Part shown: piece after piece, positions 1 to 64,000 of the stretch
Layout: every line of letters begins with the position of its first letter
Position numbering within the stretch: position 1 is the stretch's first letter
Source: Fidelibacterota bacterium
GTDB taxonomy: Bacteria > Pseudomonadota > Alphaproteobacteria > Rhodospirillales > Rhodospirillaceae
Direction of reading: 5' to 3'
Assembly: GCA_002712165.1 (NCBI GenBank)
Contig: PASS01000080.1
Coordinates: 27,022 to 91,021, forward strand
Length of the DNA: 64,000 nt
Position numbers and translations under genes: made by a program
Notes under the pieces: model-generated
Seen by the model: only the letters and a program-made list of their open reading frames with translations
Databases searched by the model: none
What the model was told of the DNA's origin: nothing

Positions 1-4
1 GAGG

Positions 5-301
5 TTGCCTGAGCCTGAGGCACGGATACTAACAGGATCTACTGACGCGGAGCGACCTGGGTGTTGGATGATTCCCATTATCCATGAGAAGATACTTATG
101 TATCTCAATGAAGCGAATTTGACTCAGGCGGACCTTCGAGGGCAGGGCCGAGAGGATTTGAGAAAGAACCTGTTTGATGCAGTCATCCGTGCCTCGGACC
201 GCAGTCTCTATGTGGACCTCGATATCGTTGATGGCAACTCTGAACCTATAGAGATGTCCAATGATCCGCGCTCGACAGCGCTTACCAAGCAATGCAGATG
301 A
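5..301 (+). CDS. hypothetical protein, possibly 5'-truncated by the window edge
   Basis: Open frame from the window edge to TGA at 299-301, convergent with purD. The translation is acidic and protein-like, but no family was recognised. A competing antisense ORF at 29..292 cannot be excluded. Confidence 0.25.
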   Translation: MPEPEARILTGSTDAERPGCWMIPIIHEKILMYLNEANLTQADLRGQGREDLRKNLFDAVIRASDRSLYVDLDIVDGNSEPIEMSNDPRSTALTKQCR

Positions 302-311
302 TTAAAAAGGC

Positions 312-1607
312 TTACCTGGTGTTCTCGCGCTCTATAGCACGCCAGCCTATATCTCTCCGACAGAATCCTCCGGGCCAACTAATAGCATCGACTGCCCGAT
401 AGGCTTGCTTTTGGGCTTCGGTGACAGTCTTGCCTGTGGCTGTGATGCCTAGAACTCGTCCCCCATTTGCTAATATAGTAATTTTTCCATCTCGGTCTTC
501 GGTTTTTGTACCAGCATGAAAGACCGTTACGTTTTCGACTTTGGCTGCGTCGATCAACCCTTCAATCATCGTCCCCTTTTTCGGATTACTGGGATAGCCG
601 TCTGCGGCCATTACTATGGTGATTGCAGCGTCATCGTACCAGCGCAGATCAAAATTATTGAGTTGACTATCTGTGGCAGCAATAAGGGCTGGCAATAAAT
701 CAGACTTGAGCCGGGCCAACAGTACCTGACATTCTGGATCGCCGAATCGAACATTGAACTCAAGAATCTTTGGGTTACCTTTATTGATCATTAATCCTGC
801 AAATAGAACACCTGTGAATGGATAACCTTCCAATGCCATACCGCTTACTGTGGGTAAGATAATTTCATTCATGATGCGTTCTTGCATTTTCGCATCTATT
901 ATTGGCGCTGGTGAATAAGCCCCCATGCCACCAGTATTAGGGCCAGTGTCGCCCTCACCGACCGCTTTGTGGTCTTGGGCTGTAGCTAGGGGTATGGCGC
1001 ATTCGCCATCAACGATAGCAAAGAAGCTTGCTTCTTCGCCCTCTAGAAATTCTTCTATAACAATTTCATTTCCAGCATCACCAAAAGCTTTCTCAGCCAT
1101 CATGGTATCTACAGCCGTATGGGCGTCCTCTACGCTAGTACACAAGATAACACCCTTACCACCGGCAAGTCCGTCGGCTTTGACGACAATAGGAGCGCCT
1201 TTATCACTAATAAAAGCCTTAGCAGTCATGGGGTCCTTAAAGCGGCGGTACCATGCAGTGGGAATATTATGACGCTGTAATAGGTCTTTCATAAATCCTT
1301 TAGAACCCTCCAATTGGGCAGCTTTAGCACTTGGCCCAAATGATTTAATGCCTGCATTTTTTAGTTTGTCGACTAGGCCTGCGACTAGTGGTGCTTCTGG
1401 ACCGACTACGACGAAGTCAATTTTTTCATCCTTCGAAAATTTTATAAGGCCATCGATATCATCAGCACTAATAGGCACGCATATGGCGGCATCGGCAATT
1501 CCGGCGTTGCCTGGTGCGCAGTAAAGGGCCTTACACAATGGGGACGCACCCAAGGACCAGCATAATGCATGTTCGCGGCCTCCACTGCCTACAACCAGTA
1601 CTCGCAT
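312..1607 (-). CDS. purD: phosphoribosylamine--glycine ligase (GAR synthetase)
   Basis: 431 aa. N-terminal MRVLVVGSGGREHAL signature, ATP-grasp core, and C-terminal GGRVLGITA...RRDIG typical of PurD. Confidence 0.95.
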   Translation of the reverse strand: MRVLVVGSGGREHALCWSLGASPLCKALYCAPGNAGIADAAICVPISADDIDGLIKFSKDEKIDFVVVGPEAPLVAGLVDKLKNAGIKSFGPSAKAAQLEGSKGFMKDLLQRHNIPTAWYRRFKDPMTAKAFISDKGAPIVVKADGLAGGKGVILCTSVEDAHTAVDTMMAEKAFGDAGNEIVIEEFLEGEEASFFAIVDGECAIPLATAQDHKAVGEGDTGPNTGGMGAYSPAPIIDAKMQERIMNEIILPTVSGMALEGYPFTGVLFAGLMINKGNPKILEFNVRFGDPECQVLLARLKSDLLPALIAATDSQLNNFDLRWYDDAAITIVMAADGYPSNPKKGTMIEGLIDAAKVENVTVFHAGTKTEDRDGKITILANGGRVLGITATGKTVTEAQKQAYRAVDAISWPGGFCRRDIGWRAIERENTR

Positions 1608-1674
1608 CTCTTAATCCTCTCGTTTTTATCTCGTAACCTTGTCCGTAGAAGTACTGCTGTGGCATAACAGAGCT

Positions 1675-3114
1675 ATGAGCGAGATGCCATCCCCGAGCGC
1701 AGCCCCGGCTGAAGCTTCCAATACGCCATCGTTTACTGTTTCTGAGCTCTCGTCGGTTCTAAAGCGAACGGTGGAAGATGCGTTTGGATTCGTGCGCATC
1801 AAAGGCGAAATTTCCCAGCCTAAGGTGGCGGCATCAGGCCACTGCTATCTCAGGCTTAAAGATGAAGATGCGGTTTTGGACGCTATAATTTGGCGCGGCA
1901 CAATGAGAAAGTTGTCCATCAAGCCTAATGATGGAATGGAGGTGATAGCTTCTGGCCGCCTTACCACCTATTCCGGGCGCTCTAGCTATCAAATTATAAT
2001 CGAATCCATGGAGTTGGCGGGCGAAGGTGCTCTTTTAAAGTTGCTAGAAGAGCGGCGGAAGAAACTTGCTGCCGAGGGGCTGTTTGATGAGGCCCGTCGC
2101 AAAATTCTTCCACTATTACCGGATGTGATCGGGGTTGTGACCTCGCCTACTGGTGCAGTCATTCGCGATATTTTGCACCGTATCGCCGATCGTTTTCCAC
2201 GCAGGGTTATCGTTTGGCCGGTTCGAGTTCAGGGGGAAGGTGCAGCTGAGGAAATCGCAGCTGCGATAGCAGGTTTCAATGCTTTAAAGTATGGCAGTGC
2301 TATTCCTCGGCCTGATGTAATTATTGTCGCGCGAGGTGGTGGAAGTCTTGAGGATTTATGGGCATTTAACGAAGAAGTAGTTGTGCGCGCAACTTCAGTG
2401 TCGGACATACCACTTATTGCTGCTGTTGGTCATGAGACTGACTGGACCTTAATTGACCACGCTGCCGATCGAAGGGCGCCGACACCAACGGCAGCGGCCG
2501 AAATGGTGGTGCCGGTCCGGCTTGATCTGCTTGCCGACTTGCAGCAAGTAAATAGTCGCCTTACCCAGGTGATGACCCGGCAGCTGGAAGAAAACCGTAT
2601 TCATTTAAACGGTCTTGTGCGGGGCATTCCTCGTCTCGATATGATTGTGGCACAAAAGACACAAGACCTTGATGTGCTGAGCGAACGTCTTTCTCTTGGT
2701 CCCCGTGCCTTATTACAGGCCAAAACATCGGACTTGGCGGTTCTAGCTGCGCGACTAAATCTAGATAGATTTAGTCGCGACATTGGTCGCGAATCGGCCG
2801 AGGTGAATGCTCTAGCATCGCGCCTTATTCAAGCTGGTCGCCGTTCTGTTGTCGATAACCGGTCTCAGTTTGAGTCTATTATAGCACGCCTTGAGTCTGT
2901 ATCCCCTAAGCGTGTTCTTGAACGCGGTTACGTTATGGTCATGAACCCCGATGGGTATGTGGTTTCTAACGCCCTCGGTGCAACGCCCGGAACAAAGTGG
3001 AACTTGGAGTTCAAAGACGGCAAGGTCAGTGTACATGTTGGAGGTGCTGAGCCCAAAAGCAAGCGCTTTGTGAGGAAAGCCGGTGGTGATTCTGGTCAAG
3101 GGCGACTGCTGTGA
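1675..3114 (+). CDS. xseA: exodeoxyribonuclease VII large subunit
   Basis: OB-fold N-terminus (FTVSELS...VRIKGEISQPKVAASGHCYLRLKD), catalytic core GVVTSPTGAVIRDI, and a long coiled-coil C-terminus. The track ORF starts at TTG 1639; the ATG at 1675 is preferred. Confidence 0.9.
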   Translation: MSEMPSPSAAPAEASNTPSFTVSELSSVLKRTVEDAFGFVRIKGEISQPKVAASGHCYLRLKDEDAVLDAIIWRGTMRKLSIKPNDGMEVIASGRLTTYSGRSSYQIIIESMELAGEGALLKLLEERRKKLAAEGLFDEARRKILPLLPDVIGVVTSPTGAVIRDILHRIADRFPRRVIVWPVRVQGEGAAEEIAAAIAGFNALKYGSAIPRPDVIIVARGGGSLEDLWAFNEEVVVRATSVSDIPLIAAVGHETDWTLIDHAADRRAPTPTAAAEMVVPVRLDLLADLQQVNSRLTQVMTRQLEENRIHLNGLVRGIPRLDMIVAQKTQDLDVLSERLSLGPRALLQAKTSDLAVLAARLNLDRFSRDIGRESAEVNALASRLIQAGRRSVVDNRSQFESIIARLESVSPKRVLERGYVMVMNPDGYVVSNALGATPGTKWNLEFKDGKVSVHVGGAEPKSKRFVRKAGGDSGQGRLL

Positions 3115-3929
3115 TGTGGCGTGTCCTCTTTTTTATTGCATTACTATCAACTCCATTACAGGCAGCTGAAATAACATTCTTGGGTCGTATGGAGCAGGGT
3201 GGCCTTGTCGTCGGGAAAGCGCCTATTGGAGCAGTAATCACTTTTGATGGGCGTAAATTGCCGACAATGGGCGATGGTCGCTTTTTGCTCGGACTCGGTC
3301 GTAATGCTCCGCGCTATGTCGAACTTATTTTAGAAACTTCGATGGATGGGCGTGAAGTTATAACCCTCAATATAGAGGCCCGCGATTGGAGGTTGGAACG
3401 GGTGAACGGAGTTCCACAAACACTGGTGACACCTGACCCCCAAACTGTTTCTAAAATAATAGCTGATAGCCGGCTTATGGCTAAGGCTCGGGCGAAGGTT
3501 GAACTGACACCCTTTTTTGAAACTGGATTTATCCTTCCGGCAGAGGGGCGGGTGTCTGGTATATATGGCAGTCAGCGTATTCTTAATGGTTCGCCGCGCG
3601 CGCCACATTCAGGACTTGATATTGCTGCGCCGCAAGGCACGCCGATCCTTGCCTCGGCAGATGGGGTGGTTTCACTTGCTGATCCGGATATGACCCTGAC
3701 TGGTCAGACCGTATTGATCAATCATGGCTATGGATTGCAGTCTGTCTATATCCATATGAGCGCATTATATGTAAAGAGTGGACAGCACGTCAGGCAAGGT
3801 GATGTGATCGGTGCAATTGGTATGACAGGGCGTGCAACGGGCCCGCATTTACATTTCGGCGTGACTTGGTTTGATACGCGCTTAGATCCCGAAACGGTCT
3901 TTGAGGTTCTGCCGGCAGCGAATGACTAA
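3111..3929 (+). CDS. M23 (LytM-type) metallopeptidase, secreted
   Basis: Signal peptide MMWRVLFFIALLSTPLQAAE. M23 motifs HSGLDIAAPQGTP and GMTGRATGPHLHFGV. The start overlaps the xseA stop (GTGATG). Confidence 0.85.
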   Translation: MMWRVLFFIALLSTPLQAAEITFLGRMEQGGLVVGKAPIGAVITFDGRKLPTMGDGRFLLGLGRNAPRYVELILETSMDGREVITLNIEARDWRLERVNGVPQTLVTPDPQTVSKIIADSRLMAKARAKVELTPFFETGFILPAEGRVSGIYGSQRILNGSPRAPHSGLDIAAPQGTPILASADGVVSLADPDMTLTGQTVLINHGYGLQSVYIHMSALYVKSGQHVRQGDVIGAIGMTGRATGPHLHFGVTWFDTRLDPETVFEVLPAAND

Positions 3930-3930
3930 G

Positions 3931-4914
3931 CTAGGCCGGTTTTTCAATTATTGAGTCTAGTAATCGATCCAACTTTGTTTTGTCTTCCCACTCTACCCCT
4001 ACTGTCAATATGTTTACCTGCTGACGTTGATCTAGCGAGAGGCGAATAGCGTCTTTTTCTGTTGTGACAGGCAGGGCATCAACAGCGAAGGCTTCGTCAA
4101 GAATCGACTGTATATCAGCATCCACATATCCGTAGTGATCGCTGAAAGGATGAAAAGCGACAACATGAGCGCCAGCTGCGTTTAAGGTATTAAGAAATTT
4201 TTCAGGATCACCGATACCGGCAAACCCGATAACCTTGCGACCTTGAAGGTGGCGCCATTCTGGTCCAGGAGCTAGGCGCGCGCGGAGAACCTGGATATGT
4301 TTTGCTAACCCTTCTTCTATGCGGTGTGGGTCAGGGCCCATCAAGATGGCAACTTGTGCGCGTGCGAGACCGCTCTCGGCTGGTTCTCGCAGAGGGCCGG
4401 CTGGGGTGATACGGCCGTTACCAAATCCTGCATAACCATCGATGACTAGAAACGTGAGGTCTTTCGCTAAGGTATTGTGCTGGTGACCGTCATCCATGAT
4501 TAGAGTGTCTGCACCACTCTTAATAGCACTCAGGGCACTCAGGGCCCTATTACGGGCGACCCAAACAGGAGCTGTAGCAGTGTGCAAAAGGGCTTCGTCG
4601 CCAACATCGTTAATGGTGTGTATAGAGGCTTCAACCCTCGTGGGCCCCTTTAATCGACCTCCGTAGCCACGCATGAGTATGGCTGGATTTTTACCGCGGT
4701 TGCTCAGGTTTGCTGCAATGGAAGCAGCTATTGGCGTTTTACCGGTGCCGCCGACCGATAGATTGCCTACGCATATAACTGGCACATCTACGCGCAACGG
4801 CTTAGCCTTATTCATGCGCCGGGTTGTGATCACGCCAACAATATGTCCGAATGGTTCAAGAAACCGGGATAGCGCATTATCTGTGCGCCAGAATTTAGGC
4901 GCGCGCATCAACAT
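3931..4914 (-). CDS. lpxK: tetraacyldisaccharide 4'-kinase
   Basis: 327 aa with the LpxK P-loop VGNLSVGGTGKTP and a length typical of the family. Confidence 0.9.
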   Translation of the reverse strand: MLMRAPKFWRTDNALSRFLEPFGHIVGVITTRRMNKAKPLRVDVPVICVGNLSVGGTGKTPIAASIAANLSNRGKNPAILMRGYGGRLKGPTRVEASIHTINDVGDEALLHTATAPVWVARNRALSALSAIKSGADTLIMDDGHQHNTLAKDLTFLVIDGYAGFGNGRITPAGPLREPAESGLARAQVAILMGPDPHRIEEGLAKHIQVLRARLAPGPEWRHLQGRKVIGFAGIGDPEKFLNTLNAAGAHVVAFHPFSDHYGYVDADIQSILDEAFAVDALPVTTEKDAIRLSLDQRQQVNILTVGVEWEDKTKLDRLLDSIIEKPA

Positions 4915-5632
4915 TCTTCTGATTTGAATCGGGCTTGATTGCGGGATTCATAGCGGAATGTCCGACAAGCCGGTCAGCCTCTGCGCTGATATTGTTCAGC
5001 ATTAGTTCTAGTTGTTCTCTTAGGGGAATAATCTTTTCCTCTTTGGCCTCACGCGGCACATTGATGGCATTACCCCAAACAATAGCACCGCGGCCGAAAG
5101 GTAACGGAGCGATAAGTTGATCCCATGTATTTAATACTTTACGTCGGCTAACGGAAACAGACACTGGTAATATGGGTGCGCCTGAAAGGCGCGCTAGAGT
5201 TATTACTCCATTACCAGCCCTCATGCGTGGCCCGCGCGGGCCATCTGGTGTGATACCGACGCTTTCCCCAGACTGTAGCCGCTGGACTAGTGCACGTAAG
5301 GCATCATTTCCCCCACGGGTTGAAGAACCTTCTATAGTTCCGATGCCGAAATTAGCAATCGCTTGGGCAACGAGCTGACCATCTGGATGGCTGGATATAA
5401 GCATGTGGAAAGCCTCTCGTGATGGCCAGCAGACTGGCATCATAGCAAGCCGATTATGCCAGAAAGCGATGATGGCTGGGGCCTGGCCCTTCCAGGCGGA
5501 TTCCGCAGCTTTAGAATTAATCATTTGCCAGCGGGTGGTCGCTTTGATTGTTAGAATGGACCCAGTAATAGCGGCGGATGCGGCACGCCGTACTAACGGG
5601 TTGCGGCCCAATTTCTTAATAGTAATGCCCAA
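4895..5632 (-). CDS. DUF374-type lysophospholipid acyltransferase family protein
   Basis: FWHNRL...SSHPDGQLVAQAIANFGIGTIEGSSTRGG...ITPDGPRGP matches the DUF374 family that usually sits next to Kdo-transferase/lpxK genes. Overlaps lpxK by 20 nt. Confidence 0.8.
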   Translation of the reverse strand: MGITIKKLGRNPLVRRAASAAITGSILTIKATTRWQMINSKAAESAWKGQAPAIIAFWHNRLAMMPVCWPSREAFHMLISSHPDGQLVAQAIANFGIGTIEGSSTRGGNDALRALVQRLQSGESVGITPDGPRGPRMRAGNGVITLARLSGAPILPVSVSVSRRKVLNTWDQLIAPLPFGRGAIVWGNAINVPREAKEEKIIPLREQLELMLNNISAEADRLVGHSAMNPAIKPDSNQKNVDARA

Positions 5633-5975
5633 AGCGTCTATTTCCCGATATTGCGGTGTGGAGTGGCTGAAATGTTAATATTTATACAACACCACTTTAA
5701 CACTAGGTAACATCGTCGCTCTTTGAGACAATAGAAGAGAATGATGGTGGTGAGAACTAATGTTTGCACTGCACTCGCTAGCTATATCTGATGTGACGTT
5801 AGGCATTACCGGCCATCAAAACCAAGTAGACAGCGGTATTTTCGAGATCCTGCCAGTTCAAATTTTGCTCGATTTGGAGCCTTCCAGGTGTACGGTCTTT
5901 TCGTAACCGCTCGATATAGTATGCTGGCTTCAGACTCAGAAATATGTGCGCCGCACTCAAAAAAAAGGAATAGCT

Positions 5976-6233
5976 ATGAAGAACGTGATTGAGGACCTTT
6001 ACGGAAAGTCTGAGAAATTCAACGAGAAATTTAAAGATACCGAGTTAGACGAATACCTTCTCAGCCTTGTTCAGAAATTCCAAGATGCGGACGCCATGTA
6101 CCATCACTTTAGTTATCTTCTTATGCATGTGCGTGCGACGGTGGCACATCAAGTGCGTCCCGCCCATTTACAAGAAGCCATTGAGCGCGCTCAAAGTTTT
6201 CTGCAACGATATGGTGAACAGTATAAGGAATAG
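5976..6233 (+). CDS. small hypothetical helical protein (85 aa)
   Basis: ATG at 5976 preceded by AAAGGAA. No family recognised. Convergent with pmbA, 9 nt apart. Confidence 0.35.
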   Translation: MKNVIEDLYGKSEKFNEKFKDTELDEYLLSLVQKFQDADAMYHHFSYLLMHVRATVAHQVRPAHLQEAIERAQSFLQRYGEQYKE

Positions 6234-6242
6234 AGGAGACAG

Positions 6243-7586
6243 CTAAGTCCCTGCCATGCTCATACCCTCTATGCGCAATGTTGGCGAATCGATACCATAA
6301 CGTATCTTAAGGTCATTAGCTGCTGTCATACCCTTAAACATATCCTTCAAATTGCCAGCGACGGTCACTTCGTGAACAGGATAGGCAATCTCGCCATCCT
6401 CTATCCAGTAACCAACTGCACCGCGGCTATAGTCGCCGGTAATCATATTCACGCCCTGCCCTACCAAATCGGTCACATACAGCCCCTTTTTAATATCTGC
6501 CATGAGTGCTGCGGGTGTTATCATGCCGGACTCAAGAACAACGTTTGTGGCGCTTGGGCTTGGTGGCGATCCAGTGCCACGGCTAGCATGTCCGGTCGGC
6601 TCTAAATTGAGTTGTCGTGCGGCGCGTAAATCCATAAGCCATGTCGTTAGCACACCTTTGTCTGCCAGATTACGTTTACTATTTTCAAGCCCTTCCGCAT
6701 CGCAGGGCTTGGAGCGTAAGCCACGGTTCTGGTGTGGGTCCTCGGTAATTGTGATTGCCGAACTGAAAATTTCTTTGCCCATTAAGTCTTTCAAAAATGT
6801 TGTTCCGCGTGCGACGGCAGTACCATTAATGGCAGCGATAAAATGTCCCACAAGACTGCGAGCTACACGGGGGTCATAAATGATAGGGAGCTTTTGGCTA
6901 ATTACTTTGCGTCCGCCGAGTTTTTTGACCGCTTTTTCTCCAGCGCTACGGCCAACGTCTTCGGGGTGTCTCAGGTCGCTGAAGTAGACGGCGGCGGTAT
7001 AATCGTAATCAGTTTCCATGCCCTTATTAGAATCACCTGCCAGGACAGAGGCGCTGAGGGATGAGCCTGAAGACTCGTAGGCGCGGGCAAAGCCGTTTGA
7101 ACTCGCCACAGCAACGTTGTGACGGCCCCAGCTGGCGGATGCACCTTCTGAGTTTGTGACCCCTGAGACCGCTCGTGCAGCGGCCTCGCACGCCTCTGCA
7201 TGGCTGATCAAAGTTTCCACGGGAATGTTTGCAGGATCACAGATATCTATAACTGGCAATGTTTTGGCTAATTGGCTCGGATCTGCGATGCCGCAAAACG
7301 GGTCTTCAGGCACTGTCTCAGCCATAGAGACGGCCCGTTCCACAAGCTCTTTGAGTGCGGCTGATTTGCGATCGGCTGAAGAGACTATAGCTTGTCTGTT
7401 GCCCTTGAAGACTCGCAGGCCGATGTCCCCGCCTTCGGATCTTTCGAGGTGTTCCAATTTACCCAGGCGATAGGTAACAGAAACAGAAGTTCCGTCGACA
7501 ATAATAGCGTCGGCTGAGTCGGCCCCAGCAGACTTCGCATCTTTGATTAGGTCTGTGAGAAGGTTGAGCAGGTTGGATGAGTCCAT
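6243..7586 (-). CDS. pmbA: TldD/PmbA-family metalloprotease, PmbA-type
   Basis: TldD/PmbA fold without the HExxxH of TldD, with a glycine-rich C-terminal half. The start is trimmed to ATG 7586 because the longer track ORF would overlap the ubiD 3' end. Confidence 0.85.
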   Translation of the reverse strand: MDSSNLLNLLTDLIKDAKSAGADSADAIIVDGTSVSVTYRLGKLEHLERSEGGDIGLRVFKGNRQAIVSSADRKSAALKELVERAVSMAETVPEDPFCGIADPSQLAKTLPVIDICDPANIPVETLISHAEACEAAARAVSGVTNSEGASASWGRHNVAVASSNGFARAYESSGSSLSASVLAGDSNKGMETDYDYTAAVYFSDLRHPEDVGRSAGEKAVKKLGGRKVISQKLPIIYDPRVARSLVGHFIAAINGTAVARGTTFLKDLMGKEIFSSAITITEDPHQNRGLRSKPCDAEGLENSKRNLADKGVLTTWLMDLRAARQLNLEPTGHASRGTGSPPSPSATNVVLESGMITPAALMADIKKGLYVTDLVGQGVNMITGDYSRGAVGYWIEDGEIAYPVHEVTVAGNLKDMFKGMTAANDLKIRYGIDSPTLRIEGMSMAGT

Positions 7587-7593
7587 GGCGGTC

Positions 7594-9105
7594 TTAAACT
7601 TTCCAAATAGATTTACCGGTGCCCGGAAGACCATATTCAGTCCACTTTTTATCAACGAGCTTTATGATGTCGTCGGACATCCGAATTTGTGTACCCCAAT
7701 CGCGGGTTGTTTCGGGTGGAATTTTATTAGTGGCATCAAACCCAATTTTACCACCTAATCCTGGTTCCGATGAGGCAAAGTCCAGATAGTCTATGGGAGT
7801 GCGTTCTACGATGGTTATATCCCGCGCTGGATCCATTCGGGTAGAAACTGCCCACATGACATCTTTCCAGTCTCGGGCATCGATCTCCTCATCAACTACA
7901 ATGACGAATTTTGTGTAGACGAACTGGCGCAGGAAGCTCCAGACTCCCATCATTACTCTTTTTGCCTGGCCTGGGTAGGCCTTCTTTATGCTGACAACAG
8001 CGATACGGTAGCTACATCCCTCGGGTGGTAGCCAAAAATCTATAATTTCTGGAAATTGTTGAGTTAGTAGGGGGATGAAAACCTCGTTGAGAGCTTCACC
8101 TAGGATGGAGGGCTCATCGGGGGGGCGGCCAGTATATGTAGATAGATAAATTGGATCGCGCCGCATCGTTATCGCAGAGAGTCGAAAGGTCGGAAACTTT
8201 TCCACGGAATTATAATAGCCAGTATGATCGCCAAAAGGGCCTTCGTTGCCGTGTTCGTCAAGCAGTACGTGGCCTTCAAGAACAATCTCAGAATTTGCTG
8301 GAACTTTGAGCGGCACCGTTTTGCAGTCAACTAGATCAACTTTACGTCCTCGCAGCAAGCCAGCGAACTGATATTCTGATAAAGTGTCAGGCACGGGGGT
8401 TACTGCGGCTAAAATGGTACCTGGATCTGCACCGATGACGACTGCGGCGGGCAAAGACTTTGCTTTTTTGCTTTTCCAGCGATCGTAATGACCTGCACCG
8501 CCTCGGTGCTTGAGCCATCGCATGAGAGTAGTATTTCGCCCCGTAATCTGCATGCGGTAGATGCCGAGGTTATAAATATCTCTCTTATCGTCGCCTGGTC
8601 CCCTAGTTACTACAAGCGGCCAGGTTATGAGGGCGGAGGCATCTCCAGGCCAGCAGGTCTGGACAGGGAGTTGGTTGAGGTCAATATCATCGCCAGTGAG
8701 GATAATTTCTTGGCATGGCGCCTTAGAGGTTGTTCTGGGCGTCATTGCCATGACGGTTTTTAGTAGGGGCAGCATGTGCCAGGCCTCTTTCCAGCCGCCA
8801 GGTGGTTCTGGTTGCTTCAAAAAGGCTAAGGTTTCACCGATATCGCGTAGTTGGCTGGGGTCGCGGTCCATTCCCCAAGCCACCCTTTCAACTGTGCCGA
8901 AGAGATTGACTAAAACGGGCATAGGGTAAGGATTTCCATCTGGCTGAAGAACGTTCTCGAACAAGATGGCAGGGCCGCTCTCCTTCAAAACTCGACTCTG
9001 AATTTCAGTCATCTCCAGGTGAGGTGAGACTGGAGTCAAAACCCTCTTTAGACGGCCTTCTCGTTCCAGCAGGTTCATAAACTCGCGTAAAGATTGGTAT
9101 GGCAT
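7594..9105 (-). CDS. ubiD: 4-hydroxy-3-polyprenylbenzoate decarboxylase (UbiD family)
   Basis: 503 aa with N-terminus [22 protein letters not shown] and UbiD-like sequence along its whole length. Confidence 0.9.
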
Positions 9106-9489
9106 CTAAGCCGATCCGGATAAGACTCAAAGGAAAATTCACTGTGTGTCACAATGACTTAAGCGGCTGCATGAAGGCCGTCAAGCGATGATAGTGTTAT
9201 TCCATAGTTCTCAATCGAATATAGAAATTAACTGGATAGCTTGTCGCATTTTAGCTGTAACCTTAAAATAGATACTGTTAGTAAGGCTTTTACGTTTTAT
9301 CTGTAACCCTCTGAGGATAAATTATAAATGCCGCCAGAATATGACAGACAGGATTTCACCAGCGCCTGCGAGATGGTGGCAAACCAAACCCTAGGCAGAG
9401 ACCTTATTGGCTCAGGGTTTAAGCCAGTTGGAATTGCGGCCCTATAGATGCCTATAGAAGGCTAGGGCGGCTAGAATAGAGAGTGACGT

Positions 9490-11220
9490 ATGGCTGATGG
9501 AAAAGCGGTTAATACAGATAGCCGATCGACGGGTCTTGAGCGGCTGATCGAGATCGGTTTGGCACTTTCGGCCGAACGCAACCATGATCGTCTGACAGAA
9601 CGCATTCTTCTTGAAGCGATGGATATTAGCAACGCTGATGGGGGTACCCTTTATCTCCGTACGGAAGACGATGCGCTAAAATTTGTCATCATGCGCACTA
9701 GCTCCCTAAAGATTGCCATGGGCGGAACAACCGGTGTGCCAATCCCTTTTCCACCTGTTCAGATGTACAATACAGAAACAGGCCAACCTAATTTTAATAA
9801 CGTATCAGCAGCGGCAGCGCTTAGTAAGAAAACTGTCAATATTCCTGATGCTTATGAAGCTGAGGGGTACGATTTTTCTGGAACTAAAAAATTCGATAAA
9901 GGTACGGGATACCGGTCTAAATCATTTCTTTGCATTCCGTTGCTCAACTATTCAGATGAAGTAATCGGCGTACTACAGTTGATTAATGCCAAAACTCATA
10001 CTGGCGAAGTTTCATCTTTTACAGCGGAAGTTCAGCGCATGATTGGTGCCCTTGCTTCTCAAGCTGCGGTAGCCATCGATAATCAAAAATTGATCGAGGC
10101 CCAGAAGGCTTTGATGGACAGTTTAATTAAGGTTATGGCCCATGCCATTGATGCCAAGTCACCCTACACAGGTGGGCACTGCCAGCGTGTACCAGAACTC
10201 ACTAAAATGCTGGCTTCCAAAGCTAGTGATGCCAAAGAGGGGCCATTGGCTGATTTTGAGCTTGATGATCAGCAATCTTATGAATTACACGTGGCAGCAT
10301 GGCTGCATGATATGGGCAAAGTAACTACACCAGAGTTCGTGGTCGATAAGGCTACTAAACTCCAGACCATATATGATCGCGTTCATGAAGTGCGCATGCG
10401 CTTTGAGGTGCTACGCCGCGATGCCGAGATAAAAATGCTGAAAGCTATCGCTAGAGGAAAGAGCGCGCGGGTAGAGCGTAAAAAATTCCGTGATCGCTGT
10501 CAGGAACTAAAAGAACATTGGTCATTTGTAGCCGCCTGCAATATTGGCGGAGAGTTTATGTCCCCAGAAGAGCAAGACCGCGTCCGCTCGCTTAGTAAGC
10601 AAAAATGGTATCGACATTTTGACCGTAAGTTGGGTTTGTCATGGACGGAAGTTAAGTCTTTGGAAAAGCAACCCCCACCTGAAGAGGGTTGGGAGTATCT
10701 TCTCTCGGATCTGCCGGAGCACTCTGAAGCAGAGTATAATCTTGGCGAAGTCACAAATATGTGTATTGAAAAAGGAACGCTCAATGATGATGAGCGCCGT
10801 AAAATCAATGATCACATTGTACTGACTATCGAGATGTTAAATGAATTGCCGTTTCCTAAACACTTGAAGAGAGTTCCTGAATTTGCTGGTGGTCATCATG
10901 AAAAAATCGATGGAACAGGATACCCTAACCAACTAAAGGGAGAGGACATGTCATGGCCGGCTAAAATGATGGCCATAGCCGACATTTTCGAGGCGCTGAC
11001 GGCTGCCGATAGACCTTATAAGAAAGCCAAGATGCTCTCAGAAAGTGTGAAAATTTTGTGGTCTATGAAGAAAGACAAGCACGTGGACCCGGATTTGTTT
11101 AATTTGTTCTTGGTATCCGGTACATACAAGGACTATGCAGACCAGTTCTTGCGACCGGAACAAATTGATGATGTGGACATCTCAAAGTATTTGGATCAAC
11201 CACAGCGGGCGGCAGAATAA
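9490..11220 (+). CDS. GAF domain / HD-GYP domain phosphohydrolase (probable c-di-GMP phosphodiesterase) with a large insertion
   Basis: N-terminal GAF-like region (DGGTLYL...GVLQLINA), HDMGK at aa 273-277, GGHHEKIDGTGYP at aa 467-479, and ADIFEALTAADRPYKKA. Confidence 0.85.
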   Translation: MADGKAVNTDSRSTGLERLIEIGLALSAERNHDRLTERILLEAMDISNADGGTLYLRTEDDALKFVIMRTSSLKIAMGGTTGVPIPFPPVQMYNTETGQPNFNNVSAAAALSKKTVNIPDAYEAEGYDFSGTKKFDKGTGYRSKSFLCIPLLNYSDEVIGVLQLINAKTHTGEVSSFTAEVQRMIGALASQAAVAIDNQKLIEAQKALMDSLIKVMAHAIDAKSPYTGGHCQRVPELTKMLASKASDAKEGPLADFELDDQQSYELHVAAWLHDMGKVTTPEFVVDKATKLQTIYDRVHEVRMRFEVLRRDAEIKMLKAIARGKSARVERKKFRDRCQELKEHWSFVAACNIGGEFMSPEEQDRVRSLSKQKWYRHFDRKLGLSWTEVKSLEKQPPPEEGWEYLLSDLPEHSEAEYNLGEVTNMCIEKGTLNDDERRKINDHIVLTIEMLNELPFPKHLKRVPEFAGGHHEKIDGTGYPNQLKGEDMSWPAKMMAIADIFEALTAADRPYKKAKMLSESVKILWSMKKDKHVDPDLFNLFLVSGTYKDYADQFLRPEQIDDVDISKYLDQPQRAAE

Positions 11221-11260
11221 ATTTTGCGGCCAATGTTGTGTGAATAGGGGTAGCGTTCAT

Positions 11261-12175
11261 CTAAAAGCGTATCAATAGAACTGCGGTTAATACAAGCAGG
11301 CCAAAGTCTCGATTGGATTTAAAACGTCGTAAACAATTACTATGGTCGTTGATATCGAGCGTGATTACTTGCCAGGCGAGATGGATTGCAGCGAATCCGA
11401 GTAATATCGCTGTGGGATAGCTAAAGGGAAAGGGAATCAAATTAGCAGCGGCAATCAAGGCAATGCTGATAGTGTAAACAAAGGCGACAAAGGGTTTAGT
11501 GTGAGTGCCCAACGCAAGAGCAACGGATTTTACACCTGCCAGTAAATCGCCTTCTTTGTCTTGATGAGCATAGATAGCGTCATACCCAAGCGTCCAAAAA
11601 AAACCACCAACATAAAGAAGAAGAGCGGTGTCATTGAGCGTGCCGTAGACCCCCGTCCATCCCATTAGAGCGCCCCAGTTGAATGTGAGACCAAGCCATG
11701 CCTGAGGCCAATAAGTGATGCGCTTCATGAACGGGTAGATTGCGACAAGCCCAAGAGAGCTGATACCAAGACCGATGGTCAGTGCGTTGAATTGTAAAAG
11801 CACAAGAAGACCGATGATGAGCTGACCCGCTAGAAAGACTGTGGCGGCTAATATGGAAATTTGTCCTGAGGGTAAGGGACGTGTAGAAGTACGTTCAACT
11901 TTGGCGTCGATGTCTCGGTCTACGATGTCATTGTAGGTACAACCAGCCCCCCGCATGACAATCGCGCCTAACAAAAAAAGCCCGGCTACGTAGGGGTCGG
12001 GCATGCCTACGGAGGCTAGAGATAAACTCCACCAGCACGGTAATAGAAGCAGCCATATGCCTATAGGACGGTCCAAGCGCATAAGACGGGCATAGGGCTG
12101 TGCAGCAGACGGAAGTATAAAGTCAACCCAGCCTTGGCGGGGAATATCTGTTCTGGGGGTTTGGTGCTCACTCAT
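11261..12175 (-). CDS. ubiA: 4-hydroxybenzoate polyprenyltransferase
   Basis: Polytopic membrane protein with the UbiA motif NDIVDRDIDAKVERTSTRPLPSG. Confidence 0.9.
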   Translation of the reverse strand: MSEHQTPRTDIPRQGWVDFILPSAAQPYARLMRLDRPIGIWLLLLPCWWSLSLASVGMPDPYVAGLFLLGAIVMRGAGCTYNDIVDRDIDAKVERTSTRPLPSGQISILAATVFLAGQLIIGLLVLLQFNALTIGLGISSLGLVAIYPFMKRITYWPQAWLGLTFNWGALMGWTGVYGTLNDTALLLYVGGFFWTLGYDAIYAHQDKEGDLLAGVKSVALALGTHTKPFVAFVYTISIALIAAANLIPFPFSYPTAILLGFAAIHLAWQVITLDINDHSNCLRRFKSNRDFGLLVLTAVLLIRF

Positions 12176-12242
12176 GGGCAGCTACAATAAGGAGAAATTT
12201 GATAGCACTCAATGTGGCGCTCCTAACATCAAGTGGTCTGTA

Positions 12243-12998
12243 ATGTCGAAAACCAAAGCTCGAATCCGCCTTTTTGTTAATGACTCTTTAGCGGAGGGAT
12301 CCTGTCTGACTGCCTCAAATGCCCAAGCACACTATCTTTTGCATGTCATGCGCTGCAAGCCCGGTCAGCGTGTGGCTCTCTTTAACGGTCGTGAAGGAGA
12401 GTGGTGGGCTAAAGTTATTTTTCAGACTAAGCGCGATGTTCAGTATCATGTGGAAAAGCAGAGCCAGGTGCAAGATTCTACTCCTGCTCTTTGGTTGGCT
12501 TTTGCGCCAGTTAAGCGTATGGATTTTATTGCTGAAAAAGCTTCCGAACTCGGGGTTACCGCTCTCCTTCCAGTTATTACGCAGCGCACGGATATAAAGC
12601 GGATTAATACAGGGCGTCTCCAATTGCATGCGATAGAAGCGGCAGAGCAGTGCTCTCGGCTTTCAGTGCCGCAGGTACGTTCCCCGGAGTCATTTGATAA
12701 GTTTATTGCTTCGTGGCCTAAAGGCTATCGATTATATTTTTTGGATGAATCCGGTGGTGGCTTGCCCATTGCAAAGGCTTTAATGGCCGCACGCCAGGAG
12801 CCTTGTGGGTTTATGACTGGTCCCGAAGGAGGATTTGTGCAATCCGAACTTGACGTGTTGCGCCAACTACCCTTTTCTAGGGCTATTGGTCTTGGTCCAC
12901 GACTTTTACGGGCCGAGACTGCGGCGATTGCTGCGTTGGCGTGTTGGCAGGCGCTGCTAGGGGACTGGGTGTCCGAGGTCGGTCGTGTGAGCCGATAA
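12243..12998 (+). CDS. rsmE: 16S rRNA (uracil1498-N3)-methyltransferase
   Basis: RsmE-type SPOUT protein: RLFVND...H.L.VMR, and C-terminal GPEGGF..SE...LGPRLLRAETA. ATG 12243 is preferred over the track start at 12174. Confidence 0.85.
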   Translation: MSKTKARIRLFVNDSLAEGSCLTASNAQAHYLLHVMRCKPGQRVALFNGREGEWWAKVIFQTKRDVQYHVEKQSQVQDSTPALWLAFAPVKRMDFIAEKASELGVTALLPVITQRTDIKRINTGRLQLHAIEAAEQCSRLSVPQVRSPESFDKFIASWPKGYRLYFLDESGGGLPIAKALMAARQEPCGFMTGPEGGFVQSELDVLRQLPFSRAIGLGPRLLRAETAAIAALACWQALLGDWVSEVGRVSR

Positions 12999-13115
12999 AT
13001 GGAACTCAATAGATAATTTCAGCCAGGGGCCCTGGTATAACGAGTCTGTCATGACGTCTTATCATCATCCGGCCTCTTTCGTCTGTGGGCTGCTGTTCCA
13101 ATTTGAGGCCTACTT

Positions 13116-14486
13116 TTGACCATGAAGCCATTCAGATCTGACAAGGCTGACCTAGTCACGTCCAAGGCCCAGCTTGTGGCTACCTTAGAGTCTGGGTGTA
13201 AGCCCAAGGACTTGTGGCGTATTGGAACTGAGCACGAAAAATTTCCTTATGACAAAGTAGATTTTAAGCCCCTATCTTACGAAGGTGCCGCAGGCATTCG
13301 TGCCTTTCTGGAAGGTATGCAGCGTTTTGGCTGGGAGCCAGTGACCGAGGGAGACAATTTGATTGCACTTAAGCAGGCCGATAAGGGATCCATAACCTTA
13401 GAACCCGGTGGCCAAGTGGAGTTGTCTGGGGCACCACTGGAAGACGTGCATCAGACCTGTAATGAAGTTATGGAGCACTTAAGCCAAGTAAAAGATGTAA
13501 GCGATGACCTAGGAATTGGCATGTTGGGCTTAGGTTTTACTCCCGACTGGCGGCAAGAGGATATCCATTGGATGCCAAAGGGTCGATATAAAATTATGCG
13601 CAACTACATGCCCAAGGTTGGAGACATGGGCATCGATATGATGACACGCACCTGTACGGTTCAGGTGAATTTGGATTATGCTTCTGAGGCCGATATGGTG
13701 AAGAAGCTGCGGGTTTCACTCGCGCTACAACCGGTTGCAACTGCTCTCTGGGCAAACTCACCATTTACGGAGGGCAAGCCCAATGGATTTCTAAGTCACC
13801 GGGCGAATACATGGCTGCACACGGATGCTGATCGCACCGGCCAATTACCATTTGTTTTTGAGGACGGCATGGGCTTTGAGAGGTACGTGGATTACCTTCT
13901 CGATGTACCCATGTATTTTGTTTATCGGAATGGCTATATGGATGTCTCTGGCCAATCCTTCCGTAAATATATGGATGGCACTATGCCGGCCCTTCCGGGT
14001 GAAGTGCCGACGATTGCTGATTGGTTTGATCACATGTCAACTGCGTTTCCCGAGGTGCGAATCAAGAACTACATTGAACTGCGTGGAGCTGACGCTGGCC
14101 CTTGGGGCCGACTATGTGGATTGCCCGCATTTTGGGCTGGTCTGCTCTACGACACCGAGGTTCTCGATGGTGCATGGGATCTGGTGAAGGGCTGGACTGT
14201 CGAGGACCGAGAACAACTTTATCGCGATGTTCCATCGGAGGCCCTTGAGGCGAGAATCAAAGGGCGCAGTATTCAAGAAGTAGCTAAGGTGGTGTTAGAC
14301 CTATCTGAGGCTGGCTTAAAAAAACGTGCGCGGCTTGATAAAGAGGGTAATGATGAAACAGGATTCCTAAGGCCGTTAAAAAGGATTGCAGATACGGGTG
14401 TTACACCTGCAGAGCGTATGTTGGATCTATTTCACGGCCCTTGGGATGGTGATGTGTCTAATTCGTATATAGAATTCAGTTATTAG
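13116..14486 (+). CDS. gshA: glutamate--cysteine ligase, plant/alphaproteobacterial type (GCS2)
   Basis: 456 aa with RIGTEHEKF and TLEPGGQVELSG motifs characteristic of GCS2-type GshA. Starts at TTG 13116 or ATG 13122. Confidence 0.9.
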   Translation: MTMKPFRSDKADLVTSKAQLVATLESGCKPKDLWRIGTEHEKFPYDKVDFKPLSYEGAAGIRAFLEGMQRFGWEPVTEGDNLIALKQADKGSITLEPGGQVELSGAPLEDVHQTCNEVMEHLSQVKDVSDDLGIGMLGLGFTPDWRQEDIHWMPKGRYKIMRNYMPKVGDMGIDMMTRTCTVQVNLDYASEADMVKKLRVSLALQPVATALWANSPFTEGKPNGFLSHRANTWLHTDADRTGQLPFVFEDGMGFERYVDYLLDVPMYFVYRNGYMDVSGQSFRKYMDGTMPALPGEVPTIADWFDHMSTAFPEVRIKNYIELRGADAGPWGRLCGLPAFWAGLLYDTEVLDGAWDLVKGWTVEDREQLYRDVPSEALEARIKGRSIQEVAKVVLDLSEAGLKKRARLDKEGNDETGFLRPLKRIADTGVTPAERMLDLFHGPWDGDVSNSYIEFSY

Positions 14487-14497
14487 AGGGATTGAGA

Positions 14498-14899
14498 GTG
14501 GCGAAAGTAAAGGCCAAGAAAGCGGCAAACAAAGCGCCGCCCAAAAAAGCTTTGCCGAATAAAGCGGTGATTAAAACTCGCAAAACATTGGATTCAAAGC
14601 AGTCGCCACGTAATTTTAAGACCTTGGCGGAGGTCCGAAGGGAGATTGATAGGCTGGATGATGTTATCGTGCCATTGATATGCCAGCGTTACCACGCAGT
14701 TACGCAGGCCGCTCAGTTTAAGCCCTCTGTTAAAGGCGTAGTCGTTAAATCACGAGTAGAAGAAATCGTATCTAGAGTTCGGAGAATGGCGAAGAGTTTT
14801 AGTGCGAACCCCGACGCAATAGAGACTGTTTATCGTTCAATGATAAATGTGTACACAAAAGATGAGCAGCGCAATTGGCGCAAAATTCATAAGCGGTGA
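14498..14899 (+). CDS. AroQ-class chorismate mutase / isochorismate-pyruvate-lyase-like protein with a Lys/Ala-rich N-terminal tail
   Basis: LAEVRREIDRLDDVIVPLICQRYHAVTQAAQFK resembles an AroQ helix-1. GTG 14498 lies about 7 nt after AGAGGGA. The first ~40 aa are AKKAANKAPPKKA-type. Confidence 0.65.
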   Translation: MAKVKAKKAANKAPPKKALPNKAVIKTRKTLDSKQSPRNFKTLAEVRREIDRLDDVIVPLICQRYHAVTQAAQFKPSVKGVVVKSRVEEIVSRVRRMAKSFSANPDAIETVYRSMINVYTKDEQRNWRKIHKR

Positions 14900-14940
14900 G
14901 GTTAGGGCGATCGCGCAGATTGCGGACCGCCCCAACTGTA

Positions 14941-15348
14941 TTAAAAAACGCCTAGCTCCATTACAATGCCTACCAACCCGCCGATTAAGAGTATGGCAGT
15001 GGCGAGGAATGAAATTCCAAACCCAACTTCACGCTTTTCAGGCGCCTTAGAATAGCCTACTGCGTAAAGAATTCGGCCAATAGGCCAAAATGCGCCGACT
15101 ATTGCCGCTGGAAGGTCGCCCCAAGCCATGGCGAAGATGGCAAGCGCGGGAACAAACATGACTATTTGTTCAAGAGTGTTCATTTGAGTTCGGAAAACAC
15201 GCTGAAATTCTGGTGGGCCGTCTGTCGCTGGGGCTTGCACATCGTATTTTCCACGCGCTGCTCCGACTCGCATGGTTACCCACGCATAGACGAACAAAGC
15301 GAGCGCCAACACCAAGACGGTGAAAGGATAGTTACTAAGCATAGGCAT
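14941..15348 (-). CDS. MAPEG-family membrane protein (microsomal GST-like)
   Basis: 135 aa with 4 predicted TM helices and a MAPEG-like R..Q.N.LE motif (FRTQMNTLEQ). Confidence 0.7.
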   Translation of the reverse strand: MPMLSNYPFTVLVLALALFVYAWVTMRVGAARGKYDVQAPATDGPPEFQRVFRTQMNTLEQIVMFVPALAIFAMAWGDLPAAIVGAFWPIGRILYAVGYSKAPEKREVGFGISFLATAILLIGGLVGIVMELGVF

Positions 15349-15633
15349 TCTCCCTAAAATAAACCTTATAAGATCCCGTTGGCCGAAGCATTTAGCTAAT
15401 CATAGCATAGCATAGCGCATTCGACTGGCTCGACGTCTAAGATTATCGCCTTCAGCTGGGGTAAAAAAAATCCAGTAGAAGCGAGATTTTTCTTGATTTT
15501 CGGTGTAATTGGCTTAAACGCGACACTAGACGTACGCGCACGTGCCTAAAGCGACTCGCCGTTAAGCAACGACGTAAGCGTCCTTTCGTTGGTTGGACCT
15601 CTTATTTGTCTAATTAATAAAAGGAGGCCGTGC

Positions 15634-16950
15634 ATGCCCCTTCTACAGAAGGCACTAGGTTATGTGCCACCCGGTACTGTGTTTCATACGGTGGACGAGG
15701 TCGCAAAACGTTTGAGGCCTGATGTCCCGGTTCAATGCGTTTTTCCCGAATTCGTCCGCGGACAGGCGCAGAAATTCACCAGCCAGTTTCCGGGTCGCGT
15801 CCTTTATGCTGTTAAGTGTAATCCAGGGTCTGAATTCCTGTGCCACATGTACGATGCCGGAGTTCGCCATTTTGACGTTGCATCTTTGGATGAAGTACGG
15901 TTGGTCCGTAGTCTATTCAAGACAGCGCAGTTGCACTTTATGCATCCCGTCAAATCCCGGGAGGCAATTCGGCTTGCTTATAAGATGGGCGTACGGACAT
16001 TCTCATTAGACACTGCGGCTGAGCTAATTAAGATTTTGGAAGAAACCAAATCTGCTAAGGACCTAAGCCTCTTTGTGCGATTGGCTGTCTCAGGTAATTC
16101 CGCTGCATACGACCTATCAGGTAAATTTGGAGCGGCCCCTTCATCGGCTGCAAACTTGTTGCGCCATGCTCAAAAAGTGGCACACAAGGTTGGAGTTTGT
16201 TTTCACGTAGGTTCGCAATGCATGGATCCGGCGGCCTACCGGGCTGCCATAGAGCGTGCTTCGGCTGTTGTAATGAAAGCCAAAGTCAAAATTGATATTC
16301 TCGATATTGGCGGAGGTTTTCCTGCGACTTATCCGGGTATGAAGCCTGCGCCCCTGGAATCTTACATGAATGTGTTGGTTGACGCTGCCAAGCCATTTAC
16401 AAGGCAGGGTGTCGAATTGTGGTGCGAGCCTGGCCGGGCTATGGTTGCTGCTGGGGCATCAATGTTGGTTCGCGTGAACTTGCGCAAGGGTCGCCGCCTT
16501 TTCATCAATGACGGAACATACGGTAGCTTGTTCGATGCTGGTACCCTCAATTGGCGTTACCCAGTGAGGCTAGTGCGTCCATTGATAAAAGTCGGCAAAA
16601 ATTCAAAAGACCCTAATAGTCGATTGCCATCGGAGAAGATGGTGCAATTTAGCTTTTATGGTCCAACGTGTGATAATTTGGACAAGATGAAAGGCCCCTT
16701 TTTACTGCCTGAGGATACGCAAGAGGGAGACTGGGTGGAGATCGGTATGATGGGTGCTTATGGTGCGGCTATGAAAACGCATTTCAATGGTTTTTATGCA
16801 TCTTTGGCAGCAACCGTTTGGCCCGAAGCACCGCCATTTATTTTTGACCGTGCGTCGCGCCATCGGTCACCGGCATTGAAGAAAGACGCTGCTGTGGCTC
16901 CAAAGCTGAGCTCTGAGTCCTCTCCAGTTGCAGTAAAGTCAGCACGATAA
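15634..16950 (+). CDS. ornithine/lysine decarboxylase (type III PLP-dependent, alanine-racemase fold)
   Basis: YAVKCNP (PLP lysine), GGGFP and CEPGR motifs. AGGAGG lies 7 nt before ATG 15634. Confidence 0.85.
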   Translation: MPLLQKALGYVPPGTVFHTVDEVAKRLRPDVPVQCVFPEFVRGQAQKFTSQFPGRVLYAVKCNPGSEFLCHMYDAGVRHFDVASLDEVRLVRSLFKTAQLHFMHPVKSREAIRLAYKMGVRTFSLDTAAELIKILEETKSAKDLSLFVRLAVSGNSAAYDLSGKFGAAPSSAANLLRHAQKVAHKVGVCFHVGSQCMDPAAYRAAIERASAVVMKAKVKIDILDIGGGFPATYPGMKPAPLESYMNVLVDAAKPFTRQGVELWCEPGRAMVAAGASMLVRVNLRKGRRLFINDGTYGSLFDAGTLNWRYPVRLVRPLIKVGKNSKDPNSRLPSEKMVQFSFYGPTCDNLDKMKGPFLLPEDTQEGDWVEIGMMGAYGAAMKTHFNGFYASLAATVWPEAPPFIFDRASRHRSPALKKDAAVAPKLSSESSPVAVKSAR

Positions 16951-17034
16951 ATATACAGCCGTTTCTTTTCGTATTGGGGCGCCGTCGCGACCCAAGGCTG
17001 CTTTCCAACCTTTACTAGAATCGGACTTCGACCC

Positions 17035-18138
17035 ATGGCACCGTCCAAGAAACGTTCACAAAAAGCCAAGACTAAAAGTTTAAAATCCTCCACCGGCAAA
17101 ACAGCTAAGTCGAAAACCAATAAGAAAGCCTTACTGCTATCTACACCAGTCGAGCACATTGATATTACATCGTTTGATGCCCGGCCGATAATTGATCGCA
17201 TGGGAAAAATGTCGTTCACTTCGCGAGATACGGCCCGAGCGGCTAAGATTTTCAATCAGATGATGGGAGACCCCAAGTGCTCTATTATATTGACGCTTGC
17301 TGGATCTACTTCAGCGGGCGGGTGCATGCAAGTGTATGCTGACATGGTAAGATTCGGCATGGTTGATGCGATTGTGTCAACTGGGGCTTCTATCGTTGAT
17401 ATGGATTTTTTTGAGGCCTTGGGGTTTAGGCATTACCAGGGCTCACAATATAATGATGATAAAGACCTTCGCACACTTTACATCGATAGAATCTATGACA
17501 CTTATATCGATGAGGAAGAGCTTCAATTGTGCGACAAAATCATTGGAGAAATTGCTGACGGTATGGCGCCAGGACCTTATTCGTCTCGTGCCTTCATAAA
17601 CGAAATGGGAAGGTGGCTGAAAAGCCGCAAAGGTCGTAAAAAAAATTCATTGGTCGAGCTGGCCTACGATCACGATGTACCGATTTTTTGCCCGGCGTTC
17701 ACGGACTCGTCGGCTGGGTTTGGTCTTGTTATGCACCAGGTTCGGAATCCGAATAACCACCTAACTATCGATTCTATTGCTGATTTTCGTGAGTTGACAG
17801 AAGTTAAGGTTAAAGCTGGAACCACTGGCTTAATAATGATCGGAGGTGGGGTACCAAAAAACTTTGCTCAGGATACGGTTGTTTGCGCCGAGGTTTTGGG
17901 CCTCAGGGCAGAAATGCATAAGTACGCCGTACAAATAACGGTGGCCGATGTCCGAGATGGCGCTTGCTCCTCCTCAACCCTTAAAGAAGCTAATTCCTGG
18001 GGCAAAGTTGATGCGTCCTACGAGCAGATGGTTTTTGCAGAAGCTTCAAGCATCATGCCCCTAATTGTATCTGCGGCTTACCATGGGGGCCGTTGGAAAA
18101 AACGCCGGGCCCGAAAGCTTGCTAAGATTTTTAAATAA
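17035..18138 (+). CDS. deoxyhypusine-synthase-like protein (probable homospermidine synthase)
   Basis: DHS-family sequence (LAGSTSAGG, IGGGVPKNF) directly downstream of the ODC gene. Carries a Lys-rich 40-aa N-terminal tail. Confidence 0.8.
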   Translation: MAPSKKRSQKAKTKSLKSSTGKTAKSKTNKKALLLSTPVEHIDITSFDARPIIDRMGKMSFTSRDTARAAKIFNQMMGDPKCSIILTLAGSTSAGGCMQVYADMVRFGMVDAIVSTGASIVDMDFFEALGFRHYQGSQYNDDKDLRTLYIDRIYDTYIDEEELQLCDKIIGEIADGMAPGPYSSRAFINEMGRWLKSRKGRKKNSLVELAYDHDVPIFCPAFTDSSAGFGLVMHQVRNPNNHLTIDSIADFRELTEVKVKAGTTGLIMIGGGVPKNFAQDTVVCAEVLGLRAEMHKYAVQITVADVRDGACSSSTLKEANSWGKVDASYEQMVFAEASSIMPLIVSAAYHGGRWKKRRARKLAKIFK

Positions 18139-18247
18139 TTACCTGCTAAATTGTTTTATCAATTGACTTAGTGATTCCCTGGAAAAATTTAGCGACTCAG
18201 CTATTCTCCACTTCTTTCGTTTTGTACCGCTTTTTTGGGATAATTAG

Positions 18248-19216
18248 ATGAACTACCGCAAAGTTTGTGTTGTTGGGCCCGGGGCTATTGGCGGCATGAT
18301 GGCGGTCATGTTGGAGCGCGCTGGATTTGAGGTTAGCGCTCTGGCCAGGCCAAAAAAAGCCAGCGCTATAAACTCTCGTGGCATTACGCTGTTGTATAAA
18401 GGCGAGACTCTAAATGCGAGGCCCAAGGCGTCTTCGGATCCAGCCGAGCTTGGTCTGCAGGACCTTGTTATCGTTACTCTCAAGAGCAATGCGCTTGTTT
18501 CGGTTGCTCCGCATCTTAAACCGCTGTGTAAGGTAGATACTCCTTTGGTCATGGCCATGAACGGTGTGCCATGGTGGTTCTTTGATGACTTTGGCGGAAA
18601 TTTATCGGGTACTCCATTGAATTCGGTAGACCCAGACGGCGTGCTATCTCAGTTGATTCCTCGTGAGCAATTAATTTGGGCTGTGATTACTTGTAGTGTT
18701 TCAGACTTGCAGGATGGAACATTAGAACATACCCATGGCCAAGGCCTAACTCTAGGTAGACCTACAGATCATCCTGCTGGTGTGGAGGTGGTGGCGGATG
18801 TTTTGCGTCAGGCTAACTACAAATGCGCTATCAGTGGAAGTATTCGTCAAGACATATGGTCGAAACTCCTTGCTAACGTATCCTTAAATCCTATTAGTGC
18901 ACTAGGAATGGCGATGTGCAATGAAGTGCTTGAAGATCCTCTAGTACGTGAGTGTGTTAAAGCTGTGGCGGAGGAAGCCCAGGCAGTGGCAAATTGCCTA
19001 GGACTTGATTCGGATCTAAGTATTATCGATCGCATGCGTGACGCCAGAGTGAAAACATCCATGCTTCAGGACCTCGAAAGGGGCCGCCCATTGGAACTTG
19101 GTAGTATTATCGAGGCTGTAGTGGAGATTGCAGAGCATACGAATGTGCCTGTACCTCAATTGCGGGCGATATTGGGTTTGATGAGATTACGAGCTAAAAC
19201 CGCAGGCCTCACCTAA
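18248..19216 (+). CDS. panE: 2-dehydropantoate 2-reductase family protein
   Basis: VVGPGAIGG Rossmann motif and SMLQDLERGRPLELGSI typical of the ApbA/PanE family. Confidence 0.8.
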   Translation: MNYRKVCVVGPGAIGGMMAVMLERAGFEVSALARPKKASAINSRGITLLYKGETLNARPKASSDPAELGLQDLVIVTLKSNALVSVAPHLKPLCKVDTPLVMAMNGVPWWFFDDFGGNLSGTPLNSVDPDGVLSQLIPREQLIWAVITCSVSDLQDGTLEHTHGQGLTLGRPTDHPAGVEVVADVLRQANYKCAISGSIRQDIWSKLLANVSLNPISALGMAMCNEVLEDPLVRECVKAVAEEAQAVANCLGLDSDLSIIDRMRDARVKTSMLQDLERGRPLELGSIIEAVVEIAEHTNVPVPQLRAILGLMRLRAKTAGLT

Positions 19217-19332
19217 CGTTGGGCAGCGGCTTACGCCTTGACGAGAGATTCGTTACACTCAGTTTGTTTCTCATGTCTTGGAGCGCTTTCAGTTAAAATG
19301 TATTTGCCACCAGATAGCCAAGAACTAAGACC

Positions 19333-20256
19333 GTGACGATTACAGACCAACGGCTGCTTTCTATTCGTGATTCCTTGAGTGCAGGGAGTCACAAGGTTCT
19401 TTCTGTAGATATTTTTGATACTTTGCTCTGGCGATGCGTACCAGAGCCGAACGATGTCTTCTTGGTATTGGGGCAGCAATTACAGAATTCTGCAAGGTTA
19501 TCGCCGCACCTTTCTCCGCTTGCTTTTGCAGAATTACGCCATTCTGCCCAGGCAAAAGCTCGTGAACGTGCTTTTGCGGCCACAGGTTCGCGTGAAGTAA
19601 GCCTTTCTGACATTTATGCTGAATTACCCAACTCAATTTTTGCTGATAGTTTTCCGCCCGATAGGCGCGTGTTAGCAGAGCTCGATTGCGAGCGCAGCCT
19701 GATGGTTCTTGATGAGGAAATTGTCTCGCTCATGAGACATGCTAAAGCGTCGGCCGCATGCGTTATACTTGTATCAGATACATATTTGAGTTCGCAGAAC
19801 GTAAATGAATGTTTGAGATCGGCGGGTTTTCTCGACGAAGGTTTGGTTGATCGGCTTTATGTATCTTGTGAAGAAGGTAAGCCAAAATACCTAGATCTTT
19901 TTGATTTTATACTCAACGATCTAGGAATTTCATCAGAAAGCCTTATTCACATTGGCGACAATCCAGACGCTGATATTCTGCCTTGTCAGACGCGAGGCAT
20001 CGAATGTCTTCATTATGATAAATGGAGCTTCTCGGAACGGGCGCAAGCTAGGGAATTCCATTCGGACCGAGTGACCCGTTTGGCACTATTAGGAAGTAAA
20101 GGTGATTATGGTCTGACGGGGCTGCGTTCGCGCTTGTACCACCGTTCTCCTGAAGATCTAGAAAATCCACAGCGGTATTACTGGGGTTATGGCGCTTCGG
20201 TTTTAACTCCTGTTTTTGCCAGCTTTGCCCGTTGGATCGTCCATGTTTGCCAGTAA
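19333..20256 (+). CDS. HAD-like hydrolase domain protein (N-terminal part of a COG5610-like protein)
   Basis: VDIFDTLLWR motif-I-like start and IGDNPDADI motif. Ends at TAA 20254-20256, in frame with the next ORF. Confidence 0.7.
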   Translation: MTITDQRLLSIRDSLSAGSHKVLSVDIFDTLLWRCVPEPNDVFLVLGQQLQNSARLSPHLSPLAFAELRHSAQAKARERAFAATGSREVSLSDIYAELPNSIFADSFPPDRRVLAELDCERSLMVLDEEIVSLMRHAKASAACVILVSDTYLSSQNVNECLRSAGFLDEGLVDRLYVSCEEGKPKYLDLFDFILNDLGISSESLIHIGDNPDADILPCQTRGIECLHYDKWSFSERAQAREFHSDRVTRLALLGSKGDYGLTGLRSRLYHRSPEDLENPQRYYWGYGASVLTPVFASFARWIVHVCQ

Positions 20257-20283
20257 CGCGGAGCCAAGCGTGTTTTTGGTATT

Positions 20284-21834
20284 ATGCGTGAAGGACGATT
20301 TCTTTCTCGTATAGTGGAGGAGTCAGCAAAAGACCTTGGTGTAGATCTAGTTACTGAGGAACTCTGGCTCTCTCGTCGTGCGGTTATCCGCGCTGCACTA
20401 TTTCCAGATGATATGAGCTTGCTTTCCGAAGCAATTGGAATGAGTCCGGGCAAAGACAAAGGTGAAGTTTTGTGCGGTCTCGGTCTTGAAGCCGCAGAAG
20501 TTGATGTTGCTTTGCAAGCCCCATTTGATTTGAACCATCCTGGCGCATTAGCTGCTCTTGCTCAGGTGATAGCCCAGACTCCTATTCTGCGTAAAAAGGT
20601 TGTCGACTATTCGTCGCGATTACGGCGTAATTTGCTCAGTGGAATCACTAAAAAGATTGACCTTATGCAGGAAGGTGACGTCGTTGTCATGGATCTGGGT
20701 TACGCTGCAACCATCCAGACAGTTCTTGCGCGCATTCTCGAAAGGGAGAGCGCAAGAGTAAAACTGCATGGGTTATACCTCGCACTTAATACAAATGCTG
20801 CGGATAACTTTTTATCAGGCTCTGATATCCAAGCCTATCTTGATCACGAAGGATTTAATGCTTCTGTTGCAGCACTATTATCACGCACACCGGATATTTT
20901 AGAGCATGCGTGTATGTGCAGTGAGGGGAGTCTTTCTGAATACACCGATAGTGGTGAACCAGAACTTTTGCCTAACTTGCGGTCAGAGTCGCAACTTTCT
21001 CAGATGTGTGCAGTTCAGGACGGAATTTTAGCAGGTCTTGGGGCTGCAAACTGTCTGCTGGGTGACCTTACAAAGACTCCGGCCGGAGAGCTAAATTTGA
21101 AGAGGCAGGTCTCCGCTATTATAACAACAGCGCTTTTGTACCCGACAAGACAGGAATCGGAAACAATCGGAGCATGGTATCACGAGGCTAATTTTAATCT
21201 TTCAGACAGGCGCCAGTTGAGCGATCTTGTGATCGATACGGCTGCGTTGGAATATAAGGGCTGGTCAGTAATGCAAGAGGTTGGGCGGGGTCAATGTTAC
21301 TGGCCCGCTGCTGCCATCAGATTGATTGATCCTTATATCGCTGACGTATTTTCCTCAGGCGCAGGTAAGCCATATGATCCGAAGAAAGAAACATCGGGTT
21401 CTATACTCGGCGGACTCGCTATTTGCCCAGATCTCGGTGTTGGATTTGATGCTAAGCAAGAGGGAGCTGTACCCTTGGCGGTTGATATATTCGGTAGAGG
21501 GGAAATTAATGTCACGGTCAAGTCTCTGGGACCGGATGTCTATCAACGTCTTCGTCTTCGTTTTCCAATGGCTATGGCTGTCTTGTCCTTAGATGAGATT
21601 ATGGTCACTTACGAAGGAGAGCACGAACAGAGGGACAGAGTCCTTTCTGAAAGTGGTGGCCTGGATCGATTGAGTTGGAAGAATGTGAAGCATGAGGTGC
21701 CAGGAACAATTGCCGTGGTGGGTAAGAGTATGGAGGCAACCGTCGACTTATCGAATGAAACCCCGCCCTGGCTTCATGCCGTACATTTACGACTGCGTTA
21801 CAAATATTTGCGGCTCGAAAGGCTCTTCCAATGA
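20284..21834 (+). CDS. hypothetical protein (C-terminal part of a COG5610-like protein)
   Basis: REGRFLSRI and VVVMDLGYAATIQ resemble the second module of COG5610-type HAD proteins. Same reading frame as 19333..20256. Confidence 0.6.
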   Translation: MREGRFLSRIVEESAKDLGVDLVTEELWLSRRAVIRAALFPDDMSLLSEAIGMSPGKDKGEVLCGLGLEAAEVDVALQAPFDLNHPGALAALAQVIAQTPILRKKVVDYSSRLRRNLLSGITKKIDLMQEGDVVVMDLGYAATIQTVLARILERESARVKLHGLYLALNTNAADNFLSGSDIQAYLDHEGFNASVAALLSRTPDILEHACMCSEGSLSEYTDSGEPELLPNLRSESQLSQMCAVQDGILAGLGAANCLLGDLTKTPAGELNLKRQVSAIITTALLYPTRQESETIGAWYHEANFNLSDRRQLSDLVIDTAALEYKGWSVMQEVGRGQCYWPAAAIRLIDPYIADVFSSGAGKPYDPKKETSGSILGGLAICPDLGVGFDAKQEGAVPLAVDIFGRGEINVTVKSLGPDVYQRLRLRFPMAMAVLSLDEIMVTYEGEHEQRDRVLSESGGLDRLSWKNVKHEVPGTIAVVGKSMEATVDLSNETPPWLHAVHLRLRYKYLRLERLFQ

Positions 21835-21837
21835 ATT

Positions 21838-22758
21838 TTGGTAATACTTGCAAAATGCGGGTGCGCTGTGTCTGAACATTCGGATTCCCACATGTGCCTG
21901 GTCACAACTAACTACAATTATGGTGATTACCTGGATGAATGTATGCGGTCTGTTATTGGTAGCCGAGGGTTTGATCGCGTTGATTATGTTGTTATGGATG
22001 GAGGCTCCAAAGATTACTCTGTTGATATAATTCAAAAATACGAACCCCAACTAAAGCATTGGGTTTCGGAAAAAGACGCTGGCATGTATCACGCAATCGA
22101 GAAGGGGTTCACATTCTCTGATGCGCCTTACATGGGTTGGTTGAATTCTGACGATCAATTAGCACCGTGGGCGATACAATCGGTGCTAGATATTTTCGAT
22201 CAACTGCCTGAGGTTAAATGGATTACGTCACGGTTTCCGATGCAGGCGCGCCAGGACGGTGTTGTTGTTGCTACTAGCGTTCTCCCGGGTGCAGATAACT
22301 GGGGATTTTTCAATGGTGAGCATGTTAGGTCTCTTGAACTTCCGTCTTCAGGATGGATCGTACAAGATTGCACATTCTGGCGACGCGAGTTGTGGGAGGA
22401 GGTCGGCGGAGCTTTTGATCACTCTCTCAAACTTGCTGCTGACTTCGAATTATGGGCGCGCTTCATGATGCGCACTGACCTTTATGTGGTTCCGGTACCA
22501 TTCGGGATTTATCGCGTTCAGGGCAACAATAAGGCCATGGTTAACCGGCTAGCTTATCGCGACGAGTGCGTTAAAGTTCTTCAGCGCTACACGCCTATTA
22601 TCCCTCAGGATCTAGAGCGCTTAAGTCAGCGTGTAACTTCAAAAAAACTTGCTGTAGCTGGGTTGAGGCACCTTATTCAAGAAAATCAACGAACGCCTAT
22701 GAAGGTCATTCTCTATAATGATGATGAACAGCGTTATGTGGCATTTGAGCAAACCTAA
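21838..22758 (+). CDS. family 2 glycosyltransferase
   Basis: CLVTTNYNYGDYLDECMRSVI and the SDD motif region (WLNSDDQL). The start could instead be ATG 21892. Only 3 nt separate it from the preceding stop. Confidence 0.8.
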   Translation: MVILAKCGCAVSEHSDSHMCLVTTNYNYGDYLDECMRSVIGSRGFDRVDYVVMDGGSKDYSVDIIQKYEPQLKHWVSEKDAGMYHAIEKGFTFSDAPYMGWLNSDDQLAPWAIQSVLDIFDQLPEVKWITSRFPMQARQDGVVVATSVLPGADNWGFFNGEHVRSLELPSSGWIVQDCTFWRRELWEEVGGAFDHSLKLAADFELWARFMMRTDLYVVPVPFGIYRVQGNNKAMVNRLAYRDECVKVLQRYTPIIPQDLERLSQRVTSKKLAVAGLRHLIQENQRTPMKVILYNDDEQRYVAFEQT

Positions 22759-22826
22759 CGCAACTTGCTTTTTTGACTTCATATCTCGCTCTTCGCAATT
22801 ATTTTTTTTAGAATAGGAGGCACTGA

Positions 22827-23963
22827 TTGGGGCGACAGGACGATCAAAGCTTACCGGATACGATTCTTATCAGCCGATCAGCTGGAGAGACGCGATCGGC
22901 TCTGATACTAGCTGGTGATGCTATTGAAATTTTTCACCGTCGTGACGGAGATGTTCAACCCGGTGCAGTGTACCTCGGAAAAGTCGGTAAACGCGTACCA
23001 GGTGTCAACGCTATCTTTGTAGACATCGGCGAGGCGGAACCCGGCGTTCTATCCCTGAAGCCGCCGTTTCCAGCTGAAGGTTCCTCGAAATCGGTCACGG
23101 TTATTGTGCCACCACGGGTGGACAAGGGGTGCGTATTAAGGTCGGATTCGAATGTGGTTTGGTCGCAATTCGATAAAGCTCCAAAATTGCTGCAGCCGGC
23201 CATTGATCCGGTTCAGGATTGGTGGGCGCGATATGGTGATAGCATAAACACAATTTTATGTGAGCCGCGCGCTGAAGCAATTCGTGTTTCAAAGAAACTA
23301 AGTGCTGGAGCGCCAGTTGATGCTGCACCAGCTAGTCAAGATCTTTTCTCTTATTTTGGTATCGATGAAGTTGTTGAATTAGGTTTAAATCCGCTCGTAC
23401 CATTGCCGTGTGGGGGGAGTGTGATTATTGAATCGACTTCGGCGGTTACCGCGATTGATGTTAATTCTGGATCTTCGAGTCCATCAGCTGCGAATCGCGA
23501 GGCTGTCACAGTGATTTCCAGAGAGCTGCGACGCCGCAATATAGCAGGTCATATTGTTATTGATATGATCCCAGGTGGCGGACACAAAGCTCTGCCACGA
23601 ACTCTTGCTCAGGCTATGGCCAATGATCCAGTGCCGACACGTATCGCTGGACTTACGCCAATGGGACTGATTGAGCTAACTCGCCAGCGCACAGGCCTAT
23701 CTTTGGAGGAAATATTCTTGGACTGTAATGGCGAACTCACAACCAAAAGTGTGGGACTTCAAGCCCTTCGTCGTGCAGTGCGTGCAGCTATTTCCAGTCA
23801 GGTTGCTAACGTCGAGGTGACAGCTGCCCCCGATGTTGTTGCTCTATTGCATGGCTCATTGCGGCCTGCCCTAGCTGAGGCACAAGACTGTATAAAAGGC
23901 GTGATCAAACTATCCATTAGATCAGACTTTAGGCGTTCCCGGATCGAGGTTCATGCAGGTTGA
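22827..23963 (+). CDS. short RNase E/G-family ribonuclease paralog
   Basis: S1-like GAVYLGKVGKRVPGVNAIFVDIG, and catalytic-core motifs AIDVNSG and HIVIDMI. TTG start 6 nt after AGGAGG. Only 378 aa. Confidence 0.8.
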   Translation: MGRQDDQSLPDTILISRSAGETRSALILAGDAIEIFHRRDGDVQPGAVYLGKVGKRVPGVNAIFVDIGEAEPGVLSLKPPFPAEGSSKSVTVIVPPRVDKGCVLRSDSNVVWSQFDKAPKLLQPAIDPVQDWWARYGDSINTILCEPRAEAIRVSKKLSAGAPVDAAPASQDLFSYFGIDEVVELGLNPLVPLPCGGSVIIESTSAVTAIDVNSGSSSPSAANREAVTVISRELRRRNIAGHIVIDMIPGGGHKALPRTLAQAMANDPVPTRIAGLTPMGLIELTRQRTGLSLEEIFLDCNGELTTKSVGLQALRRAVRAAISSQVANVEVTAAPDVVALLHGSLRPALAEAQDCIKGVIKLSIRSDFRRSRIEVHAG

Positions 23964-23989
23964 CGTTGCCATCCAAACCATCAAAATGA

Positions 23990-24238
23990 GTGTTAATGAA
24001 GAATCATCATAATATCTCGAACGCTAAGGCTGATGGCAAAGTTCGAATTGCTGGTGTAAGGGTTTCAGCGCCAAAATGTGTGCGGTGTATGAAGCCTGTG
24101 CAGGCGCTTTACCGGCCGTTTTGTTCACGGCGTTGCATGGACTCTGACCTAGGAGCTTGGTTGTCGGGGGCCTATAGCCTGCCGTCAGATGATTGTTCTC
24201 ACACTCATTCTAAAGAGGATAGCAAAGATGAGCAGTAA
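23990..24238 (+). CDS. yacG: DNA gyrase inhibitor YacG (zinc finger)
   Basis: CVRCMKPV...RPFCSRRCMDSDLGAWL is the YacG zinc-finger signature. Confidence 0.8.
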   Translation: MLMKNHHNISNAKADGKVRIAGVRVSAPKCVRCMKPVQALYRPFCSRRCMDSDLGAWLSGAYSLPSDDCSHTHSKEDSKDEQ

Positions 24239-24335
24239 TCTGGATTTATCAGCCACGACTGCGCGGTTGGTAATAGAACTGCTTAAAAGCCTAAAAACAT
24301 AGTGATCTCAGTCAGTTCGTAAAGCTCTCGTGGGC

Positions 24336-24364
24336 TAGACAGGCTTAATGTTCTCTTCTATAAA
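24336..24364 (+). promoter_or_regulatory. putative sigma-70 promoter of tRNA-Phe
   Basis: TAGACA, a 17-nt spacer, then TATAAA, ending 35 nt upstream of the tRNA 5' end. Confidence 0.35.
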
Positions 24365-24398
24365 ACGCCGCCTTTCCCTAGGCGAGGCAAGCTAAAGG

Positions 24399-24474
24399 GC
24401 CCAGGTAGCTCAGTTGGTAGAGCAAGGGACTGAAAATCCCTGTGTCGGCGGTTCAATTCCGTCCCTGGGCACCA
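24399..24474 (+). tRNA. tRNA-Phe (anticodon GAA), CCA encoded
   Basis: Cloverleaf folded by hand: acceptor GCCCAGG/CCTGGGC, D stem GCTC/GAGC, anticodon stem AGGGA/TCCCT with loop CTGAAAA, T stem GGCGG/CCGTC, and 3' ACCA. Confidence 0.97.
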
Positions 24475-24646
24475 TTCTCTTTCCCTTTAAAATAGCCCTT
24501 AAAGCATTTCAGCTTATTATCCTCCCTCGCAGACCTTAGATTAATACTGTAACATATGAAGATATTAAGGGTTTGTATTGGGGGCGTTGCTAACTCCTTT
24601 CCTGCGAGTCTGCATCAAGTGCGGCCACCTTAATAGTGAGGACTGA

Positions 24647-25618
24647 ATGATGAAGTTCCATCTTATACTTTCTGTGTTCATCTGTGCCGTTACGTTCCCG
24701 TTGCTGTCTTGGAGTGCGGACCCTGCGCGGACCGCCGACATTGCGGTTCGAGATTTGACGAAAAGCGATTTTCCACGGTGGAAGGAGCTAGCTCCAAATG
24801 TTTATGCGTACGCAGATCTTTTGACGTCTGCTGGAACGACGCTCACGACAGTCAGCCTTATTGTTGTAACGAGTGATGGTGTTGTAATCGTTGATGGCCA
24901 AAATACTGTTGTTCAGGGTGAGGCAATGGTCAGAAACATCAAGAAAATTACTTCTCAACCTATAAAATATATGGTGATCGCGTCAGATCACGGCGACCAC
25001 GTTAATGCAAACCCGGCATTTAAAGCGGCATATCCGGACATCGTTTTTATTTCCTCTCCGGTGTCGCAAAAAGTGCTCTCGAGAATAGATTTTCGGAGCG
25101 AGGCATCAAAAAGTGGCACGCTGCCAACAGAGGTAGTTTCTGACAAGCGTACGCTTAGTCTGGGTGGTACTGATATACAAATTTTAAACCTAGGCAGAGG
25201 GCATACTGGCGGTGATCTGATCGTGTACTTGCCCAAAAGCAAAGTTCTTTTTCTTGGCGAACTTTATTTGCGGTATGTTTTTCCAGCGATGGTAAGTGCG
25301 TATCCTTCTGAGTGGGTTGCGCTCCTCAAGAAGGTACAGACAATGGACGTCTCCTGGTTTGTTCCTGGCCACGGTTTTATCGGTGACAGTGAGGAGGTCA
25401 TGAAAGTTGGTCTTGATGACGCGCTTGAGGCAACCGAGCATGTGATTTCTGAGGCGAAGCGTCTCTACGCGAAGGGACTCACTTGTGAAGTGGAAACTAA
25501 CTGTCCAGCAATGAAAGAGGCAAATTGGGAGTCTTATAGCGATTGGACGCTTTACTCTTCTCAGGCGCCTAGAGCTCTTGCGCGAGTGTATAAAGAGATT
25601 GAAGGAAAGCTTCCATAA
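24647..25618 (+). CDS. MBL-fold metallo-hydrolase, secreted
   Basis: Signal peptide MMKFHLILSVFICAVTFPLLSWSA. Metallo-beta-lactamase motif region VIASDHGDHVNAN, plus later GHTGGD and PGHG. Confidence 0.8.
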   Translation: MMKFHLILSVFICAVTFPLLSWSADPARTADIAVRDLTKSDFPRWKELAPNVYAYADLLTSAGTTLTTVSLIVVTSDGVVIVDGQNTVVQGEAMVRNIKKITSQPIKYMVIASDHGDHVNANPAFKAAYPDIVFISSPVSQKVLSRIDFRSEASKSGTLPTEVVSDKRTLSLGGTDIQILNLGRGHTGGDLIVYLPKSKVLFLGELYLRYVFPAMVSAYPSEWVALLKKVQTMDVSWFVPGHGFIGDSEEVMKVGLDDALEATEHVISEAKRLYAKGLTCEVETNCPAMKEANWESYSDWTLYSSQAPRALARVYKEIEGKLP

Positions 25619-25742
25619 ATTGCAGAGTTGCAATGTTGTGTGATGTTGGGCCAGCTCTCTGAATGACAGCATCACATTTATTGCAGTGCAATATATGTGA
25701 TGCGGAGCAACAATAATGTATTATCACATTGATTTAGTGCAT
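25619..25742. repeat. two tandem ~57-nt imperfect hairpin modules (TGCAAT..TGTGATG..loop..CATCACA..ATTGCA)
   Basis: ATTGCAgagtTGCAAT at 25619-25634. TGTGATG (25639-25645) pairs with CATCACA (25670-25676). ATTGCAgTGCAAT at 25680-25692. ATGTGAT (25695-25701) pairs with ATCACAT (25723-25729). Confidence 0.6.
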
Positions 25743-25982
25743 TATTTTTGCTCTTCGGTTATTCGCTAGGTCGACTGCTGTAGCAATTTGTTACCAAACT
25801 GTCCTGACGTAACTTACTCTTATAGTTATATTCACATCGCTATAGTATTAAGTACGTATATATTTAAAATTAGAGGACGGTTCGCTGAGGCCCCAGCGGG
25901 TCGTTTGTCGTTAGTTGTTTCTGGCCTTACCGCCTTGTCCGGAGCCTATGGCACGGCATATACAGCATAGTGGAGGAACGGA

Positions 25983-27119
25983 ATGATTTCCGTGCGTGGT
26001 TTAAAACTAGAGAAAAGCATAAGTGGTTGGAGAGCTTGCTGTCTTACACTGACGATGGCGGGTGCTGTCGGTGCATTGCTGTCTCCTCAAGCGGCAGCCG
26101 CTGAGGAATCTAAAAGCTTTGCCATCAATATGTTTACGGTTGCCACTATCCAAACAAAAGAGAATTGCCCACGCGGGCTCAATCCGCTGTCCGATGTCTA
26201 CTATAAGCGTGAGCTCAAGCGTATCGGTAAAACGCAGAGTGAAATTGAAGAGCTTATGAAAGACTTTCCAAGCGGCGGGTACATCCCGTTTACGACTATG
26301 CGTGGCCGTGACAAGGATGGCAATCCAGTAAACATTTACGCGTATCCAGATTCGCAACCTGATCCCAATATTCATCTAGTTGAAGGTAAAGATGGCTACG
26401 GATTTAACCTCGACGGTAAGATCAGTGATGACGATTTTATTGACCCTTTGACGGGTGAGCGAGGCATTGACAATCAAATGTGGCGCGCTGTTGGGTGCAC
26501 TCATAATTATTCCATCGATCTGCCGGCGATTGCCCTTTATCCCTTTGCGCAGTGGGATGGTACGCGAGACACCACGGGCGCGTGGCTCGTGACCGTTAGT
26601 GGTGTTGATGATTGGAACAATGACGACAGCGTGACCTTGACAATTGACAAGGGCATTGATCCGATCATCCGCGACGCCAACGACAATACGGTGCGTGACA
26701 TGACGTTCCGCGTAGATAACAGTGCCCGGTCACATAACGTTGTGCAGGCAAGTATCAAAAACGGGGAGCTCACGACGGAGAGATTTGATTTTGGTTTTGT
26801 TCCTGATCCCAGCGTTATGCACGAATTCAATCTTGCCCAAGCCCAAATCCGCGCGACCTTCACCGACGATGGGAGAATGGAAGCTTATATGGGTGGTTTT
26901 CATGACTGGATGGCGATCTATTGGGTCCACGGGCAGGGCGAGTGGACGTTTGAGCATTCCACAGGGATTGATTTACCAGGCATGTATAACGCGTTGAAGA
27001 AAAGTGCTGATTACGACCCAGACCCGGAAACTGGCCAAAATCGCAGGATTTCAGGAACATGGTGGTTTGACGCCGTGCCGGCCTACGTGATTAGCCCGGA
27101 AGAAGTTGCGCTGCAGTAG
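25983..27119 (+). CDS. secreted hypothetical protein (378 aa)
   Basis: N-terminal hydrophobic segment ending ...SPQAAAAEE. Asp-rich with no recognisable family. Ends 15 nt upstream of the DUF1592-type gene. Confidence 0.6.
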   Translation: MISVRGLKLEKSISGWRACCLTLTMAGAVGALLSPQAAAAEESKSFAINMFTVATIQTKENCPRGLNPLSDVYYKRELKRIGKTQSEIEELMKDFPSGGYIPFTTMRGRDKDGNPVNIYAYPDSQPDPNIHLVEGKDGYGFNLDGKISDDDFIDPLTGERGIDNQMWRAVGCTHNYSIDLPAIALYPFAQWDGTRDTTGAWLVTVSGVDDWNNDDSVTLTIDKGIDPIIRDANDNTVRDMTFRVDNSARSHNVVQASIKNGELTTERFDFGFVPDPSVMHEFNLAQAQIRATFTDDGRMEAYMGGFHDWMAIYWVHGQGEWTFEHSTGIDLPGMYNALKKSADYDPDPETGQNRRISGTWWFDAVPAYVISPEEVALQ

Positions 27120-27173
27120 CCGCGCAGGCGATGAATGTTTAGGACGAGGCGAGAATTGGGAAAGCAAATAAAT

Positions 27174-28919
27174 ATGAGAAACGTTTTTGATTTTGTTGCA
27201 GTGCGCGCTGCTGGTCGCAGACCTGGCGGGTTTAAGACTGCGATCTGTGGCGGTGTTATTGCAGTTGTTGCTTTGGCTGGTTGCGCACCGGCTGATACTG
27301 AAATGGCGGCAAATTATGCGCAGGTCTCGCCGGAAGTGGGTGGCCCCTCCGTTGTGCGCCGCCTGACCCGCCATCAGTACAGGACAATTATCAAAGACCT
27401 GTTTGGCTCGAGTATTGTTGTAGGTGGTCCGTTTGAGCCGGATGTTAGAGAGTCGGGGTTGTTGGCGGTTGGAGCGAGCAAGGTTAGCATCGCCTCGACT
27501 GGGCTGGATGGTTACAACAAGATGGCCCGTATCATAGCTGCGCAGGTGTTTGATGAGGATCATCGTGGCATGTTGCTGGGCTGCGAGCCTGCTAATGCAG
27601 ATGAGCCAGATGATGCGTGCGCTCGGGAGTTTTTGGGTCGCGTTGGTCGCCTTATGTACCGCCGACCGCTAACAGATGACGAGTTGCAGAGCCGTGTGAA
27701 TGTAGCTAACGAAAGTGCAAAGACTCGCGGTAACTTTTATCTCGGTTTAGAAACGAGCCTTGTAACGATGCTTGTTTCGCCCAATTTCCTTTTTGTCCAT
27801 GAGTCCTCGGAGCCGGATCCTCTTCATGCAGGCTTGGAGAGGCTTGATGCATATTCTAAGGCGGTGCGTTTGAGCTTTTTCTTTTGGAATAATGCCCCCG
27901 ACGAAGCTCTTCTTGCGGCAGCCGAAGATGGCTCCTTGCATACTCAAAAAGGCCTAGAAGCTCAGGTGAGCCGTATGTTGGGTTCTCCGCAAATGGAGTC
28001 AGGGATCCGCGCCTTCTTCACGGATATGTTAGAATTTGAGCTTTTTGACACTTTATCCAAGGACCAGGTCCTTTTTCCTAAATTCAATTTCACCCTTGCT
28101 GAGGCGGCGAAGGAGCAAACACTTAGGACTATCGTTGATCACCTTCTGGTTAAGAAGGGCGATTATCGCGGCCTTTATACAACCCCTAATACTTTTCTGA
28201 CTCGGCCATTAGCGGCTGTCTATCAGGTGCCTTTGAGCGGGTTGGCTAAAAAGTGGGTGCCTTACGAATACCCTGCTGGTGTCCAGCATGCTGGTATTCT
28301 TTCGCAGGTGAGTTTCGTATCGCTACATTCGCACCCGGCGCGCACGTCGCCAACTCTGCGCGGAAAGGCGTTACGTGAGGTGCTCTTGTGCCAAAAAGTA
28401 CCTGATCCGCCTGGTGCTGTTAACTTCGATATCATTCAGGATGTTACTAATGTAAATTTCAGGACTGTGCGTCAGCGGCTTGACGCACATGCGTCAGAGC
28501 CTATGTGCGTGGGATGCCATAAAATTACTGACCCCATGGGCCTGGCGCTTGAGAACTTTGATACGATTGGAGGATTCCGCTCGTCAGAGAATGGCGCACC
28601 TATAGATACAAGCGGAAGTCTTGACGGTATCGAGTTTCAGGATGCGCTTGGCCTTGGTAAGGCCATGCACGATAACCCGGCCACAGTCTCTTGTCTTACG
28701 GACCGGGTTTATAGCTACGGTGTTGGGCGTGAGCCGACTGCTGCCGAATCAGATTGGTTGAAATCTGTGATTCTGAAGGATTTCGAAGCAAGCGGCTACC
28801 AGGTCCCAGCGTTGATGAAGCGTATCGCGACAAGTAGTCCCTTTTTTCGAATCAATACGGCCGAGACCAATGAGGGCCAGCAAGAAGCGTTGGTCTCGTC
28901 CAAAACTAATATCCAATAG
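27174..28919 (+). CDS. DUF1592/DUF1588/DUF1585-type (planctomycete PSD-like) lipoprotein with a CxxCH haem motif
   Basis: Lipobox VALAGC. CVGCHKITDPMGLALENFDTIGGFR (codons at 28506-28520 encode CVGCH) matches the DUF1585-type signature. The start could instead be ATG 27135. Confidence 0.8.
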   Translation: MRNVFDFVAVRAAGRRPGGFKTAICGGVIAVVALAGCAPADTEMAANYAQVSPEVGGPSVVRRLTRHQYRTIIKDLFGSSIVVGGPFEPDVRESGLLAVGASKVSIASTGLDGYNKMARIIAAQVFDEDHRGMLLGCEPANADEPDDACAREFLGRVGRLMYRRPLTDDELQSRVNVANESAKTRGNFYLGLETSLVTMLVSPNFLFVHESSEPDPLHAGLERLDAYSKAVRLSFFFWNNAPDEALLAAAEDGSLHTQKGLEAQVSRMLGSPQMESGIRAFFTDMLEFELFDTLSKDQVLFPKFNFTLAEAAKEQTLRTIVDHLLVKKGDYRGLYTTPNTFLTRPLAAVYQVPLSGLAKKWVPYEYPAGVQHAGILSQVSFVSLHSHPARTSPTLRGKALREVLLCQKVPDPPGAVNFDIIQDVTNVNFRTVRQRLDAHASEPMCVGCHKITDPMGLALENFDTIGGFRSSENGAPIDTSGSLDGIEFQDALGLGKAMHDNPATVSCLTDRVYSYGVGREPTAAESDWLKSVILKDFEASGYQVPALMKRIATSSPFFRINTAETNEGQQEALVSSKTNIQ

Positions 28920-28930
28920 GAGGTGTACAA

Positions 28931-30301
28931 ATGAGTGCAGTGAATAAAATGGCGTCACGTCGTCGGGTTCTTCGTGGCATGATGGGTGGCTCGGCGGTAA
29001 CCGTCGCGTTGCCGTTCCTTGACTGCTTTCTGAATTCAAAGGGCACGGCTTTGGCTGCAACAGGCAAAGCGCTCCCCGTGGTTTTTGGTAACTGGTACTG
29101 GGGTTGTGGCTTGACGCCAGGCCGTTGGGAACCAGCCATGACTGGAAAGTTCAGTGGGCCGCTCCCCCCAGAAATCGCAGCCTTAGAGCCCTTTCGGGAT
29201 AAACTGAACATTTATTCCGGCATGAAAGTTTACTTGGACGGGAAGCCGCCGCGCCCACACACTAGTGGTCGGCAGGCTTGCCAATCTGGTCACGTGCCGC
29301 ATGGAGAGGGTGATGGTGAACATCAGAGTGTTGACTCAATAATCTCAGGAGTTGTGGGTAAACGAACCCGCTTCCGTTCGCTAGAAGTGGCATCTACCGG
29401 TAACCCGAAAGATAGCGTCAGTCGTCGCAGTTCTACGGTGATGAACCCATCTGAAGGTGACCCTGCTGCGCTTTATGCGCGAGTCTTTGGTCCTGAATTC
29501 GTGGATCCCAATGCAGCTGACTTTGAGCCGGATCCTCTTATCATGGCTGAGCGCAGCGCGCTCTCGGTAGTGAAGGACGAGCGACAAGCTCTGATGAGGG
29601 ATCTGGGTGCCACTGACAGGGCCCGCCTCGATGAGTATTTTACCTCGTTACGTGAGTTAGAGGGGCGTTTGGACATCGAACTTAGCAAGCCTGCTCCTTT
29701 GGAATCATGCACAACACCTGATCAAGTGGCTAGCTTTGAGATTGATAATCGCGGCTATTCAGGGGTTGAAATTGACTCGGTGATAGAGCGCAATAAGTTG
29801 TTCTCGAGGCTTTTGGCACATGCAGTGGCGTGTGACCAAACTCGAGTGTTCAATGTTTCGTTCAGCGATTCTCAGTCAAGTCTCAGACATGCTGGCGATA
29901 CGACAACTCACCATATCCTAACTCATGAAGAAGCCATCGATGAGGAGCTCGGCTATCAGCCAAGAGCAACCTCTTTCTTTGGGCCGATCATTGAGGGGTT
30001 CGCGTTAATGGCGCAGGAACTGGCGAACATCCGGGAGGGTGAAGGGACGCTTCTGGATCGCTCGTTAGTGTTGGCTAGTAGTGAGTCTGGCTTAGCCAAG
30101 ATCCATGGTGTCGAGAATCTCCCGTTGTTCACCCTCGGTGGAGCTGGAGGACGGATACGTACGGGTATGCACCTTCAGCCGAAGGGTGATGCTGTGACAC
30201 GCGTTGGCCTAACACTTCAGCAAGTCATGGGTGTGTCCACGAGCTCGTGGGGTACAGGATCTATGGAAACGACGAAGGCCTTTAACGAAGTTATTGTCTA
30301 A
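28931..30301 (+). CDS. DUF1552-type protein with a twin-arginine signal
   Basis: MASRRRVLRGMMGGSAVTVALPF Tat motif. AGGAGG lies 7 nt before the ATG. DUF1552 is the usual partner of DUF1592 proteins. Confidence 0.8.
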   Translation: MSAVNKMASRRRVLRGMMGGSAVTVALPFLDCFLNSKGTALAATGKALPVVFGNWYWGCGLTPGRWEPAMTGKFSGPLPPEIAALEPFRDKLNIYSGMKVYLDGKPPRPHTSGRQACQSGHVPHGEGDGEHQSVDSIISGVVGKRTRFRSLEVASTGNPKDSVSRRSSTVMNPSEGDPAALYARVFGPEFVDPNAADFEPDPLIMAERSALSVVKDERQALMRDLGATDRARLDEYFTSLRELEGRLDIELSKPAPLESCTTPDQVASFEIDNRGYSGVEIDSVIERNKLFSRLLAHAVACDQTRVFNVSFSDSQSSLRHAGDTTTHHILTHEEAIDEELGYQPRATSFFGPIIEGFALMAQELANIREGEGTLLDRSLVLASSESGLAKIHGVENLPLFTLGGAGGRIRTGMHLQPKGDAVTRVGLTLQQVMGVSTSSWGTGSMETTKAFNEVIV

Positions 30302-30451
30302 GCTTATTAGGTCGATAGAAGTCGGGTGCTGTGTGCTGTGTCGAGAAGAGACATATTTGCGCAGCACCCTTAGCTTTACGTAACTTAACTTCAGAACGAG
30401 CGCGACCGCCTTACTGGTAAGAGCGGCAAATTGAGAATTAGGAGAGTAGCA

Positions 30452-31924
30452 ATGCGCATTTCGACTTCCTTGGCAATTGCCGGTTTGGGAGCGTTGATGT
30501 TGAACGTAAGCATCTCTGGACAGATTGGCGCTGCGGAATTGGCACCATTAGAGGCTCCGATGGGTGTTACATATTCAACCGTTGAGCCGCAGATACCGCC
30601 AGGCGTTAGTGCTGATCAGATTGCTTTAGCGCGTTCCATGGGATTCATTAAAAACGTGGATGTTTTCGCCGATGTTAATGGTATGACTTTGTATACCTAC
30701 AATCCCGCCCCCAAGCTATCTGCAGATTCTACGATAGGTACATTAGTTGATAATGAAGACTCAAAAGCTGTTTTAGAAAAACACTTTCCTGGTCTTTCAG
30801 AAAATCCTGCGTTGGGCCAGGCGCGAGGGTTGAACTTAAAAGCGGTTAAGCAATTTCTGCCAGGACTGACAGATGAGAAACTAGTCGATATTGATAAAGA
30901 GCTTGGCGCGATTGAGGTCCCGCTCGATCCAGCTACAGCTATGTGTGTTGACGAATGTGCTTCCGAGTGGCCGCCGTTTCTCGCTAGAGAAGACGTTCAA
31001 AGAACGACGGGAACCTGGTCCGTCGTCATGCGACCAGATGGGTCGCGCCAGTGGGCATTAGCCGGAAAGCCTGTACACACCTATTCCAAGGATGACAAGC
31101 CGGGTGAGGCCAAAGGGAATAAGGCTGAAGGAAAATGGGAGCAGGCTGTAAGGATTGATAGCCTTGAGAATATGCTTTTGCCCGTTGGTATTAGCATTAA
31201 CGAGACTCTGAACTATGACGCTAGACTCCTAGTCAATTCAGACGGCTTAACACTTTACACATTTGATCAAGATAAGCCTGGTCAGTCTGTATGTGCTGGT
31301 GAGTGCGCAAGGATCTGGCCACCCCTCGAAGCTCCGCGCCTTGCAGTTTCCGTTGGTGATTTCTCGGTGATTGATCGTAGTGATGGTCTGAAACAGTGGG
31401 CTTACAATGCCCAGCCTCTCTATACTTTCATTGGTGACGATGAGAAAGGTACTGCTAATGGTGATGGTGTAGCGAAGGTATGGCATCAAGCTGAACTTAT
31501 TCGTTATTATTTTCCTGACACGGTTCAAGTCTTACAACACCCAAAGCATGGGCCAATGTTAGCTACAAAAGATGGTCTCACTTTATATGCACGCGATAAG
31601 CACCGCTTCACTCTAGCGGGTGGTAGTCATGATGATCGCAGTGCGCTAAGGGGTAAACCGTCCACCGGTGCGAGCCTAGGTACTTCGACTTGCGTAGATG
31701 ATTGCTTGCAAGAATTTATTCCGCTCGTGACTAGCGCAGATGCACAACCTTGGGGTGAGTGGACTGTGGTTACACGAGATGATGGAATCGAACAGTGGGC
31801 TTATCGAGGTTATCCGCTGTACCAATACAAGGAAGACAGGGCTCCGGGCGATGCTATAGCTCATGATATTTATGAACTAACCGATGGCCGAACAGGGCTG
31901 TATTGGCGGGTTGCGCTGCCCTAG
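30452..31924 (+). CDS. secreted COG4315-type (Yx[FWY]xxD lipoprotein repeat) protein, three modules
   Basis: Signal peptide followed by three repeats of G(L/M)TLY...C..(E/D)C....(W/F)(P/I)P...W...G.P(L/V)(Y/H).(F/Y)..D, containing CVDECASEW, CAGECARIW and CVDDCLQEF. Confidence 0.75.
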   Translation: MRISTSLAIAGLGALMLNVSISGQIGAAELAPLEAPMGVTYSTVEPQIPPGVSADQIALARSMGFIKNVDVFADVNGMTLYTYNPAPKLSADSTIGTLVDNEDSKAVLEKHFPGLSENPALGQARGLNLKAVKQFLPGLTDEKLVDIDKELGAIEVPLDPATAMCVDECASEWPPFLAREDVQRTTGTWSVVMRPDGSRQWALAGKPVHTYSKDDKPGEAKGNKAEGKWEQAVRIDSLENMLLPVGISINETLNYDARLLVNSDGLTLYTFDQDKPGQSVCAGECARIWPPLEAPRLAVSVGDFSVIDRSDGLKQWAYNAQPLYTFIGDDEKGTANGDGVAKVWHQAELIRYYFPDTVQVLQHPKHGPMLATKDGLTLYARDKHRFTLAGGSHDDRSALRGKPSTGASLGTSTCVDDCLQEFIPLVTSADAQPWGEWTVVTRDDGIEQWAYRGYPLYQYKEDRAPGDAIAHDIYELTDGRTGLYWRVALP

Positions 31925-31944
31925 CATCTATTCACAATAAAAAA

Positions 31945-31980
31945 GGCCGCGCCGTCTTCTCAGACGGCGCGGCCTTTTTT
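31945..31980 (+). terminator. rho-independent terminator
   Basis: 13-bp GC-rich stem GGCCGCGCCGTCT/AGACGGCGCGGCC, a 4-nt loop and a T6 tail. The A-run upstream suggests it could work in both directions. Confidence 0.85.
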
Positions 31981-32145
31981 ATTTCTGAGCCCGCACCCAT
32001 CTTGGCCTCTGACTTTAGTAAAAACCATCTATTGTCTACGTAAAATCACATTCTTTCAGGGGCTTATGAGCTCCGATATATTCTATATAAGCAACTAATT
32101 ATAGTTTGCATTATTAACTGTGAACTGATAATTAGCTCTATATTC

Positions 32146-32165
32146 GATAATAAGAATGATTATCA
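32146..32165 (+). promoter_or_regulatory. Fur-box-like operator upstream of the porin gene
   Basis: GATAATAAGAATGATTATC matches 16/19 of the classical GATAATGATAATCATTATC. The inner TAAGAATGATTATCA matches 12/14 of the 7-1-7 consensus. A weaker GATAAT-containing site at 32127-32145 abuts it. Confidence 0.6.
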
Positions 32166-32233
32166 GAAATAATTACGATCGCCCAGTTAAAGCTTCAGTG
32201 TGGGTGTTTTTTACGACTAGGAGATACATCTCT

Positions 32234-33463
32234 ATGAATAAGCATAATTACTTTAAGCGCAAAGGAACAAGTATAGCGACGGCTATTACGGTGTCCTCAG
32301 TCGCAATGTTTGGATTAACTGTACCCGCGTATGCGGATTCGCATGCTGATCCTGCAACTGTAGAAAAACTTGAAAACCTACAAAAGCAAATCGACGGGCT
32401 TGAAGAGCAACTCGAAGCGGCAGCCGACGCGATGGATAACGCAGCACAGGGTCCAGGAATGTCAACTGGAGGCTGGTGGAACCGTACGAGTGTAGGTGGC
32501 TATGGAGAGCTGCACTACAACGGTGGCAAAAAAGACCAGCTCGATTTTCACCGCTTCGTTCTATTTATTAATCATGAATTTAGTGACCGTATAAGACTTT
32601 ATACCGAGTTTGAACTAGAACATTCTCTCGCCGGTGAAGGAAAGCCCGGTGAAGTTGAACTTGAGCAAGCTTGGATGGAGTATGATTTAGGGTCCAATAC
32701 ACAAGCGCGAGCGGGCCTTTACATCATCCCAGTCGGCCTTTTAAACGAAACACACGAACCACCTACATTTTATGGCACGGAACGCAACCCTGTAGAGAAA
32801 AATATAATTCCTACTACATGGTGGGAAGGTGGAGCAGGTATTGTCCATCGTATGGATAATGGGCTGACTGTTGAAGGTCATATCCACGGTGGCCTAGATG
32901 TTCCTAATAGTAGTTATAAAATTCGCAGTGGCCGACAAAAAGTTGCTAACGCAACTCTGCGGAAACCAGCTTTCACTGGCCGTATCAAATACACGGGTAT
33001 TCCTGGTGTCGAACTTGCAACGTCTCTTCAATATCAGAGCGATATAACTCAAGCTGATCCAGGTGATACAAAATCAAGTGCGACACTGTGGGAAGCTCAT
33101 GCTGTTATTGATCGAGCCATCAACGAGAACGTGCGTGTAGGATTTAAAGCTCTCTATGCACGCTGGGACATTAGTGGTTCTGCTGCAAAGGCAATTGGAG
33201 CAAATAAACAGGATGGTTGGTATATTGAGCCATCTATAAGATTTGCCACAGCGGCTGGAGATGTTGGTTTCTTCGCTCGTTATCATAAGTATGATAACAA
33301 GGGAGGCGATGCGGTCGCTTCCGCGTATAAGGGAACAGCCCTTGGGGTTAATTATTGGGTTCATCCCAATGCTGTTCTAAAGCTTGATTACGAATGGCAA
33401 GATCCTCCTCCAGGTAAATCTAAGGATAATAAGATTCACATAGGCTTTGGATATATGTTCTAG
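32234..33463 (+). CDS. outer-membrane porin-like beta-barrel with an N-terminal coiled coil
   Basis: Signal peptide ...TVPAYADS, a coiled coil LENLQKQIDGLEEQLEAAADAM, alternating beta-strand pattern, and a C-terminal GFGYMF (terminal Phe). AGGAGA lies before ATG 32234. It resembles the phosphate-porin O/P family, but this is unverified. Confidence 0.7.
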   Translation: MNKHNYFKRKGTSIATAITVSSVAMFGLTVPAYADSHADPATVEKLENLQKQIDGLEEQLEAAADAMDNAAQGPGMSTGGWWNRTSVGGYGELHYNGGKKDQLDFHRFVLFINHEFSDRIRLYTEFELEHSLAGEGKPGEVELEQAWMEYDLGSNTQARAGLYIIPVGLLNETHEPPTFYGTERNPVEKNIIPTTWWEGGAGIVHRMDNGLTVEGHIHGGLDVPNSSYKIRSGRQKVANATLRKPAFTGRIKYTGIPGVELATSLQYQSDITQADPGDTKSSATLWEAHAVIDRAINENVRVGFKALYARWDISGSAAKAIGANKQDGWYIEPSIRFATAAGDVGFFARYHKYDNKGGDAVASAYKGTALGVNYWVHPNAVLKLDYEWQDPPPGKSKDNKIHIGFGYMF

Positions 33464-33486
33464 AAAAGCTGAAATCTTAAATAAAA

Positions 33487-33525
33487 GCCGCGCTGTCAGA
33501 AAAGGGCAGCGCGGTTTTTTGTTTT
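33487..33525 (+). terminator. rho-independent terminator
   Basis: Stem CCGCGCTG/CAGCGCGG with an 11-nt loop, followed by TTTTTTGTTTT. Confidence 0.8.
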
Positions 33526-33610
33526 AGCTGTGAAGCCATATTCTAAGATTATCGTGATAATCGATTTTCACTCAATTTAAAAATAGCTGTCCCAAATGGC
33601 CCTTTACTCC

Positions 33611-33639
33611 TTCAAATGTGATCTATCTCACAGTATAAT
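33611..33639 (+). promoter_or_regulatory. putative sigma-70 promoter of the FMN-bind/PepSY/ApbE operon
   Basis: TTCAAA, a 17-nt spacer, then a perfect TATAAT. The spacer is TGTGATCTATCTCACA plus G. Confidence 0.55.
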
Positions 33640-33645
33640 TCGTAT

Positions 33646-33660
33646 TGATAATAGGTATCA
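33646..33660 (+). promoter_or_regulatory. Fur-box-like operator overlapping the predicted transcription start
   Basis: TGATAATAGGTATCA matches 12/14 of TGATAATnATTATCA and starts 7 nt after the -10 box. A further GATTATCGTGATAATCG element lies at 33547-33563. Confidence 0.55.
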
Positions 33661-33755
33661 TTCTTAACGCGGTACAATTTTACTGCCACTGGAGGCTGAT
33701 CTAGGTCCGGCCCCCATTATGGAAATGATTAGTGGCTATTTATGTTGAGACGGTA

Positions 33756-34274
33756 ATGACATTAACTAGGTTTTTTCTATTTTCGGCTTGTTTCTTTTTC
33801 AGTGGTATAGCGGCTGCAGAAGACATTTATAAAGAGCCGGATGCGTTTCTAATCGAAGCATTTTCGGGTGAAGTGCCTAAACCTAAGGTCTTGTGGATCA
33901 CCAAGGATCAACGGGCCGCGGCTTCTCGTATTCTTAATCATCCACCACACATGTTGCGCGTTCGATATTGGAAATCTGGTGAACGTACAGCGTGGATTCT
34001 CAATGAAGTAGGTAAAGAACGCCCAATAACAGTTGGTATTGTTGTCGATGGTGGGGCTATCGATTATGTGGAAGTGCTTATCTATCGCGAGAGCATTGGT
34101 TGGGAAGTGAGGAATCGTTGGTTTACTGAGCAATTTGATCAAGCAAAGCTTAATAAACGGCTATCTCTAACAAAACCGATTGATGGCATTGTTGGAGCAA
34201 CAATGTCTGTAAGGGCGCTGACTGGTGTTGCGCGACTTGCAGTCTATTTGGACAGAGAAGTAAATGGCTCTTGA
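33756..34274 (+). CDS. exported FMN-binding-domain protein (flavinylation substrate type)
   Basis: Signal peptide MTLTRFFLFSACFFFSGIAAAE. DGIVGATMS (D151-T157 of the track ORF, nt 34182-34202) fits the Dxx(s/t)GA(T/S) ApbE flavinylation motif found in NqrC/RnfG-like domains. Confidence 0.75.
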   Translation: MTLTRFFLFSACFFFSGIAAAEDIYKEPDAFLIEAFSGEVPKPKVLWITKDQRAAASRILNHPPHMLRVRYWKSGERTAWILNEVGKERPITVGIVVDGGAIDYVEVLIYRESIGWEVRNRWFTEQFDQAKLNKRLSLTKPIDGIVGATMSVRALTGVARLAVYLDREVNGS

Positions 34275-35049
34275 CCGACAAATTCAATCATCCGGTCGAC
34301 GCTCTAAGTTCTTTCGTGTTCCCCTTATGCGTTGGCACAAATGGATCGGACTTGCGTCAGCCTTGATTGTTGTTGTTATGGCAATTACTGGTGTTTTGCT
34401 AAATCATTCCTTGAGCTTAAATTTGCAGGACACTCATATAGGTAGCCCTTTTGCTGGGTACAGATCTGCTCCGGAGCAATTATCTAGCTATCAGGTGCCG
34501 CAAGGTTGGATCACATGGGTTGATGACCAACTATTTCTGAACGCAGCGCTGGTTGACGAACCTGTAGGCCAGATTGTGGGTGTGACTTCAATCCAGGATA
34601 TAATAGCTGCGGCAACTGAAGATCAAATTCTTCTTATGACGACTGATGGCTTTCTCATTGAGCGCCTTCCAGGTCACAGCCTCCCAGGCAGAATTTCTGC
34701 AATGGGCCAAGCTGAAGGTGCTGGCTTTTTAGTAAATACTGAAAAGGGAATGTTTCTATCAGACTCCGATTTTACTGAATGGATCCCTGCAGAATTGGAT
34801 GTAGTTTGGTCAGAAGCTAGTTCTTTGCCCAATGACCTGTATCAAGCAATTGCGCAGACGATGAGCGATAAACCAAATTCATTGGATCGCATCCTGCTCA
34901 ATGTGCATACGGGGCGATTCCTTGGGTCCTGGGGACCGTACCTTTTTGATATCGCCGCTGTGGCAATGTTGTTCTTAGCGTTCTCCGGTGTGACCCATAG
35001 CCTGAGATTATCGAGACACCGTAAAAGTAACAAAAATAGGATTCTCTAA
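34264..35049 (+). CDS. PepSY-associated TM-helix family membrane protein
   Basis: RWHKWIGLASALIVVVMAITGVLLNH at the N-terminus and LNVHTGRFLGSWGPYLFDIAAV.. at the C-terminus are the two signature helices. Overlaps the upstream gene by 11 nt. Confidence 0.7.
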   Translation: MALDRQIQSSGRRSKFFRVPLMRWHKWIGLASALIVVVMAITGVLLNHSLSLNLQDTHIGSPFAGYRSAPEQLSSYQVPQGWITWVDDQLFLNAALVDEPVGQIVGVTSIQDIIAAATEDQILLMTTDGFLIERLPGHSLPGRISAMGQAEGAGFLVNTEKGMFLSDSDFTEWIPAELDVVWSEASSLPNDLYQAIAQTMSDKPNSLDRILLNVHTGRFLGSWGPYLFDIAAVAMLFLAFSGVTHSLRLSRHRKSNKNRIL

Positions 35050-36053
35050 TGTCGAGTCGTAGGCGATTTCTTCACATTCTGGCAGCGATGCCTGGACTAG
35101 CCGTAACTAATCGCTATGGGTTTGCGCAGGTTGGACGTAATCTTACTGCGCAAGACGTGCATAGTTGGAATGGTACGGCTTTGGGCGCAGACGCCTACAT
35201 CAGTGTGGCGCATGCGGATGCGTCAGAAGGAGCCAAAATCCTAGCTGCATGCCAAGCTGAGATAGATTCTATCGAATCTATATTTAGTCTACACCGCGAA
35301 GAATCGACACTCTCAAGTCTGAACACGCAAGGTGAGGTCAGTTCTGGTCCAGATGATTTTTTTGAACTTCTGAGCATAAGTAAAGACATATACGCTGCGA
35401 CAGAAGGATATTTTGATCCTAGCGTGCAGCCGTTGTGGAGTATTTATGCGTCGGAGATTAAGCCGGACTTCAATAACGAAGCTCTGTTATTCGAGAAAAT
35501 ATCAGACTGCCGTCATCTTATCGGCTTTGAACAAGTAGACGTTAAACCGACTAGGATAAAATTCCGGAGACCTGGAATGGCTCTTACAATGAACGGAATC
35601 GCGCAAGGGTATTTAACAGATAAAATCGTCGCTCTTTTGCGTCGTTCTGGAATTCGTTCAGCTCTGGTACAAACAGGGGAAACATATGGTATCGGCACCC
35701 ATGCAGACGGGCATGCATGGCGCCTTGGGGTGCCAGACCCCAAAGAACCTGGACAGCTAACGCGCATTATTTCACTGGAGGACCGTGCGGTCGCGACGTC
35801 TGCGCCTATGGGTACTACTTTTGATCGTGCGGGAAGGTTCCACCATCTATTCGATCCTCATACTGGTCAGTGCGCTCGCGATTGGTCTAGTGTGACAGTA
35901 AAGGCGCCATCTGCGGCAATTGCGGACGCATTATCCACCGCTTTTTCGGCAATGCCACAAAAGATGATCCTGGATACTGTCCAGCTGCTACCTGAGGTCG
36001 GTGTTCATATGGTGGGCTCCGACGGAACCATCAGGGGATCAGGTTTGCTTTGA
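35049..36053 (+). CDS. apbE: FAD:protein FMN transferase (ApbE family), Tat-exported
   Basis: MSSRRRFLHILAAMPGLAV Tat-like signal, NGIAQGY, and AVATSAPMGTTFDRAGRFHHLFDPHTGQ. The ATG overlaps the upstream TAA by 1 nt. Confidence 0.85.
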   Translation: MSSRRRFLHILAAMPGLAVTNRYGFAQVGRNLTAQDVHSWNGTALGADAYISVAHADASEGAKILAACQAEIDSIESIFSLHREESTLSSLNTQGEVSSGPDDFFELLSISKDIYAATEGYFDPSVQPLWSIYASEIKPDFNNEALLFEKISDCRHLIGFEQVDVKPTRIKFRRPGMALTMNGIAQGYLTDKIVALLRRSGIRSALVQTGETYGIGTHADGHAWRLGVPDPKEPGQLTRIISLEDRAVATSAPMGTTFDRAGRFHHLFDPHTGQCARDWSSVTVKAPSAAIADALSTAFSAMPQKMILDTVQLLPEVGVHMVGSDGTIRGSGLL

Positions 36054-36078
36054 ATGGAGACTCTTGAATAATCGCCAT

Positions 36079-36966
36079 TCAGTGATCGTTGAGAATATTT
36101 GACGGTGCATATTGGTCGGTTAGTACTCGTGAATCTGCAGGCCAGTCCTTTTCCTGGCTTAGAAGGCTCAAGAGCCAGTGTACCTCAATCCCGTGATTAT
36201 CAAAATAAGGCTCGAGACTTTTAGCTGTTTCGGCAATGGAGCTCTGATCCGTGATAGCTCCCTCCTGCGCCCAAATGACACGGTTGGAAGACTTAAGACT
36301 GTAGAAGGGCCCAAACGCGGCTTCGTATGTGGCCGATTCGTATGGGTATAAGCTGCTCGAGGAGAAAGTATTGGCGGCTACTACGCCGCCTGGCGTGAGT
36401 AAACTTTTTACCTCTTGAAGAAACTCTACGGTCAGAAGATGTTCAGGAATGTAGTCTTCTTCAAATGCATCTAGCATTATAAGGTCATAAGTTGAGCCAC
36501 TCAAAAGTGCTTTTTTTACGAATATACGACCATCTTCCGTATGGGTGCGCAGTTTTGCATCTTCTTTATAGCCAAAGTATTTACGTGCAACACCTACAAC
36601 AGCAGGGTCAATCTCAACCACATCGAGATTCACGTTTGGTAAAATATTGCGCAATGCCATGGGTAAGGTGCCTCCGCCGAGACCAATAATAAGGATGCGG
36701 CTTGGGTCTGGCACCATGGCGAGCACACCCAACATCATTCGGGTGTATGGAAAAACAAAACGATCAGGGTCTCTCAAATCTTTGCATGTTTGCCTATCCT
36801 GAATCGAGATGCGGCGAAAGGTTAGGCACCTTAGGCCATCGTACTCTGTCACGAATATATTTCTATACATCGATTTCTCTGAATGGATGACTCTATCGTC
36901 TGTATATCCACATGCTACGAGAAGAAATGCTGCCGATAATATAGTCGCAATGTCGCGAATATTCAT
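36079..36966 (-). CDS. spermidine-synthase-fold (SpeE-like methyltransferase-fold) protein with a lipoprotein-type signal
   Basis: MNIRDIATILSAAFLLVAC lipobox. IIGLGGGTL and VVEIDP motifs of the SpeE/class I MTase fold. ATG 36966 lies 4 nt after the upstream stop. Confidence 0.7.
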   Translation of the reverse strand: MNIRDIATILSAAFLLVACGYTDDRVIHSEKSMYRNIFVTEYDGLRCLTFRRISIQDRQTCKDLRDPDRFVFPYTRMMLGVLAMVPDPSRILIIGLGGGTLPMALRNILPNVNLDVVEIDPAVVGVARKYFGYKEDAKLRTHTEDGRIFVKKALLSGSTYDLIMLDAFEEDYIPEHLLTVEFLQEVKSLLTPGGVVAANTFSSSSLYPYESATYEAAFGPFYSLKSSNRVIWAQEGAITDQSSIAETAKSLEPYFDNHGIEVHWLLSLLSQEKDWPADSRVLTDQYAPSNILNDH

Positions 36967-36970
36967 GTCA

Positions 36971-37561
36971 CTACTCTTTACGTGACAATGCAAATGCACC
37001 GATGGCCATAAGCATTGCTGTTGACATGAGGAGGATGACGATCTGGTTCACCTCAAAAATCAATACAAAGTAAAACGAGGTTAGTAGTGTTCCGGCTGCA
37101 CTGAAAGCGGTCGAGAAGAAAAAAAGTAGACCTGCATAAAAACCGGCTGCATTAGCCTCACTCACAAGTAGACGTACTGCATATGGCGAAATCGCTCCGC
37201 ATAAAACCGCTGGCGCAAAGAAGAGAATAACGCAAGATATCAGAGAGCCGGTGCGAGGGTCTTGGGTAAAAGCAAAGACCATGTCCAAAACTGGATTAGC
37301 GAAGGCGATAATGGGTAATAGCGAGACGCCTGACAGGAAGTGCATGATGCAAAGCGTTCGAATTTTGGGTTGAGCAAGAGACATGCGCCCGCCCACTAGG
37401 TAACCCACCGATAGTGCCAACATAAAAACAGTGATCACTGCACCCCATACATAAATACTATTTCCAAATGTGGGCGCGAGAATTCGACCACTCAGAATTT
37501 CGAGACCCATGACCATGAATCCTGACCAGCAGGCAACAGTAAGAATTGCTAATGTTTTCAT
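36971..37561 (-). CDS. polytopic membrane protein resembling the membrane half of 'fused MFS/spermidine synthase' proteins
   Basis: 196 aa with about 6 hydrophobic helices, immediately upstream of the SpeE-fold gene. Confidence 0.6.
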   Translation of the reverse strand: MKTLAILTVACWSGFMVMGLEILSGRILAPTFGNSIYVWGAVITVFMLALSVGYLVGGRMSLAQPKIRTLCIMHFLSGVSLLPIIAFANPVLDMVFAFTQDPRTGSLISCVILFFAPAVLCGAISPYAVRLLVSEANAAGFYAGLLFFFSTAFSAAGTLLTSFYFVLIFEVNQIVILLMSTAMLMAIGAFALSRKE

Positions 37562-37868
37562 AGCTTTAATTGTATATATGGAGCTGGAATTTGACGATTA
37601 AAAATGTGGGGCATAGCAGGCACATCCTTATCTAAAGCATAATTTTAGTGTCTTGCGTTTGCTAGGGCCATCCCGTGCTTGCTTATCGTAGGGGGGTTTG
37701 GGTCAGTATTCTGGCGCAAGAGCGTAATAGCAACGATAGCCTTGCGTACTTCTATATGATAACATATTGTAATGAAATGAATTTTCCCGTTTGGGCTGGC
37801 AGCTAAATAGAGCTAAATACAGAGCGTGAATCGGAGCGCGCGAGTCGCCTCATAGAGGACGGTTAAAT

Positions 37869-38816
37869 ATGAAAATTTTGCTTGCCCAACCGAGGGGCTT
37901 TTGTGCCGGTGTCGTTCGTGCTGTAGAAATTGTGGAACTGGCGCTGAAGAAATACGGGCCGCCAGTCTACGTGCGCCACGAGATCGTCCATAACAAGCGT
38001 GTTGTCGAAGACCTCAGGGCCAAGGGTGCAGTTTTTGTTGATGAGGTCGACGCCATTCCAGCTGGCGCGATCACGGTATTTTCTGCCCATGGAGTTTCTC
38101 GAAAAGTGGTCAGCGATTCTGGTGATCGCGGCCTCGAAGTGATCGATGCTACATGTCCACTAGTGGCGCGTGTGCATACTGAAGGCCAACGCTATGCGAT
38201 GGCAGGCCATGAGGTTGTGCTGATCGGACACGCCGGCCATGCTGAGGTTGAGGGAACTCTTGGCCAGATTGACGGTACGGTGCATTTAGTAGGTTCTCTT
38301 GGGGATGTAGAGAAGTTAGAAGTCAAAGATCCTGACAGGCTGGCCTATGTTACCCAAACCACTCTTTCCGTTGATGACACCCGGGAAATTATTAGTACTC
38401 TCAAGGATAGATTTCCAAAAATTCATGGTCCGGATGTGAAAGATATTTGTTATGCGACTCAGAATCGCCAGCAAGCAGTTAGAGATCTTGCTCAGAAAGC
38501 CGATATTATATTAGTTCTCGGCGCCAAAAATAGCTCCAACTCCAACCGATTAAGAGAGATTGGTGCAGACCTAGACGTTCCCAGTTATCTTATTGACGAT
38601 GCTGAAGGGCTTAAGGCCGAATGGCTGGAAGGCAAGTCTGTTGTCGGTATTACAGCCGGGGCTTCCGCGCCCGAGGCACTGGTTGATGAATTGATTTCCA
38701 AATTGTCTACTTTGTGCGAAACCGAAGTGGAGATGCTTGACGGAGTGACCGAGAACATTCACTTCAAACTTCCGCGTCAATTACGCGGGTTTGTCAACTC
38801 ACCCGTTTCCGCTTGA
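37869..38816 (+). CDS. ispH: 4-hydroxy-3-methylbut-2-enyl diphosphate reductase
   Basis: [23 protein letters not shown], and conserved Cys at CAGV, ATCPLV and CYATQNRQ. Confidence 0.95.
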
Positions 38817-38846
38817 TTATTTTATTTAGTAAAAAGGTTTAAACCA

Positions 38847-39992
38847 GTGGCGGTTCCTCTAATCCAACAGATCCGTGTCGGCGCCTATGTAGTTGGGCAG
38901 AAACTGCGCGGCAACGAGCGTTATCCTTTAGTGCTAATGCTTGAGCCGTTATTTCGATGTAATCTTGCCTGTTCGGGATGTGGTAAAATTGACTACCCTG
39001 ATAGCATCTTAAACAAGCGTCTAACTCCCCAAGAATGCTTTGATGCAGTAGACGAATGTGGCGCGCCAATGGTTTCTATACCAGGAGGCGAACCATTGCT
39101 GCATAAGGAGATTAAGGAAATTGTAGACGGAATCATTGCTCGTAAGAAATTTGTTTATCTCTGTACCAATGCACTTCTTTTAAAAAAGAAACTACATTTG
39201 TTTACTCCATCCTCGTACCTTACTTTGTCCATTCACCTCGACGGCCTAAAGGATGAGCACGACCATGCTGTCTCTCAAGAAGGTGTGTTTGATAGAGCTG
39301 TTGAGGCTATTAAAGAAGCGGTCGATCGTGGTTTTCGCGTCACTGTTAACTGCACACTCTTTACTAACGCAGAGCCAGATAAAGTTGCTGCTTTTTTTGA
39401 TTATGTGAGCACCCTGGGAACGGAGGGCATTACAGTATCTCCCGGTTATGCTTACGAGCGTGCCCCGGTTCAAGACCATTTCCTAAGCCGCCGCCAAACC
39501 AAGGATCTGTTCCGCGATATTTTCCGCATGGGTAAGAGAAGGACTCAGAAATGGCGTTTCAACCAATCTAGCCTATTTCTCGATTTTCTCGCCGGTAACC
39601 AGACCTATAAGTGTATGCCTTGGGGCAATCCGGCCCGTAATGTCTTTGGCTGGCAGAAGCCTTGCTATCTCTTAGGTGAAGGCTTTGTTGGCAGTTTTAA
39701 AGAATTGATGGAAACGACCGATTGGGATGCATACGGAACGGGGAACTATGAGAAATGTGCTAACTGCATGGCCCATTGCGGCTATGAGCCTACGTCCGTG
39801 GTTGATACTGTCAGCCATCCACTTAAAGCCCTGAAGGTCTTCATGCGCGGAGTGGATACCGAAACGCCGATGGCCGAAGAGATTTCTTTGGAAGGCCAGC
39901 GGCCAGCGGAATACGTTTTTGAAAAGCAGGTAAAGTCTTTTGTGGACCTACCCAAAGGCACGGAACATACCAATCAAGCCAAAGCTAGCTAA
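38847..39992 (+). CDS. hpnH: adenosylhopane synthase, radical SAM protein HpnH
   Basis: CNLACSGC (Cx3Cx2C) and overall HpnH-like sequence, located in a hopanoid cluster. GTG start. Confidence 0.9.
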   Translation: MAVPLIQQIRVGAYVVGQKLRGNERYPLVLMLEPLFRCNLACSGCGKIDYPDSILNKRLTPQECFDAVDECGAPMVSIPGGEPLLHKEIKEIVDGIIARKKFVYLCTNALLLKKKLHLFTPSSYLTLSIHLDGLKDEHDHAVSQEGVFDRAVEAIKEAVDRGFRVTVNCTLFTNAEPDKVAAFFDYVSTLGTEGITVSPGYAYERAPVQDHFLSRRQTKDLFRDIFRMGKRRTQKWRFNQSSLFLDFLAGNQTYKCMPWGNPARNVFGWQKPCYLLGEGFVGSFKELMETTDWDAYGTGNYEKCANCMAHCGYEPTSVVDTVSHPLKALKVFMRGVDTETPMAEEISLEGQRPAEYVFEKQVKSFVDLPKGTEHTNQAKAS

Positions 39993-40646
39993 GCTCTCTA
40001 GAACTTGTCTGGCCTCTGCTGTCCGTCTTGCAAGGCGTACTAGGTCTGGAATTTGGCTTGGATTAGCTGAGGATTGAAAAGCTGTAGCTAATATTCTTAT
40101 GCGCCCGTTATTACCCATCGCTGATATAGCAATCGGAGGAATAGTTACATCCGCAGTGTCGCATATAACTCGCAGGGCGACGAATGGAAGGCCTTTTTCA
40201 GCTGCAGCCTCAGCAATGCCAGAACTTTCCATATCAATTGCAGCTGCACCGCTGGAGCGAAATAAGGCTAATTTTTCAGTAGTTGTAGAAAGTACACTTT
40301 TAGCCCCAGCTAGCGGCGCATATCTCGCATCAAAGTCGGGCTTTAGCGATTTATAGAGTCTAGTGGACCACTGCTCATCGCAATTCTGCTTACTACCATT
40401 GGCCAGCCCTGTGGCAATGATGACTGTGCCCGTGGCCAAACCTGGGTCTAGTCCCCCAGAGATGCCGAAGCTTAGCAGCGCTTCTGAGCCTTGGTCCGCC
40501 AATATTGAAGCTGCAGTGCGGGCGCGGGACGGTCCTGGTCCTGAGCATGCAATTAAAGGCGCGTTTGCTGGTAAAGTTTGCTTCACCGCCCGCTTTATAA
40601 TCGCTGCCTCAAATGCAAGGCCGCATACAATGCCAAGTTTTGTCAT
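39948..40646 (-). CDS. hpnG: hopanoid-associated phosphorylase/nucleosidase (PNP_UDP_1 family)
   Basis: MTA/SAH-nucleosidase-like fold (KLGIVCGLAFEA, IDMESSG) directly downstream of shc. Confidence 0.75.
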   Translation of the reverse strand: MTKLGIVCGLAFEAAIIKRAVKQTLPANAPLIACSGPGPSRARTAASILADQGSEALLSFGISGGLDPGLATGTVIIATGLANGSKQNCDEQWSTRLYKSLKPDFDARYAPLAGAKSVLSTTTEKLALFRSSGAAAIDMESSGIAEAAAEKGLPFVALRVICDTADVTIPPIAISAMGNNGRIRILATAFQSSANPSQIPDLVRLARRTAEARQVLESLASFGLIGMFRAFG

Positions 40647-40711
40647 GTGATAGTTTTGGCGCGAGGAGAGGGTTCTGTCGAGGCTAGAATGCCAGAATGA
40701 GGCTTTTCATA

Positions 40712-42664
40712 CTACATACCGTAACGAACAGATTTGGTATTGCTGGCTTTGAGATTGCGGTAACGGGCCAGTGCCCACAGGGGGAAGATAGCAGAATAGC
40801 CATGGTAGCGAAGGTAAAATACACGCGGGAAACCCACCGCTGTAAACCAAGGCTCTTTCCACCGTCCATCCTTCTCACGCGGGGCAGAAGTGATATATTC
40901 AACCCCGCGTTTTACGGCTGTATGATCAACTTCACCTGCAGCCATCAGGCCTAGCACTGCCCAAGCAGTCTGCGATGGTGTACTCTCTTTTCGTTCATAC
41001 CTACGCTCTTTCCAATAGGTAGCCCCATCTTCGCCCCACCCGCCGTCGGTATTCTGGTGTTGAATTAACCAATCTACGGCCTTGCGGATATAAGATTGAG
41101 ACATATCTTCGCCCGCGGCGTTTAGAGCATTAAGCACAGACCATGTGCCATAGATATAGTTTGTACCCCAGCGGCCGAACCAGCTTCCGTCCTTTTCTTG
41201 ATCTGTTTTTAAGTAGTCGATACCTCGGGAAATAGATTTATGATCCCTTTCTCTTCCTATCTGAGCAAGAAAGCTGATACAGCGAGCAGAAACATCGGCA
41301 GTCGGTGGGTCTAGTAGTGCTCCATGGTCTGCGAAGGGTAGGTAGTTTAGATAAGAATTAATGTTATCTATATCGAATGCGCCCCAGCCACCGTTAGAGC
41401 TTTGCATGCCAATGATCCATTCTTCGGCGCGCGCAATAGATTTGGCATACTTTTTACTATCGGCACGGTGCAACGCCATACCGACTACAGCTGTGTCATC
41501 AACATCCGGATAATAGTCGTTGTTGTACTGGAATGCCCAGCCGCCAGGTCGCAGATTAGGCCGCTGCATGGCCCAGTCGCCTTTTACATCGAGGATTTGT
41601 CGGTCTATTAGCCAGTCACAACTGTTCATAATGTTTGTGTCGTGAATTGATTCATTCGTTTCCATCAAAGCCTGCACAGCAAGGCCTGTATCCCAGACGG
41701 GCGAGACGCATGGTTGGCAAAACTTCTTACCTTCACCGGGCGTAAGCAAAAGTTTTATAGATTTTTTTGCTATTAATAGATTCGGATCATCTTTAGAAAA
41801 CCCTAGCGCCTCCATTGCCATCACAGCATTAGCCATGGCTGGGAAAATTGCTCCTAATCCGCTGGCACCATTTAATCGTTCGGTAATAAACATGACTGCC
41901 CGGTTGATAGCCCGCTTACGTAGAGCGTTTGGTACATGAGGATCGATCACTCTCAGAACTTTGTCGATTATTAAAAAAACGCTACCAAACCAATGTCCTG
42001 TTGAGTTCTCTAAGTAGTTTTTTATTTTCTCTGGTGGGATGCAAAATAATTCTTGTACATCTACTCCACGCGGATTCTTTGCCTGCGGCTTGAGTGCAGC
42101 GAGAATTAGAAGTGGCGCAATTACCGTGCGTGACCAATAAGAGACTCTGTATAGAGTGATTGGAAACCACTTAGGTGCCAAAGCCAATTCTACTGGCATT
42201 ACTGGAACGGCCCGCCAAGGCACTTCGCCGAATAGCGCTAATGAGTAACGTGTGAATATATTACTTTTTTCTGCACCGCCATACGCCAGTACGGCATCAC
42301 GCGCCTTTAGCATATGGGGTGCATTAATGTCATCACCTACTAATTTTAAAGCAAAATATGCCTTTACCGTTGCACTTATATCAAAGTCGCCATCATGAAA
42401 TAGTGGCCAGCCACCGTGGTCTGCTTGGGTATTACGGATATAATCGGCGAGATCTACTTCGATATCGTCTTCGACTTCATCGAGATAATGGTTAAGCAAT
42501 ATGTATTCGGCTGGAATGGTGGCGTCTGCCTCTAGATCAAAAACCCAGTGGCCATCCGTTTTCTGTCTAGCTTTCATCGACTCCGAAGAATCTATGATGA
42601 TCTGATCAAGAGAAAGTGACTTACTGTCACGCGTTTTAGCATGGGCTGTCACATCAATATTCAT
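40712..42664 (-). CDS. shc: squalene-hopene cyclase
   Basis: 650 aa with the catalytic DVDDTA motif (YPDVDDTAVVG) and multiple QW repeats (e.g. DGGWG, DGSWFGRWG). Confidence 0.95.
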   Translation of the reverse strand: MNIDVTAHAKTRDSKSLSLDQIIIDSSESMKARQKTDGHWVFDLEADATIPAEYILLNHYLDEVEDDIEVDLADYIRNTQADHGGWPLFHDGDFDISATVKAYFALKLVGDDINAPHMLKARDAVLAYGGAEKSNIFTRYSLALFGEVPWRAVPVMPVELALAPKWFPITLYRVSYWSRTVIAPLLILAALKPQAKNPRGVDVQELFCIPPEKIKNYLENSTGHWFGSVFLIIDKVLRVIDPHVPNALRKRAINRAVMFITERLNGASGLGAIFPAMANAVMAMEALGFSKDDPNLLIAKKSIKLLLTPGEGKKFCQPCVSPVWDTGLAVQALMETNESIHDTNIMNSCDWLIDRQILDVKGDWAMQRPNLRPGGWAFQYNNDYYPDVDDTAVVGMALHRADSKKYAKSIARAEEWIIGMQSSNGGWGAFDIDNINSYLNYLPFADHGALLDPPTADVSARCISFLAQIGRERDHKSISRGIDYLKTDQEKDGSWFGRWGTNYIYGTWSVLNALNAAGEDMSQSYIRKAVDWLIQHQNTDGGWGEDGATYWKERRYERKESTPSQTAWAVLGLMAAGEVDHTAVKRGVEYITSAPREKDGRWKEPWFTAVGFPRVFYLRYHGYSAIFPLWALARYRNLKASNTKSVRYGM

Positions 42665-42684
42665 TGTCAGGCAGCTTCTGTTTG

Positions 42685-43980
42685 TTAATTTGGAGGCGAC
42701 GAGGTGGTTTTGCTGTGGTGTTTCGCCACGAAAGTTGCTGCCTGAAAGCCAGACCGCACCGCCCCCTCTATAGTTGCGGGAATACCTGTAGCCGTCCAGT
42801 CACCCGCAATCAAGAGATTCGCATAATTTGTGACTGTTTTTGGTCGAAAAGAAAGGGTATCTGTGGTTTGGGCAAAGGTTGCTCGCCGCTCTTTAACCAC
42901 CCTAGAGGGTGGCTCTGGGCTTGCGAGGTTCAACGCCCTTTCCACGTCTTGCCAGCAGGTGCGGGTGATAAAATCTGTAGTTTGATCAATCATACCGTTA
43001 GCTGCGCTGATGGTGACTGATGCGAGGTTTTTGCGCACGAAAATCCAATGAGCGGTCCCACCTATAACACCGATGATACGAAAGGTTTCGTCAAGGGTAG
43101 GTATATTTGGAAGTCTGTAATGAACATTAAGAATGGGCTCACCTGGGGGCGGCACATTTAGATCTGGAACCAATGTCTCTGCGATCCAGGGTGGTACAGC
43201 TAAAATCACTATGTCGCTTGGTGCTACAACAATGCTTTTACTATCTAGCTCTAAACTAGAAATTCTATTACCGGTGTATGTAAAAGCTTTGATGCGGGCA
43301 CCAAATCGAATATTGGCTCCTCTACCCGTCAGTAGTTTTATAGCTGGTTCAATTAGAGTATCGGCAAGACAATGCCGTGCCACTAATGGGCGACAAGCTT
43401 GTGATCCGCGCAGGAATGTTTCCATTAATACAGGTCTCATTAGCTTTGCTGCGGCTTTTCGTGGGTCTGTATTGAGAACAGCTAAAGTAAGGGGCTCCCA
43501 GAAATTACGATAGAGGGAGCCTTTGGTGCCCACGCAGTCTGCGACAGTTTCTTGCGGCTTGGCATCGAGAATGCGGAGGGCAGAAAAATAATCCCAAGGT
43601 GAGGTTTTTGGTACACGGCGGCTTGCATCGAAAATCCACCATGGTATTGGCCCAGCGCTTGGCTTAAGGCACCAATGCTCGTTTGTTGTCAAATCTACAA
43701 ATGGAAAGGTTTTATCACTCGCGCCAATAAGTTGGTCTGATGCGCCGATGAGAGAAAGGTATTCCAATATAGCGTAGTTGCCGCCCATCATCAAATGGTT
43801 GCCGTTGTCAATAGTACAGCCTAACTGCGGGTCATGGAAGGACCTGCAGCGACCACCTGCGCGTGGTGCAGATTCATAGATGCTAATGCTCTGCGATTCT
43901 TGCGATAGATGCACAGCCGCCGCTAGCCCTGCTATACCAGCTCCGATTATATGAACATGAGAATTTTTAAATACAGTCAC
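42685..43980 (-). CDS. hpnE: hydroxysqualene dehydroxylase (FAD-dependent amine-oxidase family)
   Basis: HIIGAGIAGLAAA dinucleotide-binding motif. GTG 43980 lies 3 nt after the hpnD stop. The longer track ORF would overlap hpnD by 91 nt. Confidence 0.85.
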   Translation of the reverse strand: MTVFKNSHVHIIGAGIAGLAAAVHLSQESQSISIYESAPRAGGRCRSFHDPQLGCTIDNGNHLMMGGNYAILEYLSLIGASDQLIGASDKTFPFVDLTTNEHWCLKPSAGPIPWWIFDASRRVPKTSPWDYFSALRILDAKPQETVADCVGTKGSLYRNFWEPLTLAVLNTDPRKAAAKLMRPVLMETFLRGSQACRPLVARHCLADTLIEPAIKLLTGRGANIRFGARIKAFTYTGNRISSLELDSKSIVVAPSDIVILAVPPWIAETLVPDLNVPPPGEPILNVHYRLPNIPTLDETFRIIGVIGGTAHWIFVRKNLASVTISAANGMIDQTTDFITRTCWQDVERALNLASPEPPSRVVKERRATFAQTTDTLSFRPKTVTNYANLLIAGDWTATGIPATIEGAVRSGFQAATFVAKHHSKTTSSPPN

Positions 43981-43985
43981 AGTAG

Positions 43986-44900
43986 TTAAAATAATCCATG
44001 CAACACGGCGATCCAAAATTTTTCGATGTTCGCTCGCACCCGCGCAAAGCCCTTTGCTACAGGTAAGGGCTTCCACCCATTTTTTTGCATTCGCTCAAGG
44101 TGTTTGCGGTAAACGGTCATCATAATAACGGCCGGTCTCATCGTATCTTTGGGGCATGCAGCTAATGTGTGCTGAGCTCCGCTAAAAGACTTTTCCGCCA
44201 TTTTTCCGACAAATTCGAGGGCATAGGGTAGGCGTCTGTCATTAATGACGGTAGTTGGGGATCTACTCTCAATGCCGGCGAAGTCTAGCGCTTCAGTGGG
44301 AATATAAAGCCGACCAGTTAGTGCGTCTTCTTTTACGTCCCTCAGAATATTCGTGAGTTGAAGTGCACGCCCAAGGTGGTCTGCTACTTGTTCACCTGCT
44401 TCTGTTGGCTCTCCAAAGGCGCGAATACACAACCGTCCTACAGCCGATGCTACTAGGTCGCAGTATTGGTCAAGGGTTGCCGTGGACGGTGCAATGATTG
44501 GGCCTAGCGCATCCATTTCCATTCCGTCAATGACGGCAAGGAAATCCCTTTTTTGTAAATTATATTTAGTAATGGCGGGATTTAATGCCCTCGTAATAGC
44601 GTCCATGCTGCAGCCTTCGAAGATGCTGTCGATTTTATCACGCCAGCTACGAAGGTCTGCGATTTTCTGGTCCCTTGTTAGATCCCCATCGGCAATATCA
44701 TCAACTTCTCGGCAAAAGGCATAAATCGCAAAAAGGGCCTCGCGTCGTTCTCGTGGCAGGATTCTCATTGCCCAGTAGAAAGATGAGCCTGAGGCCCGCA
44801 CTCTAGATCGGACAATTTTGATATCAGATTGGGCAGGCCACGATATTTCCGACGGGGCAGTTTGCGATCTGGTTTGCGCCAGTCCCATTGCTCTATCCAC
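43986..44900 (-). CDS. hpnD: presqualene diphosphate synthase
   Basis: SSFYWAMRILPRERREALFAIYAFCREVDDIADG and a second Asp-rich region, matching the HpnD-type squalene/phytoene synthase family. Confidence 0.85.
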   Translation of the reverse strand: MDRAMGLAQTRSQTAPSEISWPAQSDIKIVRSRVRASGSSFYWAMRILPRERREALFAIYAFCREVDDIADGDLTRDQKIADLRSWRDKIDSIFEGCSMDAITRALNPAITKYNLQKRDFLAVIDGMEMDALGPIIAPSTATLDQYCDLVASAVGRLCIRAFGEPTEAGEQVADHLGRALQLTNILRDVKEDALTGRLYIPTEALDFAGIESRSPTTVINDRRLPYALEFVGKMAEKSFSGAQHTLAACPKDTMRPAVIMMTVYRKHLERMQKNGWKPLPVAKGFARVRANIEKFWIAVLHGLF

Positions 44901-44934
44901 CTTGTTTAATCAGATTGTACCTTTATGAGGTTTC

Positions 44935-46875
44935 CTACGTGCGAGAGTAGGCTTTTTGATGGCGTTCGGTTTTCCCACCAAAAGCATTCATGCAAATGTC
45001 TGCTATCTGGGCCGCTTGTAACGCTGCATCTTCATATTGACCCTCTGGTTTGCCGTGGGCTACGAAGCGATCCGGTAAAGTCATGGTTCGAACCTTTAGG
45101 CCTGAATCGAGTTGGCTACTTTGAGCGAGATAGGTCAAGACATGAGCACCAAAACCACCGGCAGCCCCCTCTTCAATAGTAACTAGAACTTCATGATTCC
45201 TGGCAAGTTGGGTAACTAAATCCTCATCTAGTGGTTTTGCAAAACGAGCATCGGCAACTGTTGTAGACAGGCCGCGCAAAGCTAATTCTTCAGAAGCCTT
45301 TAAGCACTCTTGAAGACGTCCACCAAGTGAAAGTATAGCAATGGATGTGCCTTGGCGCAGAACACGGCCTTTTCCTATGGGTAATATACTTCCACGCACT
45401 GGTAGTTCGACTCCAGTACCTTCTCCGCGTGGGAATCTAAACGCTGATGGGCGGTCACCGATGTCAAGCGATGTTGCTACCATATGCTTTAGCTCTGACT
45501 CATCGGCAGCCGCCATAACAACAAAACCGGGAAGACATGTTAGGTAGGCAAGGTCGTAACTACCGGCGTGAGTGGGGCCATCAGCTCCGACGAGTCCAGC
45601 CCGGTCAATGGCGAAGCGGACAGGTAAATTCTGAAGTGCAACATCGTGTACAATTTGGTCATAAGCCCGCTGCAAAAAGCAGGAATAAATTGCTACTATT
45701 GGTTTAAGGCCATCGGCCGCAAGTCCGGCGGCGAATGTTACGCCATGCTGTTCAGCAATACCGACATCGTAGCAGCGCTCGGGAAATTTTTTGGCAAACT
45801 CATTAAGACCTGTGCCTGAAGGCATAGCTGCAGTAATTGCTATAATGTCTGGGTCCTGTTCAGCCTCTTCAATTAGACTTGTCGCAAAAATTTTTGTAAA
45901 GGTCGGGGCCTTAGGTTTTACTTTGAAAATTTCGCCTGTGAGTGGATCAAATTTAGAGACCGCATGGTAATTTTCTCCTTGTGGCTTTTTAAATGGGTGG
46001 CCTTTACCTTTTTCGGTGATGACATGCAAAAGAATCATGCCGTTGTTACATTTGCGTAGAGCCTTGAGAATAATAGTTAGGTCTTCAACATTGTGGCCGT
46101 CTACTGGACCAACATAGGTGCACCCTAATTGATCGAACATAGTTGCATTTGGCCGGGCGAGGGAGGTTTCCTCTGGGAATTTCTCTTCAAGGCAACGTTG
46201 AATATCGGTTGCCGATTGCATGGTACGTGATTTGGCCAAATCCTTAAGGTAGTTTGTTAAAGCGCCGACAGACGGGGCAATGGACATGCCATTGTCATTT
46301 AGGACGACGATCATGCGTGATCTAAGCGATCCTGTATTATTTAGCGCTTCATAGGCCATGCCGGCGCTCATAGCGCCATCACCTATAACTGCGACCACGT
46401 GCCTATCTGCATTCTTCTTATCGCGGGCAATAGCCATACCGAGGGCAGCAGAAATGGATGTAGAACTATGGGCAGCGCCAAAGGGGTCGTATTCGCTCTC
46501 AGCTCGTAATGTAAATCCGTAAAGGCCGTTAGGTTGGCGAATGGTCCGGATCCGATCGCGGCGTCCTGTTAGGATTTTGTGAGGATAAGCTTGATGGCTC
46601 ACGTCCCAGACAATTCGGTCTTCTGGAGTATTAAAAACGTAATGCAGCGCTATAGTCAGCTCTACCACGCCTAGACCTGCTCCGAAATGACCCCCGGTGA
46701 CCGAGGCTGCGTTGATAGTTTCTGTGCGTAATTCGTCCGATAATTGCCTTAGCTGTGAAACTGGCAGCTGTCTAAGAGTTTGAACGGAGTCAACCGAGTC
46801 CAACAAAGGGGTAGCGGTCTTGCTTTCGTTTTCTGATATTTCTGATGTCTGTCGCTCAAGTTTGTTCACGCTCAT
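44935..46875 (-). CDS. dxs: 1-deoxy-D-xylulose-5-phosphate synthase
   Basis: TPLLDSV..LRQL....L..L..ELR N-terminus, the GDG(A/S)MSAG TPP motif ([16 protein letters not shown]), and full-length similarity. ATG 46875 is preferred. Confidence 0.95.
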
Positions 46876-46994
46876 ACCATCCCACGAGGCGTGGCTTTCC
46901 CAGCCTCGATACATAATTACAACTAGTCAATTAGCTCCGCCGCCGGCCTAAGCCCTCCCCTGGCAGCGGGACCCACCTCACAATGAATTGTTTA

Positions 46995-48275
46995 CTAAGA
47001 GAATTCTGACAGATTCCCCGGCTCGGCTGAAGGCCCATAGTGGCGTCCCTTCCATTGACCGCCGCGGTGTCGCCCATGAGCAACAGCCGAATCCACCGTC
47101 ATAAAGGTATAAAGCGCGGCAGCTAAAGGTAATATCAAGCCTTCCCAACGGTGTCTGCCGTAATCTACTAGGGTTGGGCTATAAGAAACAGCCATGGCCA
47201 CCCAAGATACGAGCCCAAGAAAGGAGGCTAAACTATTGCCATGCAAAGGAAAACTCAGCAAAAGTGCTGGAGGACTCAAGAAAATTAAGGTCATAGCCAG
47301 CACAGTGAGTACAAGAAGAAGTGGGGAATACTTCAACTGGCTAAAGGCGGTACGCCGTATCATAGCCCACAGGGGCTTTAAGGATTCGTTGGCTCGGAGG
47401 CTCTTGCTGCCGTCTGCAAGGCCTAGCCAAAGTCGCCCACCGCTCCGTTTGATTAGCTTTGCTATGGCACAATCATCGATCAAAGCGCTGGAAATTGATT
47501 CCAACCCGCCCGAAGCATTCAATGACTCGCGGCGCAGCAGTATACAACCCCCAGCTGCAGCCGCGACTCGTGAGCTTGGATTATTCACGGCAGGGAAGGG
47601 GTACAGCATTTGAAAAAAATAAATGAAGGTCGGTATTAGGAGCCGTTCCCAAAAAGAGATACAGCGAAGACGCACCATTAGCGAGGTCAAATCCAATCTC
47701 TCGTGCACTGCTTTTGCAATTAATCTGGATAGGGTTTTTGGTGGATGGACGACGTCAGCGTCTGTAAACCATATGTACTCTGGAGATTCTTGATGAGCAT
47801 TTGTATAGCTCAAACCTGCATTTAAGGCTGATAGTTTGCCAGTCCAGCCATCTGTAAGCGGTGGAGCGGGAATAATAATCGTGTGATTAATACCTCCAGA
47901 GCCATCGATCTGTGTTCTCGAACCTTCATTTTGCTCTATAGCAGAACGCACGATGTCACCCGTGCCGTCTGTCGAGGCATCATCAACAAAGATGACTGAA
48001 AATATTCCTGGGTAATTTTGTGCCATAAGAGATTTGACACAGGCCCTAATGGTTGGTGCTTCATCTCGCGCAGGTACAACGGCTACTACTGATGGCCATG
48101 TCTTCAATTTAGGCAAATCGCGCGGCAGGTTTCCTCGACCATACCAGAACCTGTTATGGAAAAAGAGAAGGTAAGTCCAACCTGCAATCCCCAGCCAGGC
48201 AATCGCATAAATCACTATGCTCGGAACCATAATCGCAACAAGCCAGAGATAGATGCCAAGGCAAATCCTGGCCAT
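46995..48275 (-). CDS. hpnB: hopene-associated family 2 glycosyltransferase
   Basis: VVPARDEAPTI...VIFVDDASTDGT GT2 core plus flanking TM helices, between hpnC and dxs. The start may be ATG 48230. Confidence 0.8.
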   Translation of the reverse strand: MARICLGIYLWLVAIMVPSIVIYAIAWLGIAGWTYLLFFHNRFWYGRGNLPRDLPKLKTWPSVVAVVPARDEAPTIRACVKSLMAQNYPGIFSVIFVDDASTDGTGDIVRSAIEQNEGSRTQIDGSGGINHTIIIPAPPLTDGWTGKLSALNAGLSYTNAHQESPEYIWFTDADVVHPPKTLSRLIAKAVHERLDLTSLMVRLRCISFWERLLIPTFIYFFQMLYPFPAVNNPSSRVAAAAGGCILLRRESLNASGGLESISSALIDDCAIAKLIKRSGGRLWLGLADGSKSLRANESLKPLWAMIRRTAFSQLKYSPLLLVLTVLAMTLIFLSPPALLLSFPLHGNSLASFLGLVSWVAMAVSYSPTLVDYGRHRWEGLILPLAAALYTFMTVDSAVAHGRHRGGQWKGRHYGPSAEPGNLSEFS

Positions 48276-49081
48276 TTTAACACAACGCTGCCAGAGAGTG
48301 GGTCACAATGTCTTAGTTTTTTAGATAAACGTTCGGCGATTGCAACAATCACCGCTGTTTCCATAGCCAGTCGTTTGTGCTCCATCTCTACCGGGAGTTT
48401 GCGTGCTTGAGCTAAGAGCTTGTCAGTACCATCAAGGCAACGGTCTATTACAGCTCTTAAAGCTGGTGTGGCCTTTGTTTGCGCAAGATCTACCACGTTC
48501 GAGGATTGAGTTTGCATCCATTCTTCAGGTAGGTAGACGCGGTTAAGATTAGCATAGTCTATCGCGCAATCCTGCAAATGATTGATAATTTGTAGCGCAT
48601 TGCATAGATCGTCGGACAGTTTATACAGCGACGCTCTTTCACCATGTAAGTCTAGGAGGAAACGGCCTACAGGCGCCGCCGAGCGGTTGCAGTAGTCTAT
48701 AAGCTCACTCCAATTAGTGTAACGACTTTTAATAGCATCCTGTTTAAATGCAGAAATAAGATCCAGGCCGTATTGTGTAGTTACACGCACCTCATTTAAT
48801 TTGGTGCGTAAAACATGAGCTTTTGCGTAGGAAGGGTCTTCGTTGTTACCGCACAGGGCGTCCGCAAATCCATTAAGTCGCGAAATCTTAATTCCTGAAC
48901 GTAATTCTGGATTGTCAGCGATATCATCAATAGCACGCGCGAATGCGTAGAAGGCTGCGACATGCGGTCGTAACTTTTTTTGTATCAACCAAGAACCGAC
49001 GGGAAAATTCTCGTCCCTTGCGCCCTTTCCAGATGGTGTTTCCACTGGCGCTTCGATTTTACGCAACACGGTTTCGCTCAC
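48215..49081 (-). CDS. hpnC: hydroxysqualene synthase (HpnC-type squalene synthase family)
   Basis: ENFPVGSWLI...FYAFARAIDDIADN is the HpnC-type signature. GTG start. Confidence 0.85.
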   Translation of the reverse strand: MSETVLRKIEAPVETPSGKGARDENFPVGSWLIQKKLRPHVAAFYAFARAIDDIADNPELRSGIKISRLNGFADALCGNNEDPSYAKAHVLRTKLNEVRVTTQYGLDLISAFKQDAIKSRYTNWSELIDYCNRSAAPVGRFLLDLHGERASLYKLSDDLCNALQIINHLQDCAIDYANLNRVYLPEEWMQTQSSNVVDLAQTKATPALRAVIDRCLDGTDKLLAQARKLPVEMEHKRLAMETAVIVAIAERLSKKLRHCDPLSGSVVLKWPGFALASISGLLRLWFRA

Positions 49082-49163
49082 GGTGAGTCCTTTGATAAAA
49101 GTTTTAGCATGTGTGCGGGATCAATACGCTTTTGCTCTGAATGGAGCAAGAAAAGTGAAATCA

Positions 49164-50723
49164 TTATTCTGTATCGCCCTGAGGTGGGTCAGGTGGGGCG
49201 CGGCGGGCACTTGTGGCTTGCTCAAAAGCGTAGCCAAGTGCAAGGAGTCTGCCCTCCGACCAGGCTGGTCCCATAAAAGAAAGCCCTATTGGAAGATTGT
49301 CTACGAAGCCCATAGGCACGGTGAGATGGGGATATCCAGAGACTGCTGGTAGACGTGTCGCTGAAGGACTGGAGATGTCGCCATTCTTAGGGTCGATGAC
49401 CCACGCTGGGTCGGTGGTGGGCGCTATAAGGGCGATGGTGTTATATTCATAGAGTAGACGGTCGATTCCATCTGGCCCCGCTGATTGTTTCGTAGTTTCA
49501 CGAGCGCGGATGTAATCAGTGTCTTTAAGACCTTTAGTAGCTTCAGACTCTTCAAATAGATTTTGGCCGAACCAGGCTAATTCGCGCGGTTCGGAAAGGT
49601 TAAATGTAATGATTTCGGTCAGGGTACGTGCAGTGACCCTAGGTGGTGTATCAGCTAAATAAGTGTTGAGGCCTACTTTGAATTCGGTAAGTAAGACCGT
49701 GAGCTCGTCATCACCCATTTGCCCAAAGTTGAAGTTTTTGATTTCGACCAACTCTACGCCCTGAGCCACCAGGGTTTGTAGCGCCGTTTCAAAAACAGCT
49801 AAAGTTTGCGTCGAGTAGCCATTTAAAAATCGCAATACTCCTATACGCACACCATTCAGAGCATTAGCATCAAGAAACTTTTTATAATCGGTGCGGTGAG
49901 TGTCGGCCGTTACCGTTGCCAGATCGGATGGATCGCTTCCGGCCATGGCTGTGAGCAATGCTGCAGTATCTTCTACTGTCCGCGCCATAGCCCCTGCCGT
50001 ATCTTGGCTAGCACTAATGGGGATAATTCCGCTCCGTGAGATGAGTCCAACGGTAGGCTTTAGGCCGACTATACCGTTAATGGACGCGGGGCACGTAACA
50101 GAGCCATCGGTTTCAGTACCCACTGTTGCAGCGGCTAGGCTGACGGCGGTGGCCACACCAGAGCCTGAACTAGAGCCACAAGCAGTCCGGGTAAGGTCGT
50201 GCGGGTTACGGGAGATACCTCCGACGGCGCTCCAACCACTTGAGGAATCAGATGAGCGGAAGTTTGCCCATTCCGAAAGATTGGTTTTACCGAGAATAAC
50301 TGCGCCAGCGTTTTTGAGATTACGTACCAGTGGAGCATCTTGACGGGGATAATTGTTGGCCAAGGCCAGTGAGCCTGCGGTGGTCGGCATACCAATAGCA
50401 TCGATATTATCCTTCAGCAAAATTGGAATGCCTTCAAGAGGACCAAGGCTTTTTCCTTCTTTGCGCCGCACATCAGATGCACGTGCCTGATCAATCGCGT
50501 CAGGTGCTATAGCTATGATCGCGTTTAGAGAGGGATTTAAGTCATTTATACGCTCGATGTAAGATTGGGTGATGGTTTCTGATACGGTACGACCTTCGGC
50601 GAGGTCTTTGGCTATATCGTCAATCGAAAGGTCTTTGACGAGGTATGGTGTGTGCGGGCCTGGGCAGGCTGCAAGTCCTATAGTAAGTAATCCAGACCAG
50701 CTTAGGGTGCGTAAGTAATTCAT
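49164..50723 (-). CDS. amidase-signature (AS) family amidase, lipoprotein
   Basis: Signal with lipobox GLAAC. AS-family region GGISRNPHDLTRTACGSSSGSGVA and KPTVGLISRSG. Confidence 0.85.
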   Translation of the reverse strand: MNYLRTLSWSGLLTIGLAACPGPHTPYLVKDLSIDDIAKDLAEGRTVSETITQSYIERINDLNPSLNAIIAIAPDAIDQARASDVRRKEGKSLGPLEGIPILLKDNIDAIGMPTTAGSLALANNYPRQDAPLVRNLKNAGAVILGKTNLSEWANFRSSDSSSGWSAVGGISRNPHDLTRTACGSSSGSGVATAVSLAAATVGTETDGSVTCPASINGIVGLKPTVGLISRSGIIPISASQDTAGAMARTVEDTAALLTAMAGSDPSDLATVTADTHRTDYKKFLDANALNGVRIGVLRFLNGYSTQTLAVFETALQTLVAQGVELVEIKNFNFGQMGDDELTVLLTEFKVGLNTYLADTPPRVTARTLTEIITFNLSEPRELAWFGQNLFEESEATKGLKDTDYIRARETTKQSAGPDGIDRLLYEYNTIALIAPTTDPAWVIDPKNGDISSPSATRLPAVSGYPHLTVPMGFVDNLPIGLSFMGPAWSEGRLLALGYAFEQATSARRAPPDPPQGDTE

Positions 50724-50857
50724 ATTCACTTCCATCTTTTGGGCTCGTCATTTCGAGAAGACGCTCCAAAAGTAATTCTACAATTTTTTTGTAATGATGA
50801 TAGTTCAGTATTTTGGCATTAAAACAAAATCTCTGTTACATCGCCTATGGTCCAATT

Positions 50858-51295
50858 ATGTTGATATCTTTTGCCGTGGTGTTCGGCACAGCTTTTCTGG
50901 CAGCGACCGTGCTGCCATTTTACTCCGAGGTGGTTTTGGCTGCTTCACTTGCCGACCCGGAGATCAGTCGTATTGCATTATGGTTTGTCGCCACATCAGG
51001 CAACACTTTGGGTGCTATTGTTAACTATTTATTGGGTCGCTATGCTGCGCATTGGCGTGATAAGCGCTGGTTTCCTGCGTCAAAGCGGGCAATGGACAAG
51101 GCCGAGGGCTGGTTCCAAAGTCGCGGGGCTTGGATGTTGCTCTTTTCATGGATACCGGTAGGCGGTGATGCCTTGACGGTTGTAGCAGGATTGCTAAGGG
51201 TTCGGTTCTATTTTTTCTTGGCGTTGGTCGCAATCGGGAAAGGCGCACGTTATGCAGCTTTTATATTTGGGGCTGAGCTGGTATTTTTTAGATAA
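50858..51295 (+). CDS. YqaA/DedA-family small membrane protein
   Basis: About 145 aa with 4 TM helices and the GNTLGAIVNYLLGRY and GDALTVVAG motifs typical of YqaA-type DedA proteins. Confidence 0.7.
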   Translation: MLISFAVVFGTAFLAATVLPFYSEVVLAASLADPEISRIALWFVATSGNTLGAIVNYLLGRYAAHWRDKRWFPASKRAMDKAEGWFQSRGAWMLLFSWIPVGGDALTVVAGLLRVRFYFFLALVAIGKGARYAAFIFGAELVFFR

Positions 51296-51298
51296 GGC

Positions 51299-52708
51299 CT
51301 ACTCTGCGGCGGCCTGAACAGAGGATTCTCGGCGTTTAACCGCATTCTTGCCAATACGAAATAGTGCCTCCCAAGCTGGGCCAGGAAATTTATGTAAGTC
51401 CACCATCACCTTCTCGAAAGCAGTTAGAAACCAGGTCACGTCCTCATCTGTCAGAGTGAGTGGTGGGATTAGTTTGATAGTATTGGTGCGGTGCCCCGAG
51501 ACTTGAGTAAGTATGCGGTGATCGGCTAGCAGTGGAATAGTGATTGCTTGACAGAAAAGGTCTTTGCTTAGGGCATTGACGCTGGACCAAGCTGCACGAA
51601 GCGAAAGCGACTTGGGAGCTCCGAATTCGATACCGACCATCAAACCACGCCAGCGCACATCAGCGATAAACTCAAAACGCTTCTTCATAGCGAGCAAGCC
51701 TTGGCCGAGTCTATCACCCATGATATTTGCATTGTGTGCGGCATTCGATTCATCTAGAGCTGTGAGCGCCGCAAGGCCAGCAACCATAGCCATGTCGCCC
51801 TGGCCAAAAGTAGAGGAATGAACAACACAATCCTCAAACGAAGAGAAAATTTTATTGTACACATCTTTTTTATATAGAACCGCGCCCACAGGTACGTAAC
51901 CCCCGGATAATGCTTTAGAAAGTACGACTATATCAGCCTCTACGTCGCCATCGTGATCCATAGCCAAAAAATGCCCGGTTCGACAGAGGCCAGTTTGAAT
52001 TTCATCTACAACAAATAGCGTGCCGTATTGACGGCATAAATGTCCAGCTTCACGCAAATAACCGACGTTCGGAATTGTGACGCCTTTACCCTGAATGGGC
52101 TCGACAATAAAGGCTGCTACATCTCTTTTGCTGAGGGCATCTTCAAGGTGACCAATATCATTATAATTAATTTTGCGGCTACCAGGTAGTAGCTGGCCAA
52201 ATCCACTACGGAATATCTCTGCGCCATTAAGCGCTAAGGCTCCGGTGGTTAAGCCGTGGAAAGCAGAGGATGCGTACAATATGCCTTCACGTTGGGTTGA
52301 GCGACGGGCGAATTTGATGGCAGTTTCGACTCCATCAGCCCCAGAATTTGTGAAGTAGACATAGTCAAATCCAGGAATGCGACGCTTGAGTTCTTGTGCG
52401 AGCATGCCAGATAAAAGAGGCGTGCCAAGTTGAATTAAGCTAGCGGTCTCAGCGTTGAGAAAGTCTGATAATGCCCTGCGCACGGTTTTATTGTTGCGGC
52501 CCATATTAAACATGCCGTAGCCACCGAGCATATCTAGATAATGCTCACCATTTTGATCAATAAGATGAGCGTTTTCAGCATTCACATAGGTGCGATCGAA
52601 GCCAATCAGATTCAATGATTTGGCGAAGCGCGGATTGACGTGGTCGCTTTGCAATTGGTGGTGCGGACCAGCCGCATCCTGCAAAAGCCGTCGAATATCG
52701 AGCGGCAT
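51299..52708 (-). CDS. hpnO: class III aminotransferase, probable aminobacteriohopanetriol synthase
   Basis: Ornithine/acetylornithine-aminotransferase-like sequence (DEIQTGLCRTG, PLP Lys in VLSKALSGG). The assignment to hpnO rests on cluster context only. Confidence 0.7.
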   Translation of the reverse strand: MPLDIRRLLQDAAGPHHQLQSDHVNPRFAKSLNLIGFDRTYVNAENAHLIDQNGEHYLDMLGGYGMFNMGRNNKTVRRALSDFLNAETASLIQLGTPLLSGMLAQELKRRIPGFDYVYFTNSGADGVETAIKFARRSTQREGILYASSAFHGLTTGALALNGAEIFRSGFGQLLPGSRKINYNDIGHLEDALSKRDVAAFIVEPIQGKGVTIPNVGYLREAGHLCRQYGTLFVVDEIQTGLCRTGHFLAMDHDGDVEADIVVLSKALSGGYVPVGAVLYKKDVYNKIFSSFEDCVVHSSTFGQGDMAMVAGLAALTALDESNAAHNANIMGDRLGQGLLAMKKRFEFIADVRWRGLMVGIEFGAPKSLSLRAAWSSVNALSKDLFCQAITIPLLADHRILTQVSGHRTNTIKLIPPLTLTDEDVTWFLTAFEKVMVDLHKFPGPAWEALFRIGKNAVKRRESSVQAAAE

Positions 52709-52922
52709 GATGTTTGTTGTTCCTTCCAGGGTTTCTGAACAATTCCGGATCGGTTATTTGTTCTCTATATTAGCACAAGGTTTGACGCATGTGTGATGCG
52801 GAATTTGATAAAGTGAAGGAGCCAGAAAGGTGGCGTATTAAATCCCTTAAACCTCTAAAGTACAGGCTATAGTGGTTTTACATGCTATAAGTGAAGTCTG
52901 GTTTGGGCAGGAGAGTTTTGTC

Positions 52923-53753
52923 ATGAATCTTAAAGTAACTATAGTGGCAACGATCGTTTTTTTGATTGTGGCCCATGGTGTGGGAACTGCAGCAGAGCCC
53001 ACTGCTGTGTCAAAATTGCCGACGTTAAGTGTAGCCGCTGAGAAGGTTATCTTGGCAGATGGTGACATATTAGACAGACGGTACCGTATTCTCGGTCAGG
53101 TATTCGTTCGTGCAAAGAAGGTGGGCATTATTGATCGGCCTTCTATCGAGACAAAAACGGATATCCTGTTAAAAGCAAAAGCGGCGGAATTAGGTGCAGA
53201 TGCCTTAATTAATGTTCGGCGCGAACGAAAAGGCATGTCCATATTTAGCTTCGGCCACATGGATGGATTTGGTACAGCCATTGCTTTTAGTAGTAGCGAT
53301 AACGTTGCAGTGACCCAGCAACCTGCGCCCTCGGACCAAACCGTCACAAAGGTATCTCCAAAAGCAGCGGTGGCACCCCAGGCGTCACTACCCCCCCCTG
53401 TGGTAGAAAACAACTCAACAGATCCATTGGAATTATTTATTGACGCCCTGAATTCCAACGAAATGGCTACTGCTTCGTCATTATTTGGCGATGATGCGGT
53501 TATTGAAGACCCTGCTGGCAGTCGGCCTATTGTTGGGCGAGACGCTTTAGAATCCTATCTTTCTGCATTAATCGCACGCGGTGCTCGTTATGAACTGCTG
53601 CTTCCAGTAGGAAATTCGGGTATGGGTGCAGCCGCAATGGCACTTCGTGTGCATTCGGGCCTCGCAGTTGAGAACACAATTCATGCATTCACCTTTGCTC
53701 CAAACGGCAGAATTTCTAGGATGAAGATTTATCGCGATCCCAAGTATCGCTGA
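52923..53753 (+). CDS. exported fusion protein: YbjQ/DUF74-like domain, Pro/Ala-rich linker, NTF2/SnoaL-like domain
   Basis: Signal/anchor MNLKVTIVATIVFLIVAHGVG. YRILGQV...AAELGADALINV is YbjQ-like. LFGDDAVIEDPAGSRPIVGRDALESYL is SnoaL/ketosteroid-isomerase-like. Confidence 0.55.
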   Translation: MNLKVTIVATIVFLIVAHGVGTAAEPTAVSKLPTLSVAAEKVILADGDILDRRYRILGQVFVRAKKVGIIDRPSIETKTDILLKAKAAELGADALINVRRERKGMSIFSFGHMDGFGTAIAFSSSDNVAVTQQPAPSDQTVTKVSPKAAVAPQASLPPPVVENNSTDPLELFIDALNSNEMATASSLFGDDAVIEDPAGSRPIVGRDALESYLSALIARGARYELLLPVGNSGMGAAAMALRVHSGLAVENTIHAFTFAPNGRISRMKIYRDPKYR

Positions 53754-53790
53754 TTTAGGTTCTGTTAACCTATACATAGCGGTGTTTAAT

Positions 53791-54882
53791 TTACGCAATC
53801 CTGCTGAACCACATCATGGATAACAGAGCTGACATGACTGCAAGTGTTACGGCGAGGGCGGAGAAAAGTGCTGTTATTTCTGTCTCTTTTTTTTCTAGAA
53901 CCAACTGAGCATTGAGACCTTGATAGATTTTTTTCAGGTCAATGGCGGATCCTGCATAGAAATATTCGCCGCGGGTGATGTCGGCTATAGACTTTAAAGT
54001 CTCCTCGTCCAAGCGCACGCGCATGGACCAGCCCTGAAATCCAAGAGTTGCACCCTCCGGTGTCCCGATACCGACTGTATACACGCGGACACCCTTTTTT
54101 GCGGCTAGGTGGGCGGCTTCAATTGGGTCCGGCCCTGTCGTCGCTTGCCCATCGGTTAATAAGATGATGGCTGCTGATTGGTAGGAGCCAGGTTCGGCCG
54201 GTTCTTCCTCTTTTTGAGTTTCTTCTTCCCCACCCATGATTGGGCCCAGGCTTCGTTCCATGCCGGATAAACTTCCCAAGGGCCGGCCTCGCCGGCGCTG
54301 ATTACGCCAGCGATCGTGGCCCATATCGCCGAGATCAAAGTTAGCACTGGGGAAGAGTTCTTGCAGCGAAGCGAGAATGCCGCTGCCAATAGCTGTTCCC
54401 CGATGTGTCGTGAACCGCTCAATAGAACCTAATATGTCTTCACGTACAAAAGTTGGTGGCTGCACGGTCAAGGCTGTTCCCGCAAACGCGACAATGCCAA
54501 TACGTGTAGAGCTTGGCTGCTCGGCCACAAAGGTGCGCGCTGCGTCCTGGGCGGCTACGAGCCGACTGGGCTCAACGTCTACCGCACGCATACTGCCAGA
54601 GACATCCATGGCTAGAATCACCGTATCGCGCTGGGTGGGTAAGGTAATGACGGCTGCTGGTCGGGCGATGGCGGTGATCATAACGATCAGTGCCAGTAGA
54701 AAAAGAAATGGCGGAATATGGCGCCGAAATTTCTGTCCTGCGCCCAAGGCATCTTTAACTGTGCTAAGACCGGAATAGCGGATGGCAGTTAGGTTTTTAC
54801 GTCGGAGTAATAGAAAATAAGCCACTACGAGCAGTGGCACCGTCAAGAGTAAGTATAGGAGATTAGGCCATAGAAAGGTCAT
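53791..54882 (-). CDS. VWA-domain membrane protein (BatA-like)
   Basis: N- and C-terminal TM helices and the MIDAS motif DVSGSM. Overlaps the DUF58 gene by 20 nt. Confidence 0.8.
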   Translation of the reverse strand: MTFLWPNLLYLLLTVPLLVVAYFLLLRRKNLTAIRYSGLSTVKDALGAGQKFRRHIPPFLFLLALIVMITAIARPAAVITLPTQRDTVILAMDVSGSMRAVDVEPSRLVAAQDAARTFVAEQPSSTRIGIVAFAGTALTVQPPTFVREDILGSIERFTTHRGTAIGSGILASLQELFPSANFDLGDMGHDRWRNQRRRGRPLGSLSGMERSLGPIMGGEEETQKEEEPAEPGSYQSAAIILLTDGQATTGPDPIEAAHLAAKKGVRVYTVGIGTPEGATLGFQGWSMRVRLDEETLKSIADITRGEYFYAGSAIDLKKIYQGLNAQLVLEKKETEITALFSALAVTLAVMSALLSMMWFSRIA

Positions 54883-55804
54883 GGCAGGCCTCCATTTTTT
54901 TTAGTGATCCGCTGCCTTTACGTTGGCTTTGTAATTTGCGCAATTCAACAAACCTTATAATAGATTCTATCAAATTATCTGTGGTCGATAATTCAAGGGT
55001 ATCTACTCCGGCACTGATCAAGGCATTCCGTAACTCAATTTCCTTAGTTTGCGCGACTGCAGCGAAGCGCGTACGAAACTTTTTATCATGAGTATCAACA
55101 AGCATTTGCTCGCCGGTCTCGGAGTCTTGCATAACAATAAAGCCAAGATCGGGGAGGTCCATTTCTAGAGCATCATAAAGGCGAACGGCAACCAGTTCGT
55201 GGCGTTGGGCTAGTTGAGTTAAGGGACCTGACCACCCAGGCAAACTTATGAAGTCGGAGACTAGAAAAACTAGAGATCGCTGTTTAATAATCTGCCGGGC
55301 CGTGACGATAAAATTAGACAGATCGGTTGTCTGCGTCGTTGAATTTTCAGGTCTCGTCAACAAGCGATTTAGAATGTGCAGTACATGTTTCCGACCACCG
55401 CGTGGTCGAATGACTCCTTCCACTCCTCCACTATATAGCAAAACCCCGGTGCGATTGCCGTGGCGGGTTAGAATTCGTGCGAACACGCCGATAAAGTCTA
55501 TTAGCACCATGAGTTTTTTGACACTTTTTGAGCCAAAGTACACAGATGGGCTTAGGTCGAGGAGGAACCATGCGGTAACTTCGCGGTCTTCATTATATTC
55601 GCGCACATAGGGTGCTTGCATACGCGCAGTGACGTTCCAGTCCATGTGACGAACGTCATCGTTCACCTGGTATTCGCGTAGGTCTGCAAAATCAAGGCCG
55701 AATCCCCGGAATAATGATCGATAGTTTCCATTTAAGAGGCCATCTAATCGGCGGATAATCGTCCATTCTAGACGTCTAAGAATTACTTCAGGATTAGATG
55801 GCAT
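54863..55804 (-). CDS. DUF58 domain protein
   Basis: FADLREYQVNDDVRHMDWNVTAR is the DUF58 signature. Overlaps the MoxR gene by 11 nt. Confidence 0.85.
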   Translation of the reverse strand: MPSNPEVILRRLEWTIIRRLDGLLNGNYRSLFRGFGLDFADLREYQVNDDVRHMDWNVTARMQAPYVREYNEDREVTAWFLLDLSPSVYFGSKSVKKLMVLIDFIGVFARILTRHGNRTGVLLYSGGVEGVIRPRGGRKHVLHILNRLLTRPENSTTQTTDLSNFIVTARQIIKQRSLVFLVSDFISLPGWSGPLTQLAQRHELVAVRLYDALEMDLPDLGFIVMQDSETGEQMLVDTHDKKFRTRFAAVAQTKEIELRNALISAGVDTLELSTTDNLIESIIRFVELRKLQSQRKGSGSLKKMEACHDLSMA

Positions 55805-56804
55805 TTGCGAAATGGGCCTCTAGTGGTTTTTCGGGAGCAGGAACATTATCCATAATCCGCAAAATAATTTGGTCGGCCGTTAGCGATTCAGCTAAGGCTT
55901 CGTAGGACAAGACGATCCGGTGACGGAATACGTCTGGTGCTAAATCAACCACTTCCTGGGGCAAAACATAGTCCCGGCCTCGCAGGAAGGCGAGGGCCCG
56001 AGCACTTTCTATAAGATGAATAGTCGCACGTGGACTGGCTCCAAATGTAATAAATTTGGCTAAATCTGCGATACCGTATTTTTCCGGATCGCGTGTTGCT
56101 GCTGTCAGACGCACCGCATATTGCATCAGCGCTGGGTCCACGTAGGCATTTCGGCATTTTTTCTGAACCGCTTGAATCTGCTCAGTATTGGCAACTGTAG
56201 CGACCGCTTTTGCAATTCCAGTCACGCGTTCGACAATAACAAATTCTTCTTCTTCGGTTGGGTAGTCTACTAGAACCTTCATCATAAAGCGGTCTACCTG
56301 AGCCTCGGGTAGCGGGTAAGTTCCTTCTGTTTCGATGGGATTCTGCGTAGCCATCACAAGAAATGGTCTCGGTACTGGGTGAGTTTGGCCGGCAATAGTG
56401 ACTTGGTATTCCTGCATAACTTCGAGAAGTGCGCTTTGCACTTTGGCTGGTGCGCGGTTGATTTCGTCGGCGAGTAATAGATTGGTAAACACTGGTCCAA
56501 GTGAAGTGGTGAATTCGCCAGTTTTCTGGCTGTAAATACGCGTGCCTACAAGATCCGCTGGCACAAGATCAGGTGTAAATTGAATACGTTTAAAATTTCC
56601 GCGTATAGTTTTAGCAAGAGTTTTGATTGTGAGAGTCTTGGCTAGGCCAGGCACTCCTTCTACTAGCAAGTGCCCTTGTGCTAGTATAGCGACCAGAACA
56701 CGTTCAAGAAAACGGTCTTGGCCAACTACGATTTTCTTGACCTCATACAGCACACGTTCCATGAGTATTGAAATATCTGTGCTTTTCGGATCGTTGGTAT
56801 CCAT
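55794..56804 (-). CDS. MoxR-family AAA+ ATPase
   Basis: Walker A GVPGLAKT, Walker B LLADEINRA, and the MoxR-type C-terminal lid. Confidence 0.9.
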   Translation of the reverse strand: MDTNDPKSTDISILMERVLYEVKKIVVGQDRFLERVLVAILAQGHLLVEGVPGLAKTLTIKTLAKTIRGNFKRIQFTPDLVPADLVGTRIYSQKTGEFTTSLGPVFTNLLLADEINRAPAKVQSALLEVMQEYQVTIAGQTHPVPRPFLVMATQNPIETEGTYPLPEAQVDRFMMKVLVDYPTEEEEFVIVERVTGIAKAVATVANTEQIQAVQKKCRNAYVDPALMQYAVRLTAATRDPEKYGIADLAKFITFGASPRATIHLIESARALAFLRGRDYVLPQEVVDLAPDVFRHRIVLSYEALAESLTADQIILRIMDNVPAPEKPLEAHFANAI

Positions 56805-56828
56805 AGCGCCCCGCTTCTTACTCGAATA

Positions 56829-57752
56829 TTAAAATGGTGACATGCCAGCCGCGGAGGCGGCGTTTTCAATAGGTACGGCAAAGCCGATACCGATGAATAC
56901 GCGTTGATCCGACGGGTTAAGAATAGCTGTGATGATACCCACCACTTCGCCGTTTACTGTTGCTAATGGCCCTCCTGAATTTCCAGGGTTAGCAGCCGCA
57001 TCGAACTGTATGAGATTGGAGAGAACCCGTTCGCCTTTTGGGTTTCGGTATTCGCGTCCAAATCCTGAAATCACACCCGAGGACACAGACGGGCCGATAC
57101 CAAATGGATAACCAATAGCGATTACCTCATCACCCAACGCAAGATCGGCGGTTGAACGCATTGTGGCGGGGATCAGGTCATCAGGTAAGACTTTGGCCTG
57201 AATGACAGCTAAGTCATCCTCGGGCTGTACAGAGATTATATCGGCATCCGACTCTGAGCCATCAGAAAAAGTTACTTTGATACTTTGCGCTGTGCTGACA
57301 ACATGAAAATTAGTGAGGATAATACCGCTATCTACAATAACGACACCTGTGCCAGTGCCATCGGGTGTATCCTCACCGCTTTCCTCATCTACTTTATAGG
57401 TTTGCACACGCACCACAGACGGCCGTACAGTTTGATATGCTGCTGATGCACCTGAATATTTCGGAGGCATATTCTCGAGTGAGTGCTGGACCGCAAGGTC
57501 GATATCTTTCTGCGTAAGTGATAAAGGGTTAGTCAATTGGGAATAACCGAGAACGATAACCAGAGTGAATGCGCCACTTCCTATAAAAAGTAATAACCGT
57601 TCATACCGCTCATAAAAAATGCGCCACCAGTTCTTCGAGGAGATTGTGGTTTCTGGTGTGACCCTATTTACTGAGGAAGCCACCGGACTAACACGTGTGG
57701 CATCTCCTGCACGTCTGCGATCGGATCGACTGTATATAGTGGCTCTCTTCAT
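56829..57752 (-). CDS. membrane-anchored trypsin-like (S1C/HtrA-type) serine protease without a PDZ domain
   Basis: One TM helix (LLLFIGSGAFTLVIVLGY), a His region ILTNFHV, an Asp region EDDLAVI, and the catalytic Ser in GNSGGPL. Ends 24 nt upstream of the MoxR gene. Confidence 0.8.
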   Translation of the reverse strand: MKRATIYSRSDRRRAGDATRVSPVASSVNRVTPETTISSKNWWRIFYERYERLLLFIGSGAFTLVIVLGYSQLTNPLSLTQKDIDLAVQHSLENMPPKYSGASAAYQTVRPSVVRVQTYKVDEESGEDTPDGTGTGVVIVDSGIILTNFHVVSTAQSIKVTFSDGSESDADIISVQPEDDLAVIQAKVLPDDLIPATMRSTADLALGDEVIAIGYPFGIGPSVSSGVISGFGREYRNPKGERVLSNLIQFDAAANPGNSGGPLATVNGEVVGIITAILNPSDQRVFIGIGFAVPIENAASAAGMSPF

Positions 57753-58049
57753 TTGGGGGTGTCCATTTCGGGTGCAGGCTAAACAACAGGGGCTCAGCGT
57801 ATTCAAATTTATGGGCGAAACAAAGGAGCAATTGGACGGGTCTGTAACAGATTGTCAGGAAACCACCAATTTTGGCTATAAGTCGCTCTTTTCTTAGCGT
57901 TCAGCTAGCAGCGATACAGATATTAAGTGTGAGTGGGGCTGCGATCACCCCTTATTAAAAAAATTTAGAGGTGGCGTAAGAGGCATTACGCCATAGTGTT
58001 GCCAATCTATAGGGTGCCGTTTACGTCTGTGCCATACATGGAGCCAATT

Positions 58050-58661
58050 ATGACTCGATTCTTTTGCCTTGTTGTATTTTGTATAGGGCTTGTCTTTATC
58101 GTCGTGCCGACGGGTATCTATGCAGAAGAAAAGCCGTCCGTCGTTGTTGAAAAATTACATAGTGGTTTGTTGGCCAATATGAAGGATGCCAAAGCACTTA
58201 AATTTGAAGGTCGGCGCAACCTATTAGCACCAATAGTCCGTGATGTATTTGATCTTGAGACCATGGCAAGAGTTTCATCTGGCATTGCATGGCAAAAAAT
58301 GAGTGAAAATGAACGAACAGCAGTGGTAGAAGCTTTTTCTGACTGGACAATTGCAAACTACGCCTCACAGTTTGATAATTTTGAAGGCGAGTACTTCGAA
58401 ATCAAGGGTGAAGCGGATGCTGGGCGCGGCAATATTATGGTGAGCACAGAAATACACACTAGGTCTGAGATTGTTGTTCTCGATTATCGTTTGCGGCAGA
58501 CAAGCAAGAAGTGGCGGATTATTGACATTTACATGGATGGCTCGATTAGTCAGTTGGCATTGCGTCGAGGTGAATTCTCTACTGTATTGGGTCGGGGTGG
58601 GGTCGATAAACTAGTGGATCATATGCGTAGCTTGGCTGCAAAACTGGCAGCGGGTGTTTAA
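58050..58661 (+). CDS. hpnM: MlaC/Ttg2D-family lipid-binding protein, HpnM-like
   Basis: Signal peptide and the Ttg2D pattern (FDLETMARVSSGIAWQKMSENER...WRIIDIYMDGSISQLALRRGEF). Convergent with hpnN, with a 4-nt overlap. Confidence 0.7.
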   Translation: MTRFFCLVVFCIGLVFIVVPTGIYAEEKPSVVVEKLHSGLLANMKDAKALKFEGRRNLLAPIVRDVFDLETMARVSSGIAWQKMSENERTAVVEAFSDWTIANYASQFDNFEGEYFEIKGEADAGRGNIMVSTEIHTRSEIVVLDYRLRQTSKKWRIIDIYMDGSISQLALRRGEFSTVLGRGGVDKLVDHMRSLAAKLAAGV

Positions 58662-61267
58662 TTGGTTTTGACTGGAGGCGTTCCTAATAAGGCCGGTAGC
58701 ACAAATAATGTTGAAATCAGTGTGTAGGCCATCGCTAATGTTAGTAGTATGCCCATACTTGCGGTGCCGGTGTGGGTAGACAATGCGAGGCTGCCGAATG
58801 CTGCTGTAGTCGTCAGAGCGCTAAAAAGCATGGCGCGCCCGGGTGGGGCGGTGAGTAAAGTGGTCTCGCCCGCGCGCCATGCCATCACAAAATAAATCGG
58901 GTAGGCCACGCCAACGCCTAGCAGAAGAGGTAGGGCTATTATATTGGCGAAGTTTAGTGGAAAACCGATTGCAGCACATGTGCCTAGCGTAAGAGTAGCT
59001 GCGAGCATTAGAGGTGCTAGGACTCTCAGAACATCTCCAATGCTGCGCATCACAAAGATAAGCAGTATGCTGATTGCGATCACGGCTAAGATCGCCGCTG
59101 ATGCAAAGGCGCGGGTTACTAATTTTCCGGTCTCAAAAATGGTAACTGGGTCACCGCTAACGCTTGGTGCTACCGCGCGAACAGACAATACAAAACGGGT
59201 GAGTGTGTATATGTCTGGTTTTATCTCGGCAGGTAGGATCTGCAACCGATAATGTTCGTCTTTACCAATAAAAGTATCTCGTAAATATTTGGGTAGATCA
59301 TCGATGGAAATATAATCGGCTTCCAGGCTCACTTTTAATGGCGCGAGCGCTTGATCGAATCCACTGAGAAGGCTGCTTGATAGAGACTTGAGAGTCTCGT
59401 CATCCGCGTCGTGTACGAGGCGGTTAAGTATTGGCACAAGACGCTCGGCAGCTCTTTGTAAATCTCCAGCCGCTTTTTCTGTTTCAAGATAGCTACTGAT
59501 GCTGTCTTCTGCACTTGCTGCCGCTTTTCGAATATCATCGAGTGGTGGCATGGCGTTAGAAGCTTGGTCTAGTACCGGGCCTAGCATAAGATAGAGGTCA
59601 TCAATGATCGCGAGTTTCTCGTCCTGATTCTTGGGTATAAGATCAAATACTGTCACTGTTTGACCGACTACGGGCAGTCTTTCTAATTGGTTTGCCAACC
59701 TGAGAAGTTCGGACTCACTTTTAATCAACAAATTTAGGGTGTTGGGATTAATTAAGGGATCATCCATAAGTTCCAGTGCGGTAGACATAGACTCTGTGTT
59801 GGGGTCTTTTAGTTTTAGCGGATCAAAGTCGAATATAAGGCGCGGCAAAATCGCGAGGGATACAACGGCTGACAGTGCTGCTAGAAAAAGAACAGCACTG
59901 CGGTAAGTGATCAGCGCCTGGTTGATAGGTGCTGCTTTTAAATAACCTATACGGCTTGTATCTCTGTTTGGGCGGATAAGTGTAAGTATTGCGGGAAGTA
60001 CCGTAAAACTGAGCAGAACAGCAATAAGCATACCGCCACCGGCAATAACACCAAGCTGGGATACACCAAGATAATCTGTGGGCAAAAATGAGAAAAATCC
60101 GATTGCAGTTGCTGTCGCAGCTAAGAATAATGGCTTCGCCATGATGGCGCCGGTATTATCCAATGCGTTCCTGAATGCTTCTGGTATGTCGGGTTGATCA
60201 TATAATTCGGCTCGATATCGCGTGCAGAATTGAATACTAAAATCAACGGCTAAGCCTACGAACATGATTGCGAAAGCAACTGAAATCAAATTTATTTCAC
60301 CTACAGATAAAGCAGCCCAACCAAAAGTTAAAAGAAGGCCGATAACAAGTGTGATGATAGCTGCTGCTACGGCATAGCTCGAACCCAATGCTAAAAATAA
60401 GAGGATGGCAACTAGCGTCATGGCCACTAAGCCGGCAACGCTGGTGCCTTCTGCGACTGTGGCGAACTCCTCGTCGTTGAGGGGAATTTGGCCGGTTAGG
60501 CGCAAGCGGTAGCCATTATTGGGTGTTATTTCGAGGTCTTTTGCTGTTTTTCGAATGAGTGTTGCAGCTTTTTCGCCTTGCTGGAGTGCGCCGATATTTA
60601 AGACAGGTTTGGAGATGACCATAGAACGCGCTGTCTGACCTGGTGGTGTGAGTGCCGTGAATAAATTCTCCCAGTTCATACTGGTTGGCTCACCATTTAG
60701 ATGCTTCTCAATGACTTTTGCAGATTGGTTGGCGGTTGGTGCAAAAGCGACTGTGGAGTCTTCTCCTTCTGCCGCTGCGGTATAAGCAAAATCAAGAAGT
60801 TGGAGAAGACCTCGCGCATTGCGGTCGGTGGCAATGGCGCCCAGTAATGGCTGTGCGATGGCAAGTTCGGTAGCAAGGGTGTCCAAATCCTCTATTGATA
60901 GATAAAGTAAGCCGTTTTTTTCAAAAAAAGTACCGCCAGTTGGATTACGAACGGACTCGAAAATATCTGTATGCGGGGCTAAGGACTCGGCGAGGCGATT
61001 AGCTGCAGACTGCGCATCCTGCACAGTTGGTCCGTCGATAACAGCAACAGTAAGGTCATATTCGCTTGGAAATTGAAGTTCAAAATTATTTTCTGCGATG
61101 CGAAACGGCAAATCTTTGGCGAATAGTGCTCGAGTATCGGTATTAAACGTTAGAGTTTCAGTGGCGCCAAGTGTTGCCAAAGCTGCAGCCAAAATCGAAG
61201 ACCCAAGTATGACCCAAGGGCGACGATGGCTTAAACCAACGAGTATGCGGGAGAGTGTATTCAGCAT
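58658..61267 (-). CDS. hpnN: RND/MMPL-type hopanoid transporter
   Basis: 869 aa with two 6-TM bundles and two large periplasmic loops, giving an HpnN-like architecture, next to hpnM. Confidence 0.85.
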   Translation of the reverse strand: MLNTLSRILVGLSHRRPWVILGSSILAAALATLGATETLTFNTDTRALFAKDLPFRIAENNFELQFPSEYDLTVAVIDGPTVQDAQSAANRLAESLAPHTDIFESVRNPTGGTFFEKNGLLYLSIEDLDTLATELAIAQPLLGAIATDRNARGLLQLLDFAYTAAAEGEDSTVAFAPTANQSAKVIEKHLNGEPTSMNWENLFTALTPPGQTARSMVISKPVLNIGALQQGEKAATLIRKTAKDLEITPNNGYRLRLTGQIPLNDEEFATVAEGTSVAGLVAMTLVAILLFLALGSSYAVAAAIITLVIGLLLTFGWAALSVGEINLISVAFAIMFVGLAVDFSIQFCTRYRAELYDQPDIPEAFRNALDNTGAIMAKPLFLAATATAIGFFSFLPTDYLGVSQLGVIAGGGMLIAVLLSFTVLPAILTLIRPNRDTSRIGYLKAAPINQALITYRSAVLFLAALSAVVSLAILPRLIFDFDPLKLKDPNTESMSTALELMDDPLINPNTLNLLIKSESELLRLANQLERLPVVGQTVTVFDLIPKNQDEKLAIIDDLYLMLGPVLDQASNAMPPLDDIRKAAASAEDSISSYLETEKAAGDLQRAAERLVPILNRLVHDADDETLKSLSSSLLSGFDQALAPLKVSLEADYISIDDLPKYLRDTFIGKDEHYRLQILPAEIKPDIYTLTRFVLSVRAVAPSVSGDPVTIFETGKLVTRAFASAAILAVIAISILLIFVMRSIGDVLRVLAPLMLAATLTLGTCAAIGFPLNFANIIALPLLLGVGVAYPIYFVMAWRAGETTLLTAPPGRAMLFSALTTTAAFGSLALSTHTGTASMGILLTLAMAYTLISTLFVLPALLGTPPVKTN

Positions 61268-61404
61268 TTTTGATTAAAAATTAGTATGGTCCTAATGATA
61301 ACCTTAAAATTTTAAGTAATTAGTACGGTTAATTCTGTCACCGTTTACCCTAAAGTGACACTATATTACGCTGCGAACAAATTGTGTTTATGGAGGGCTT
61401 AAAA

Positions 61405-61956
61405 ATGCGGTCGCGCGGTATCACGGCGATTTTGTTAATAGCGGGGTTAGCGGGCGCCGGTTTAGCGATTGCCGTTGTAGCTAGGCCAGGCTCGGGTGAT
61501 TCTACCGGTGGCGAATCGGCGCAAATTAATGCTTGCGATATGATAAATGCTGCCGATGTGCAGCGAGTCATTGGGGTCGCGGTTAGGACGGGAGATAGGC
61601 AGGATGACGGCATTACACGTGACGGCGCATATTCTTCCACATGCTACTGGGGAACCAGTGAAGTGCCCGAAGAGGGCGGTACTTACGCGATTCTTAACAT
61701 GATGTTTTGGCCAGAGGGTAGCGAAGGCCCAAAGCACTTTTTAGAGTCTTTCCATGAGGCCGCTGCAGAGCATGTCATTCCTAGCGAACCCGAACCACTG
61801 CCCTACGGCGACCAATCTCTTTGGTGGGGTGATGGCGTGGCAGTAGCTATTGGTGACGTGAGTTTTGGAATTTCCGTGCGGCATTCAAGTCCAGACAAAT
61901 CCATTCGTCGTATAATGGAGGAAATGCTAGCGAAAAAGATTCTAGAAAACTTCTAG
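61405..61956 (+). CDS. exported hypothetical protein
   Basis: N-terminal anchor MRSRGITAILLIAGLAGAGLAIAVV. No family recognised. Divergent from hpnN. Confidence 0.5.
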   Translation: MRSRGITAILLIAGLAGAGLAIAVVARPGSGDSTGGESAQINACDMINAADVQRVIGVAVRTGDRQDDGITRDGAYSSTCYWGTSEVPEEGGTYAILNMMFWPEGSEGPKHFLESFHEAAAEHVIPSEPEPLPYGDQSLWWGDGVAVAIGDVSFGISVRHSSPDKSIRRIMEEMLAKKILENF

Positions 61957-61988
61957 GTTTCTGAACTTACTATTCGTTAGGGCTAAGC

Positions 61989-62915
61989 TCAGACAGCCAG
62001 CGCTTCTGGCGCCAGCGCCTTGACCATACGCTTCATTCCGTCGCGCCAGTCTACTTTGGTCTCGCCGATCAGTCCGTGCATAATCGTTAGATCAATTGTG
62101 ATACTACCGAAGGCCATAGCGTTGGGCATGAGTTTTGGCTCTAGTCCGGTTAGTTCGCCTATGTAATTGCACCATTCTTCAATACTGACTTTTTGAGAGC
62201 CGCCGAAGTTAGTAAGTGTGATGTCCTTACTAGCGCAGGCGAGTAAGCGTGGAATTTTTTCAATGTAGTCATCAACATGGATTGGATTATAAAAATTTGG
62301 GCTTGTCGGGTGGATGATTATTGGCTCTCCTTTACGCATGGCCTCCAAATGCATGGCTGGCCATCCACCATTGTCGCCGTAAGGCACGTTTAAGCGTGCG
62401 ATAGTGGTAGGAACGCCGTAGATGGAGGCCGCAAAGCGGCAGGTACTTTCTGCGGCAATCTTGCAAATAGAGTAGGTAGGCAGGAGATTTTTGTGATTGT
62501 CTCCCATCGGGCTAGATTCCGGGCGCGGCTCTTGGTTGCCTTGAGCATAAATGCCTGTAGTTGAAATGTGCAGAAAAGCCTTCACGTTTTTGCACCGCGC
62601 CATCAAGTGGCCGACGCCTTCTGCATTGCCCTTTAAATCCTCGGCGAAATCACCCGACTTTGCTACGGCAGCGTTGATGACGTAATCCAGATCATCCGGC
62701 ACTGCGGAGAGTGATGCGGGGTCATTTAGGTCCGCTTTTAACGGTGTTGCACCAGCAACTTCCATCGCTTCGCGGTCTTCCTCCTTGCCGTAACGGGCCA
62801 TAGCATAGACATCTGCATTTTTGGCGTAGGCATTCACAAGTGGACGCGCGACCTGACCAGTAACGCCAGTAATTAGTAATTTCTTGCCTTTAAGATCTAC
62901 TGGATCAAATGCCAT
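61989..62915 (-). CDS. NAD-dependent epimerase/dehydratase family protein (possibly HpnA-like)
   Basis: LLITGVTGQVARPL Rossmann motif and an SDR-extended YxxxK (YSICK). A role in hopanoid synthesis is inferred from location only. Confidence 0.75.
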   Translation of the reverse strand: MAFDPVDLKGKKLLITGVTGQVARPLVNAYAKNADVYAMARYGKEEDREAMEVAGATPLKADLNDPASLSAVPDDLDYVINAAVAKSGDFAEDLKGNAEGVGHLMARCKNVKAFLHISTTGIYAQGNQEPRPESSPMGDNHKNLLPTYSICKIAAESTCRFAASIYGVPTTIARLNVPYGDNGGWPAMHLEAMRKGEPIIIHPTSPNFYNPIHVDDYIEKIPRLLACASKDITLTNFGGSQKVSIEEWCNYIGELTGLEPKLMPNAMAFGSITIDLTIMHGLIGETKVDWRDGMKRMVKALAPEALAV

Positions 62916-63056
62916 TGGTTTCCCCTTTTATGCAGGATTGATTTTAGTTGGTCCGCCATTTGCGCTAAACCCCAGAAGAGTCAGCGTTTATAAATCTTAG
63001 TCCGCACCAAATCTGAGAAGATTTAATGGGTGCTATAAAGTCCATGTACTATCTAA

Positions 63057-64000
63057 TCAGACTGCCGTACCACCGACAGTTAATTGTTCAATTTTTAGAG
63101 TAGGTTGGCCTACCCCAACAGGCACTCCCTGCCCATCCTTTCCACATGTACCAATCCCGGGGTCTAATTTCATGTCGTTGCCGATCATGGAAACTTTAGT
63201 CAGCACGTCGGGTCCGTTACCGATAAGTGTTGCGCCCTTTAAAGGTTGAGTAACTTTGCCATGCTCAATCAAATAGGCTTCTGTAGCAGAGAATACAAAC
63301 TTCCCTGAGGTGATGTCCACTTGGCCACCTCCGAAGTTCACGGCATAAATACCTTTCTTCACAGTTTTGATTATTTCTTCGTGTGATTTATCACCGCTGA
63401 GCATGAAAGTGTTAGTCATGCGCGGCATGGGATGATGAGCATAAGACTCGCGCCGCCCATTGCCAGTTGGTTTCATGCCCATGAGCCGTGCATTGAGTCG
63501 ATCTTGTAAATAACCGGTGAGAACACCATCCTCAATAAGTACGGTTTTAGAGGTTGGTGTGCCTTCATCATCAATAGTTAGTGAGCCTCGCCGGTCTGCG
63601 AAGGTGCCATCATCAACAACGGTGACTCCCTTGGATGCGACTTTTTCTCCCATAAGATTTGAAAACGCGGAAGTTTTCTTTCGATTGAAGTCTCCCTCTA
63701 GGCCATGACCGACGGCTTCATGCAGCAGAATTCCAGGCCAGCCTGGACCTAGTACTACGGGCATTTCGCCACCAGGAGCGTCCACGGATTCAAGATTAAT
63801 AAGGGCCTGCCGCAGTGCTTCGTCAACAGCCGCCCTCCAAGTTGCCGGTTTTAGGAACTCTCCATAAGTTGTGCGTCCACCCACACCATAACTACCAGCT
63901 TCCATACGACCGCCATCTTCGACCACGACACTGACATTTAGCCGAACGAGGGGGCGAATATCTGCCGCTTCTTGACCTCCGGAGCGCACAATATGTACAG
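63057..64000 (-). CDS. tldD: metalloprotease TldD, 3' part (the N-terminus lies beyond the window)
   Basis: [17 protein letters not shown] (HExxxH) and the glycine-rich C-terminus. The frame stays open to the window edge. Confidence 0.9.

Follow-up and report, generated by a model that had tools for sequence, protein, structure and literature searches.

An outer-membrane porin, a secreted FMN_bind protein and a PepSY_TM carrier are kept together in hundreds of bacterial species; we suggest, with a probability of roughly 0.55, that they belong to a Fur-repressed, envelope-spanning module which takes up iron by reducing it. Judging from the sequences, the porin, the flavoprotein and the carrier probably serve to reduce ferric iron so that it can be taken up independently of a TonB receptor. 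In the window (the whole 64 kb stretch of DNA that was analysed) the three genes stand in their conserved order behind a Fur-type site, and a gene for ApbE completes the set (Table 1). An earlier, sequence-only reading had taken the locus for a periplasmic ferric reductase induced by iron limitation. All the checks it had proposed that can be made in silico gave the predicted outcome and support that reading; iron as the substrate, a covalent flavin and reductase activity are inferences.

Table 1. Features of the porin and flavin redox locus, with positions in the window
Feature	Position	Strand	Details
Promoter-like site P1, TTTGCA-16-GATAAT	32105..32132	+	5′ of porin gene; 9/12 consensus, weak alone
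Fur box 1, GATAATAAGAATGATTATC	32146..32164	+	16/19 versus 19-mer consensus; 70 nt 5′ of porin ATG
Outer-membrane porin, 409 aa	32234..33463	+	Likeliest start ATG 32234 behind AGGAG; Sec signal ...VPAYA/DSH
Intrinsic-terminator-like hairpin	33483..33519	+	3′ of porin gene; 15 pairs, 8 G-C, then T run
Promoter-like site P2, TTCAAA-17-TATAAT	33611..33639	+	10/12 consensus
Fur box 2, TGATAATAGGTATCA	33646..33660	+	12/14 of 7-1-7 form; directly 3′ of P2 -10 element
Secreted FMN_bind protein, 180 aa from GTG 33732	33732..34274	+	Predicted flavinylation site T157 in DGIVGAT
Half-size PepSY_TM protein, 261 aa	34264..35049	+	Pfam 41.8 bits versus cut-off 28.8
ApbE FAD:protein FMN transferase, 334 aa	35049..36053	+	194.5 bits

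Conservation of the gene neighbourhood

Of the 80 related loci compared, 75 have the genes arranged as porin, FMN_bind, PepSY_TM. These loci come from Alpha- and Gammaproteobacteria, Verrucomicrobiota, Planctomycetota and Bdellovibrionota (counted as five phyla); the same order was present in all loci located from the porin side (5/5). The FMN_bind and PepSY genes overlap in nearly all loci, and linkage of the porin is as tight as that of the two redox genes, with a median gap of 71 nt. The sequence-only reading had proposed a dedicated porin partner and a check of neighbourhood conservation; these counts bear the partnership out. The ApbE gene adjoins in only 16 of the 80 loci, which weakens our explanation.

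A consistent link to N2O reductase or Rnf-type complexes would have pointed to a function other than iron; we read the sequences of 15 recurring neighbour families and recognised no Nos or Rnf genes in them. Neither copper genes nor oxidoreductase genes recur among the neighbour families; one recurring family, comp9 (754 aa), reads like PtsP. In a single locus (L083) cobW/COG0523 genes adjoin the three genes. It had been remarked that no inner-membrane iron permease is encoded here, and none was found within about 15 kb; also, no ferrous or ferric inner-membrane transporter was linked in the window or recurrent in the relatives, which again weakens the explanation by iron uptake.

One could argue that the reductase works in siderophore uptake in the manner of FoxB, FpvG and FsrB, with ferric siderophores entering via TonB-dependent receptors encoded elsewhere and the porin having a separate role (e.g. 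Fe(II) diffusion). Characterised PepSY_TM proteins do reduce ferric siderophores (PMC13038864, PMC11334425), a TonB-related protein is present in 231 published PepSY-like flavinylation clusters (PMC8238504), and the half-size PepSY profile matches FoxB (see below). However, a TonB-dependent receptor was recognised in 0 of the 15 recurring neighbour families read, and the tight linkage of the porin speaks against a separate role; we consider this alternative unlikely.

Fur-type sites and transcription units

The two Fur-type operators described by the sequence-only reading are present as claimed and are statistically unusual within the window: box 1 is the sole match to the 19-mer Fur consensus with ≤3 mismatches (0.01 expected), while the 7-1-7 form with ≤2 mismatches has two matches, box 2 and one overlapping box 1 (0.31 expected). 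Box 2 starts 7 nt past the end of P2.

Distant lineages, too, keep a palindrome of this type 5′ of the porin gene. A Fur-type match with ≤5 mismatches occurs there in 21 of 67 loci versus 22 of 823 background windows; for the 7-5-7 core AA[TC]G-N5-C[AG]TT the counts are 31 of 67 loci (∼46%) versus 30 of 1187 background windows (2.5%). The motif GCGAATG-N5-CATTCGC in high-GC loci has the same 7-5-7 architecture. The conserved palindrome argues for Fur-type control of the porin gene, as had been supposed. The picture of two transcription units, each with its own Fur box, holds in the window; the terminator between the units and the second unit's own promoter and box are peculiar to the window's lineage. 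In a comparison of upstream regions, a Fur-like site at the position of box 2 was absent from most relatives, in which the porin and reductase genes resemble a single operon behind one Fur site.

The metal might be other than iron: copper, reduced and imported in a CrpH-like manner, or manganese, handled via a Mur-type Fur orthologue; the acidic porin would then be a MnoP-like channel for divalent cations. Some Alphaproteobacteria have a Fur orthologue that is manganese-responsive, which counts against the iron reading. The PepSY_TM protein CrpH supports haem-copper oxidases during copper starvation (PMC13038864), and the possibility of copper in place of iron for such relatives weakens our explanation; furthermore, metal-regulated porins are known for Mn (MnoP) and Cu (RopAe) (PMC6011978), and the cobW/COG0523 genes of L083 would fit as well. 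Still, the 7-5-7 site is also conserved in Gammaproteobacteria, whose Fur senses iron, Mn(II) needs no reduction, and the neighbourhood has no recurrent copper genes; we regard another metal as quite improbable.

The proteins and the proposed mechanism

HMM searches confirmed all four families named by the sequence-only reading, with the porin just under the Pfam cut-offs (Porin_4, 25 bits versus 27; Porin_O_P, 19.9 versus 20.9); PF07396 (Porin_O_P) was found in most porin homologues. The non-TonB porin with an N-terminal coiled coil and its own terminator was recovered as a barrel with an N-terminal helix, followed by a hairpin. In its AlphaFold2 model (mean pLDDT 80) 16 strands are accompanied by a helix spanning residues 40–72, a region of lower confidence (pLDDT about 50–70); the top structural matches are OmpC, OmpU, OmpK36 and OprP. 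Conservation of the porin is unusually high, with about 50% identity between phyla; the N-terminal helix is kept, and an L3-like loop, residues 165–196, is nearly invariant. Conserved residues facing the lumen, as assigned by strand alternation and not from coordinates, comprise nine Glu, one Asp and four His versus two Arg and two Lys, and the pore is predicted to be cation-selective.

The three overlapping genes that had been described downstream are all in place; FMN_bind and PepSY_TM overlap by 11 nt (34264–34274), PepSY_TM and ApbE by 1 nt (TAATG, 35047–35051). For the FMN_bind gene, ATG 33756 is a likelier start than GTG 33732, with the signal peptide MTLTR...AAA/ED. The Sec-exported FMN-binding domain is upheld by a Pfam score of 23.9 bits (cut-off 22) and by the motif D151-G-I-V-G-A-T157, in which G155, A156 and T157 do not vary across 25 homologues; T157, where the C-terminal helix of the model begins (pLDDT 88), may carry a covalent flavin. 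Our explanation is weakened by the score being just 1.9 bits over the cut-off and by the model having no significant match to solved structures, also by the Val or Ile that the window's clade has at motif position −3 in place of the Ser/Thr of most family members. As a candidate Rnf/Nqr subunit the protein was rejected (NCBIfam RnfG, only 17.8 bits versus a cut-off of 205).

The PepSY_TM protein has two membrane helices, at 28–46 and 226–244; its periplasmic domain measures about 175 aa. Two histidines, H25 and H215, never vary; a third, H48, is kept in 98% of the locus set but not among more distant representatives. The family profile matches FoxB (7ABW) with E = 2e-7, and the motifs RWH(R/K) and (D/N)xH(S/T)GR, at helix ends, align with FoxB LHR and IHGGR on TM1/TM3 and TM2/TM4. 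The corresponding FoxB histidines are haem-binding and required for function (PMC11334425, PMC13038864). The comparison with FoxB made earlier thus stands for the family and the His motifs but not for the architecture, as the protein is a two-helix half and not a four-helix protein; as one half of FoxB it would probably need dimerisation, and by the same alignment it may bind haem. The N-terminus of ApbE, MSSRRRFLH, has a twin-arginine (Tat-type) signal, SRRRFLH, as judged by eye.

In the mechanism that we propose for iron uptake, Fur would leave both promoters when iron is scarce. ApbE, exported folded via Tat, would move FMN from FAD to Thr157 of the Sec-exported FMN_bind protein. The two-helix PepSY_TM protein would dimerise into a FoxB-like four-helix bundle, with the conserved His holding a b-type haem, and would pass electrons, drawn from the quinol pool or on the cytoplasmic side, over the inner membrane to the flavoprotein. 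The porin, of OprP/OmpC fold and with mostly Glu/His among the conserved residues assigned to the pore, would admit Fe(III) species, or hold them in its constriction, independently of TonB; the reduced flavoprotein would convert Fe(III) to Fe(II), which would then be taken up via a ferrous transporter encoded elsewhere. That the flavoprotein instead replaces a c-type cytochrome or Fe-S carrier and feeds an unlinked periplasmic oxidoreductase, iron being signal and not substrate, would agree with the lack of a linked iron transporter and with the functional redundancy of flavinylation and cytochromes reported by Méheust et al. (PMC8238504), but is hardly probable given that the PepSY_TM partner itself is probably haem-dependent, that no oxidoreductase gene is recurrent nearby, and that a porin so dedicated and so well conserved points to a substrate from outside.

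Comparison with known systems

Méheust et al. 2021 (eLife, PMC8238504) have already described the general class: PepSY-like flavinylation systems, whose proposed role is to move electrons over the membrane so that iron is reduced and assimilated. Fur-repressed clusters of this kind are known in Shewanella (SO_1188) and Caulobacter (CC_3059-3063) (PMC8238504, PMC3751524, PMC12442407). No description of the porin-linked subclass was found in the literature searched; the word 'porin' is absent from the main text of PMC8238504, and neither PF07396 nor PF13609 turned up in those of its supplementary files that were searched. Common to both are ApbE, a secreted flavinylation substrate and a PF03929/PF16357 membrane protein. 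The published clusters have a DUF2271 substrate in 2833/3220, often with DUF4198, whereas here it is FMN_bind; their membrane proteins are given as having three helices, some with an NAD-binding domain, whereas here there are two helices and no such domain.

FoxB, the ferrioxamine reductase of Pseudomonas aeruginosa, has four helices in one chain, a TonB-dependent receptor and no flavoprotein, in contrast to the single two-helix repeat here. In Vibrio cholerae, the VciB gene adjoins vciA, a TonB-dependent receptor gene. Peng and Payne reportedly found in 2017 that VciB is dimeric and that its functional His residues are conserved. According to PMC8238504, VciB is a small PepSY-like inner-membrane protein with reported Fe(III) reduction for ferrous transporters and with no flavinylation partner. 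NqrC, RnfG and Listeria PplA have, as here, an FMN_bind domain with ...GAT at a helix start and an ApbE partner; here, further genes of the Rnf, Nqr or Nos type are not linked.

By its proposed function, the porin can be likened to MnoP of Bradyrhizobium japonicum (Mn) and RopAe of Rhizobium etli (Cu), metal-regulated porins for single-metal uptake without TonB (PMC6011978), which have no coupling to a periplasmic redox module. With the OprP/OprO phosphate porins and the OmpC/OmpF-type trimeric porins it shares the 16-strand barrel and an L3-like constriction loop, and its homologues carry the Porin_O_P family. The title of PDB entry 2O4V gives OprP an anion-selective arginine ladder, whereas the conserved residues that would face the pore here are Glu/His; unlike the OprP and OmpC types, the present porin has a conserved N-terminal helix (40–72) and its gene lies under a Fur-type site.

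Gene order of the cassette in the window and in other genomes

The four genes of the cluster (porin, FMN_bind, PepSY_TM and ApbE) are all co-directional, and the last three, which the sequence-only reading had described as overlapping, indeed overlap by 11 nt and then by 1 nt. Features of the window are collected in the table.

Features of the cluster and of its surroundings (window coordinates)
Feature	Position	Strand	Description
Polyamine gene group	13116-18138		glutamate-cysteine ligase (GCS2), ornithine/arginine-type decarboxylase, deoxyhypusine-synthase-like protein
DUF1592/DUF1552/Lipoprotein_15 group	27135-31924		DUF1592/DUF1588/DUF1595 (CxxCH), DUF1552 (HXXSHH) and four-repeat Lipoprotein_15 (SCO0930-like) proteins; directly upstream of cluster
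Terminator of this group	about 31938-31972		strong
Further Fur-like elements	32095-32136		upstream of box 1
Fur-like half-site	about 32124-32136		TGATAATTAGC; upstream of box 1
Fur box 1	32146-32164		16/19 match
Porin gene	32234-33463	+	likeliest start ATG 32234, preceded by AGGAG; 409 aa
Hairpin 3' of porin gene	33483-33519		strong, terminator-like
Fur box 2	33646-33660		12/14 match
Upstream ORF	33719-33748		9 codons, ATG to TGA; overlaps GTG 33732
FMN_bind gene	33732-34274	+	start ambiguous: GTG 33732 (180 aa) or ATG 33756 (typical MTLTR… signal peptide)
PepSY_TM gene	34264-35049	+	
ApbE gene	35049-36053	+	
'Fused MFS/spermidine synthase' (NCBIfam)	36079-37561	-	split into two ORFs, 29-nt overlap
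Synthase part	36079-36999	-	
Membrane part	36971-37561	-	
Hopanoid and isoprenoid gene cluster	37869-49081		Pfam: LytB/IspH, radical-SAM with DUF3463, nucleosidase-like phosphorylase, squalene-hopene cyclase, amine-oxidase-like, two squalene/phytoene synthase-like genes, DXP synthase, glycosyltransferase

Scanning genomes (one per species) with an FMN_bind alignment, we saw matches in at least 591 of them, spread over groups that include Gamma- and Alphaproteobacteria, Verrucomicrobiota, Planctomycetota and Bdellovibrionota; many of these genomes bear names of marine or sediment lineages. Carriers include a cultured isolate, Pelagicoccus sp. SDUM812005 (locus L069), and MAGs of Kordiimonas, Parvibaculum, Cycloclasticus and Marinobacter. 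For gene order, the best 80 loci were counted. In 75 of them FMN_bind was immediately preceded by the porin gene; in four of the other five a contig ended just upstream of FMN_bind, and in one (L017) no porin was found. The PepSY_TM gene directly followed FMN_bind in 77/80 loci, the two genes overlapping almost always, while the estimated gap between the porin and FMN_bind genes had a median of 71 nt (<160 nt in 70 of 75 loci). Look-ups anchored on the porin returned the same three genes in five cases out of five. The conserved unit is thus porin, FMN_bind, PepSY_TM, in this order.

Adjacency of ApbE to the cassette was limited to 16 of the 80 loci. Some Alphaproteobacteria, Verrucomicrobiota and Bdellovibrionota carried it 3' of the PepSY gene; in three of the 80 loci, and in three of the five found from the porin, it preceded the porin gene in divergent orientation. 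Genomes without a linked ApbE would use one encoded elsewhere, putatively with Nqr, for example.

Fifteen of the neighbour families that recur around the cassette were read (named from their sequences, not by HMM search), including hemJ-like, ClC, ptsP, thioredoxin-like, rppH, erpA, bacterioferritin, argC and thiDE; as each was present in 7 to 18 of the 80 loci, they were taken as lineage-specific synteny. The claim that no inner-membrane iron permease is encoded nearby held for the window, where none was found within about 15 kb of the cluster, and none was read among the 15 families. Linkage to Nos or Rnf genes, which would speak against an iron function, was likewise absent from the 15 families, and no RnfB, Nqr subunits or NosZ/NosR were co-located in the 64-kb window; a single NosR-like gene was seen, in locus L083.

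This locus (L083:1-13290, from a high-GC genome) has a NosR-like/cytochrome c fusion gene on the opposite strand, upstream of the three genes, and two cobW/COG0523 metal-chaperone genes downstream, one directly after and one ~4 kb further. Another layout was observed in a Burkholderiales MAG (L040:4492-8952), where the order was porin, FMN_bind, ApbE, a second FMN_bind-like and a second ApbE-like gene. No PepSY_TM gene was detected there, and the electron carrier of the membrane may be replaceable.

Two Rhodospirillaceae MAGs carry the FMN_bind genes closest to that of the window (~70% identity). In the window (G+C 48%), polyamine genes and the DUF1592/DUF1552/Lipoprotein_15 group are located upstream of the cluster and hopanoid genes downstream. 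Locus L002, in one of the two MAGs, matches the local gene order in full, DUF1592 gene through spermidine-synthase-like gene, and its order before the porin is identical; the most likely source of the window is therefore a Rhodospirillales-like alphaproteobacterium. No Fur box was present in the DUF1592/DUF1552/Lipoprotein_15 group. The split of the MFS/spermidine synthase was also seen in loci L001 and L002, and so is probably natural rather than a frameshift. The polyamine group, whose deoxyhypusine-synthase-like protein is possibly a homospermidine synthase, is unrelated to the porin/flavin cluster. In the hopanoid cluster, the radical-SAM, nucleosidase-like, oxidase-like and two synthase-like genes presumably resemble HpnH, HpnG, HpnE, HpnD and HpnC.

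Fur-type sites in the window and in related loci

Both operators proposed earlier were recovered by a consensus scan. Box 1, compared with the 19-bp 7-5-7 (9-1-9) palindrome GATAATGATAATCATTATC, was the sole site with three or fewer mismatches in 64 kb, where 0.01 would be expected. Box 2 matches the 7-1-7 form; with at most two mismatches allowed, this form occurred twice in 64 kb (0.31 expected), once as box 2 and once overlapping box 1. The predicted boxes are thus unlikely to have arisen by chance, and both are probably real. Box 2 begins 7 nt past TTCAAA-17-TATAAT, the region's best promoter-like site, next to its -10 element.

Upstream of box 1 we observed, besides the half-site listed in the table, an element AATTATAGTTTGCATTATT with seven mismatches that aligns with Fur-like palindromes of the closest relatives, loci L001 and L002. 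Together with box 1, these elements suggest an extended multi-dimer Fur operator of ~70 bp. An Rfam scan of 31500-36500 gave nothing near any gathering score, neither leader having a known RNA family, so that no riboswitch or known sRNA is present in this interval; the matches around 31920-31990 were traced to the terminator hairpin of the upstream gene.

In related loci, the E. coli Fur 19-mer (five or fewer mismatches) was present just upstream of the porin gene in 21 of 67 cases, in comparison with 22 of 823 background windows of 500 bp. Unbiased counting in the same location gave TTGCATT, AATGATT, TGAGAAT and TGATAAT as enriched 7-mers (p from 1e-11 to 7e-20), and the core AA[TC]G-N5-C[AG]TT occurred in 31 of 67 upstream regions against 30 of 1187 background windows; as the background is mostly coding sequence, these enrichments are somewhat overstated. 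The flanks of the core, left unconstrained, came out as GA(G/T)...A(T)(T)...T(A), that is, Fur-like. High-GC loci had GCGAATG-N5-CATTCGC, with the same 7-5-7 inverted-repeat architecture as GATAATG-N5-CATTATC. Given its palindromic form and fixed position, we take the site upstream of the porin as real.

There was no enrichment of the Fur-type site between the porin and FMN_bind genes of the relatives, box 2 not being conserved, so the arrangement in most lineages appears to be a single Fur-controlled operon. In the lineage of the window the porin-FMN_bind gap is unusually long (~290 nt), and a terminator, a promoter and box 2 have been inserted there.

Porin, flavoprotein, PepSY_TM protein and ApbE

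The family assignments of the sequence-only reading stood for FMN_bind, PepSY_TM and ApbE, all above Pfam cut-offs; the porin fell slightly under those of both Porin_4 and Porin_O_P (most of its homologues have PF07396), and here it is the fold model that supports a porin.

This outer-membrane protein was modelled with AlphaFold2 from 36 sequences (mean pLDDT 80) as a helix at 40-72, of lower confidence (pLDDT about 50-70), followed by 16 strands. The closest solved structures in Foldseek were OmpC, OmpU, OmpK36 and the phosphate porin OprP (E about 1e-12 to 1e-13); a sequence search against PDB chains returned nothing at E ≤1, so that the protein was placed by fold comparison alone. Conserved positions in the N-terminal helix are spaced as in a coiled coil, which agrees, as does the 3' hairpin, with the coiled coil and the own terminator described earlier; the helix may form a trimeric periplasmic stalk. 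Among closest homologues, the porin also shows the highest conservation of the three partners, with ~50% identity across phyla, 66 invariant columns in the alignment of 36 sequences and a nearly invariant loop 165-196 (PVGLLNETHEPPTFYGTERNPVEKNIIPTTW). An identity this high between phyla would point to a specific substrate or partner.

With strand faces assigned by hydrophobic alternation rather than from model coordinates, the conserved residues predicted to face the pore are nine Glu, one Asp and four His against two Arg and two Lys. OprP, in contrast, has a basic ladder; the ladder expected for anion (phosphate) selectivity is absent from these lumen-facing residues, and the acidic face suggests that the pore may select or bind metal cations. 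Identity with DUF3570, a flavinylated domain of Méheust et al., was rejected, there being no Pfam match and, on reading the sequence, no [S/T]GA[S/T] motif.

The FMN_bind protein scored 23.9 bits with PF04205 (gathering score 22), a family present in most of its homologues. The flavinylation motif with its leading Asp is Dxx[s/t]gA[T/S]. In the window protein the segment is D151-G-I-V-G-A-T157, with G155, A156 and T157 invariant, and D151 ≥90% conserved, among 25 sequences; the family motif is DGI(S/T)GAT(L/M)SV, position -3 being Ser/Thr in 21 of the 25 and Val/Ile in the clade of the window. In published form the motif is written [S/T]GA[S/T], with Thr/Ser as acceptor (PMC8238504). A Sec-type signal peptide was read from sequence, in line with the exported DGIVGAT protein described before, and in the model (pLDDT 88) T157 opens the C-terminal helix, after a four-stranded sheet. 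Foldseek of this model against PDB gave no match at E <0.2, with the FMN domain 8p2a at rank 31, and the family profile against PDB gave chance matches alone. The weak points of the assignment are thus the marginal Pfam score, the lack of a significant structural match and Val/Ile at position -3. As homologues have no conserved Cys or His, we see the protein as a pure flavin carrier. T157 is the predicted site of covalent FMN.

For the second gene of the overlapping unit, PepSY_TM identity was borne out by 41.8 bits with PF03929 (cut-off 28.8). The protein has two hydrophobic segments, 28-46 and 226-244, where the FoxB type has at least four membrane helices per chain; basic residues flank both segments on each side in our reading, so that both termini are probably cytoplasmic and ~175 aa periplasmic. 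A word-indexed search with this protein gave 2 matches, the family becoming visible through exhaustive search (1523 cluster representatives, 1079 at E ≤1e-10). All 150 representatives listed were 234-364 aa long (median about 257), and by this comparison the protein is assigned to a half-size subfamily.

The profile of the half-size family matched FoxB, the Pseudomonas aeruginosa ferrioxamine reductase (PDB 7ABW), with E = 2e-7. Helix 1 and RWH(R/K) align with FoxB helices 1 and 3, whereas (D/N)xH(S/T)GR and helix 2 align with FoxB helices 2 and 4. H25 and H215, invariant in both alignments, match the His motifs of FoxB in position; for H48, conservation is 98% in the locus set and <90% among more distant representatives. 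In FoxB, His pairs bind two haems and are required for function (PMC11334425, PMC13038864). We infer that the single-repeat protein dimerises, thereby rebuilding the four-helix haem bundle.

Conservation is low in the periplasmic domain. In profile comparison, its residues 104-176 (34573-34791) weakly resembled NHL-repeat propellers and a propeller-like domain, DUF6242 (9hjm_H, E = 0.0023); the domain of the half-size family may not be a classical PepSY fold.

ApbE matched PF02424 strongly (194.5 bits), and its N-terminus, MSSRRRFLH, contains the twin-arginine segment SRRRFLH, as expected of the Tat-exported protein proposed earlier. With 69 bits against a cut-off of 498 in the E. coli ApbE equivalog model, it is not that equivalog.

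Proposed iron uptake and comparison with published systems

The observations of the sequence-only reading were confirmed, and its interpretation, an iron-related electron-transfer module, survives every in-silico test available. We give reductive iron uptake through the porin a probability of about 55%. The remainder is shared by servicing of siderophore uptake, as FoxB might suggest (no TonB-dependent receptor was read among the 15 recurring neighbour families); by handling of another metal, for which metal-regulated Mn and Cu porins are precedents (PMC6011978) and on which the cobW genes of L083, a single case, bear, PepSY_TM proteins not all being iron enzymes, as CrpH supports haem-copper oxidases (PMC13038864); and by iron-sparing electron transfer.

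Within reductive iron uptake, one could speculate that porin, flavoprotein and half-size PepSY cytochrome form one envelope-spanning complex in which Fe(III) would be captured and reduced at a Glu/His constriction of the porin, its N-terminal helix, possibly as a trimeric stalk, docking the periplasmic partners. We consider such a complex unlikely; if true, it would be a flavin-based counterpart of porin-cytochrome conduits and would provide at least 591 species genomes with a TonB- and siderophore-free route for inorganic or weakly complexed iron.

Cyanobacteria and eukaryotic phytoplankton are well known to take up iron reductively; to our knowledge, the same is not established for Gram-negative heterotrophs, where TonB-free passage of inorganic or weakly complexed iron through the outer membrane is, as far as we know, poorly understood. 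The coupling of a porin with a putatively acidic pore to a predicted periplasmic flavin/haem electron path makes the cassette a concrete candidate for such a route, in a compact form (three genes, four with ApbE) with a Fur-type site and in at least 591 species genomes.

PepSY-like flavinylation systems were defined in 3220 clusters (Méheust et al. 2021, PMC8238504), with a proposed role in transmembrane electron transfer for iron reduction and assimilation and with Fur repression noted in Shewanella and Caulobacter; the general idea of the sequence-only reading was thus already published. The window cluster falls under the same definition, a PF03929/PF16357 protein encoded no more than five genes from a signal-peptide ApbE, FMN_bind, DUF2271 or DUF3570 gene. 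Published clusters mainly use DUF2271 and DUF4198, whereas this one uses FMN_bind. Caulobacter CC_3059-3063, induced 12- to 51-fold in two expression columns of a table of iron-responsive Fur-regulated genes, is of the DUF2271/DUF4198 type and was ruled out as the same cassette; Shewanella SO_1188-1190 was considered as well, the comparison being limited to SO_1188, a PepSY protein with a Fur motif.

The word porin is absent from the main text of PMC8238504 and of its 2024 follow-up, and PF07396, Porin_O_P and PF13609 were not found in those supplementary files of PMC8238504 that were searched; nor did the literature searched describe PepSY, FMN-binding and porin genes as a three-gene set. The cluster belongs to a known class, PepSY-like flavinylation, yet represents a distinct and widespread subclass in which a conserved Fur-type site precedes genes for a dedicated acidic porin, an FMN_bind protein and a PepSY_TM protein of one repeat. 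The flavinylation systems known so far thereby gain a distinct subclass, and the FoxB fold a minimal, single-repeat form.
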